The notes under the pieces are model-generated. The model did not search any database. It saw only the letters and a program-made list of their open reading frames with translations, and had not been told where the DNA came from. Made by a program: the position numbers and the translations under genes. From positions 1 to 38,367 of IMG/VR virus record IMGVR_UViG_3300027808_001469: 38,367 nt of DNA; one strand, written 5' to 3'. The DNA is from a virus (Duplodnaviria > Caudoviricetes). Numbering within the stretch: position 1 is the stretch's first letter; each line of letters starts with the position of its first letter. Shown piece after piece: positions 1 through 38,367 of this stretch.

Positions 1-9
1 GTTTTTATA

Positions 10-83
10 TGGCAGAGGGTACTGGGATCGAACCAGTGATGACAGAGTCAAAGTCTGTAGTGTTACCGCTACACTAACCCCCA
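10..83 (-). tRNA. tRNA-Gln (anticodon UUG), CCA encoded; possibly first gene of a tRNA cluster continuing past the window edge
   Basis: Minus strand folds as a cloverleaf: TGGGGGT TA GTGT-AGCGGTA-ACAC T ACAGA-CTTTGAC-TCTGT CATC ACTGG-TTCGATC-CCAGT ACCCTCT G CCA. Confidence 0.95.
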
Positions 84-97
84 ACAGAATCCTGAAT

Positions 98-109
98 TGT
101 AAAAGAACA
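98..109 (-). promoter_or_regulatory. boxA-like antitermination motif
   Basis: TGTTCTTTTACA on minus strand versus rrn boxA TGCTCTTTAACA, lying just 5' of a tRNA gene. Confidence 0.45.
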
Positions 110-131
110 ATGTTTAAAGCACGATGGCTAG

Positions 132-169
132 AAACAAAAAACCCTCTGGATTTTCATCTCAGAGGGTTT
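132..169 (-). terminator. Intrinsic terminator (attenuator hairpin) upstream of tRNA-Gln
   Basis: Perfect 10-bp inverted repeat 139-148/160-169; minus strand reads CCCTCTG...CAGAGGG-TTTTTTGTTT. Confidence 0.85.
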
Positions 170-211
170 GGGTAAGTAGACTGGTGTCAGTTACTTCTTA
201 TCCAAACCCTC
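162..211 (-). promoter_or_regulatory. Antiterminator hairpin mutually exclusive with the 132-169 terminator
   Basis: GAGGGTTTGGATAAG (211-197) pairs 14/15 with CTTACCCAAACCCTC (176-162), which contains the terminator 5' arm. Confidence 0.75.
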
Positions 212-316
212 GTTATCCTCAATCGCATTATATCCAAATGATGTGCGTGAGCATGTCCAGCCACTTAATAGCGGGAGATGTCTTTGCATCTGTTTGGATA
301 TCATTTTCGAGTTCAT
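191..316 (-). CDS. Putative 41-aa leaderless leader peptide MNSKMISKQMQRHLPLLSGWTCSRTSFGYNAIEDNEGLDKK (not in ORF track)
   Basis: Hand translation. ATG is at the predicted +1 of the 323-351 promoter, the last codons form the antiterminator 5' arm, and the stop is TAA at 193-191. Confidence 0.6.
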   Translation of the reverse strand: MNSKMISKQMQRHLPLLSGWTCSRTSFGYNAIEDNEGLDKK

Positions 317-322
317 GATTGA

Positions 323-351
323 ATTCTATTCTTCTTTCGGTTTAAAGTCAA
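323..351 (-). promoter_or_regulatory. sigma70-type promoter TTGACT-N17-TAGAAT
   Basis: -35 at 351-346, -10 at 328-323, then 6 nt to the A of ATG at 316. Confidence 0.75.
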
Positions 352-361
352 ACTTTATTTA

Positions 362-388
362 AATAACCTTACACTTCGTAAGGTTATT
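362..388. repeat. Palindrome AATAACCTTAC-N5-GTAAGGTTATT (dispersed family, copy 1)
   Basis: Perfect 11-bp inverted repeat; related copies at 7162-7186 and 29168-29194. Confidence 0.75.
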
Positions 389-395
389 ATTTATA
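388..395 (-). promoter_or_regulatory. T4-type late promoter TATAAATA
   Basis: Exact gp55 consensus, intergenic. Confidence 0.6.
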
Positions 396-404
396 TAGGA
401 AAAA

Positions 405-767
405 TTAACGCTGATAACAAAAATTACCAGTAACAACTTGACCATTTACATATTCACTACGCAATTCGCAAACAGTATTTGGAAACTGAACCACTGGTGC
501 AGTAGTAGGATATACATACACAACTTGTGGTTGTGGAACATAAACTGGTGCTGGATGCTGTGGAATATAAACTGGTGGTTGTTGATAAACGACAACAGGT
601 GGTTTAGCTAATTGCTGATACACCCAAAGACCTGCAACTCCAGTAAGGATACCTTGTTCTCTTGCACCCCAAGCATGTGCTGCTGGCGCATAACTACAAA
701 CTGCAATAACTGATGCTACAACTAACGATGTAATCTTTTTCATTTGTAACCCTTTCCAAGTTTTCAT
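405..767 (-). CDS. Hypothetical secreted Pro/Val/Tyr-rich protein
   Basis: Signal-peptide-like MKKITSLVVASVIAVCSYAPAAHA and PVVVY/PVYIP/PVYVP repeats; start is 767 (leaderless) or 743. Confidence 0.7.
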   Translation of the reverse strand: MKTWKGLQMKKITSLVVASVIAVCSYAPAAHAWGAREQGILTGVAGLWVYQQLAKPPVVVYQQPPVYIPQHPAPVYVPQPQVVYVYPTTAPVVQFPNTVCELRSEYVNGQVVTGNFCYQR

Positions 768-773
768 AGATCT

Positions 774-802
774 ATTATACACTATTTATGAATTAATGTC
801 AA
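774..802 (-). promoter_or_regulatory. Consensus sigma70 promoter TTGACA-N17-TATAAT, with late-like CATAAATA in the spacer
   Basis: -35 at 802-797, -10 at 779-774, 6 nt to ATG at 767. Confidence 0.85.
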
Positions 803-1523
803 GCACTATTTGTTTTTCATGTAAATATAGATTTTGATTACCATCTATATTTTTAGAAAAGTAAATACCACCAGTTTCTACATTGTCTACATATCTATAA
901 TGATTTAGTGGTAAATTTAAATCCTTACAGTGATTTGGATCTATGTCGAATATAACAGAAATTCTATCATCATCTCCGATATTTTCTGCCCAATGTAATT
1001 GTTTATTATCAAACCAAAACAATGTTCCAGGTGTTATTGTTACTTCTTCATCTGCAACATAATATTTGTATGTACCTTGAATAGAAAAATGAAATCTATT
1101 TTTCCGATATTTTCTACCAAAGTCATAGTGTTTTTGTACTTTATCTCCAGGATACAACTTAGTTATTATAATTCTTACCAATTCTGTTTTCAAACATGGG
1201 AATTTAGAAGAAAGACGTTCTAATAACAATGGATAGTCTTGAAATAATTCTGTTTTTCTAAACTCTACTAGTGGACTATCATAAATTTGACTAAGTCTAT
1301 CCCAGTCTTCATAAGAATGTTCCTCTTCAGGCTTTCCAATTTTGTATGATCCAGAGACTAAAAAAATATCCTTTTCATGAGCAGATCTGGTTGGTTCACA
1401 GTGAATTTTACCAGACTTAACTAGATCATGGTTTCGTTTCCAGTTAATTGAATTTGTAATAACTACTTCCTCACATATGGAAGAAACGTCCAAATTATCT
1501 TCAATTATTTTTATATGCTTCAT
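786..1523 (-). CDS. Asp/Asn beta-hydroxylase-like 2OG-Fe(II)/cupin oxygenase
   Basis: HYD, RFHFSIQG and WFDNKQLHWAEN-x5-RISVIFD motifs. Confidence 0.7.
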   Translation of the reverse strand: MKHIKIIEDNLDVSSICEEVVITNSINWKRNHDLVKSGKIHCEPTRSAHEKDIFLVSGSYKIGKPEEEHSYEDWDRLSQIYDSPLVEFRKTELFQDYPLLLERLSSKFPCLKTELVRIIITKLYPGDKVQKHYDFGRKYRKNRFHFSIQGTYKYYVADEEVTITPGTLFWFDNKQLHWAENIGDDDRISVIFDIDPNHCKDLNLPLNHYRYVDNVETGGIYFSKNIDGNQNLYLHEKQIVLDINS

Positions 1524-1957
1524 TAATTTATTTTGAGAACTTCAATATTGCATTTATTTAAAAAGTCTATACCAGCGTCATCTCTATAAAAATTTCTGTA
1601 GTAAATATTACTTATGCCTGCACCATAGATTAGTTTAGCACAGTGCACACAAGGAGCATGTGTAATAAACATAGTGGCTTTATCACCACTATCTCCACTC
1701 TTTGCTAGTTTAGAGATTGCATTGGCTTCTGCATGAATCACTTCGTCTTTTGTCTTAGTGACCACTCCACCATCTTCATGAATCTCAACGACCTCTTCGC
1801 ATTCGTTTGTCCATCCAGACGGCATACCATTATATCCGATTGAGATGATACGATTGTCTTTTACGACAACTGCACCAACCTGCAATCTAACTGCACTAGA
1901 CAACTGGGCGAATCTCTCCGCTGTGTCCATGAATGCGCTGACCCATTTTTGTTTCAT
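1523..1957 (-). CDS. cd: dCMP deaminase
   Basis: VGAVVVKD, IGYNG, HAEANAI, PCVHC zinc motifs; start at MKQKW (1957) overlapping the upstream stop. Confidence 0.92.
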   Translation of the reverse strand: MKQKWVSAFMDTAERFAQLSSAVRLQVGAVVVKDNRIISIGYNGMPSGWTNECEEVVEIHEDGGVVTKTKDEVIHAEANAISKLAKSGDSGDKATMFITHAPCVHCAKLIYGAGISNIYYRNFYRDDAGIDFLNKCNIEVLKIN

Positions 1958-2385
1958 TTTGCTGCCAGTTTCTCTTTCCATTGAGCAACAGCTGGGATGA
2001 TACCTGCATCTGATACAAGTTTCCATGTAATCTTTGGATACATCTTCTGCAACTTCTGATCTTTAACTGCGATAAGAATTGCAGCTTCAGTAGGATGGAT
2101 ACCTTCCAACAGACCAATAAACAATCCTTCTCGTTTGAGTGGCTTTAGATCTTGACGGATGAACACATACATTTTCTTTGATTCAAGAAATAAGTTTGTG
2201 TCACACATTCCAATTGGTTGATCAGCAGGTTTAAATGGTGGTTCACCTTCAGGCAGTAGCATCTTATGCGATGGCAAGAAGTTATGAGCAAACAATACTT
2301 TCAATAAAAATTCATCTTTATGTTTCTCAATTGTCTTTGGATCATCATTGATCTCTTTAAGAATCTCGGTCAAATATTGTTTCAT
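1954..2385 (-). CDS. Conserved T4-like hypothetical protein downstream of rnh
   Basis: LPEGEPPFKP and KREGLFIGLLEGIHPTEA motifs; ATG coupled to rnh stop. Confidence 0.75.
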   Translation of the reverse strand: MKQYLTEILKEINDDPKTIEKHKDEFLLKVLFAHNFLPSHKMLLPEGEPPFKPADQPIGMCDTNLFLESKKMYVFIRQDLKPLKREGLFIGLLEGIHPTEAAILIAVKDQKLQKMYPKITWKLVSDAGIIPAVAQWKEKLAAK

Positions 2386-3278
2386 TAAAAATCCTCTAGT
2401 TCGTCTAATAGTAAACGGCAACGATGCTCAATCAAATAGTTCATGATAGTCATCTTATCACCACTTGGTTGTGTATTTATGTACGCTTTGATAATGTCTT
2501 CTGAAACATCTGCAGGAATATGATCAAAGTCAACAAGAGTAGAATTGCGATGCCAGTTGCGTCGTTCTTCATCGTTCTTACATGCAAGGAATCCATTGTC
2601 AAAGAACTCTTGGAGTCGTTTAGCACTCATTGGCTTTTGTCGTTCACCTTTCATGAATACATCGTCTTTACTCAGGATGTTTGGCACTCCGTCACCAGTA
2701 TCTCCCTTAACGATATGCTCTATCTTGTGCTCAATGATTTCTTTATTAGAAGCAGTAATGTATTTCCTCTGCATTGGAGACCACTGCTTTACATTGCTAA
2801 ACAATTGTAACTGTTTGAAGTCTTTATCCGATGACAGAATCAATACTTTCTGTGGATCCTCTACTAGTCCTTGTTGAACTAGAAGATTCTCTTGCAGATA
2901 CTTAACCATAACTGCAATGATGTCATCTGCTTCTGCACGATCTACATGCAACACACGATAAGGAAAGTGTGCTGCAAGATCAGTACGCATCTCAGATAAA
3001 GTATCAAAGATCAAACTCCAGTTTAGATCTGACTTATCACGATTACTTTTGCGCATACCTTTATAGAACTCAAAGAATTCCTTGCGCCAGTACTTACGAC
3101 CATCACAACAGATAACCATCTCTCCATATTCTTTACCATACTTTTTCTTGTATGATTTAAGAGTGGACAAGGTAACATGACGAATAAGATTCTTTACCTC
3201 AGACTCTGCACCTTTCAACTCTCGCTGAAAAGTTAGAATACCTGCAAGTGCTACCTGACTATAATCAACTAAAATCAT
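2385..3278 (-). CDS. rnh: RNase H / 5'-3' flap exonuclease, T4 rnh family
   Basis: ILVDYSQ, YWRK..YK..R, EADDIIA, SSDKDF, KGDTGDGVPN. Confidence 0.93.
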   Translation of the reverse strand: MILVDYSQVALAGILTFQRELKGAESEVKNLIRHVTLSTLKSYKKKYGKEYGEMVICCDGRKYWRKEFFEFYKGMRKSNRDKSDLNWSLIFDTLSEMRTDLAAHFPYRVLHVDRAEADDIIAVMVKYLQENLLVQQGLVEDPQKVLILSSDKDFKQLQLFSNVKQWSPMQRKYITASNKEIIEHKIEHIVKGDTGDGVPNILSKDDVFMKGERQKPMSAKRLQEFFDNGFLACKNDEERRNWHRNSTLVDFDHIPADVSEDIIKAYINTQPSGDKMTIMNYLIEHRCRLLLDELEDF

Positions 3279-3484
3279 ATAAGTTTTCCAATGGTATTAT
3301 AAATTAACTCATCTATTTCTTTCTGATAGTCTTTTCCAAGACGACGCTTCATCCAGATAGATGTAATCTGTTCTTCTAATTCATGTACAATACCAGTGCC
3401 TTCAATCTTGCGATGTTTGATTTCTTCAATCAACTCTTCATCAGAAAAATCTTCTAAGTTAATTTCAACTTCCATGTAAGCCAT
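3275..3484 (-). CDS. Small acidic hypothetical protein
   Basis: ATG overlaps the upstream TGA; LEDFSDEELIEE. Confidence 0.65.
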   Translation of the reverse strand: MAYMEVEINLEDFSDEELIEEIKHRKIEGTGIVHELEEQITSIWMKRRLGKDYQKEIDELIYNTIGKLI

Positions 3485-4596
3485 CAAAATGCTCCAAGTA
3501 AAATACATTCTTCATTGACACGACCATTTGGTACAGTTGCTTTAGTGGTCAATGTCTTCATTGCGTTATTCAATGCTCGTTTACCAAGAGCAAGTCCTTT
3601 GAAGAACTCTTCTGGCTTACGTAACATCAGTGTCTTAGATTCTTTAATGTCGAATCCGATAAGTGTAGTACCTTTGACTGTGAGCACATCATTGATTGCT
3701 TTGTAAACAGTAACCTTACGATACTTTGTATTGTACACCCAAACTTCAGATGAACCAACAATGGTCTCTGGCTTGATTGATTTGAGATTGAAGTCAGCAA
3801 ATTCTTTCAGGTACTTCATCTTAGCAACGATCTTGACAGGTGGTTGTGGTTTGCGTTTACGTGGAGCACGATTCGCTTTGGCAGTCTGTACTTGTTGTTG
3901 GCAGTCAGTAATAATACCTTCCAAGAACTCAGCAAACTTCTTTAGCTCTCGTTTAGTGAGATGCGAGTAACCTTCTACCAGTTGTTCATCTTCTCCTTCA
4001 AGTGCTTCACGAATCTCTTGGGCACTACCCACAAATAATTCTCCGATGCGTTTAGCAATGGGTCCAGCCACTTGATTAGAAAGAAGGTAATTCTTTGTTG
4101 AAAATGTACTCTTGCATCCACTGAGAATAAATTCATCAATTTCGCCTTCAATTTCTCCAGCAAGATCATGTGCTTTTTCTTCCATGCGTTCTTGGATGCT
4201 GACTACAGGTGTTGTTTCTTTTGCAACTTCCACTTGTTCGACAATTTTGTTAGCATCTGCCAGCAACTCTTTTAACTTAGTGGTGAAGAATGGGCTGAAC
4301 TCAGTCAATTGTTTGATATCAGTCTGCTCATTTGACATGAGACGACACAATGAACCAAATGTCTGAAATTTGTGGTCAGGAAGTTTCTTCAACTGCTTTG
4401 CGATCTTTGGTTCTTTCTTAGAGAAGAACTCAAGTGCAAATAGTCGTTGTTCCTTGGCACCAGTTTGTACTGAGTAGTAAGTCAACGCACGACTCAGACT
4501 AACTTGGTAGTCCAGCTGGTCGATCGTTGGCTCAAACTTCTTCTGTGATGCTAAGATTGCTTGATTCTTTGCTCTGCGTTTTGCTGTCACTGCCAT
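3484..4596 (-). CDS. Conserved T4-like hypothetical early protein
   Basis: GGAG SD before MAVTA; C-terminal WVYNTKYRK, VKGTTLIGFD, LRKPE, NGRVNE motifs. Confidence 0.75.
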   Translation of the reverse strand: MAVTAKRRAKNQAILASQKKFEPTIDQLDYQVSLSRALTYYSVQTGAKEQRLFALEFFSKKEPKIAKQLKKLPDHKFQTFGSLCRLMSNEQTDIKQLTEFSPFFTTKLKELLADANKIVEQVEVAKETTPVVSIQERMEEKAHDLAGEIEGEIDEFILSGCKSTFSTKNYLLSNQVAGPIAKRIGELFVGSAQEIREALEGEDEQLVEGYSHLTKRELKKFAEFLEGIITDCQQQVQTAKANRAPRKRKPQPPVKIVAKMKYLKEFADFNLKSIKPETIVGSSEVWVYNTKYRKVTVYKAINDVLTVKGTTLIGFDIKESKTLMLRKPEEFFKGLALGKRALNNAMKTLTTKATVPNGRVNEECILLGAF

Positions 4597-4619
4597 GTTT
4601 TTCTCCATAATATAGATCT

Positions 4620-4648
4620 ATTATACCGCAATTCGCAATTAAAGACAA
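4620..4648 (-). promoter_or_regulatory. Early/middle promoter TTGTCT-N17-TATAAT
   Basis: GTGCTTGTCTTTAATTGC...TATAAT, nearly identical to the 7081-7109 promoter. Confidence 0.8.
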
Positions 4649-4651
4649 GCA

Positions 4652-4906
4652 CTATTTTGAAGTAATTTTCTCGTATAGTTCCACAAAATCCTCGTGGTCT
4701 GCAACTTCTTGTGCGAGATTCTGCTTATGATAGGTCTTTGCAATCTTGGAAATAACTTTCTTAGGAATTTGCAATGTATCAGATTTTTCTTTAACGATTT
4801 CTCGAATAAGATCTCGCTCTGCTTCAGTGCGTAGCATTGAATTGCTAATCTCTTGAATAGCACCTTGCAAATCTTTTTTCTGTTCGGGTGTTAATGCGTA
4901 ATTCAT
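4652..4906 (-). CDS. dsbA: T4 DsbA-like dsDNA-binding protein / transcriptional regulator
   Basis: 84 aa, KIAKTYHKQNL...EDFVELYE pattern, near rnh as in T4-like genomes. Confidence 0.65.
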   Translation of the reverse strand: MNYALTPEQKKDLQGAIQEISNSMLRTEAERDLIREIVKEKSDTLQIPKKVISKIAKTYHKQNLAQEVADHEDFVELYEKITSK

Positions 4907-5094
4907 TTCTTGCTCCCAAATGATACACCATTAGTTCCACCAACTACACCACCAAGAATGACTGTTGCCACCCAAGTTTCAAATGTGACTGGGATTGCCA
5001 ATGCTGGAAATAATATATTTAAAGACCAAATAGTTGCTAGTGGGAATAAAACTAGCAATATCAATATCACTGCTACTACAAATAAAATCTTCAT
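4903..5094 (-). CDS. Small two-TM membrane protein
   Basis: Hydrophobic ORF with ATGA overlap; IWSLNILFP motif. Confidence 0.65.
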   Translation of the reverse strand: MKILFVVAVILILLVLFPLATIWSLNILFPALAIPVTFETWVATVILGGVVGGTNGVSFGSKK

Positions 5095-5393
5095 AGTGTA
5101 AACCCCACTTTAGTTACTGATTCCCAGCGGAAAGATCTCCACTCGGATTTTTCTGTGTCAAAGACCCGAACTGTGGATCCATCAGCCTTGCTAGATGCCC
5201 CTGTGCTTTTCGGAATCTTATCGGTTGGGATTCTGCCTTCAACAAGGGTACATTGCATGGCTCTTTCGGTGCCATCTTTTTTGGTGAAAGTAACGCACAG
5301 ATCTTTGATGTTGTCATCGTGTAGAACTCCTAGTGTCCATGTTTTAAACTCTTCAAATTCTTTATCGGTCTTGAATATTGTCTGCATTGACAT
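5091..5393 (-). CDS. WYL_2/Sm-like SH3 beta-barrel protein
   Basis: VTFTKKDGTERAMQCTL...VFDTEKSEWRSFR. Confidence 0.75.
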   Translation of the reverse strand: MSMQTIFKTDKEFEEFKTWTLGVLHDDNIKDLCVTFTKKDGTERAMQCTLVEGRIPTDKIPKSTGASSKADGSTVRVFDTEKSEWRSFRWESVTKVGFTL

Positions 5394-5622
5394 TATCTAA
5401 TCTCACTTTCAATTCATTAACTATCGGTTCAAAAAATTCTTTAAATTCTTTAGGTTCAAAGAAACACGTGTGTCCATTATCAATTATAACTTTGCCAGAT
5501 TCATCAACTAGCTTGTTTTTGATTGTAAATTCAATCGTCTCATAAGTGGCACCCACATTATGATTTTTGATTTTAATTGATCTTGTTAAACCTTCTCGGT
5601 AAAGTTCATACTCCAAGTCCAT
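5362..5622 (-). CDS. Hypothetical protein
   Basis: ORF in packed operon. Confidence 0.6.
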   Translation of the reverse strand: MDLEYELYREGLTRSIKIKNHNVGATYETIEFTIKNKLVDESGKVIIDNGHTCFFEPKEFKEFFEPIVNELKVRLDNVNADNIQDR

Positions 5623-5734
5623 GGTCTGCCTTTCTATGTTTTGGTTGACGAATGTACTGAACCTTGCTCTCCACTTTTCGCATGCGATATTTTGGAGTGC
5701 GTAAATCTTTTGCTATTAGATTTCTAGGTTTCAT
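5606..5734 (-). CDS. 42-aa basic peptide MKPRNLIAKDLRTPKYRMRKVESKVQYIRQPKHRKADHGLGV, ArfA-like (not in ORF track)
   Basis: Hand translation. ATG at +1 of the 5741-5769 promoter; N..A..L..P.YR.R.....K..Y.R..KH pattern resembles ArfA. Confidence 0.6.
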   Translation of the reverse strand: MKPRNLIAKDLRTPKYRMRKVESKVQYIRQPKHRKADHGLGV

Positions 5735-5740
5735 TGTCTT

Positions 5741-5769
5741 ATTATACACGATCTTTCCTTACAAGGCAA
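5741..5769 (-). promoter_or_regulatory. Promoter TTGCCT-N17-TATAAT
   Basis: -35 at 5769-5764, -10 at 5746-5741, 6 nt to ATG 5734. Confidence 0.75.
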
Positions 5770-5980
5770 ATTTCTTTAATAGTTGTTTTGCATCTTTGCA
5801 GTCACCAATTAAATTATCCATTTCTGCAAGAACAATCATTTGTTGCAGGTTGTCTGCAAGTAGTTGGTCTTCCTCATCCAATAGAGCATACCATTCCTCG
5901 AATTCTTCCAGAGAATCTAGTGACCACATATGATCAAGCATCTCAACTTGATATTCAGTTAGGTTTTCAATTTGAATCAT
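5759..5980 (-). CDS. Small acidic hypothetical protein
   Basis: ATGA overlap with upstream gene. Confidence 0.65.
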   Translation of the reverse strand: MIQIENLTEYQVEMLDHMWSLDSLEEFEEWYALLDEEDQLLADNLQQMIVLAEMDNLIGDCKDAKQLLKKFAL

Positions 5981-6279
5981 GCTGCATCCTTAAAAATATT
6001 GGACCATGTCATCAGCTTGTTCAACTTTTCGTTCTTTGCAGTTAGCAGTGCAGCTTCGCTGACGATACCATTCTCGATAAGCAATTCAATCATGCACATC
6101 AGATCACCTAGTTCTTCCTCCAGATGTTCTCGATTCGTCTGACCTTTATATTCATCGTCCATACCAAACCGAAACACCTTGCTAATAGCCTGTGTTACCT
6201 CGGCACATTCTTCCTGCGTAATCAACAGTATCTCACTATCGATTGCATTCTTGTGTTTCATTACTGCAAACTTATTCAT
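5977..6279 (-). CDS. MazG-like NTP pyrophosphohydrolase
   Basis: EECAEV..AISK..RFG and LEEELGDL motifs; start MNKF after GGGG SD. Confidence 0.8.
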   Translation of the reverse strand: MNKFAVMKHKNAIDSEILLITQEECAEVTQAISKVFRFGMDDEYKGQTNREHLEEELGDLMCMIELLIENGIVSEAALLTAKNEKLNKLMTWSNIFKDAA

Positions 6280-6280
6280 A

Positions 6281-6511
6281 TCAACCCCAATCTTTTTTAT
6301 CACCGTATTTTTCATTCCACTGAAACCCTGCGTCATATGCAGCGACTTCTGCAATTGTCATTTCACTCACGTCCACAAGAGGGCTATTTAAAGTATCACC
6401 AACGTAGTAGTGTGGTCTGTATCCACGATGGTAGTAAGAATCTGCTCTACCACGATCAAATGGTCCACCATGTCGTACGTCATATGTATCAGTCACTAGC
6501 GTATCAGTCAT
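6281..6511 (-). CDS. Hypothetical phage protein
   Basis: RHGGPFDRGRADSYY...YDAGF motif; GAGG SD before MTDT. Confidence 0.7.
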   Translation of the reverse strand: MTDTLVTDTYDVRHGGPFDRGRADSYYHRGYRPHYYVGDTLNSPLVDVSEMTIAEVAAYDAGFQWNEKYGDKKDWG

Positions 6512-6683
6512 ATTCTGCCTCATACATCATAGATTGATGTTCGTACTGTTTGTCCAACTCTTCAGAGATAAGACAAACATCAGCCAGAGTCATACCAAAT
6601 TTGGTAGCAATCTCAGGGAAGGACAAGAGTCCATCTTCGATGGCTTCTTCGATAGCAAACACTACATTTTTCATTGCACCCAT
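6504..6683 (-). CDS. 59-aa hypothetical protein, possible HTH (not in ORF track)
   Basis: MGAMKNVVFAIEEAIEDGLLSFPEIATKFGMTLADV...; TAATG coupling and GGAG SD. Confidence 0.65.
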   Translation of the reverse strand: MGAMKNVVFAIEEAIEDGLLSFPEIATKFGMTLADVCLISEELDKQYEHQSMMYEAEYD

Positions 6684-6847
6684 TATTTCACTCCAGTCAT
6701 AGCACGAACACCACTGTACATAACAGCAAGCCCAGCAAGAGCCACCATTGTCGCAGTAAAAACGCTAGCACTTGGATCGTGATCCAAAGCACCAACAGCA
6801 CCAAAAACCAGCATAAAACCGACGAAAGCACGGATTGAACCCTTCAT
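6683..6847 (-). CDS. 54-aa two-TM membrane protein (not in ORF track)
   Basis: MKGSIRAFVGFMLVFGAVGALDHDPSASVFTATMVALAGLAVMYSGVRAMTGVK; GAGG SD, ATGA overlap. Confidence 0.65.
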   Translation of the reverse strand: MKGSIRAFVGFMLVFGAVGALDHDPSASVFTATMVALAGLAVMYSGVRAMTGVK

Positions 6848-7074
6848 ATTACCCTCACAATAAAACCATAAACATAAACTACCAACAAACCCACATTGAC
6901 AACGACCAAACTTGCACGTTTGATTCTAACTGCCCAGATCAACCAAAGGATGGAACCTAGATTGAACAAGTAGATGTTCAGCGGATCGATAGCTAAAGCA
7001 GTTGCAATTGCAGCACCCACTGTAACGATCGTGGCAGACCATTCCAATAACGTATTCACTTTTTCACTTTTCAT
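6844..7074 (-). CDS. Small three-TM membrane protein
   Basis: Three hydrophobic segments; ATG at +1 of the 7081-7109 promoter. Confidence 0.7.
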   Translation of the reverse strand: MKSEKVNTLLEWSATIVTVGAAIATALAIDPLNIYLFNLGSILWLIWAVRIKRASLVVVNVGLLVVYVYGFIVRVI

Positions 7075-7080
7075 ACAACT

Positions 7081-7109
7081 ATTATACATCGTATTGCAAT
7101 TAAAGACAA
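7081..7109 (-). promoter_or_regulatory. Early/middle promoter TTGTCT-N17-TATAAT
   Basis: -35 at 7109-7104, -10 at 7086-7081. Confidence 0.8.
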
Positions 7110-7124
7110 GCACCTTTTGACAAT

Positions 7125-7149
7125 AAAAAACCCCTGTATCTACAGGGGC
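7125..7149 (-). terminator. Intrinsic terminator
   Basis: CCCCTGTA-GA-TACAGGGG-TTTTTT on minus strand, after the GT2 gene. Confidence 0.8.
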
Positions 7150-7161
7150 TTAGGAAGGGGA

Positions 7162-7186
7162 ATAACCTTACAGGTCGTAGGGTTAT
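7162..7186. repeat. Palindrome ATAACCTTAC-N5-GTAGGGTTAT (copy 2)
   Basis: 9/10 inverted repeat matching 362-388. Confidence 0.7.
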
Positions 7187-7897
7187 CTATTTCCAGTACT
7201 TAGAGTAGTCTGCCCTGTTCCAATAAGCATCGTTGTTTCTATTCCAAAAGTTTTGGATAAGATACCATGCCATACCAAAATACCCCATCTTTTGAAACCT
7301 TCTACTATCTTGTCCAAAATAATGATTCATCAACTTGAATTTCTTTGGATCGTACTTTTTAGATAAAAAGAAATCTTCGCTTGTTCCATACTTCTCAGCA
7401 AAGCCACCAAACTCTTCAAATTTATCTCTGCGAGTTAACATGAAAGCACCAACAGCAAATGGCACTTTGTGTTTCATGATGTTATTTACAAAATTAAACA
7501 TCATAAATCCAATCTTTGCTCGCATGTCATTATCATAGCACTTTGCGTACAATCCGATTAAGTCTAGATTTTTGGATTCCATCTCATCAACTGCATCACG
7601 AATAGTATTGATATCAAAGAAACGAACATCAGCATCTATGAACAAGATGTATGGAGTAGTCACCAGCTTGGCTCCATTGTTCTTAGCAATACTAACTGGA
7701 CCACCATCAATAATCTCAACATTCAATCTTCCTTTGGTGGATTCAATAACTTTACGAGTATTGTCAGTAGAGCAATCTGCAATAATAATTCTGGTACTAC
7801 CTATCAGTTGATTGCGCAGTTGTAACAGCAACCACCCTATGTAATTTTCCTCATTTTTACAAGGAACTACAATTGTTATTTTACTACTTAATGACAT
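7187..7897 (-). CDS. Glycosyltransferase family 2
   Basis: IVVPCKNEE, DCSTDNT, AKNNGA, ILFIDAD, ED motif. Confidence 0.9.
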   Translation of the reverse strand: MSLSSKITIVVPCKNEENYIGWLLLQLRNQLIGSTRIIIADCSTDNTRKVIESTKGRLNVEIIDGGPVSIAKNNGAKLVTTPYILFIDADVRFFDINTIRDAVDEMESKNLDLIGLYAKCYDNDMRAKIGFMMFNFVNNIMKHKVPFAVGAFMLTRRDKFEEFGGFAEKYGTSEDFFLSKKYDPKKFKLMNHYFGQDSRRFQKMGYFGMAWYLIQNFWNRNNDAYWNRADYSKYWK

Positions 7898-8015
7898 GCG
7901 TATGTTTATGCTTTAGTGATTTCTTCAATGCTTTCAACCACATTTTCTTTTCTTTGATCTTGTCGTGGCTGATGCACGCTTGGTACATCTTCTTTATTAT
8001 TTCCTGTACTTTCAT
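7884..8015 (-). CDS. 43-aa Lys-rich peptide overlapping the 3' end of the phosphoesterase gene (not in ORF track)
   Basis: AAGGAG-N7-ATG; MKVQEIIKKMYQACISHDKIKEKKMWLKALKKSLKHKHTHVIK. Confidence 0.5.
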   Translation of the reverse strand: MKVQEIIKKMYQACISHDKIKEKKMWLKALKKSLKHKHTHVIK

Positions 8016-8760
8016 GGTCGGTCTCCTTTGTCCATGTTATTATTTCCCAGTGTCCATCATGATGTTCAACAAGAGCAGTGCATGACTCAACCCAGTCGCC
8101 ATCGTTCATATATGTAACACCATCAATCTCTTTGATTTCAGCATGATGAATATGCCCACAGATAACTCCATCATACCCTCGTTTCTTGCAGTATGCTGCA
8201 AGATTCTTTTCAAACTGGAACATGAAGTCAGATGCTTTTTTAACTTTATGTTTTAAGTATTTAGACAGTGACCAGTACCCAAATCCCAGTTTGTGACGAA
8301 CCCAATTGAAACGAGAATTCCAATCAAGAACTAGATCGTATAGTTTATCGCCAAGAAATGCAAGCCATGGTGCCAGTCGAGTAATACCATCGAATAGGTC
8401 ACCATGCGTGACTAGGTATCGTTTACCATTTACACCGACATGTTCTGTTTGATTTTGTATTTCAATCAGACCGAAAGAGAATCCGTAAGGAATCATCGGT
8501 CTTAAGAATTCATCATGATTACCTGCAACATAAATCACTCTAGTTCCACGCTTGGCATGACCAAGTATTCTGCGGACAACATTGGTGTGACTTTGTTTCC
8601 ATCGCCACTTGTTCTGTTGGATCTTCCAAGCATCAATTATATCACCCACGAGATATAGAGTCTCGCAAGTATTATGTTTTAAAAAGTTATTTAACTTATT
8701 TGCTTGGCAATCACGAGTACCTAAGTGAACATCACTTATGAATATCGTTTTATATTTCAT
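7906..8760 (-). CDS. PlcP-like metallophosphoesterase (LpxH2 / UDP-2,3-diacylglucosamine hydrolase family)
   Basis: SDVHLG, LVGDIID, GNHDEFLR, HGDLFD, YWSLSKYLK.KVK.A, CGHIH, NDGDWVESCTAL. Confidence 0.85.
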   Translation of the reverse strand: MKYKTIFISDVHLGTRDCQANKLNNFLKHNTCETLYLVGDIIDAWKIQQNKWRWKQSHTNVVRRILGHAKRGTRVIYVAGNHDEFLRPMIPYGFSFGLIEIQNQTEHVGVNGKRYLVTHGDLFDGITRLAPWLAFLGDKLYDLVLDWNSRFNWVRHKLGFGYWSLSKYLKHKVKKASDFMFQFEKNLAAYCKKRGYDGVICGHIHHAEIKEIDGVTYMNDGDWVESCTALVEHHDGHWEIITWTKETDHESTGNNKEDVPSVHQPRQDQRKENVVESIEEITKA

Positions 8761-9185
8761 TATGGTTTCAGTTCGCCACGCTCAATTAGAATCTTTTTAT
8801 TAGCCTGATGCTCTGCCTGAGTCAAGTCCTTGTTCTCACCTTTGTATGGTACAGCGTAATTGTTTTGAATTAACCAATCATTGACACGAGTACCATCTTC
8901 AAGAATAATTACACCAAGGATTCTACCAAACTTATCATCGTTACTATCAGGCTTTTGAGTTTCAATAATTTGCCAAGAGCCAATAGGTAATTTCTCTGCT
9001 AATTTCTTTTTAGAGATTACACCACGAACCTTTTCTTCTGCAATAGTAGTTCTTGATTCTGGAGTATCAACTCCAGCCAAGCGCACTCTTTGATTAGCAA
9101 GGATAATTTTAAAACCTAAATCTAAATCTATATCAACTGTGTCGCCATCAAGAACTTTAATAATTTTACATTTATATTGGTACAT
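8760..9185 (-). CDS. Thermonuclease (SNase-fold) family nuclease
   Basis: VLDGDTVD, RVRLAGVDTPE, DKFGRILG. Confidence 0.88.
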   Translation of the reverse strand: MYQYKCKIIKVLDGDTVDIDLDLGFKIILANQRVRLAGVDTPESRTTIAEEKVRGVISKKKLAEKLPIGSWQIIETQKPDSNDDKFGRILGVIILEDGTRVNDWLIQNNYAVPYKGENKDLTQAEHQANKKILIERGELKP

Positions 9186-9191
9186 AATATC

Positions 9192-9593
9192 TTAATCGTT
9201 TCTAGTGTTACGTGTTTGTGGATCATCTGGCAATAAGTCTACTGTTGGTGCTACAGCTAATGGCATTGGTCTTGGAACCATTGGAACTGGTGTTGGTGCT
9301 ATAAGTGTTGGCGCAACTGGTGTTACATTACTTGCTGCTCCAGCAACTTTCTCTTGAGTACGACCCCATGCTGCAATACCAAGAACTGCACCCATCGCTA
9401 AGTGAAATAAACCAGCACCTTGTAGTGTTAGTGGATTCCATTGGGTGACTGTTTGATGAGTAAGTACTTGTAGCAAACTCCACAGTACTGGGAATATAGC
9501 CATATCTAGTGTACAAATAATCATGTACATCCAACCCATGGCTGGACGCCACTTCTTCTGCATCCAATCTTCGTTTTTATTTTCTTCTCCCAT
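9192..9593 (-). CDS. Holin-like protein (3TM / GTA-holin family)
   Basis: WRPAMGW...GAVLGIAAWGRTQEK. Confidence 0.7.
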   Translation of the reverse strand: MGEENKNEDWMQKKWRPAMGWMYMIICTLDMAIFPVLWSLLQVLTHQTVTQWNPLTLQGAGLFHLAMGAVLGIAAWGRTQEKVAGAASNVTPVAPTLIAPTPVPMVPRPMPLAVAPTVDLLPDDPQTRNTRND

Positions 9594-9623
9594 GGTCTCT
9601 CCTTTTTAATAGTTATTTTCTTA

Positions 9624-9923
9624 TCATATATTTCTTGTTCCAGAAGTACCAGAGCCTATGACACAAGCAATTTGTCTATTCTTTTTTAGCAGCGTCCAGT
9701 TACCTTTTGTATCTTGCCATAAAGAATAGACTGAACCATCTGATATATCTGAACCTGACCAAGTGAATTCTTCTTTCTGTGTCTTAGAAAGAAATTCTAT
9801 TAGTTGAACGACTGGACCACAAGTTACTTGATAGTTGTATGTAAATGGTTGTGGCACAGCAACCTGTGGTTGCGCCTGTGCAACCAGAGAAAAACTAAAC
9901 AGTAACAACGCTAGTATTTTCAT
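9624..9923 (-). CDS. Small secreted protein with two Cys
   Basis: Signal peptide MKILALLLFSFSLVAQA; WTLL...ACVIGSG. Confidence 0.65.
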   Translation of the reverse strand: MKILALLLFSFSLVAQAQPQVAVPQPFTYNYQVTCGPVVQLIEFLSKTQKEEFTWSGSDISDGSVYSLWQDTKGNWTLLKKNRQIACVIGSGTSGTRNI

Positions 9924-9926
9924 ATT

Positions 9927-10697
9927 TTATCTTCCAATATATTCTTTTGGTTGTGCTTCTATTCTTCTTTGTTGTTCAGTTTTAGGAACAAAATCAGTTC
10001 CTAGATGTGGGTACTTTTCTATTCTATCCTGCACAACAAACCACAGTATAATCATAGAAAAAGTAAATGCGCCCATAAAAATACCAAACCATTTACCAAA
10101 TGTTTTAAAATTCTTAACCAGTTTGGCATGTTCTCTATCATGTTGCATTTGTATCTGAATATGACGCTTCAATGCTTCAGACTGTCTTGCATTTATTATC
10201 TTAGATTGCTGTAGTACTTCTGTCCAGAGTGCACCCAATTCAGGTGGACTTTGATATATCATTACTTGTCGCAACTCAACTTCCATCTGCTCAAGTTTCT
10301 TTTTCATTAGTACTCTTTGCAGAGCACGTTTTCCTACAGAAGCATCACCTGTGTATAAATTATATGATTGTTTTTCTTCTGCTTCAAATACTGCTATACA
10401 TTTTGCTTGATTGTCAAAGAAAGCACCAAGATGTTGACCTAAATCAAAATAAACATCACCTGAATCTTTCTTGTTTAATTCTTTTATCCTAGACTTTTCT
10501 TCATTCAGTTGTTTGATTGCTGCAGGTGGTGGTGTCTTTCCTTTCTCTGCATACATACCATGGAACTGCGCATCTAGATCTTTGAGTACATCCTTTATAT
10601 CTCCAGCTGCGCCTTTGATATCTTTGTATAATTTACATCCAGCTTTAATCGCAGATACAGCACCATTGGCTAGAGCAAAGAGTGTTAGGGGATCCAT
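9927..10697 (-). CDS. MDP-start helical protein with C-terminal TM, paralogue B
   Basis: MDPLTLFALANGAVSAIK; coiled coil; TM near C-terminus. Confidence 0.75.
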   Translation of the reverse strand: MDPLTLFALANGAVSAIKAGCKLYKDIKGAAGDIKDVLKDLDAQFHGMYAEKGKTPPPAAIKQLNEEKSRIKELNKKDSGDVYFDLGQHLGAFFDNQAKCIAVFEAEEKQSYNLYTGDASVGKRALQRVLMKKKLEQMEVELRQVMIYQSPPELGALWTEVLQQSKIINARQSEALKRHIQIQMQHDREHAKLVKNFKTFGKWFGIFMGAFTFSMIILWFVVQDRIEKYPHLGTDFVPKTEQQRRIEAQPKEYIGR

Positions 10698-10846
10698 CTA
10701 TTCTCCCTCTTTTTCCACTCTAAACAAACTACACGACGCTCATAAACATCACCAGACCAAGTCCAGCGGACACACTGCCACTCTGGCCATTTTTTAACAT
10801 CAGGCTCTTTTGCTAATAATGTTAAAAATAAGACCCACTCATACAT
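10685..10846 (-). CDS. 53-aa Trp-rich peptide with C-x15-C motif (not in ORF track)
   Basis: MYEWVLFLTLLAKEPDVKKWPEWQCVRWTWSGDVYERRVVCLEWKKRENRWIP; fills the gap between the paralogues. Confidence 0.65.
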   Translation of the reverse strand: MYEWVLFLTLLAKEPDVKKWPEWQCVRWTWSGDVYERRVVCLEWKKRENRWIP

Positions 10847-11467
10847 TTACTTAGATCCTTTGGCGTAATCTTCACGCTCTTTCTGTTCTTGAGCATCACG
10901 TTGTTTTTGTTGCTGACGAAGAACTAGATTTCTCTGAGCAACTTTTTGCTCATAAATTCGTTTTTCTTCCATCTGACCATAAATTCCAACACCAACCATG
11001 GCAATACAGAAAACAACAACAGAACCTGCTAGAAAATACATACCAAGCATAAGCATGTCTGCCATTTTTTTCTTATGGGCTGCTTGTCTGTCTTCTTCTG
11101 CACGTTGGGCTTCTGCTCTTGCCTTAAAAAGCCTAGTGCGCTCAGCAATCATTCGTTCCCAGATTTCTGGTTTGTTTAATTGCCAAAGAAGCATGTCTTT
11201 TAAATCACGTTCAGCTTGCCTTAGGGCATCACTGTGCATGGCAATTTGTAAGGCTTCGTGACCTAACTCTGCATCTGTTTTGCCTAGTAGATTAGCCTTA
11301 GCTTTTAACTTTATTCGTTCACGATGTATTGAATCTGAAGACTCAAAAAACTTGCTGAATTGTCCTACTAGACTGTTTATGTCTTTGCCCAGAGCTATAG
11401 CTTGTTTGATGTGGCTGACCGCTGATTGGGCAGCAGCAAATGCCAGCCCAATAGTTATGGGATCCAC
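10847..11467 (-). CDS. MDP-start helical protein with C-terminal TM, paralogue A
   Basis: GTG start after AGGAG; MDPITIGLAFAAAQSAVSHIK. Confidence 0.75.
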   Translation of the reverse strand: MDPITIGLAFAAAQSAVSHIKQAIALGKDINSLVGQFSKFFESSDSIHRERIKLKAKANLLGKTDAELGHEALQIAMHSDALRQAERDLKDMLLWQLNKPEIWERMIAERTRLFKARAEAQRAEEDRQAAHKKKMADMLMLGMYFLAGSVVVFCIAMVGVGIYGQMEEKRIYEQKVAQRNLVLRQQQKQRDAQEQKEREDYAKGSK

Positions 11468-11499
11468 TACAATTCTCCTAAACCATGGCAGTATTACTA

Positions 11500-12675
11500 C
11501 TATTTAGGTTTTTTGTCTTGCAGTTCGTCTACTTCTTTTTCGATGGTTTTTACACCTGGAGATGGAAACACACTCTGGACTTTGTTCAAGAACGATTGTG
11601 TCTTCGATGGTTTTTGACCAGTTTCTTCTAAATATCGACCAACTTGTTTTCTATTATAGAGTTCTGGTTGCCAATCTTTAGTTGGTTCGTCTACTTCAAT
11701 TTTTGGAAGTTCAGATTCTAGTAAATCATTGACTTCTTTTTTAATTTCTTCTGGAACAATAGTAGTTTCTAATTGTTCTTTTGATAAATGTTCTGTAATA
11801 TGATCAAAAACAGGAGTTGTGCTTGGTTCATCGACTTTTATTTCGTCATTAAGTCTAACTTCTGTTTTTTCTGGAAAGTCTTCAACAGGTGGTTTCTCAA
11901 AAAAGTCATTCCACTTTCTTGTACCAGTATGTTTGAGATTCCAGTTAGCAGCGATTAATAATAATACTGCCAGCGGATCAAATACTATAACAATTAGTAT
12001 AGTGACGATACGAACTGCTTTTTCAAGCATATTCGTATCATTAGAACTTTCGTCACCATATATCAATGCAGCAATGTATTTTATTGGACCGACTTCGGCT
12101 TCGACTTTACGGACTTCGCTGGCGATGGGGGCACGTTCTTCGTTGTACTTGGCGATCTTGGCTTGCGCTGTACCGATTTCGTTGAGGATTCTGGCTCTGT
12201 CTTTTTGCTGGCTTCTGCGGACGGTAATGGCTCGCTCTGTTCCTTTGGTATCGTCTGTTCTTGCGATGGTTTGATCCACTTGAGCATCGAGTTGAGTAAG
12301 TTCTTTACGATTTGCATTGATATTTTCCTTTTCTGTTTTAATCTTCTCATCAATCAATGCTAACTTAGATTGAACATCTCCCGTAGGAATTGCTTGATCC
12401 AAATGTGCCTTTGATAAGAATCCGAAAATGCCCATTGATGTTAATAACATTAACACTATCAAGGCAGCTACAAAGTATGACTTCATCAATGTTGGAATTT
12501 CTTTCCAGTTTTGATAGAGCCATGATGCCACTACAAGTTTCGATGCCTCAAGCAACGAACCCATAAGAGCAATCGGTACAACAGCTGCAGCAAAGATTGC
12601 GACAAGACCCATCACTGCGTAATACGCAGCAAGTGCCGACAATGATAGTGCAACTGCAAAAAGTAAATATGTCAT
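11500..12675 (-). CDS. Multi-TM membrane protein with coiled coil and acidic tail
   Basis: Three N-terminal TMs, TSMGIFGFLS, EVGPIKYIA, IVFDPLAV. Confidence 0.8.
   Translation of the reverse strand: MTYLLFAVALSLSALAAYYAVMGLVAIFAAAVVPIALMGSLLEASKLVVASWLYQNWKEIPTLMKSYFVAALIVLMLLTSMGIFGFLSKAHLDQAIPTGDVQSKLALIDEKIKTEKENINANRKELTQLDAQVDQTIARTDDTKGTERAITVRRSQQKDRARILNEIGTAQAKIAKYNEERAPIASEVRKVEAEVGPIKYIAALIYGDESSNDTNMLEKAVRIVTILIVIVFDPLAVLLLIAANWNLKHTGTRKWNDFFEKPPVEDFPEKTEVRLNDEIKVDEPSTTPVFDHITEHLSKEQLETTIVPEEIKKEVNDLLESELPKIEVDEPTKDWQPELYNRKQVGRYLEETGQKPSKTQSFLNKVQSVFPSPGVKTIEKEVDELQDKKPK
11501..11507 (-). promoter_or_regulatory. Late-promoter-like CTAAATA
   Basis: The same (C/A)TAAATA motif occurs at gene junctions 13104, 21655, 24472, 27863, 31174. 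Confidence 0.5.
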
Positions 12676-13097
12676 AGTTTGTTTTTAATATGAGAGCCAT
12701 GGACTCGAACAGATATCTGTCCGTTGTAGTAGTCGTCTGACTCCAACACCTTTCGTGCAAACTGTTCTCGTGCTTCTATGTAAGAACATTCAGCTTTAGA
12801 TTTACAAAAGAAAAGAATCTCACGAACAAAGTTGTCTTTGCCAAGAGACTCTACATCTTTATTTAGTTCTAAACTCGAACCATAGTACTCCATCCAATCG
12901 GAGTCTATTTTGCTACGGATCTTCTTTCGTTTCTTGATTCCGTTTTTCTGTGTCATCATCTTGTATGTAGTTTTAGAAAACTTAGATAGTTTCTTACCCA
13001 CATACATACGACTGCTGGCTTTGTTCGTAATTAAATAAACAAAGCCAACGCAGTCTTCTGGTAATTCCTCAACAATAATGTTTTTATATGTCCACAT
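12672..13097 (-). CDS. GIY-YIG family nuclease
   Basis: GFVYLITN...MYVGKK, YYGSS, FVREIL, YYN. Confidence 0.75.
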   Translation of the reverse strand: MWTYKNIIVEELPEDCVGFVYLITNKASSRMYVGKKLSKFSKTTYKMMTQKNGIKKRKKIRSKIDSDWMEYYGSSLELNKDVESLGKDNFVREILFFCKSKAECSYIEAREQFARKVLESDDYYNGQISVRVHGSHIKNKL

Positions 13098-13106
13098 AGA
13101 ACATAT

Positions 13107-13256
13107 TTATTCATCCTCGTCGAGTTCCTCTTCTTCGTAGATATCAGCAGAACACACAGGACAATAGACAATATCAGCAAGCACCTTGTCTTCTCCCTTG
13201 AGAACTATCTTTCCTCTTGCGTCACAACTTTCACATTCAAAATATTTTGTTATCAT
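13107..13256 (-). CDS. 49-aa Zn-ribbon/rubredoxin-like protein with acidic tail (not in ORF track)
   Basis: [49 protein letters not shown]; ATGA overlap with iscA. Confidence 0.75.
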
Positions 13257-13570
13257 ACGCTAAATGAACTTCCGCATCCACAAGTGGATTTTGCATTAGG
13301 ATTAGAGATAACAAACTGTGAACCTTTTAGTTTGTCACTAGTGAAATCAATTGTTGCCGTATCAAAATATTGCATACTCATAGCATCAACTACGAGATTA
13401 TCAATAACAAAGTCATCTTCTTCTTTGTCAGCTTCAAGCGTAAATCCATAGTTAAAACCAGAACATCCTCCGCCAGTAATAAATGCTCTTACATATTTCA
13501 TAGAGGGTTCATCTAAAAGAATCTCAGTAAGTTGTATTTTTGCGTTTTCTGTTAGAGTAATCATATGCAC
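13253..13570 (-). CDS. iscA: A-type Fe-S carrier (IscA/ErpA, HesB family)
   Basis: GGGCSGFNY and [14 protein letters not shown]. Confidence 0.88.
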
Positions 13571-13944
13571 TCACATTTTAGTTGATAGTCGTTTATTGCT
13601 GCTTTTATGGCATCTTCAGCAAGGATGCTACAATGGATTTTGACTGGTGGCAATGCGAGTTCTTGAGCAATGTCTGAATTTTTAATAACTGCTGCTTGCT
13701 CCAATGTCTTGCCCTTAACCCACTCGGTAACAAGAGAGGAACTTGCAATTGCAGATCCACATCCGTATGTTTTAAATTTTGCATCTGTAATAATTCCATC
13801 TTCAACTTTAATCTGTAACTTCATCACATCACCACATGCTGGTGCACCAACCATGCCAGTTCCAACTGATGGATCGTCTTTATCCAGAGAACCAACATTA
13901 CGTGGGTTTTCATAGTGGTCAATAACTTTATTTGAATATGCCAT
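13561..13944 (-). CDS. iscU: Fe-S cluster scaffold IscU
   Basis: [38 protein letters not shown]. Confidence 0.97.
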
Positions 13945-13945
13945 A

Positions 13946-14575
13946 TTACTCCTCGTACATGACTGTTTTAGTATCGCCCAGTGCCCACTTAGAATCTGAC
14001 TCTACAGACCATTTGACAGTGGCAACTTTAAAATCTGGATGTTTTAGTTCTTTTGGATTGCTGCTTGGTTCTAATATAATTAAACGATTATTTGGCTGAG
14101 CAGCAAACTGCCCATTATCACACTGAATGAAATTATAAGACTTGTGGTCTTCTGGATCTTCAGAAAACCCTGTATCAAGAATGTTAAAATCAGGATGAGC
14201 AGAATCAACTGTAAAAAGATAAACACCATACTGCCAATCTCCGTTCTTCAATTTAAACTTACAACGCATTGACTGTAGTTGTGCTTTTTTAATCACTGTG
14301 ATATCATAAGAAAGACAATCCCACAACTGAAGATAATCTAGGGGTAGTGGTTCACCTTCAATTGGTTTCCAGCAGTAAGCATGTAGTGGTAGTTTATCAT
14401 ATAAAGCACCGTAATTATTTAGATACGATTCAATACGAAACGCTTGTCCTCGTAAAGACTTAATGCTAACCCACCAACAAGGTTCAAGTTCTCCGTGACC
14501 TTTCTCAAAGTCATAGAGAAACTCTCTGCGTACAAAACACTTAATAGGTGGTAAGTTCGCTACGATATGTGACAT
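13946..14575 (-). CDS. Conserved hypothetical protein
   Basis: ANLPP...GALYDKLP...LQLWDC...YLFTVD...NGQFAAQPNNR; TAATG coupling. Confidence 0.75.
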   Translation of the reverse strand: MSHIVANLPPIKCFVRREFLYDFEKGHGELEPCWWVSIKSLRGQAFRIESYLNNYGALYDKLPLHAYCWKPIEGEPLPLDYLQLWDCLSYDITVIKKAQLQSMRCKFKLKNGDWQYGVYLFTVDSAHPDFNILDTGFSEDPEDHKSYNFIQCDNGQFAAQPNNRLIILEPSSNPKELKHPDFKVATVKWSVESDSKWALGDTKTVMYEE

Positions 14576-15564
14576 TATGCTGCCTTACCCCAAACATCAC
14601 CCCAGTCACCAGATAAAGTGCCTTTTGCATAATCAGTTACACGATTCTCAAAGAAGTTGCCGTGTACTGGTGCATTAATCATTTCTTCAACCCATGGCAG
14701 TGGATTCTTTTTAACTTTGAATACACCTTTCATACCAAGAGAGATTAGGCGACGATCTGCGATATAACGAATATACTTCTTTACGTCTTCAGCGGATAGA
14801 TCACGCATCTCTGCGCCAGCAAAAGAGATATCGATAAACTTGTCTTCAAGTTCTACCATGCGTTCTGCAATAGTGTAGATTTTACCCTTGAGTTCATCAT
14901 TCCAGATTTGTGGATTCTCTTTTATATATTCACGGAATAACTTAATCATTGACTCAGCATGCATGGTTTCGTCAACAATACTCCATGTAACGATCTGTCC
15001 CATACCTTTCATCATACCATGGCGTGGCATATTCAAAAGCATGATGAATGAAGAGAATAACTGCATACCTTCGGTGAATGCAGAAAACACAGCAATGTGT
15101 TCAGCAGTTGAAGCAATCGTACCATTACGTGATGAGATGTCAGCAACATAATCGTGCTTGTCTTTCATCTCTTGGTATTCCATAAACTGAGAATATGTAA
15201 CTTCGGGTAGACCCAAGGTTTCAATCAGATGGCTATACGCAGCAATGTGTAGTGCTTCACGTGCTGCAAATCCAGACAACATCATACGAATTTCTGGTTG
15301 TGGAAAGTATGGAAGATAGTTCTTCACATATCCACCAGCGACATCAATGTCACCTTGTGTAAAGAAACGAAAGATGTTTGTTAAGAAATCTTTTTCGGGT
15401 TGTGTTAGTTTCTTTTTCCAATCCTTTACATCTTCAGCCATTGGTACTTCTGTATGTAACCAATGTGATTGCTCGTGCTTTAACCATGCATCATATGCCC
15501 ATGGATAATTAAATGGTTTGAAGTAATTTCTTTCATCTGTCATTCTGCTATGTATTTTAGACAT
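14575..15564 (-). CDS. nrdB: Ribonucleotide reductase class I beta subunit
   Basis: FFTQGD, EALHIAAY, TEGMQLFSSF, DETMH, NFFE. Confidence 0.95.
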   Translation of the reverse strand: MSKIHSRMTDERNYFKPFNYPWAYDAWLKHEQSHWLHTEVPMAEDVKDWKKKLTQPEKDFLTNIFRFFTQGDIDVAGGYVKNYLPYFPQPEIRMMLSGFAAREALHIAAYSHLIETLGLPEVTYSQFMEYQEMKDKHDYVADISSRNGTIASTAEHIAVFSAFTEGMQLFSSFIMLLNMPRHGMMKGMGQIVTWSIVDETMHAESMIKLFREYIKENPQIWNDELKGKIYTIAERMVELEDKFIDISFAGAEMRDLSAEDVKKYIRYIADRRLISLGMKGVFKVKKNPLPWVEEMINAPVHGNFFENRVTDYAKGTLSGDWGDVWGKAA

Positions 15565-16060
15565 TGTTTATCTCTTTTAGTTTAAATGCAACACTTATTC
15601 GTAATTGTTTGCAATGGATTGATGGGTCGCTACCATAATGTAGCATGTTACTTTTAAATAATACTCCACTGTTAGGTACAGGAAGATATGATTGAATTTC
15701 ATCATTTTCTTGGAAGATAGTAAAACCTTCCCAGTTTGGTTGCCAAATTGGATTCATATAAATCAAAAATGTATAGCAATCATCTTGTAGTGCATCTCTA
15801 TGAAAATCTCCACATTGACCATATGATTGCCCATTTGCATTAACTGATATTAATTCAAATGTTTTATTGGTTAATTTTTGTATTCGTTTAAATAAAAATT
15901 CTGAGTAGTATGGTTTTTCTATTAAGTTTTTATACCAAAATGTTATGGCGTTTTCTGATTTAGAACTAATGTTATTAAATGTCCAAGAACTATCTCTTAT
16001 CATTTCATATTCAATTAAGAAATCATCTTCTGGTAGAATATTTTTATAAACACTAAACAT
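15557..16060 (-). CDS. 2OG-Fe(II) oxygenase between nrdA and nrdB
   Basis: FHRD...YMNPIW..NWEG...LHYG...LRISVAFK. Confidence 0.8.
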   Translation of the reverse strand: MFSVYKNILPEDDFLIEYEMIRDSSWTFNNISSKSENAITFWYKNLIEKPYYSEFLFKRIQKLTNKTFELISVNANGQSYGQCGDFHRDALQDDCYTFLIYMNPIWQPNWEGFTIFQENDEIQSYLPVPNSGVLFKSNMLHYGSDPSIHCKQLRISVAFKLKEINNV

Positions 16061-17860
16061 TTATCCCTCACATGCCATACACGCACCATCATCAGTAGTT
16101 AATGCTGTCAAGTTAATTTCTTTAATAATTTCTCGTTCAATTCGTTTTGATACTTTATCTGCTTTAGCAATCTTATCACTACGGCAGTAGTACATAGTTT
16201 TTAATCCAGACTTCCATGCTTGGAAGTGAACCGCATGAATATACTTGATGTGACTATCTGGTCTAAAGAATACATTTAACGATTGTGCTTGGTCGATATA
16301 TTGTTGCCTGTCGGCAGCGTGTTGAATGACCCAACGCTGGTCAATTTCCATAGAAGTTTTGAAGACATCTTTCTCCCAGTCTCCCAACCAATCCAAGTGC
16401 TGAACACTACCATCATTCGCAATGATGCTAGACCATACTTCGTCTGACCAACCTTCTTTATGATTGACTGCTTGTTTTTGAATAATCGCATCGAGCCACC
16501 TGTTCTTATTTAAGTGGGATCCTGATAAAGTGTCTTGACGATAAGCATTAGCACGATAAGGTTCAATGCTAGGAGAAGTATTACCCATAAGAATGGAAGA
16601 ACTAGCATTAGGAGCAATAGCCATGAGATGACTAAACCTATTCCCAGTACCCACAGCATCCAACGCTTCACCACGTTCCAATCCAAGTTTTTTATTAGCA
16701 TCATCTAGTTTTCCTCTTATGTGCGCAAAGATTTGTTTGTTTCTTCCGACTGCCATAGCTGATTCCCATGGCAGATTAGTTCGTTGTAGATAAGCATGCC
16801 AACCCAAAGCACCGATCCCAATGCTGCGCTCACGTATGGCAGAATACCTTGCACGCTTAATGGTGTCAGGAGCATTAAGAATGAAATACTCCAGAACATT
16901 ATCCAACATTTCAGCAATATCAGCAAGGAACAAAGGATCAGATTTCCATTCATCATAATACTCCAAATTTACAGATGATAAACAACAAACAGCAGTACGC
17001 TCTTCGTTAGTTGGTAGAATAATTTCTGAACAAAGGTTTGACTGATTAATCTTTAATCCAAGATCTTTCAAGTGCTGTGGCATTTTACGATTTGATTCAT
17101 CGATAAAGTGCAAGTATGGTTCGCCTGTCATCATACGCATCTCAAGAATACGTTGCCACAATTCTTTGGCTGATACTGTTTCACGAACTTCGTTAGAAGC
17201 TGGATCAACTAATTTCCATGAGTCATCAAAGTTTGGATCAAGCATAGACTGCTCAATAATTTCCATAAATGCATCTGGGATATTAATTCCATGGTGCATG
17301 TTCAGACAACGCATATTCTGGTCGCCTGTTGGTTTTCTCATCTCAAGAAAAGATATAATATCAGGATGGCTAATGTCCAGATAAGCAGCGTAGCTACCCC
17401 TGCGAGTACGACCTTGACGATAAGCAAGAGATGAGGCATCATACATTTTAAGGTGGGGCATGACTCCAGTAGATTTATCATCCGCTGAACGAATGCCAAA
17501 GCCAATGCCGACACCACCGCCCAACATTGAAAGCCAATTTGTTTCAGATAGATTATCAACTAGACCCTCAGCAGTATCTTCAATGAAGTTAAGAAAACAT
17601 GATATAGGCAGACCACGCTTACTGCGACCAAAAGAAAGAATGGGAGTAGAATAAGACAACCAATGAAGACTGGAGTATTCATATAGTCGCTGTGCATGTT
17701 CTGGAGTGCTTCCGAAAGTCGATGAAACATATGCAAACCTTTCTTGAGGTGAAACCTCTTCATCCTTCATGTAAGATTCTTTTAATCTAATTCTACCCAA
17801 CTCATCAAACAATTTATCACGTGTATAGTCTACCGTTATGCCATGCACAATGTCATTCAT
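16061..17860 (-). CDS. nrdA: Ribonucleotide reductase class I alpha subunit (short, no obvious ATP cone)
   Basis: PISCF, SNLCSEI, AIAPNASSS, KTMYY, C-terminal CMACEG. Confidence 0.95.
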   Translation of the reverse strand: MNDIVHGITVDYTRDKLFDELGRIRLKESYMKDEEVSPQERFAYVSSTFGSTPEHAQRLYEYSSLHWLSYSTPILSFGRSKRGLPISCFLNFIEDTAEGLVDNLSETNWLSMLGGGVGIGFGIRSADDKSTGVMPHLKMYDASSLAYRQGRTRRGSYAAYLDISHPDIISFLEMRKPTGDQNMRCLNMHHGINIPDAFMEIIEQSMLDPNFDDSWKLVDPASNEVRETVSAKELWQRILEMRMMTGEPYLHFIDESNRKMPQHLKDLGLKINQSNLCSEIILPTNEERTAVCCLSSVNLEYYDEWKSDPLFLADIAEMLDNVLEYFILNAPDTIKRARYSAIRERSIGIGALGWHAYLQRTNLPWESAMAVGRNKQIFAHIRGKLDDANKKLGLERGEALDAVGTGNRFSHLMAIAPNASSSILMGNTSPSIEPYRANAYRQDTLSGSHLNKNRWLDAIIQKQAVNHKEGWSDEVWSSIIANDGSVQHLDWLGDWEKDVFKTSMEIDQRWVIQHAADRQQYIDQAQSLNVFFRPDSHIKYIHAVHFQAWKSGLKTMYYCRSDKIAKADKVSKRIEREIIKEINLTALTTDDGACMACEG

Positions 17861-17879
17861 ATTTCTTGCCCCAATATTC

Positions 17880-18560
17880 TTATAGTTTTATTAATTCATT
17901 TGCTAGAGGGAATACCTCAGCAATAACCTTTGCGCAGTGTCGTGCGACTTCTTGGTGTTCTTTTTGTGTACCATCTGCAGATCGGAGTTCAATAAAGTGA
18001 ATCCAGCTACGCAATGTACCATTCATATAAAGACGAGAAACAGTCAGTCCTTCTGGCAGTACTGCTCTTGCTTGTTCTTTTGCAATCCCATTTACGATTG
18101 CCCACTCATAAGCATTTTTACATTCTTCAATCACTCGCTTTTGTCTCTCTTCCCACCATGCTTGTAATGCTAAGTTGTCAGTCACAATACTATTTTGACG
18201 ATTATTCGTATCTTGGAGTCGGGCTTCCCTAAGAACGAAAGATAAGTCTTTTGTTGGATCAGCATATCGCTGGCTAAATTCTTGGAACGAGAAAGAACGA
18301 TGACGCAAGATTTGTCTTGCTATGTCACGAGTTGTTTCAATTTCTAAACAAGCACTGACCATTTCTAGTGGTGACCAGTGTTGATGTTTAATTAAATACT
18401 TAATTAACTTCTCTGATGTATCTGTGTTGAACTGGTTGCTGGGATTACTCACTCTAGCACAAAAGGCAACTAACTCTTGTACATCTACTAAACCTTCTTT
18501 ATACATTTCTTCCGAAGGTTTACTATAACTTATCATTCTAACATTCATATTTTCTTCCAT
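17880..18560 (-). CDS. thyX: Flavin-dependent thymidylate synthase
   Basis: HWSPLE, RQILRHRSFSFQEFSQRY, EQARAVLP; start may be 18548. Confidence 0.95.
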   Translation of the reverse strand: MEENMNVRMISYSKPSEEMYKEGLVDVQELVAFCARVSNPSNQFNTDTSEKLIKYLIKHQHWSPLEMVSACLEIETTRDIARQILRHRSFSFQEFSQRYADPTKDLSFVLREARLQDTNNRQNSIVTDNLALQAWWEERQKRVIEECKNAYEWAIVNGIAKEQARAVLPEGLTVSRLYMNGTLRSWIHFIELRSADGTQKEHQEVARHCAKVIAEVFPLANELIKL

Positions 18561-19579
18561 GTACTAAATTTCAACTTTGCTTCTATACCTGCGAAGGTAT
18601 TGGTATTTATGACTTCAGCGATTTCATCGGCAGTCATTCCGCCATGTAAAATCATTTCATTCACATCTTTCTGTTGAATATGTTCTGGGAACATACAGAC
18701 AGAATAACCTAAATTGATATACTTTTCTAACTGTTTGACAATATCTTTATTTCTTGGCTCATTGTCCATTACAATAGTGGCATTAGCAAGAATACTCCGA
18801 ATAGTAGGGGTATCAAAACTTGCTCCTGAAACAGCCACTGCGTTTGGTAGAAAAAGCGAGTCAATTGGTCCTTCGACCACAAGTATCCTTTTAGCATAAT
18901 CAATCCTTTCAAGTCCATAAATTTTTTCCTGAGTCTCATCCACCTTGATGGTATAATACTTAGGCTCTTCATTTCCATACGCTCTAGCTTGATATGCAAA
19001 ACACTTACCAGCATTAGTAAAGAATGGAATAATCATCCTTGGATGGTCGTCTTGTATTGGCTCTTGGAATTTAGCAATCACTGAATTAGTGTATGCTTTA
19101 AATTTTGGAGCAAAGTACAACAGACTCCATTTATCCTTTGGAATCTTTCTTTTAACTACATACTGAACAGCAGGATGTGTCAGCGGTAGTTTGTCTAATC
19201 TTAAGAGAGATGACAGAATATCATCTTCAAGAAGATCTTCTGATTCTGTCTCAAAAATTACTTGTGTGTCAGCAATGTCTTTGTGATCATTATATCTTGT
19301 TGCACCAGACTTGTATCTTTCAAGCACATACTCATCATACAATTTTGTATCAACATACTTAATAAGATTACCTATGTTAGTACCGTAACCACAGTTGTGA
19401 CATTTTACAAATAGATCTGCCTTTGCACGATAGATATAACCACGTGCTTTTAATTTATTGGATGTGCTATCCCCACAAACTGGACACGAATAGTTCCAGA
19501 GATAATCTTTCTTTTGTTTGAAGTTGCGCAAGCGACCACCCAGTATTTGGGCGTACTTTGCATCAATGTATAACATCAC
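18545..19579 (-). CDS. gp61: DNA primase gp61
   Basis: CPVCGD...CHNC zinc finger, VEGPIDSLF, DNEPRN, KDVNE. Confidence 0.95.
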   Translation of the reverse strand: MMLYIDAKYAQILGGRLRNFKQKKDYLWNYSCPVCGDSTSNKLKARGYIYRAKADLFVKCHNCGYGTNIGNLIKYVDTKLYDEYVLERYKSGATRYNDHKDIADTQVIFETESEDLLEDDILSSLLRLDKLPLTHPAVQYVVKRKIPKDKWSLLYFAPKFKAYTNSVIAKFQEPIQDDHPRMIIPFFTNAGKCFAYQARAYGNEEPKYYTIKVDETQEKIYGLERIDYAKRILVVEGPIDSLFLPNAVAVSGASFDTPTIRSILANATIVMDNEPRNKDIVKQLEKYINLGYSVCMFPEHIQQKDVNEMILHGGMTADEIAEVINTNTFAGIEAKLKFSTWKKI

Positions 19580-19600
19580 AAATCTCCACTAGTAGAGTAC

Positions 19601-19629
19601 ATTATACCCTACTTATCATTACAAAGCAA
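19601..19629 (-). promoter_or_regulatory. Promoter TTGCTT-N17-TATAAT for the primase/thyX/nrd operon
   Basis: -35 (MotA-box-like) at 19629-19624, -10 at 19606-19601. Confidence 0.7.
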
Positions 19630-19632
19630 GTT

Positions 19633-19986
19633 TTATTTTAAAAACTTTGCAATTTCAGCTAAATGACCAATAATAAAACCTACAGTTCCTGCACCGCCAA
19701 TTACATACCACTTCCACTGTTCAAGTGCTGCAACTCTGCCGTTCATTTTCTCTAAATCTTGAACAACATCTTTTTTAATGTCAGCATGTTGGTCTTGAGA
19801 GATTTGTGCATTGGCTTGCATCTTATGTTCGATGCGTGTTTGCATATCGTCAATCTTGTCAACGATTTCTCTATTGGATGTAGTGATACGAGAGTGTACC
19901 TCTTTGAGATCAGATTTCAACTCTTTTACATCCTCTTTTATGGTTTCTACTTGTGCTTCCAATTTGGCTAGTCTTTCTGTGTCCAT
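19633..19986 (-). CDS. Coiled-coil protein with C-terminal TM (XhlA/holin-like), lysis module
   Basis: Heptads then RVAALEQWKWYVIGG; coupled to the spanins. Confidence 0.6.
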   Translation of the reverse strand: MDTERLAKLEAQVETIKEDVKELKSDLKEVHSRITTSNREIVDKIDDMQTRIEHKMQANAQISQDQHADIKKDVVQDLEKMNGRVAALEQWKWYVIGGAGTVGFIIGHLAEIAKFLK

Positions 19987-20252
19987 TATTTTACACTCTC
20001 AAAAATATTTTTTTGTGCATTGTACCATTCAATCCAAGTACTAACCTTAATTTTGCATTCATGGTATTGACCGTAATTGTCCACTACGACTTTCAACACT
20101 TCACTTAACTTTTCAGTAGGTTCAGTTTTCTTCAAGTCAGGACACATCTCCATAAGTTCAGCTGGAACTGATGGAAAATTTCTTTTAACTGGTGTCGAAC
20201 TGCAACCAGCTAATATTAATATTGTTAGAGCAATTGGTAAAAAGGTTTTCAT
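19986..20252 (-). CDS. o-spanin (Rz1-like lipoprotein)
   Basis: Lipobox LAGC, Pro-rich FPSVPAELM..CP.L, NY..YHEC. Confidence 0.85.
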   Translation of the reverse strand: MKTFLPIALTILILAGCSSTPVKRNFPSVPAELMEMCPDLKKTEPTEKLSEVLKVVVDNYGQYHECKIKVSTWIEWYNAQKNIFESVK

Positions 20253-20710
20253 CTTTTTACTCCGCCTGGAATTGCTGCTTCATTTAGTATATTAATTGCT
20301 TCTGGTGCAAGTTTACATTCAGAATCAACTTTAATTTCTACTTCTTTAATTTTTTCTTGTATTACAATTTGTGTTTCTTTAACAACTTTAACTTTGTCTT
20401 TGTAGACAGTGACAATCTTTTCAGTCACTTCTTTAGACTGTTGCTCAGAGATTGCGATTTTGGCTTCAAGTTCAGCAACCTTTTCTCTCCATTCCATTTC
20501 AACAGAGTATCCACCTTTGAGGTAAACACCTATAACCATGAGCACAACGCTTACCACTTTTATTAGTAAGTGATAAGGTGCAACGACTGGAAGCCAACGA
20601 ACTACATAATCAAAGAAAAGAGATGCTACAAATCCAACAATGCCAGTAATAAGGATAGTATTAATTATCCATGCTAAAAGTGCATCAGGAAGAAACGCTA
20701 ACATCCACAT
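20249..20710 (-). CDS. i-spanin (Rz-like)
   Basis: N-terminal TMs, coiled coil, C-terminal Cys, overlaps the o-spanin start. Confidence 0.8.
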   Translation of the reverse strand: MWMLAFLPDALLAWIINTILITGIVGFVASLFFDYVVRWLPVVAPYHLLIKVVSVVLMVIGVYLKGGYSVEMEWREKVAELEAKIAISEQQSKEVTEKIVTVYKDKVKVVKETQIVIQEKIKEVEIKVDSECKLAPEAINILNEAAIPGGVKR

Positions 20711-20712
20711 TA

Positions 20713-21225
20713 TTAAACTACCTCTGGTTTCGGACGACGAACCATTGACATTTTATATTTTTTGATTTCTTTAGTACCAATCTTAGGTTCATCTGTAGAA
20801 ACTGCAGCACCAGTTGAATTTGCTGGTGCTTCTTCATTAAGAAATCTTTTAACTAAAATTTCTTCTTCAACAAGAGAACAGTTATTATCCAATAACTTTG
20901 TGATCTTTTCAAATTTATCTTCCATTAATGCAGTTGAACGATTACCAGATTGGTATTGTTCTTTAACCAAAAACAATGCTGCAATTAAAGATTTAAGTTT
21001 ATTCTCACCACCAATTTTATTGATGATTTTTTTCATGTTAAACACTAAGCGAGTTAAAAATGTGTAAGCATCCTTCTCTTCAGAACTTTTAAGAGTGCTA
21101 ACTTTCTTTAGATTTTTACCATCTTTATCAATGATACCTAATTTGTATGCTTTTGTATCTTCAAAGTTAGTGACTAACATTGAAAGAATTTTATATGCAA
21201 GCAAATTATCTATAATGCGACTCAT
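20713..21225 (-). CDS. Conserved T4-like hypothetical protein
   Basis: AYKLGIIDKDGK...EEKDAYT...RLVFNMKK. Confidence 0.75.
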   Translation of the reverse strand: MSRIIDNLLAYKILSMLVTNFEDTKAYKLGIIDKDGKNLKKVSTLKSSEEKDAYTFLTRLVFNMKKIINKIGGENKLKSLIAALFLVKEQYQSGNRSTALMEDKFEKITKLLDNNCSLVEEEILVKRFLNEEAPANSTGAAVSTDEPKIGTKEIKKYKMSMVRRPKPEVV

Positions 21226-21605
21226 TAGATCTTCCTTAGTGTTGCAATAATCACTTCATCCAAAACAATGTCAGATAAAATAATATTAAATTCTGGTAAA
21301 GATTCAGGCATTCTTTCAAGATATACTAAAAATGTTATCAAAGAATCCCAACATGATTTTTCTATTTTATGAAACAACATTTTAGTTGCTGAATCTCCAA
21401 ATATATTGTACAGCACAATAATGTGATTAAGAATCAATCTTTCTTTAAGTTCACCATTATTTTTATACCTTGAGAACAACTTCTTAAGATATAAAAACTT
21501 CTTTATGTCTTCTTCAAATTCTTGTAGACTATGGCACTGCGGATTATCGTAGTGATGCATTGCGTATACAAGAAAGTTGTCTTCATTTAGTTTTTCACTA
21601 ACCAT
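21225..21605 (-). CDS. Conserved T4-like hypothetical protein
   Basis: YDNPQC...EFEED...LKERLILNHIIVLYNIFG. Confidence 0.75.
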   Translation of the reverse strand: MVSEKLNEDNFLVYAMHHYDNPQCHSLQEFEEDIKKFLYLKKLFSRYKNNGELKERLILNHIIVLYNIFGDSATKMLFHKIEKSCWDSLITFLVYLERMPESLPEFNIILSDIVLDEVIIATLRKI

Positions 21606-21613
21606 ATTATCTT

Positions 21614-21644
21614 CAAAAAGTAGAAGGAGACCAACTCTCCTTCT
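21614..21644 (-). terminator. Intrinsic terminator
   Basis: AGAAGGAGA-N5-TCTCCTTCT-ACTTTTT. Confidence 0.65.
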
Positions 21645-21660
21645 TTACATTATGTATTTA

Positions 21661-22425
21661 TTATGCGTCAGGAAGGACTGTATCGTCAGATGCGTCAGAA
21701 CCAATAGAACCCATGGCAACTAATGTTTCAGTAGTAATACGACCAGCACGACCGCCAGTACCAACAGTACGAAGAACCCAACCAGCGTGAGTAGCAGCAA
21801 TACCAGTAGCACCAAAACCTTTAGAAGCAGTAGCAGTTGCTTGGATCGTTGCTACTGCAGTAGCAAGTTCAAAGTATTGAGCATCGTTACCTTGACCAGT
21901 AATGTCAACAGTTGATCCAGCATCAGTAGCAGAAACTTTAAACGCATTGGCAGTTAGACCAGAAACAGTAACATAATATGTTGTGTTATTTGTTAGACCA
22001 GTTGCAGCAGTGCCACCACCATGGAAGTACTTAACAGCATCACCAGTATTTAGACCATGCGCTGTATAAGCGATAGTGTCAGTAGCAGTATCGATTGATG
22101 CTAAAGGAATAGTGCGTCTTGGGATTGCGATCGCAACAGTCGGTGCTGAAGTATATGCAGAACCCACGTTTGTAACAGTAACTGCAGTAACTGCACCACC
22201 AGCGATAGTAGCAGTAGCTGCAGCAGAAGATCCTGCGCCACCCGAGAAGGTAACTGCAGGTGCTTCTAGATAACGTGCACCGCCAGCAGCAACTGCAACT
22301 GAAGTTACGTTATCGCCACCTGCTGTGATTTCAGTAGTATCCATACCGAATGTTTTTGCTTTGTCAGCGTCTGAAAGGTATTTTGGTTTACCTGCAGCGC
22401 CATCTGTATTTGTCCATAGTGCCAT
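21661..22425 (-). CDS. Probable virion structural / decoration protein
   Basis: Ala/Thr/Gly-rich; MALW..TD, HAGWV, GRITTETLVAM; AAGGAG SD. Confidence 0.65.
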   Translation of the reverse strand: MALWTNTDGAAGKPKYLSDADKAKTFGMDTTEITAGGDNVTSVAVAAGGARYLEAPAVTFSGGAGSSAAATATIAGGAVTAVTVTNVGSAYTSAPTVAIAIPRRTIPLASIDTATDTIAYTAHGLNTGDAVKYFHGGGTAATGLTNNTTYYVTVSGLTANAFKVSATDAGSTVDITGQGNDAQYFELATAVATIQATATASKGFGATGIAATHAGWVLRTVGTGGRAGRITTETLVAMGSIGSDASDDTVLPDA

Positions 22426-22452
22426 TTTATTCTCCTTGAATTAAACTTTAAT

Positions 22453-24450
22453 TTATTTTGTATGTAGTTTAGAATTACCAAAATTCTTACGAGCACCAGA
22501 TTGTGCTCCAGCTGGACGACCACGCCCACGCTTTTCAGGCGTAACCTTTACTGGTTTCTTATCATCATAATCATCTTCTCCTTCTGGATCAACATAACTT
22601 GCTCCATAAGAACGACCTTTAACTTGAGTGACTCCACCTGGACCTGGAGTGTACTCTAGTAGATTAGAAATAAAATCACTATAAGAAAGTGTTTTAAATT
22701 CTTTTAGATTAGAAGATACTTTAAACTTATGTACTTCACCAGCACCTAGTTTACCATCTTTGTTTGCTTTGATATGAACTTCACCATTAGTATTGTGCTT
22801 AACAACACCAGAAATTTTATCACCAGTCTTAGAGTGGTAGAAGTCCATCTCTTGTCCAGTCTTCATATGCTTTGCCATGTCTGGGTGCATCAATCCTTGA
22901 GAAGCAAATTCACGATGATTGGCTTCGTCAATCTGTTCGACTTCTTCTTTGGTCAAACGATCAACTGCTTTTTCAAGACCATCTCTGCGCTTCCAAGATT
23001 TTTGTTTATATTTGCTGGATAGTTCGGTGTTAGAATCTTTCATACCTGGACTTCTTGCTCTGTCAGCCCTGTTTTCAAAGTCTGCGCCAATTTTACGAGT
23101 AATTGTAGCATCACGGGATGCTTTCTTTACATAATTCCCAAGAGTACCCTTTGACAATTCGTCGATTGATTCAGCTTCTTCTTTAACATTCGTTGGCATA
23201 CCATTGATTGGTTTGCGTGATGCTTTCAACGCTTTATTCTCTGGAGTACCCTTGATGTATTTTCTATCTGGGACTGGGGCAACAGGTGCTTGCTCTTCTA
23301 ATTCAGAGTGTAGATAATCAGCAGCAGTTACAATATAATCAGAGGCAAGAGTAATCTTAGATTGAACCCACTCTGGAAGATCAGTATCTGGCTTTAGTGT
23401 TTCTTTAATCATTTCAGCACAACGAATTAGTGTTGACAATTGATTCATAGCCATGTCACCTTCGTAACCATACTCTTGTTCGTCTTTAGATTCTCTGTTT
23501 AAAATTCTTTTATTTGCTTTTCTAACACCAGTTATTCTATTCATCGAACTATTTCCTGGTTTACCATCTCTGTAATCTTTATAAACTTTGTCTTTATAAG
23601 AATTTAATGTATTCGTTGATAACTCATCAATAGATTCAACTTCTTCGTTTGTTTTTTTATTTGAAGCAGCAATAGCCTTTTTAGCAAGTTCACGTGCACG
23701 ACTCATTGGTGATTGCATAGTACCATCTGAGTTTTTAACAGGTGCAGTCTTTGTATATGGACCATCAAATGGAGGATCTTCTTTCTTTGATTCATCTACT
23801 TTCATCTTATCTTTCTTTTCTGTTTCTTCTCCAGAATTAAACACGATTTCTTTATGAGACTTACGACCAGATGGACTAGTTTTATAGTCTGCACGAGCCA
23901 TACGATCGTCAGATTCTTTTAAATCATTATGTTTAACTGTAGTTTTTGGTCCATTATTAGCACTTTGGAAATGAACATCTTCACCAGACTTCTTTGCTGT
24001 CCAGTGACGACCTGTCTCATCTTTAAACTTATGTTCTTGCTGGTCTTTTAAATTAGCAATAGCTTCATGGTGTTCTGGGTGCAGAGGAATAGAGAAATCA
24101 GAACCATGATGAACAGTCTTCATAGTTCCCCATGAATACTTCTGTGTTTTAACAGTGGCTTCTTCTAACTTACGCCAATCACGCATACCATGGTGACGAT
24201 CTAAATGACGCTCTAAAGTTTTCTTATCTTCTGGAGTTGTTTTATTATGATAGTATGCTTTTTTAACAGTAGCAGCATCATACATTTTGGGATTACCAGC
24301 AATCTCAGAAGGATCTAATGCTTCTTCTAACTCTTCTGTTTCTTCTTTACGTAGAAGTTTAAAGTCATGATCATCGATTTGACCATTCTTATTCTTGTCG
24401 ATCTTATGTTGCTTACCCTTCAACGCTTCCATAAATGATTTAAATTGCAT
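22453..24450 (-). CDS. Modular internal-head-type protein, 665 aa
   Basis: MQFKSFMEA N-terminus, EF-hand-like DKNKNGQIDDHDF, two SIDELS..TL..Y repeats, LPEWVQSKIT module, AT-hook RGRGRP. Confidence 0.7.
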   Translation of the reverse strand: MQFKSFMEALKGKQHKIDKNKNGQIDDHDFKLLRKEETEELEEALDPSEIAGNPKMYDAATVKKAYYHNKTTPEDKKTLERHLDRHHGMRDWRKLEEATVKTQKYSWGTMKTVHHGSDFSIPLHPEHHEAIANLKDQQEHKFKDETGRHWTAKKSGEDVHFQSANNGPKTTVKHNDLKESDDRMARADYKTSPSGRKSHKEIVFNSGEETEKKDKMKVDESKKEDPPFDGPYTKTAPVKNSDGTMQSPMSRARELAKKAIAASNKKTNEEVESIDELSTNTLNSYKDKVYKDYRDGKPGNSSMNRITGVRKANKRILNRESKDEQEYGYEGDMAMNQLSTLIRCAEMIKETLKPDTDLPEWVQSKITLASDYIVTAADYLHSELEEQAPVAPVPDRKYIKGTPENKALKASRKPINGMPTNVKEEAESIDELSKGTLGNYVKKASRDATITRKIGADFENRADRARSPGMKDSNTELSSKYKQKSWKRRDGLEKAVDRLTKEEVEQIDEANHREFASQGLMHPDMAKHMKTGQEMDFYHSKTGDKISGVVKHNTNGEVHIKANKDGKLGAGEVHKFKVSSNLKEFKTLSYSDFISNLLEYTPGPGGVTQVKGRSYGASYVDPEGEDDYDDKKPVKVTPEKRGRGRPAGAQSGARKNFGNSKLHTK

Positions 24451-24471
24451 GTTTCTTCTCCAGTTATTTCT

Positions 24472-24478
24472 TATTTAG
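24472..24478 (-). promoter_or_regulatory. Late-promoter-like CTAAATA
   Basis: Intergenic, upstream of a GGAG SD. Confidence 0.55.
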
Positions 24479-24483
24479 TTTTA

Positions 24484-25449
24484 TTAACAGTTCCATTTAC
24501 GCAGAGCCAACGCTTTACGTGTTGGTTCACCATTTGGTTTCTTCATTGCGCCTTCCATGCCACCCATACGTGCGCAGAAACTCTTACGACGATTGGCAGC
24601 TTTACTACCAGCTTTTAGTTTTGATGGTGGAGTTGTTACTGGTGCTTGTAGATTTGCACCTTTAGCATTGTATGCGTCACGACCTTTTTGAGTTAGACCA
24701 CCAGTAGAACTTTTGTGTCCTTTGGCATCAACTGCAGCTTCGTAAAGGGTAACATCATCTACTGCTTCAAACTTTTCCCAAACAAGTTCAGGATCCATGC
24801 TATACTCTTCTGCCATTGCCATTACCATCTCTTCGATAACATCAAACTGTGCTTCGACTTCTTCATTCTTTGGTACGCAATCAGGAACCATACGGTTGCC
24901 TTTCTTTTTCATACCAACTTGCTTGTGCGTATCCCAGCATGCTTCGTAGATCTCTTCTTCCATATCTTCGCCAAACATAGCACGATACTTTAGTGTATGT
25001 TTACTTGGTTTAGTTTTAGCGTTTGCATCTCCAGGTGCTGGTTCATATGCTGATGGATCACTGTCACTTTTCTTATCCATCTTATCAAAATGTGCAGCAC
25101 GTGCTTTGGCAGTTGACGTAGAAAGACCAGCAACATATTTCTTTGGTAAACCAGACTCTTTATCTTTTGGTACTTCAGGTAATTTCTTTTCTTGTAATTC
25201 TTCTTCGTGTAGATCTTTATCTGCTCCACCATATGTTCCCTTACCTTTACCGATGTAAGAGTTTACACGAGCCATACCCCATTGTTGTGGAGTAGTTCCT
25301 GGACGATGACCAGAATTCCATGCAGCTACACCACGACGATATACCTTGCGCAGAGTACCAATTGAGATACCAGACTTGCTGGCTTTTGCTGCTAATCCTG
25401 CATCAGCAGTTTCGCAAATCGTAGTTAAATATTGTTGAAATGAGATCAT
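24484..25449 (-). CDS. Modular internal-head-type protein, 321 aa
   Basis: MISFQQYL..ICE; basic modules (VYRRGVAAW..WGMARVN; KTKPSKHT; CW..VPDCVP; RRKSFCARM..KWNC) separated by Glu-rich linkers. Confidence 0.7.
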   Translation of the reverse strand: MISFQQYLTTICETADAGLAAKASKSGISIGTLRKVYRRGVAAWNSGHRPGTTPQQWGMARVNSYIGKGKGTYGGADKDLHEEELQEKKLPEVPKDKESGLPKKYVAGLSTSTAKARAAHFDKMDKKSDSDPSAYEPAPGDANAKTKPSKHTLKYRAMFGEDMEEEIYEACWDTHKQVGMKKKGNRMVPDCVPKNEEVEAQFDVIEEMVMAMAEEYSMDPELVWEKFEAVDDVTLYEAAVDAKGHKSSTGGLTQKGRDAYNAKGANLQAPVTTPPSKLKAGSKAANRRKSFCARMGGMEGAMKKPNGEPTRKALALRKWNC

Positions 25450-25458
25450 TATGTTTCC

Positions 25459-27840
25459 TTAGAATACACTTGGTTGTTTACCTTGAGTATATTTTGAATG
25501 AGACAATCTTGCTTTCTCAATTTTACGAACACGAGGTGCTAGACGAGTAGCAATGCGACCAATAATTGCTTTGCGTTGCTCTAGTGTTCTTTCGATTCTT
25601 TCTTTTTCACCAACAGAAAGTTTTGATGCATCTCTGCCACGTAGCATGCGTTGCTTGATTAGTTTGACTGCTAAACGACGTGCACGCTTATTAATTGTTG
25701 CAGTGTTTGAGTAACGCTTGAGTGCTATCTTGGTTGCACGCTCACGCTTTGCTGAGGTGCGACGAATTCTACTTTTAGCTTTCATGCGTTCAATGCGAGA
25801 AAGAACTTCCCATAAAGCAGATTCTTCAAGTTCTTTTTCTTCTGGTTCATCTTCTGGCAATTCTTCGCCAGTTTCAGCATCAACAATACCCAGTTCATCT
25901 TCATCATATACATCTAGATAATCATCATCAGATAATTTGTCTGCCATAGTATCGACTTCATCATCAGACATTTCTGGAAAGACGATATCGTTTGTATCTT
26001 CTGGTTCAACTTCTTCATGTAGGTCTGCATGAACAGTTTTGTGCGGTGCTCTTTTGACATGGTCTGCAAAGTTTTTAGCATCACTGTTTGATTTGAATTT
26101 AAAGAAAGCACCCTTATCAGAGTTTCCATCAAATTCACCATTGTGTTTCTTTGCGCCAGCCATGACATGTTCAACATCTTTATCATGTGGCTTGTCACCA
26201 TAATTGCTACCGTCATCTACATGAACAATATGTTCTTCTTTAAGTTGATCATGTTTCTTCAGATCATTATCGAATTGCTTGGTAGTGGCTTTGTTGATAC
26301 CTTTGAATCGTTTGTCACCTTTGGCATAATCACCAGCTTTGTCTGCTGCAGATGCTTGTTCAGATGCTTTCTTTTTATATCTTGCTAGAAGATCCGTTGA
26401 CAATTCACTTAAAGATTCTTTTTCTCTAGTTTGTTTATCAGAAAGAGACTCTTTTTCTTTAGCATGCTTGGCAATTAGATTTGCTTTAGCAGTTTCTTTT
26501 GCTACGCTATCATCTTGTTCGCCTAGATGATATTTAACCTTGCGACGACGAAGATTATCTGAAGTATCACTTGATGATAATGTGCCACCAATTTGATGTG
26601 TCTGTCCTGGAGTTTCTTCGTGTTCTTCTTTAACAGAATTCATCTTTTGCAGTTTCTTAAAGTCACTGAATCTAAGAATATCTTTTGCAATATTATAGTT
26701 ACTATTTTTATTCACAACAACTGAATCTGTAGTTGTCTCAATCTTATCTGTACCATTAACTTGTACAGCACCTTCTTTTAATTTATTTGGTTTTAGTGTA
26801 GCATCGTATTTAATACCTTGCTCTGTGGCAAGATTAAGCATTTTATCAAGGATATGCAAGGCTTCTGGATTAAGTGCCTTTGTACGAACTTTACGTAGTG
26901 CTTGATTGATAAGATTTTCTGGATTAGAAGATGACTCAGCATTATCATTACCAAGCATAGTAGCAATAATACGAGCAACTTTAATCTTATCAGTTGGTCT
27001 TAATGTTTTATCTGTAAGTTCTTCTTGCATATTTTCTTTTTCTTCTGTTGGTTGAACATCTTGAATCCACTTAGATACTAATTTTCCAGATTCTTCTTTT
27101 AATAGTAAATGATTTGAACCACGTTTAACGATTTTGAATTTTTTACCGTCAGATTCTACGATGTCTCCCTCATTAAAAATCTCTGCATTGAAATATCTTT
27201 CACGCAGTTCATTTTTAACAAGAACAATCTGTTCTTTGATCGGTTCAAGACCCATACCATCACGAATGTCATTCATTAATCTTTTACCATCAATGTCACG
27301 AACAGTAGATGGCAGACCTACTTTAAAGTCTGAATAGTTACCTTTAACTGCTAGTGCACGCATCTTAGAAGCAGACATACCAGAAGCATCATCTGCATCT
27401 GGATCTCGTTCACCTGCTGAAACTACTTCAATAGTGTCGAAGTTAAATTCTTTACCGTTGTATGTATTTAACAAACGCTTGTATTCAGCAATACGATCTG
27501 AACCAGCAATCATGATAAGGTTTTTATACTTTGTGTTCAACTGTGCTGCAGCTTCGATAAAGGTACGAACCTTATCATTTGCTGCAACAAAATTAGTACG
27601 CTTAAACATAAGTTTAAGATACTTAATCTTTTTCTCTACAGATAGGGGATTCTTTTTAGCATCTTGTGACCTAGATGCATAGATTACGTGATCAGCGTTT
27701 CGTTGATCAGCCAGTTTTTTAACTGCTTTAACCAGCAACTCGTGTCCCATTGTCGGAGGATTGAATCTTCCGAATGCGAATACCACTGTTTTGCTAGGCA
27801 GTTCTTTAATTAACTGTTTATAATCTTTCATTTTATCCAT
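25459..27840 (-). CDS. Cytidylyltransferase-like (HIGH nucleotidyltransferase) fused to long modular C-terminus
   Basis: FGRFNPPTMGH, KNPLS, AGSDR, MSASKMR; acidic linkers and a very basic last module. Confidence 0.85.
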   Translation of the reverse strand: MDKMKDYKQLIKELPSKTVVFAFGRFNPPTMGHELLVKAVKKLADQRNADHVIYASRSQDAKKNPLSVEKKIKYLKLMFKRTNFVAANDKVRTFIEAAAQLNTKYKNLIMIAGSDRIAEYKRLLNTYNGKEFNFDTIEVVSAGERDPDADDASGMSASKMRALAVKGNYSDFKVGLPSTVRDIDGKRLMNDIRDGMGLEPIKEQIVLVKNELRERYFNAEIFNEGDIVESDGKKFKIVKRGSNHLLLKEESGKLVSKWIQDVQPTEEKENMQEELTDKTLRPTDKIKVARIIATMLGNDNAESSSNPENLINQALRKVRTKALNPEALHILDKMLNLATEQGIKYDATLKPNKLKEGAVQVNGTDKIETTTDSVVVNKNSNYNIAKDILRFSDFKKLQKMNSVKEEHEETPGQTHQIGGTLSSSDTSDNLRRRKVKYHLGEQDDSVAKETAKANLIAKHAKEKESLSDKQTREKESLSELSTDLLARYKKKASEQASAADKAGDYAKGDKRFKGINKATTKQFDNDLKKHDQLKEEHIVHVDDGSNYGDKPHDKDVEHVMAGAKKHNGEFDGNSDKGAFFKFKSNSDAKNFADHVKRAPHKTVHADLHEEVEPEDTNDIVFPEMSDDEVDTMADKLSDDDYLDVYDEDELGIVDAETGEELPEDEPEEKELEESALWEVLSRIERMKAKSRIRRTSAKRERATKIALKRYSNTATINKRARRLAVKLIKQRMLRGRDASKLSVGEKERIERTLEQRKAIIGRIATRLAPRVRKIEKARLSHSKYTQGKQPSVF

Positions 27841-27862
27841 CTATAAAGGGGTTTTACTAAGC

Positions 27863-27869
27863 TATTTAG
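27863..27869 (-). promoter_or_regulatory. Late-promoter-like CTAAATA
   Basis: Intergenic. Confidence 0.55.
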
Positions 27870-27883
27870 GATACAACAGAATT

Positions 27884-29113
27884 TCATCGTTGCCATCCTT
27901 TGATAATATCAGCGGAGAAGTTTGATTTACTAAACTCAAGACGATCCACAATCTTTACTGCTCCACCTGTCAAGTGATCAATGGCGACAAACCCTTCGAC
28001 TCCAGTAACTTTATATCCATTAGTAGTTCTAAGGAAGGTGCTAATATGTCCAGCCTCATTCATCTTATTTACGATCATTAATTTAGCCTTTGCCAGTAGA
28101 TTAACTAGATCGAAAATCTTAACAATCTCAGACTTATCATGATCAACGAAAAACTTTAGAACTTCTTTTCGTTTTTCTTCTTGGGCTTGTTTGCCCTTAT
28201 CAGTGGCACGTTTGTCGATCTCTTTTTGGTACTTGTCGTGGATATAATTAAATAATCCAACAACGTGTGCATGGGTATCTGTAATCTGTTCACCCGCACG
28301 AACTTTAGAGTTGTTGTATGTATTGACTGCCATATTTAACTCATCGTTATCTTTGATAGCATTAAGAGTTTTAGCAGGAATAGAAGTAAACAAAGAACCA
28401 GCTTGAGAAAGAGTAGAAGTCAATTCAGCTGTTTGTTCTTGAGTGAATGTAGCGACACCAGAGTAGTCTTTGTAGTTTGCATCGTCCATCCATACAGATG
28501 CATTTGGTGTCATGTGCTGTACGATAGACTTGCCAAAGGAAGCACTCATGCTTTCAAAGTCTGGACCAGTATATGTAGTGTGCCAAACAACACCAATTTT
28601 TGCTTTGATAATTTTGTTGGCTAGTTCGCTTCCAACAGGAACAGCGTACACAATAGTGTTTGGATGGAAGGTTACGTATTTCTGTCCATCAATCGTAACG
28701 ATCTTTTTGTCATTGGTGAACATCAAGTCACCTTGATAAACACCAGACTTGATACCAAGTTTCTTGAACTCACTAAGAGCAATCTTTAGCTTTGCTGCTA
28801 AATCACCTTGTGTATCTGCATCGATGTCTTTTGCGGTTTTGTAAACCTTAGGCTCTTTATTAAAGACACCTTTTTTCGCAATAAAGAACTTACCATCACG
28901 TGGATCGATACCAGCAAATACAGCTGGAGCACCATCCCATTTAACTGTGGCAGTTACTTTGGTTTTAGAATTACCAGCGAGCATGTCACGTAAGTCACGG
29001 AGAAAGTTTATTGCTCTACGAGTACCCTCGATGCCTGCATCGAATACCAAATCCTCCACATGAGTCATGTGAGTATTTTTCTGTTCTGATATGTAACTCT
29101 TTAATCTTTTCAT
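27884..29113 (-). CDS. ATP-dependent ligase-like covalent nucleotidyltransferase (DUF6267-type)
   Basis: Motif I TVKWDG, YQGDLMF, EGFVA, VKIVDR; start MKRLKSYISE downstream of promoter. Confidence 0.7.
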   Translation of the reverse strand: MKRLKSYISEQKNTHMTHVEDLVFDAGIEGTRRAINFLRDLRDMLAGNSKTKVTATVKWDGAPAVFAGIDPRDGKFFIAKKGVFNKEPKVYKTAKDIDADTQGDLAAKLKIALSEFKKLGIKSGVYQGDLMFTNDKKIVTIDGQKYVTFHPNTIVYAVPVGSELANKIIKAKIGVVWHTTYTGPDFESMSASFGKSIVQHMTPNASVWMDDANYKDYSGVATFTQEQTAELTSTLSQAGSLFTSIPAKTLNAIKDNDELNMAVNTYNNSKVRAGEQITDTHAHVVGLFNYIHDKYQKEIDKRATDKGKQAQEEKRKEVLKFFVDHDKSEIVKIFDLVNLLAKAKLMIVNKMNEAGHISTFLRTTNGYKVTGVEGFVAIDHLTGGAVKIVDRLEFSKSNFSADIIKGWQR

Positions 29114-29126
29114 CTTTTTATACTCT

Positions 29127-29155
29127 ATTATACCGCAAGTTGCAATTAAAGGCAA
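29127..29155 (-). promoter_or_regulatory. Promoter TTGCCT-N17-TATAAT
   Basis: TTGCCTTTAATTGCAACTTGCGGTATAAT, same family as 4620 and 7081. Confidence 0.75.
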
Positions 29156-29167
29156 CCACTTTCTTTA

Positions 29168-29194
29168 ATAACCCTACAGACTTGAGGGGATTAT
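29168..29194. repeat. Degenerate palindrome ATAACCCTAC...GGGGATTAT (copy 3)
   Basis: Left arm matches copies 1 and 2, right arm degenerate. Confidence 0.45.
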
Positions 29195-30417
29195 CCTAAG
29201 GTGAAAGTGCCGTTGGCTCCCTTGTGTGGACCAGAAGAACCCTTCATAGTCATGGTCGCCACATTCATAATCTTACCAGTTTTCTTATGTGTGCCTTTAA
29301 TGTTGACAGCAATGCCACCATTATGAACTACGTGAAGATTTTCATAATTGTCCAAGTGTTCATCAGCAATTTTATGTGCAGGTTTTACTAAAGGTTTTGA
29401 TGATCCATCATCTTGAACATGAGAGTGAGCCACAGTGTGTGGTATTTTAGTTGGAGCAGATACATGTTGATTAACAATTTCTCTGAGTTTGGTATCATCA
29501 TGTGTAGCCAAACCATCTGAGAATTTCTTTGCGATTGCTCGTTTAGCAATCAGCGCACCTTCTTCTGCAGACTTTGCTCTTGATGCAGCCATCTGTAGAA
29601 ATTCATCAGGTTTCTTATGTTTGTCATGAGCATTAACAAACATCTCAAAATGTTTATGTGTATTCTTTTCTTTGGCGGATAACTTTCTACCAGAAGAAAG
29701 AAGTCCAGAAAGACGAGCATGTTCTGCTCTTACTTTATCAATACCCAAGTTGTCAGCTTTATATTGAGCATGACGATCTTCTGCAGTACCAGCGTAACCT
29801 AATTTTTCCATAGCTGTTGCATGAACTTTTAAGTGCGAGTTTAAAGAACCAGCTGGGATGTTTGCAGTTTTCTCTAAAGAGTCAAGTCCTGGATTACGAT
29901 AGTTCGGTTGTTTGTTTGTTCCATACTTTGCCGAGATTCCATGATGCCCAATAACCTTACCACTTTTGTCATGAATCTCAGCGATTAAATCTGCGTTTGA
30001 GTTTACATCTTTAATGCCAGTAGTCTTTTCATGATCTCCAGGTTTATTTGGTTTATCAGCATTGGATGTCCAATAAACATTTCCAATCTTATGTCCAGGT
30101 TTTAGATGCCCTTGTTCTACTAGATGATCGTGTAGTGATTTGGCTGTAGACTTTGCATGTGAATCAATTTCATTATATGCAGCATCACCAATCTTTTTCT
30201 TTAAACGATCGTGAACTTGTTGAGGTGTACCAGCATGTTCATCATTTTCAGATTCTGCACGATGATGAGAAGGTAATTTAGTTTCTGGATGCAGATGTTT
30301 TGATAAAAGGATTTCGTGTAACTTACCTTTATCATCACTGTCCACTCCACTGCTAAGTGCCTTTCCCTTCTCTAATAGTAGAGTTTCTTCTTTTAAGAAT
30401 GATTTAAAATTTAACAT
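29191..30417 (-). CDS. His/Lys-rich protein with CTS-like N-terminus and PD-(D/E)xK-like motifs
   Basis: MLNFKSFLKEE; GKLHE...NADLI...GISAK. Confidence 0.6.
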   Translation of the reverse strand: MLNFKSFLKEETLLLEKGKALSSGVDSDDKGKLHEILLSKHLHPETKLPSHHRAESENDEHAGTPQQVHDRLKKKIGDAAYNEIDSHAKSTAKSLHDHLVEQGHLKPGHKIGNVYWTSNADKPNKPGDHEKTTGIKDVNSNADLIAEIHDKSGKVIGHHGISAKYGTNKQPNYRNPGLDSLEKTANIPAGSLNSHLKVHATAMEKLGYAGTAEDRHAQYKADNLGIDKVRAEHARLSGLLSSGRKLSAKEKNTHKHFEMFVNAHDKHKKPDEFLQMAASRAKSAEEGALIAKRAIAKKFSDGLATHDDTKLREIVNQHVSAPTKIPHTVAHSHVQDDGSSKPLVKPAHKIADEHLDNYENLHVVHNGGIAVNIKGTHKKTGKIMNVATMTMKGSSGPHKGANGTFTLG

Positions 30418-30420
30418 AAC

Positions 30421-31146
30421 TTACCTTAGAAATGGATTCTTCTTTTGTGTTCCTGGTTTAAGAGAGTACGTACTATCAGGCATTTTAGTAATTTTTATTT
30501 CTGCCTGAATCTCGTAAAAATCAGATCTTGTGGCAACTCGGACTTTGAAGTCTCCCATACCTGCAAGAAGTGGAATACGATTAGCACCTAACTTAAATGG
30601 ATCAGTTTTTGATATTAGATAAAAGTCGTCAGCAGCTTGCATATAATAAGCTGGAGCTTTTTTACCAAGCGTATAGTGTTCTGTGACTAACTTACCAAGA
30701 TTATAGTTTTCTTGATTGGCGATATACCTATTAACATTAGGTTGATCAAAATACTTTTTCATAACCTCCAAAGGAACTGCCCCATCTTCTTTGAGACCAC
30801 CTTTGGTTGTTGGTAATTTTATTTTATTTAAAGCAATGCCAGAGAACAAAGCAATCTTTTTAACGAAGTCTTTAGAAAAAGAAGACTTGTTAAGAATATC
30901 AACTGCAGCATGCGCTGCTGGAGTAGTATAAGTAGTTTTCCAACTACCATTTGAATAAAATACACGAGGATTAGAAAGATTATCAGTATGATTCATCTTT
31001 ACTTCCATCCATGAAGTAGTCGTGCCGTATGTTACTTTAACATCAGCATACCCTGTATCTCCTGGAGGTCTAGTTGCCTTAACTCCTGGAATTTTATCGA
31101 TGTATTTGGCTACATCCTGCTCATACTTGTCAGATAGTGCACTCAT
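30421..31146 (-). CDS. PD-(D/E)xK restriction-endonuclease-like protein
   Basis: YEQDV...YADVKV...WMEVKM. Confidence 0.6.
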   Translation of the reverse strand: MSALSDKYEQDVAKYIDKIPGVKATRPPGDTGYADVKVTYGTTTSWMEVKMNHTDNLSNPRVFYSNGSWKTTYTTPAAHAAVDILNKSSFSKDFVKKIALFSGIALNKIKLPTTKGGLKEDGAVPLEVMKKYFDQPNVNRYIANQENYNLGKLVTEHYTLGKKAPAYYMQAADDFYLISKTDPFKLGANRIPLLAGMGDFKVRVATRSDFYEIQAEIKITKMPDSTYSLKPGTQKKNPFLR

Positions 31147-31172
31147 TCACGTTCCCTATTAGTAAATACTAA

Positions 31173-31901
31173 TTATTTAGGACGACGAGATGCTCGAATA
31201 GTTCGCTGGTATTTACGATCCCACTTAACGATCTGCTGCATCAGCTTAGGAATTGCAGCGTTATTACGATAGTCGTAATTGAATGCTTTAAGGATGTAGT
31301 TAAGAGTGGAAGAATCTTTAGAGTGCTTTGCTCTATTGATTAGTTCTTCTGTGGTGATGGTTGGTTTGTAGGTTTTGAAATCAAGTAACACACAATGGGC
31401 ATATGCCTGAATTTCATCGAACTCAGAAAGATATCTTCTCTCAATGTTCTTCTTTTCATGTTTTACTTTCTTGTAAGGAACAACGTAGTTTGACCACGCA
31501 TCTCCTCTTCTATCAAATTGCATAAAGTGTATTAGCTCATGCATTTGAGTCTGGATTATACGATACTTAAACTTGTTCCATGTATCGTATGTGAATCGAA
31601 ATTTATCGAACTCAGTTGTGTATATTTGGATACAGCACTGTCTTTCGTCTGGTCCATATTCACCGCCAACGGAAACATAGGTATCGTACAGTTTGGCTTT
31701 GGATTTTTGTGGAAGGAACTCAACTTTGGTTCTCCACTTTTTAAAGTAGTTTGAAAGACCCTTGCTATCATTGCAATAGTTGTCTAGGTCTTGCCAGACT
31801 TTTGAAGGTACAAATTTTGCTCTGAATGGACGCTTTTGAAAGTTGAGCAGATCCATCCAATCGTAATTAGCGTTTTCTAGGAATTCAAAATTGCATTGCA
31901 T
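31173..31901 (-). CDS. HExxH zincin-like metallopeptidase-domain protein
   Basis: MHELIHFMQ...YLSEFDEIQAYA. Confidence 0.65.
   Translation of the reverse strand: MQCNFEFLENANYDWMDLLNFQKRPFRAKFVPSKVWQDLDNYCNDSKGLSNYFKKWRTKVEFLPQKSKAKLYDTYVSVGGEYGPDERQCCIQIYTTEFDKFRFTYDTWNKFKYRIIQTQMHELIHFMQFDRRGDAWSNYVVPYKKVKHEKKNIERRYLSEFDEIQAYAHCVLLDFKTYKPTITTEELINRAKHSKDSSTLNYILKAFNYDYRNNAAIPKLMQQIVKWDRKYQRTIRASRRPK
31174..31180 (-). promoter_or_regulatory. Late-promoter-like CTAAATA
   Basis: Overlaps the stop of the upstream gene, 28 nt before the next ATG. Confidence 0.5.
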
Positions 31902-31922
31902 TTTACATCCCAGAAAGGCATT

Positions 31923-32531
31923 TTACATCTTGAAATTACTCTCCAAGAATGCGAGTACCTTTCCCTGCTCCTCTAAGTTAGTGTTACTAAACTCGGTAAT
32001 ATAAGGCATCAGTTCAAAGTTTGATAGTAGATTACTATATTTAGTTGCCCGACCTTTTAGGAAAGTTGCAGATTGATCGGATCCTCGTTCTGCATATCTT
32101 TCTTTTAACATATTATCTGGAACTTTAAGGTAAATTACCTGAAGATCCGTATTGGAAAGTTTCATTGTAAATTCCAAGAAAGACTGATTAAAGATTCGGT
32201 CTCCTTCGAATAGAATATTAGAAGCAGTCTCCGTAACGAACTGCTGTGCCACTGGTTGGACAGCCATACTTAGACGATCTGTACCAGCAAAAGTTTCACC
32301 ATCTTCATACTTACCTAGAATGTACAGGTCTAGTTCTTTACAATAAAGAGCAGGAAGCATCTTCTTTGGTTCAACTGTTTCCCACTGATACTTCTCCATA
32401 AATTTACGGAATAAAGTGGTCTTACCAGTTCCAGGTTGCCCACCAACAGCAATTAGTTTACGCACTTTTGGTTGTGCACGAATGACCTGAATAGAGATCT
32501 GGTCTGTTAATCCTACTTTTTCGTTAAGCAT
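31923..32531 (-). CDS. P-loop kinase, 5-hydroxymethylpyrimidine DNA kinase-like
   Basis: GGQPGTGKTT, FAGTDRLSM, FEGDR, ERGS.Q..FLKGR.TK; near the aG/PT-PPlase gene. Confidence 0.8.
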   Translation of the reverse strand: MLNEKVGLTDQISIQVIRAQPKVRKLIAVGGQPGTGKTTLFRKFMEKYQWETVEPKKMLPALYCKELDLYILGKYEDGETFAGTDRLSMAVQPVAQQFVTETASNILFEGDRIFNQSFLEFTMKLSNTDLQVIYLKVPDNMLKERYAERGSDQSATFLKGRATKYSNLLSNFELMPYITEFSNTNLEEQGKVLAFLESNFKM

Positions 32532-32943
32532 TTCTTGCTTCCTGTATTAAGTTCTTTAGTTCATCTTCAGTAAACACCCATACTCTTCCAAGAAAGTGGT
32601 GAGTGTCACTATCCACATTATGTTTCTTAGTGAATGTAGTTTTCTTGATTATATCCCTTGCAAGATTCTTAGACAAGTTTTCTTTAATCTCATCTGCATA
32701 AGTTGGAACAGTTTCTTTAAGTTTGGCTAACTCGAATTCGGCAACTTTGTGTTCAACTGTAATTTTGTTGAAACAATGACAATCAAGAAAGTCTTCTATA
32801 TCGAATCCACCGAATGCTAGCGTACTAGAATGCGTTGTTGATATTGTTCCACTAGTACCAATTGTAAGGCTTCCTGTTGTTAAACCACCATTGCTAATTA
32901 TTATTGTATCATTATTCATATTATTACCAATTACCGTTGTCAT
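32524..32943 (-). CDS. Hypothetical protein in the modification cassette
   Basis: ATGA overlap; low-complexity T/G/S N-terminus. Confidence 0.6.
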   Translation of the reverse strand: MTTVIGNNMNNDTIIISNGGLTTGSLTIGTSGTISTTHSSTLAFGGFDIEDFLDCHCFNKITVEHKVAEFELAKLKETVPTYADEIKENLSKNLARDIIKKTTFTKKHNVDSDTHHFLGRVWVFTEDELKNLIQEARNA

Positions 32944-33959
32944 GTAAACATCTCCAATCCATTTAATATAGGTTCTTCATCATTAAACATCCAATCCATA
33001 TTCTGCATTTTGCCAGTGTTAAGAAAAGATGTAAATTTATCTTTATCAATACCATGTCTATGATCTAATCTCAAGTCAATGGTTTCTTCTCTTGATTGCC
33101 ACAGAACATTCCAATCAATACCATACCATCCATCACCCTCAGCTTTAATAATTTCTTCAGCTTGACGATCTAGATAATACCCAAGGTAACGACCATGATG
33201 TTCTCTAAAGATTTTCTTGAATGAGCACAAACAAGTTTCCATTGTAAAGAAATCTATTTGGGATAATAAATCTGGGAATCTATCTTTGGTTTCTTCGAGA
33301 ATAGATCTGGCTTCTGACTCAAGAGTCGCATACTCGCTTCCATTGAGTTTTCTATCCATATCGTTATATCTGCCGAGGGCGCAAAGTAATCCATTACGAT
33401 GAGAGCGAGAGCCATCGTAATCATCCAGCATGAGACTAGTAGGGCTGATGCGAATACCAGCGGTATGCTTAAGATGCTGAAGATAAAACCAAGTGGAATA
33501 GCGACCAAACTTATGCAGCCCAGACTTAACGCTTTTCCACAAGTTATCAAAGTTTTGTGCCTCATTGTCTCCATAAAAACCTTCTATTCTTTCTCGTTGT
33601 GTTTTATCACCAATGAATTGCTGATAAGAAGCAAACATGGCAGGTAGATGACCTTTGTTCCACTTTGTATCAGTTTGGTAACGTAGTCGTTTATAATTTG
33701 TAGTATTCCACTGAGTAATACGATCCACAGTTGCCAACTCAAAGTCTGGGAACTCATTCTTTAGAACCCATGCAGTTGGTAGTTGATACGTATTACCATA
33801 TAGCCAAGCTAACCAAATTCTTTCTTCATCATTATGTTCATAGCGATTGTGCAAATAGTTTGTGCACCAAACAGCTGGATCACAGTCATCATATTTTAAT
33901 GACCAAGCATACCAGCGAATGAACGCTTCTCTATTATTTTCTGGTAAACGATAATCCAT
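32940..33959 (-). CDS. aG/PT-pyrophosphorylase-type amino acid:DNA transferase (HhH-glycosylase fold)
   Basis: WLAWLYG.TY, KFGRYSTWFY, GSRSHRNGL, ETCLCSFKK, RYLGYYLDR. Confidence 0.8.
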   Translation of the reverse strand: MDYRLPENNREAFIRWYAWSLKYDDCDPAVWCTNYLHNRYEHNDEERIWLAWLYGNTYQLPTAWVLKNEFPDFELATVDRITQWNTTNYKRLRYQTDTKWNKGHLPAMFASYQQFIGDKTQRERIEGFYGDNEAQNFDNLWKSVKSGLHKFGRYSTWFYLQHLKHTAGIRISPTSLMLDDYDGSRSHRNGLLCALGRYNDMDRKLNGSEYATLESEARSILEETKDRFPDLLSQIDFFTMETCLCSFKKIFREHHGRYLGYYLDRQAEEIIKAEGDGWYGIDWNVLWQSREETIDLRLDHRHGIDKDKFTSFLNTGKMQNMDWMFNDEEPILNGLEMFT

Positions 33960-34600
33960 TATTTTAAAAATTCATCAAGTGATGGTTGATCCATTAGTGC
34001 TTCTCGTAACCATGCTTTACCAACTGCATTAATTGCAGTTTGGCTCTTTGCTCTTTTCTTATCACCCCACTTGTATGATTCTAAACCTTCAGCACGAAAT
34101 TGATCTCTTGCTTTGTATGGTGGTAGTGCTTGTAGTGGATTCACAATGGCAAAGTCACGATAAGCAATCTGCTCTGCTCTTGTTGAAAACAATGGTTGGT
34201 CTGAACGAAGTGAACCTGTTGGATCAACTGCCCACCAAATCAAACCATTCTTATAATGCCATGTAACTGAAGAAGGAGTGCAAGACATCTTCAGTCTTGT
34301 TATCTTTCTTTCTTTAACTGCATAATCAATCCAAGTATCCCAACACGTTGAGGCGTAACCCTTACCTTCATTTCCTTCAAGTGTAACAATCTCGTAAAGA
34401 TTGCTATAACCATCTCGATTGAATGTGGCAAAGATTAGTGAAACAACTTCTCCATTAACTTCATAAGCCAGTGGAGGTGCTTTGTCATAGTTATGAAAAC
34501 GATACCACAATGAATGTGCTGCTGATAAGAACTTAGTGTTCTTGCCAGCTGGACTAGTTTTAATTAACTCTTCAACTCTTGTTGAATTAACAAAGTTCAT
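33959..34600 (-). CDS. GNAT-fold acyltransferase
   Basis: LYEIVTLEGNEGKGYAS (acetyl-CoA motif A), WHYKNG. Confidence 0.65.
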   Translation of the reverse strand: MNFVNSTRVEELIKTSPAGKNTKFLSAAHSLWYRFHNYDKAPPLAYEVNGEVVSLIFATFNRDGYSNLYEIVTLEGNEGKGYASTCWDTWIDYAVKERKITRLKMSCTPSSVTWHYKNGLIWWAVDPTGSLRSDQPLFSTRAEQIAYRDFAIVNPLQALPPYKARDQFRAEGLESYKWGDKKRAKSQTAINAVGKAWLREALMDQPSLDEFLK

Positions 34601-35267
34601 GTTGTAAGTCTACCGCATCTTCAATATTTACTTTTTCAATCGTCATTGCAAGACGTTCATCAAATGTAAAATAGTGGTTCATTAAAATATTAATTGGGAA
34701 TCCTGGAACTTCTGCTCGTTTTGAGATATCAGCAGTAGAAGTAATTATACATCCATTTGATATAGATGTCAAATATAATGGACGCTTACCATTGCGATAA
34801 ACTAGCAACTTCTTATCACTGGTTAATTCGCAAACACCCATAGACATATCTGGGAATTCTTCCAGTGGTGAATCAGAATGCAATATCAATTCACTGTCAT
34901 TTTTAGTAGTGCAAGTATACCCATATAGTTCTTTCCAGTTTTCTGGCAACTCTTGGGTTATAACACCATTGTGAACAACAGCTTGATCTTGATTACCAAT
35001 TGGTTGGTTGAATTCTAAATCACTGGTACTATATCTACAATGCCCGATAAGATAAAGATTTCCATCTTCATTTACGTAACTTGGAAAGTTAAAGGGAAAC
35101 TCATCAGCAGGAACTGGTCGTTTGTCAATAACAATCTCGTTGTTCTTAACATAAGCAATGCCAGTAGCATGCAATCCTCGAATCTTAGACTCAAGGAATA
35201 CACGATGAAGCATTAAGAAATCCTCGGCATGAGGTTTTTTAATAATTGCTCCAATGACTCCGCACAT
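34587..35267 (-). CDS. Stand-alone class II (Ntn) glutamine amidotransferase
   Basis: N-terminal MCGVIG, RG..ATG, IGHCRYST, NQP, HNGVI, NDSE, RPL. Confidence 0.88.
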   Translation of the reverse strand: MCGVIGAIIKKPHAEDFLMLHRVFLESKIRGLHATGIAYVKNNEIVIDKRPVPADEFPFNFPSYVNEDGNLYLIGHCRYSTSDLEFNQPIGNQDQAVVHNGVITQELPENWKELYGYTCTTKNDSELILHSDSPLEEFPDMSMGVCELTSDKKLLVYRNGKRPLYLTSISNGCIITSTADISKRAEVPGFPINILMNHYFTFDERLAMTIEKVNIEDAVDLQHELC

Positions 35268-36592
35268 TAGAAGAATCCTTCAAGTGAATTTGCCTTTTGT
35301 GATTCTGGATGATACTTCATTAGAGTATCATTACCAAGTCTTGACTCAAGGTATTCATACCACTCATCAGACTCCCACATAGAAGAACTAACACCATTCC
35401 AAAGATGTCGTTGAGAACCATCTTCGTACTTTTGGTCTGGGTGTTCTTTGTTAAGTCTACGGTGTTCAACAAAGTCATAACGACAATCTTCATATTGTTT
35501 TGAACCCAACTCAAGCATCTTCTCACGAAAGTAAACAACCAAAGAGATTCTCTCTGCCACATTATCAAGCAATTGAATTTGAGTATTGCCATGCATTACT
35601 TCATGGTTGTTAATGAGTAATAGATCTCCAGGTCTTGGATTGACAGCAACACGATACTCTGGTGCTACCAAATAACAACCTGTATAGTTACCATTATTAG
35701 TTAGAGTCAATAGATTGGATAGACCAGCAGTAAAGTCACCAGCATCGCAATGGCATGCAGTTCTAAATGATTTGTTGACAGTAACAGTAGTGAATGGAGT
35801 TCCTGGAACCAAGAATGCAGGATCTAGTTTCTTTGCTGCTTCCATCTGATTGTTGTATCTCCATGGCAACAGGTCTTTAAAACCTTGAGCAAGTTGCTGT
35901 AAGAATGGATATGCCATGGCAAACTTTGCTGGTTCACGAGCAGTATAAGATGTTGCACGACCATAAGGAATACGAGGATAACGATCAAACCATCCAGCGA
36001 TACCAGACATAACACCATTGGCATAGGTAGTTGCGCATACATATGCTTTTTCAACTCGTCTGGCTTCAGTGACCATTTCAGATGTATCTAGTTTACGAAC
36101 TTTCTCAACCCATGCATTAAATACAAATCCGTCTTTCTTAACTGCTTGAATACCCCAAACATTATTTCTTGTGGATGGTTTGTCAGTCTTACCTTCATGT
36201 TTGGCTTTAATAACATCAATTGGATCTCCGTCCAACGATGCCTTTGGATTCAAGAAGTAATCAATAATTTCTGATTCGTATTCAGTGACCCACTCACGAT
36301 TACCTAACTTCTCTGCTCTTGGACCTGCAGCCATACCTCTGTTCTGAGTTTCAGTTGCTGCTTCACGAAGTCCAATATACGCTTGGTCTTGTTGTTCTTT
36401 ACTGAAGTAGTTCTTGCGGAACTTCAAAACAATTCTTTCCTCAGAGTATGTCATCTCTGGATGTCCTGGAATCTCTGGCATATAAACATCACAATCCTCT
36501 TCAATGAGGAAATCATAATTCGACTCATCTGGGAATTGACCCAGCATATGAGTCATATCAAGTTTCTCTTTTGCTACAATTACTTTTACCAT
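35267..36592 (-). CDS. TET/JBP-family 2OG-Fe(II) 5-methylpyrimidine dioxygenase
   Basis: FTTVTVNKSFRTACHCDAGD (HxD), HEVMHGNT, ERISLVVYFREKM. Confidence 0.85.
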   Translation of the reverse strand: MVKVIVAKEKLDMTHMLGQFPDESNYDFLIEEDCDVYMPEIPGHPEMTYSEERIVLKFRKNYFSKEQQDQAYIGLREAATETQNRGMAAGPRAEKLGNREWVTEYESEIIDYFLNPKASLDGDPIDVIKAKHEGKTDKPSTRNNVWGIQAVKKDGFVFNAWVEKVRKLDTSEMVTEARRVEKAYVCATTYANGVMSGIAGWFDRYPRIPYGRATSYTAREPAKFAMAYPFLQQLAQGFKDLLPWRYNNQMEAAKKLDPAFLVPGTPFTTVTVNKSFRTACHCDAGDFTAGLSNLLTLTNNGNYTGCYLVAPEYRVAVNPRPGDLLLINNHEVMHGNTQIQLLDNVAERISLVVYFREKMLELGSKQYEDCRYDFVEHRRLNKEHPDQKYEDGSQRHLWNGVSSSMWESDEWYEYLESRLGNDTLMKYHPESQKANSLEGFF

Positions 36593-36601
36593 AACTTTCT
36601 C

Positions 36602-37993
36602 CTAAAACTTAAATCCTTCGAACGATTCTGCTTTTTGTCTGCGACCAAAATTACTTTTATCAAACATTGGTTCATCATCATCAGTCTTTCCTGAGTCACT
36701 CAGCGTTTGTGCCGATGCTTCTACATCATACAGTTTCATCTTCGATCGATCAACTCCGATAACAAATCTCTTGTAAAGATTTAAATCGTTATATCGATTC
36801 TTTAACTGTTTAACAATAATCTGATTCAATGCTTCTAACTCTTCATTACTGACCAAAGCAAACATAAAGTCAGCTGTCGCTGGCAAGCCAAAAGATTCAG
36901 AGGTATCTTCAAGTCCTGGATCCGAGTTTGTGAATCCAGAACGAGTCGTTTGAGTAGCTGATACAATGGGAACATTATACTCAACTGCCAATCCTCTTAA
37001 TTCTTCTGCTATGCTCTTGATATATGTATAAGAGTTAATACTTCCACCTTGCTTCATTCGTTGACTCGCACAAATATTGAGATAGTCAACGAAGATAATA
37101 TCAGGTTTAAATTCTCGTTTCAGTTTTAGTTCTTCCAGCAAAGCACGAAAGTGACCAGCATGTGCGCTGGCAGTTGGGTATTCTTTGACGATTAACTTGC
37201 CTTTAGTCTTTTTTACAATCTTGGCAATACGACTTTCGTAGATATCCCTGTCAATAACTTTTAATTCATCCATGGTTAGGTTCAAAAGATTTGCATCAAT
37301 CCTTTCAGCGATGCGCTCTTCTGCCATTTCCATAGTTATGTATAAGACATTTTTTCCTTGGGTTAGGCAACCAGCACCAACGTGACACATAAACAAAGAC
37401 TTACCAACACCAGTGCCAGCAAGACAAATGTTAAGGGTTTTCTTTGATAGTCCACCCTTAGTGATTTTATTGAACATTTCAAGATCGAATGGAACTTTCT
37501 CTTCCACCCTATGATAAAAATCATACCTCTCATTATGGTCATCCAAATAGTCATGCCCAATATGATTATCAAATGAAACAGCAAGTGCATCAGAAAGAAT
37601 AGATGGAAGTGAATCAGTTGACTGAGCCTTGTCTTTACCATCAATGATTTGAATTGATTTAAGAATTGCATTATAAACTGCTCTGTCCTTACAAAACTTT
37701 TCAGTATTTTCTAACATCCAGTCTTCATTGACTGGTTCTTGGCTAAGTGTACCGATAAATTTGCCAAGGTCATCCAACTCTTTATCGTTGAGATCTTTCC
37801 TATTACTAATTTCAATCTGTAGGATTTCTTTGGATACTGGTTTGTTATACTTGGTGAAGAAAGAAACAATCTCGTCTGCTAAGATTACTTCTTTGCGCTC
37901 TGCAAAATATTCTTTCTTGATAAATGGAATTACTTTACGGCAATAGTTTTCATCAAATATCAGATTGCTCAGAATCTTTTGTTCTATTCGCAT
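36602..37993 (-). CDS. gp41: Replicative helicase gp41 (DnaB-like)
   Basis: AGTGVGKS, YITMEM, IFVDYLNI, SATQTTR, TSESFGLP, KQLKNRY; alternative GTG start at 38008. Confidence 0.97.
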   Translation of the reverse strand: MRIEQKILSNLIFDENYCRKVIPFIKKEYFAERKEVILADEIVSFFTKYNKPVSKEILQIEISNRKDLNDKELDDLGKFIGTLSQEPVNEDWMLENTEKFCKDRAVYNAILKSIQIIDGKDKAQSTDSLPSILSDALAVSFDNHIGHDYLDDHNERYDFYHRVEEKVPFDLEMFNKITKGGLSKKTLNICLAGTGVGKSLFMCHVGAGCLTQGKNVLYITMEMAEERIAERIDANLLNLTMDELKVIDRDIYESRIAKIVKKTKGKLIVKEYPTASAHAGHFRALLEELKLKREFKPDIIFVDYLNICASQRMKQGGSINSYTYIKSIAEELRGLAVEYNVPIVSATQTTRSGFTNSDPGLEDTSESFGLPATADFMFALVSNEELEALNQIIVKQLKNRYNDLNLYKRFVIGVDRSKMKLYDVEASAQTLSDSGKTDDDEPMFDKSNFGRRQKAESFEGFKF

Positions 37994-38285
37994 CAATTTC
38001 TGTTCCACCTGTGTATGTTAAATTGTTTTCTGCCACACCTTGATGTAGCAATTCTTGTAGTATATCACCTATGTATGCTTCAAAAGGTTTCATATCTGTC
38101 ATACCTTTATCAGCAGAATCAAGGATCTCATACTCAAACTTTAAATGCAAAGTATCATCCTGTTCATCGAATGACACCTTTCCATATGTATAAATTATAC
38201 CTTCAAAAGCACCTTCTGTCAATTTTATTGCTTGAAGACCACTGTGTCTATTCTCTGTAATAGTAATTGGTAGATTACTCTTCAT
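37953..38285 (-). CDS. gp40-like protein (by synteny uvsX-40-41)
   Basis: 110-aa acidic ORF immediately upstream of gp41. Confidence 0.5.
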   Translation of the reverse strand: MKSNLPITITENRHSGLQAIKLTEGAFEGIIYTYGKVSFDEQDDTLHLKFEYEILDSADKGMTDMKPFEAYIGDILQELLHQGVAENNLTYTGGTEIDANRTKDSEQSDI

Positions 38286-38367
38286 GGAATTCTAAGTCCT
38301 CTAGTGCTTTATCAAGACCATCAGATTGTAACATATCAGCCTGTCCCATTGAATACTTGTTCTTTAC
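38275..38367 (-). CDS. 3' end of upstream gene, probably UvsX recombinase (partial)
   Basis: VKNKYSMGQADMLQSDGLDKALEDLEFHEE*; position fits T4 gene order. Confidence 0.45.
   Translation of the reverse strand, partial: VKNKYSMGQADMLQSDGLDKALEDLEFHEE

Follow-up and report, generated by a model that had tools for sequence, protein, structure and literature searches.

What base would six tightly packed phage genes build, and would they build it before or after the DNA is copied? The genes lie in a 38,367-nt stretch of Caudoviricetes DNA (the window), which is the entire IMG/VR record IMGVR_UViG_3300027808_001469 and represents about one quarter of a genome. On the minus strand (31923..36592), a TET/JBP dioxygenase, an Ntn amidotransferase, a GNAT, an amino acid:DNA transferase (AADT), a hypothetical protein and a P-loop kinase are encoded in this order with successive overlaps of 1, 14, 1, 4 and 8 nt (Table 1). 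An earlier note had described this cassette; all six ORFs were found in place, and five belong to Pfam families. The TET gene starts 9 nt after the stop codon of the helicase gene, a helicase-then-cassette order that is the same in close loci, and a cytidylyltransferase-like gene lies downstream of the cassette. We consider post-replicative thymine hypermodification of some kind highly probable. In the reading that we favour, this uncultured T4-like phage would copy its DNA with ordinary thymine and afterwards convert some of these thymines to an aminomethyl base that is then acetylated; shielding from host nucleases is the likely purpose.

Conservation was examined in 80 loci with a TET 70–100% identical to that of the window. 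The amidotransferase lies within 2 kb of the TET in 69 of the 70 loci with at least 800 nt downstream, and all 46 loci with at least 3.3 kb downstream contain the amidotransferase, a GNAT and the transferase (including L077 and L079, which are the amidoligase variant). Given this conservation, the grouping is not chance. The complete cassette was found in none of the cultured phages.

Table 1 Features of the window
Feature	Position	Strand	Observation
dCMP deaminase	1523..2026		Present in the window
ThyX, flavin-dependent thymidylate synthase	17880..18560	−	PF02511, 152 bits; predicted source of ordinary dTMP
P-loop nucleotide kinase 3 (Ploopntkinase3)	31923..32531	−	PF18751, 37.8 bits (cut-off 27)
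Hypothetical protein, 139 aa	32524..32943	−	No Pfam or PHROG family
AADT (aGPT-Pplase2)	32940..33959	−	PF18724 (ADDT), 85 bits (cut-off 26.2)
GNAT-family acyltransferase, type A, 213 aa	33959..34600	−	PF00583 (Acetyltransf_1), 21.6 bits (cut-off 20.7)
GNAT C-terminal tail SLDEFLK	33962..33982	−	Polymerase-like; motif in 62/62 loci
Class II (Ntn) glutamine amidotransferase, stand-alone	34587..35267	−	GATase_6, 34.3 bits (cut-off 27)
Sigma-70-type promoter TTGACA-17-TATAAT	34744..34772	−	12/12 match; inside amidotransferase gene
TET/JBP (5mYOX) Fe(II)/2-oxoglutarate dioxygenase	35267..36592	−	PF12851, 97 bits (cut-off 34.9)
TET C-terminal tail SLEGFF	35270..35287	−	Predicted sliding-clamp-binding motif; resembles DNA polymerase tail
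Replicative helicase, T4 gp41-like	36602..38008	−	phrog_19, E 9e-126; directly upstream of TET
Second sigma-70-type promoter	38194..38222	−	12/12 match; upstream of helicase–TET–amidotransferase

Nitrogen transfer and acylation

The AADT combines a PF18724 domain with the fold of PaMx11 gp46 and a catalytic Cys with a nearby Glu. The top three fold matches of its model (pLDDT 86.8) are all gp46 (best, 8z2n; probability 1.00, TM 0.55/0.62, E 8e-3), and E241, T242, C245 and Y154, which are invariant in 37 homologues, correspond by motif to E243, T244, C247 and W146 of gp46 (PMC11472151). On the basis of these residues and the fold, the enzyme is predicted to displace the phosphate of 5-phosphomethyl-dU, forming a Cys245-linked exocyclic methylene by the mechanism established for M6 gp51 and PaMx11 gp46. 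Identity to characterized enzymes (12–29%) is too low for the nucleophile to be read from it; most cultured matches come from Ackermannviridae-type phages (27–29% identity).

The amidotransferase has the class II arrangement of an N-terminal Cys, an Arg, HxRxST, an HNG oxyanion hole and an Asp for the substrate amino group. The corresponding residues (C2, R30, H76, R78, T81, N100, G101 and D124) are invariant in 44 homologues and align with the GlmS glutaminase domain, although the match is weak (E 0.023). In GlmS, the residues aligned to R78, T81, G101 and D124 hold glutamine by its free alpha-carboxyl and alpha-amino groups. Among 33 longer relatives, 7 were PurF-like and set aside; 22 of the remaining 26 are amidotransferase–transferase fusions, with the amidotransferase always as the N-terminal part. 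These transferase fusions are 28–38% identical to the window amidotransferase and lie farther from it than four others (P0121–P0124; 43–46%), two of which join it to a GNAT and two to an amidoligase. We predict from these relatives that the amidotransferase donates ammonia to the transferase: ammonia freed from glutamine would be captured by the transferase to give 5-aminomethyl-dU (257 u).

The GNAT would then yield 5-acetylaminomethyl-dU (299 u). Its model (pLDDT 81.8) resembles N-acetyltransferases, those of the SpeG type among them (best E 1e-5), the acyl-CoA motif EGKGYAS starts at residue 78, and PaMx11 gp48, also a GNAT, acetylates 5-NmdU (PMC8989533); on the strength of the model, the enzyme is predicted to acetylate the aminomethyl group. 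It has 518 relatives, and a search of 50,697 cultured phage records found none. The sequence of ammonia supply, aminomethyl base and N-acyl base had been guessed in the earlier note and is also our best reading, with the fusions as added evidence; in this exact form, with ammonia from glutamine, aminomethyl-dU made by the transferase and subsequent acetylation, it falls just short of probable and stays conditional. Precedent for DNA aminomethylation by glutamine-derived ammonia was absent from the literature searched.

The strongest competitor, which we nevertheless consider unlikely, keeps the same TET and kinase entry but has the transferase attach an entire amino acid, for instance glutamine; the amidotransferase would later act as a DNA amidase and the GNAT would acylate the adduct. 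The transferases tested in the literature examined accept amino acids or amines, including polyamines, and none was reported to use ammonia; the SP10 product is alpha-glutamylthymine; and the position of Y154 is also Tyr in phiW-14, where it serves a larger amine. An amidotransferase–transferase fusion fits consecutive steps equally well. The invariance of R78, T81, G101 and D124, however, makes free glutamine a better fit than an N-alpha-linked residue on DNA, and the amidotransferase, unlike the TET and GNAT, lacks a clamp-like tail (strict motif in 0 of 92). Conversion of glutaminyl- to glutamyl-thymine by such an amidase would correspond to a calculated shift from about 386 to 387 u.

Less probable still is a supply of ammonia to an amide-forming partner (an amidoligase in type B cassettes, with the long type A GNAT standing in for it in the window), which would turn an amino-acid adduct into a carboxamide. 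Across 194 loci with amidotransferase and transferase, 89 have only the type A GNAT, 88 an amidoligase with a type B GNAT, 8 only an amidoligase and 9 neither; type A GNAT (89 loci) and amidoligase (96 loci) thus never occur together in this set and are nearly exclusive, as this alternative would have it. The closest fusions (P0121–P0124) and the nearest cultured amidotransferase relatives, which are PaP3-like (29%) and adjoin amidoligases, also speak in its favour. Yet six loci (L267–L270, L307 and L309) keep amidotransferase and transferase without an amidoligase or clear GNAT, an incomplete locus (L333) holds an amidoligase and a type-A-like GNAT together, and the GNAT model shows an unexceptional N-acetyltransferase fold that includes an acyl-CoA motif. 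Amidoligase state changes 12 times on the transferase tree, with at least 9 changes forced by well-supported branches; because the amidoligase comes and goes in this way, transferase and amidotransferase are independent of it, which supports ammonia transfer between these two. Under direct ammonia transfer to the base, the amidoligase and different GNAT of the sister form would acylate that amine with a longer group.

Entry on thymine and the kinase

ThyX, judged by its family, would supply dTMP, and TET/JBP would oxidize T to 5-hmU on DNA. The TET is a long form (441 aa) with a large central insert and a C-terminal extension. Its HxD...H iron ligands and 2-oxoglutarate Arg lie within PF12851 (H281, D283, H334 and R348, invariant in 45 homologues) and line up with the HxD..H..R residues of TET2, albeit in a weak match (E 0.085). 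Using motif patterns derived from Dataset S11 of PMC13229309, we found the C1-type motif (DRYPRIPYGR) at residues 203–212; it occurs in 80 of the 150 best 50%-cluster TET matches, and the C2-type pattern from the same dataset occurs in none. A homologue that by eye is close to the published 5mYOX191 is 39% identical to the window TET (P0241; E 9e-37). By motif and alignment rather than by a tree, the TET thus appears to fit clade C1, as do its C-terminal extension and the lack of an adjacent C5-methyltransferase. Membership in the ParB-independent clade C2 (about 290–300 aa, no extension) was ruled out by the length, the extension and the missing C2-type motif. Phage enzymes of clade C1 oxidize T (O'Toole 2026, PMC13229309).

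Neither a ThyA-type hydroxymethylase nor a C5-methyltransferase matched any of the 45 window ORFs scanned, in agreement with the earlier note, which had reported ThyX without either enzyme. Given that the window covers about a quarter of a genome, gene absence was checked instead in two complete relatives: G001, whose TET is 93% identical to that of the window and whose genes follow the same order, and G002. Both encode ThyX, and neither contains PF00303, PF00145 or PF02195. Profiles built from related-cassette hydroxymethylases and ParBs had no match in the window, G001 or G002, and among 105 non-structural G001 ORFs there was neither a synthetase partner nor a hydroxymethylase nor a DNA methylase. 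Because both relatives have ThyX without hydroxymethylase, C5-methyltransferase or ParB, oxidation of thymine on DNA is the likely entry to the modification; this gene content and the C1-type motif support the post-replicative origin of hmU suggested previously.

The kinase (Walker A motif GGQPGTGKT at residue 30) is predicted from gene context to phosphorylate hmU in DNA, which would give 5-PmdU. It is not close to the proven kinases of ViI, M6, phiW-14 and SP10, the phages cited in the earlier note: its best family is PF18751 instead of the Pfam 5-hmdU DNA kinase families, and we reject membership in the 5-HMUDK family (M6 gp54, ViI gp67/gp243, SP10 gp186 and phiW-14 gp37), as no enzyme of these four phages appeared among the best 40 of 61 matches or in the organism tallies and the HMUDK helical domain is absent from the window, G001 and G002. 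The kinase may still act like a 5-HMUDK. Its closest cultured relatives, from Cr30 (39%) and Melnitz (38%), both lie within TET neighbourhoods. The hypothetical gene occurs in 45 of 47 close loci with transferase and kinase, in 4 of 61 and 0 of 61 in two distant sets, and its atlas matches (0.81 or lower) are all unnamed. It is likely a lineage-specific passenger.

That the handle arises otherwise, by TET action on host-methylated 5-methylcytosine or through a hydroxymethylase in the remaining three quarters of the genome, is improbable: neither a hydroxymethylase nor a C5-methyltransferase is encoded in the complete G001 and G002, the conserved Glu/Thr of the gp46 site coordinate thymine O4, and loci with a synthase-type gene have no TET. 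Set against this are the comparable oxidation of 5mC and T in vitro by tested C1 and C2 enzymes, the presence of the same kinase family in a C5-methyltransferase and TET cluster in Melnitz, and the co-occurrence of the amidotransferase–transferase pair with thymidylate-synthase-type genes (L267, L268 and L318). Most improbable of all is that the genes form no single DNA-modifying pathway (through decay, small-molecule or RNA substrates, or mere adjacency): ParB-less C1 enzymes expressed in E. coli were inactive on T and 5mC (PMC13229309) and the nearest folds to the GNAT are polyamine acetyltransferases, but the catalytic residues of TET, AADT and amidotransferase are unbroken in all homologue alignments and the gene set persists in T4-like and smaller phages despite reordering and fusions.

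Promoters and polymerase-like tails

The internal promoter lies 144 nt ahead of the GNAT start and is predicted to drive GNAT–transferase–hypothetical–kinase expression. Among its 29 distinct variants (loci L001–L080), 23 score 12/12, 5 score 11/12 and 1 scores 10/12, and the spacer and its encoded amino acids vary. The 164-kb G001 genome has only seven perfect sigma-70-type sites; that at 94063 occupies the place matching the second promoter. Such host-type promoters would co-express the cassette with replication genes. The earlier note mentioned neither the internal promoter nor the polymerase-like tails, nor the sister forms with ParB and amidoligase.

In the window-identical loci L001 and L002, the polymerase ends in TQEESSLEDFFG (tail SLEDFFG). 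By patterns defined after the tails had been seen, 149 of 155 TET loci have the motif, and so do the polymerase tails in 42 of 43 cases. Synonymous codons vary in the TET tail DNA, whereas L, F and F are retained; 40 of 69 such DNAs contain a Shine–Dalgarno-like word. Three of the 241 G001 ORFs carry the motif (polymerase, TET and GNAT), and 4 of 232 do so in G002, including two structural-ORF false positives. The tail of the AADT, GLEMFT, is weaker; a loose form of the motif is present in 58 of 65 transferases but in none of the 20 from ParB-type cassettes. Type A GNATs from ParB-type cassettes are untailed (0 of 15 distinct sequences with a tail), as are the long TETs of Cr30 and S-CBWM1.

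In a sister form of the cassette the TET is short, a ParB gene is present and the tails are missing (18 TETs versus 105; both features in none), an exclusivity that amounts to a single evolutionary split. ParB was also absent from three more relatives with a completeness of 90% or higher, in one of which the locus includes a tailed TET. The ParB-dependent 5mYOX subclass was rejected for the window TET, as neither PF02195 nor a profile of 13 cassette ParBs matched in the window, G001 or G002.

T4 gp43, gp33 and gp55 bind the clamp gp45 through acidic–hydrophobic C-termini (PMC2988020); the TET and GNAT end in such an epitope, like that of the cognate polymerase, and G001 and G002 both encode gp45. 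We think it probable, from the sequences, that the cassette tails bind gp45: TET and GNAT would dock there by their C-termini, and the transferase would do so more weakly. A far more speculative proposal, to which we give little weight, is that T4-like phages run an entire thymine-hypermodification line on the clamp, with the long TET relying on gp45 instead of the ParB that the short TETs require, and the amidotransferase passing ammonia straight to the DNA base. If true, the need for gp45 would account for the inactivity of ParB-less clade C1 enzymes in E. coli.

Comparison with known systems

The cassette class has already been published, and its product has not; the earlier description as an unusual enzyme set must yield to two papers. 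Lee 2021 (PMC8989533) reported TET_JBP contigs without dUMP hydroxymethylase in which, as here, TET takes its place beside a kinase and aGPT-Pplase2, and noted amidoligase and glutaminotransferase genes next to kinase and transferase, assigning no role to the amidotransferase. Those contigs were retrieved with proven 5-HMUDK queries, whereas the window kinase belongs to PF18751. O'Toole 2026 (PMC13229309) linked clade C1 enzymes to GATases, P-loop kinases and AADTs; shared with the window are this linkage, the C1-type TET with extension and the lack of a C5-methyltransferase, and the Fig. S4 legend lists AADT, GATase, kinase and a cytidylyltransferase-like gene, the last also downstream in the window. 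ParB-less C1 members occur there too, but the window cassette differs from the ParB-dependent clusters, and the downstream product is not given. In the part of Dataset S11 covered here, 5mYOX lengths are about 210–335 aa, versus 441 in the window TET. Three window-TET motifs are absent from the 12 supplementary files, and the SI appendix contains neither 'gp45' nor 'sliding clamp' and does not mention polymerase-like tails.

With the PaMx11 5-AcNmdU pathway (gp49, gp46, gp47 and gp48), the cassette shares a kinase, the AADT fold with its ETxxC site, a GNAT and the predicted end product, although the AADTs are about 12% identical. PaMx11 attaches glycine, which a flavin enzyme then cuts back; the window cassette has an amidotransferase in place of that enzyme and begins with a TET gene, and its route to the product would be shorter. 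A PaMx11-type pathway was rejected, as the flavin-dependent glycinylthymine lyase is absent from the cassette and the 105 G001 ORFs scanned. The serine:DNA transferase pathway of ViI and Ackermannviridae resembles the cassette in its transferase (27–29% identity), whereas the window cassette has no PLP decarboxylase, no hydroxymethylase and a different kinase family. As in the T4 gp45 clients gp43, gp33 and gp55, the window tails share their epitope with the polymerase. T4 alpha-glucosyltransferase, which co-purifies with gp45, is a precedent for a clamp-binding DNA-modifying enzyme, although clamp binding does not explain alpha-glucosylation levels (PMC13216743); unlike in T4, a predicted clamp tail is shared here by two or three enzymes that would act in a single thymine pathway.

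Cassette composition and source of the hydroxymethyl group

The window, 38 kb from the genome of an uncultured T4-like phage, carries six overlapping minus-strand ORFs at 31923–36592, as the earlier note described, preceded by the replicative helicase with a gap of 9 nt. Five exceeded Pfam cut-offs (Tet_JBP, GATase_6, Acetyltransf_1, ADDT and Ploopntkinase3), corresponding to the TET/JBP dioxygenase (TET), amidotransferase, GNAT, amino acid:DNA transferase and kinase; the remaining 139-aa ORF matched no Pfam family and was rejected as a pathway member. The catalytic residues did not vary among the aligned TETs (n = 45), amidotransferases (n = 44) or transferases (n = 37). The top three fold matches of the transferase model were all PaMx11 gp46, an amino acid:DNA transferase reached through fold search only (PDB sequence searches with the single transferase or its profile gave no match), and the GNAT model is that of an ordinary N-acetyltransferase. 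The cassette is common: the window TET alone retrieved 332 IMG/VR stretches and, among the best 80 of these, the amidotransferase adjoined the TET in 69/70 loci and amidotransferase, GNAT and transferase were all kept in the 46/46 loci with enough downstream DNA. The single exception to adjacency, L071, has an unrelated 335-aa gene where the amidotransferase is expected.

The window, as claimed, encodes no hydroxymethylase or C5-methyltransferase among the 45 ORFs scanned; it encodes dCMP deaminase and, like two complete relatives (CheckV), ThyX. These relatives are G001 (164 kb; TET 93% identical to that of the window, genes arranged alike) and G002 (168 kb, with terminal repeats). The earlier note had made the post-replicative origin refutable by a hydroxymethylase elsewhere in the genome; the phage's own genome is covered by the window only, and in G001 and G002 we found no match to PF00303, PF00145 or PF02195, so the claim withstands this search. 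The PF00303 profile does find synthase-type genes beside related cassettes (L267, L268 and L318; 78–92 bits), and profiles built from these genes and from cassette ParBs had no match in any of the three sequences (window, G001, G002). Scanning 105 non-structural ORFs of G001 (241 called) against Pfam revealed neither an amidoligase or synthetase partner nor a DNA methylase. We rejected the idea that the genome encodes a hydroxymethylase, C5-methyltransferase, ParB or a synthetase such as an amidoligase at some other place, none having been found in complete G001; in G002 the amidoligase occurs only within the cassette. The window TET carries the C1-type motif, which was present in 80/150 of the best 50%-cluster TET matches (C2-type, 0/150). 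The L311 row of the three-way alignment, a wrong ORF, was disregarded.

The kinase, a member of PF18751, is the weakest link of the proposed pathway. Cultured phages with a related kinase are Cr30, Melnitz and actinophages; records from ViI, M6, SP10 or phiW-14 did not occur among the matches listed or the organism tallies. The Melnitz copy lies behind a C5-methyltransferase and a TET. Because the kinase adjoins TETs in all these settings, gene context suggests a hydroxymethyl-pyrimidine DNA kinase. The Cr30 long TET, annotated as 'SNF2 DNA repair protein', lacks the C-terminal tail discussed below, and a strong PF00303 match lies elsewhere in that genome. Stenotrophomonas DLP6 is another cultured phage with a long TET.

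Two perfect TTGACA-17-TATAAT sites were found, whereas weaker consensus matches in the region were about as frequent as chance predicts (24 against 25 expected). The site inside the amidotransferase gene retains 11–12 of 12 positions in 28/29 variants while its spacer changes, and fades in more distant loci; G001 has seven perfect sites in 164 kb, two of them at matching places. This pattern suggests expression by the host polymerase together with the replication genes, and an extra supply of the downstream enzymes.

Features of the window and of related loci (fetched loci carry L-numbers)
Location	Strand	Feature	Remarks
10–83		tRNA-Gln(TTG)	window start
7187–7897		GT2 glycosyltransferase	
13253–16060		NifU/IscA-like Fe–S assembly	by ribonucleotide reductase
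25459–27840	−	793-aa cytidylyltransferase-like protein	beside DUF6267; QPSVF end common to G001 homologue
31173–31901	−	242-aa ORF right behind kinase	HELIH (HExxH) metalloprotease-like motif at 121; no Pfam family; after kinase in close relatives, not so in distant cassettes
34772		perfect TTGACA-17-TATAAT site	inside amidotransferase gene
36602–36620	−	helicase end	conserved F-x-G-F-K-F in nearly all relatives; unlike polymerase-like tail
38222		perfect TTGACA-17-TATAAT site	first of two
L015:8029; L048:3183; L073:6777		sporadic cassette inserts	B12-binding radical SAM gene, 2OG-Fe(II) oxygenases
L071:4072–5079		335-aa protein, no Pfam family	replaces whole downstream cassette; TET 71% identical to window's
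L082:8001–17148		long TET, transferase, TAGT-like glycosyltransferase, kinase	cultured Caulobacter phage Cr30
L348:457–4537		C5-methyltransferase, TET, PF18751-like kinase	cultured Methylophilales phage Melnitz-3; beside polymerase
L113:7426–8736; L123:7520–9067; L348:2716–3999		420–515-aa insert ORFs	GIY-YIG-/HNH-like
L090:3998–4543		class I glutamine amidotransferase/peptidase C26	G001
L094:13029–13697 and neighbours		gp45 and clamp loader	G001
L094:13761–14111		dATP/dGTP diphosphohydrolase N-terminal domain protein	G001
L095:2197–2706		Tad3 Thoeris inhibitor	G001

Amidotransferase, transferase and amidoligase

The amidotransferase has 33 longer relatives, comprising 7 PurF-like proteins and 26 others, which are fused to the transferase (22), the window type of GNAT (type A; 2) or an amidoligase (2). 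A search with the G002 amidoligase returned 218 stretches, 80 of which define a sister form of the cassette ordered TET–amidotransferase–amidoligase–GNAT (type B)–transferase–kinase. Among 194 loci with amidotransferase and transferase (near-copies included), 89 had GNAT type A only, 88 had amidoligase and GNAT type B, 8 had amidoligase only and 9 had neither; six of these nine gave no clear GNAT match when the threshold was relaxed. The amidoligase switches state 12 times across a transferase tree of 56 rows (31/87 dropped as redundant, fused L267 and L268 not in the tree, and the root, placed by a single long-branch row, L318, not used). Amidotransferase and transferase form the constant pair, which in L267, L268 and L318 accompanies a thymidylate-synthase-type gene instead of a TET; the third locus set is biased towards this pair because it was fetched with the fusion alignment. 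Amidoligase cassettes without GNAT (L272, L281, L290, L293, L298, L324, L343 and L345), several with a TAGT/GT1 glycosyltransferase or low-molecular-weight phosphatase between amidotransferase and transferase, are likely to represent further base variants.

In the simplest chemistry, which we propose tentatively, glutamine-derived ammonia would attack the exocyclic methylene to give 5-aminomethyl-dU, which would then be acetylated by the window cassette or, in the sister form, receive a ligated acyl group. Against the ammonia step, the amidotransferase fusions of highest similarity involve GNAT or amidoligase, the closest amidotransferases of cultured phages adjoin amidoligases, and none of the transferases described in the portions of the literature covered uses ammonia. 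If true, direct glutamine-to-DNA amination would open a short enzymatic way of placing an amine handle on DNA.

Polymerase-like tails and ParB

The TET and GNAT end in SLEGFF and SLDEFLK, respectively, resembling the polymerase end SLEDFFG in L001 and L002, the cassette proteins of which are identical to those of the window. A single pattern, composed after the tails were seen, matched 42/43 polymerase tails, 149/155 TET loci (61 distinct tails), 62/62 GNATs and 12/113 transferases, against a background of 3/241 ORFs in G001 (polymerase, TET and GNAT) and 4/232 in G002 (polymerase, TET and two structural proteins). The tail occurred in 17/21 50%-cluster representatives that follow the long-TET profile as far as its end compared with 1/129 others, a contrast that is partly circular because the tail is itself part of that profile. 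In G001 and G002 the gp55 homologues have a similar word within the last 20 residues, although not terminally. We rejected the ribosome-binding site of the next gene as the sole explanation of the tails, because L, F and F are retained across many synonymous codons, a ribosome-binding-site-like word occurs in only 3/30 GNAT tails, and ParB-type cassettes, with genes equally close, lack tails. T4 gp43, gp33 and gp55 bind the sliding clamp gp45 via such C-termini (PMC2988020), and the cassette tails are predicted, with good probability, to do likewise.

Short TETs (298–337 aa) lie directly behind a ParB gene with an amidotransferase–GNAT/amidoligase–transferase–kinase set, the proteins being 32–54% identical to those of the window. 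Of the distinct complete TETs preceded by 900 nt or more of upstream sequence (n = 129), 105 had a tail and no ParB, 18 had ParB and no tail, 6 had neither and none had both. A tail occurred in 0/15 GNATs from ParB cassettes and 40/40 from tailed ones, and in 0/20 versus 58/65 transferases (loose pattern, background approximately 7%). No gp45 was found in four ParB-type contigs (38–81% complete; implied genomes of approximately 30–50 kb). ParB cassettes form one clade in the transferase tree (99/99 support); the split therefore counts as one contrast, bound up with phage lineage, and a Fisher test (p = 3e-17) was discarded as meaningless. Given that the Melnitz TET beside the C5-methyltransferase ends in LNDFLGE, the tails may be a general T4-like localization device rather than an activator. 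A strict need of the clamp for TET activity seems rather unlikely. If the clamp does stand in for ParB, this hints that ParB is a DNA-tracking aid for these dioxygenases.

A further limit on the contrast is that 45/80 amidoligase loci carry, between GNAT and transferase, 420–515-aa ORFs (start GIY-YIG-/HNH-like by eye; one matching ParB_N weakly, E = 0.013) that may be homing endonucleases or ParB-type helpers; the window, G001 and G002 lack them. Melnitz has an ORF of similar appearance between TET and kinase.

Relation to published systems

The cassette is real, widespread and of a published kind. The earlier note called the enzyme set unusual, yet the class is in print: clade C1 phage enzymes oxidize T on DNA, and one ParB-dependent subclass is associated with GATases, with P-loop kinases and with amino acid:DNA transferases (O'Toole et al. 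2026, PMC13229309); Lee et al. (2021, PMC8989533) noted TET_JBP contigs without hydroxymethylase and with amidoligase and glutaminotransferase neighbours, to which the portions covered assign no role, and reconstituted 5-AcNmdU (acetylated 5-aminomethyl-dU) with PaMx11 enzymes; Burke et al. (2021, PMC8256090) listed TET contigs with kinase and aG/PT-PPlase (further sources, covered in part: PMC11472151 and PMC13458397). A literature search covering few subscription journals turned up neither a product of any cassette with an amidotransferase nor a report of TETs with clamp tails. A separate search for the ParB-versus-tail contrast also gave nothing. The new points are a DNA base proposed to be aminated at the expense of glutamine, predicted clamp tails that alternate with ParB, and the conserved promoter inside the amidotransferase gene. 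They bear on the role of the amidotransferase in thymidine hypermodification, left by Lee et al., and on the inactivity of some ParB-less C1 members, for which the portions covered of O'Toole et al. give no reason. T4 α-glucosyltransferase offers a parallel: it co-purifies with gp45, which leaves its share of glucosylation unexplained (PMC13216743, covered in part).
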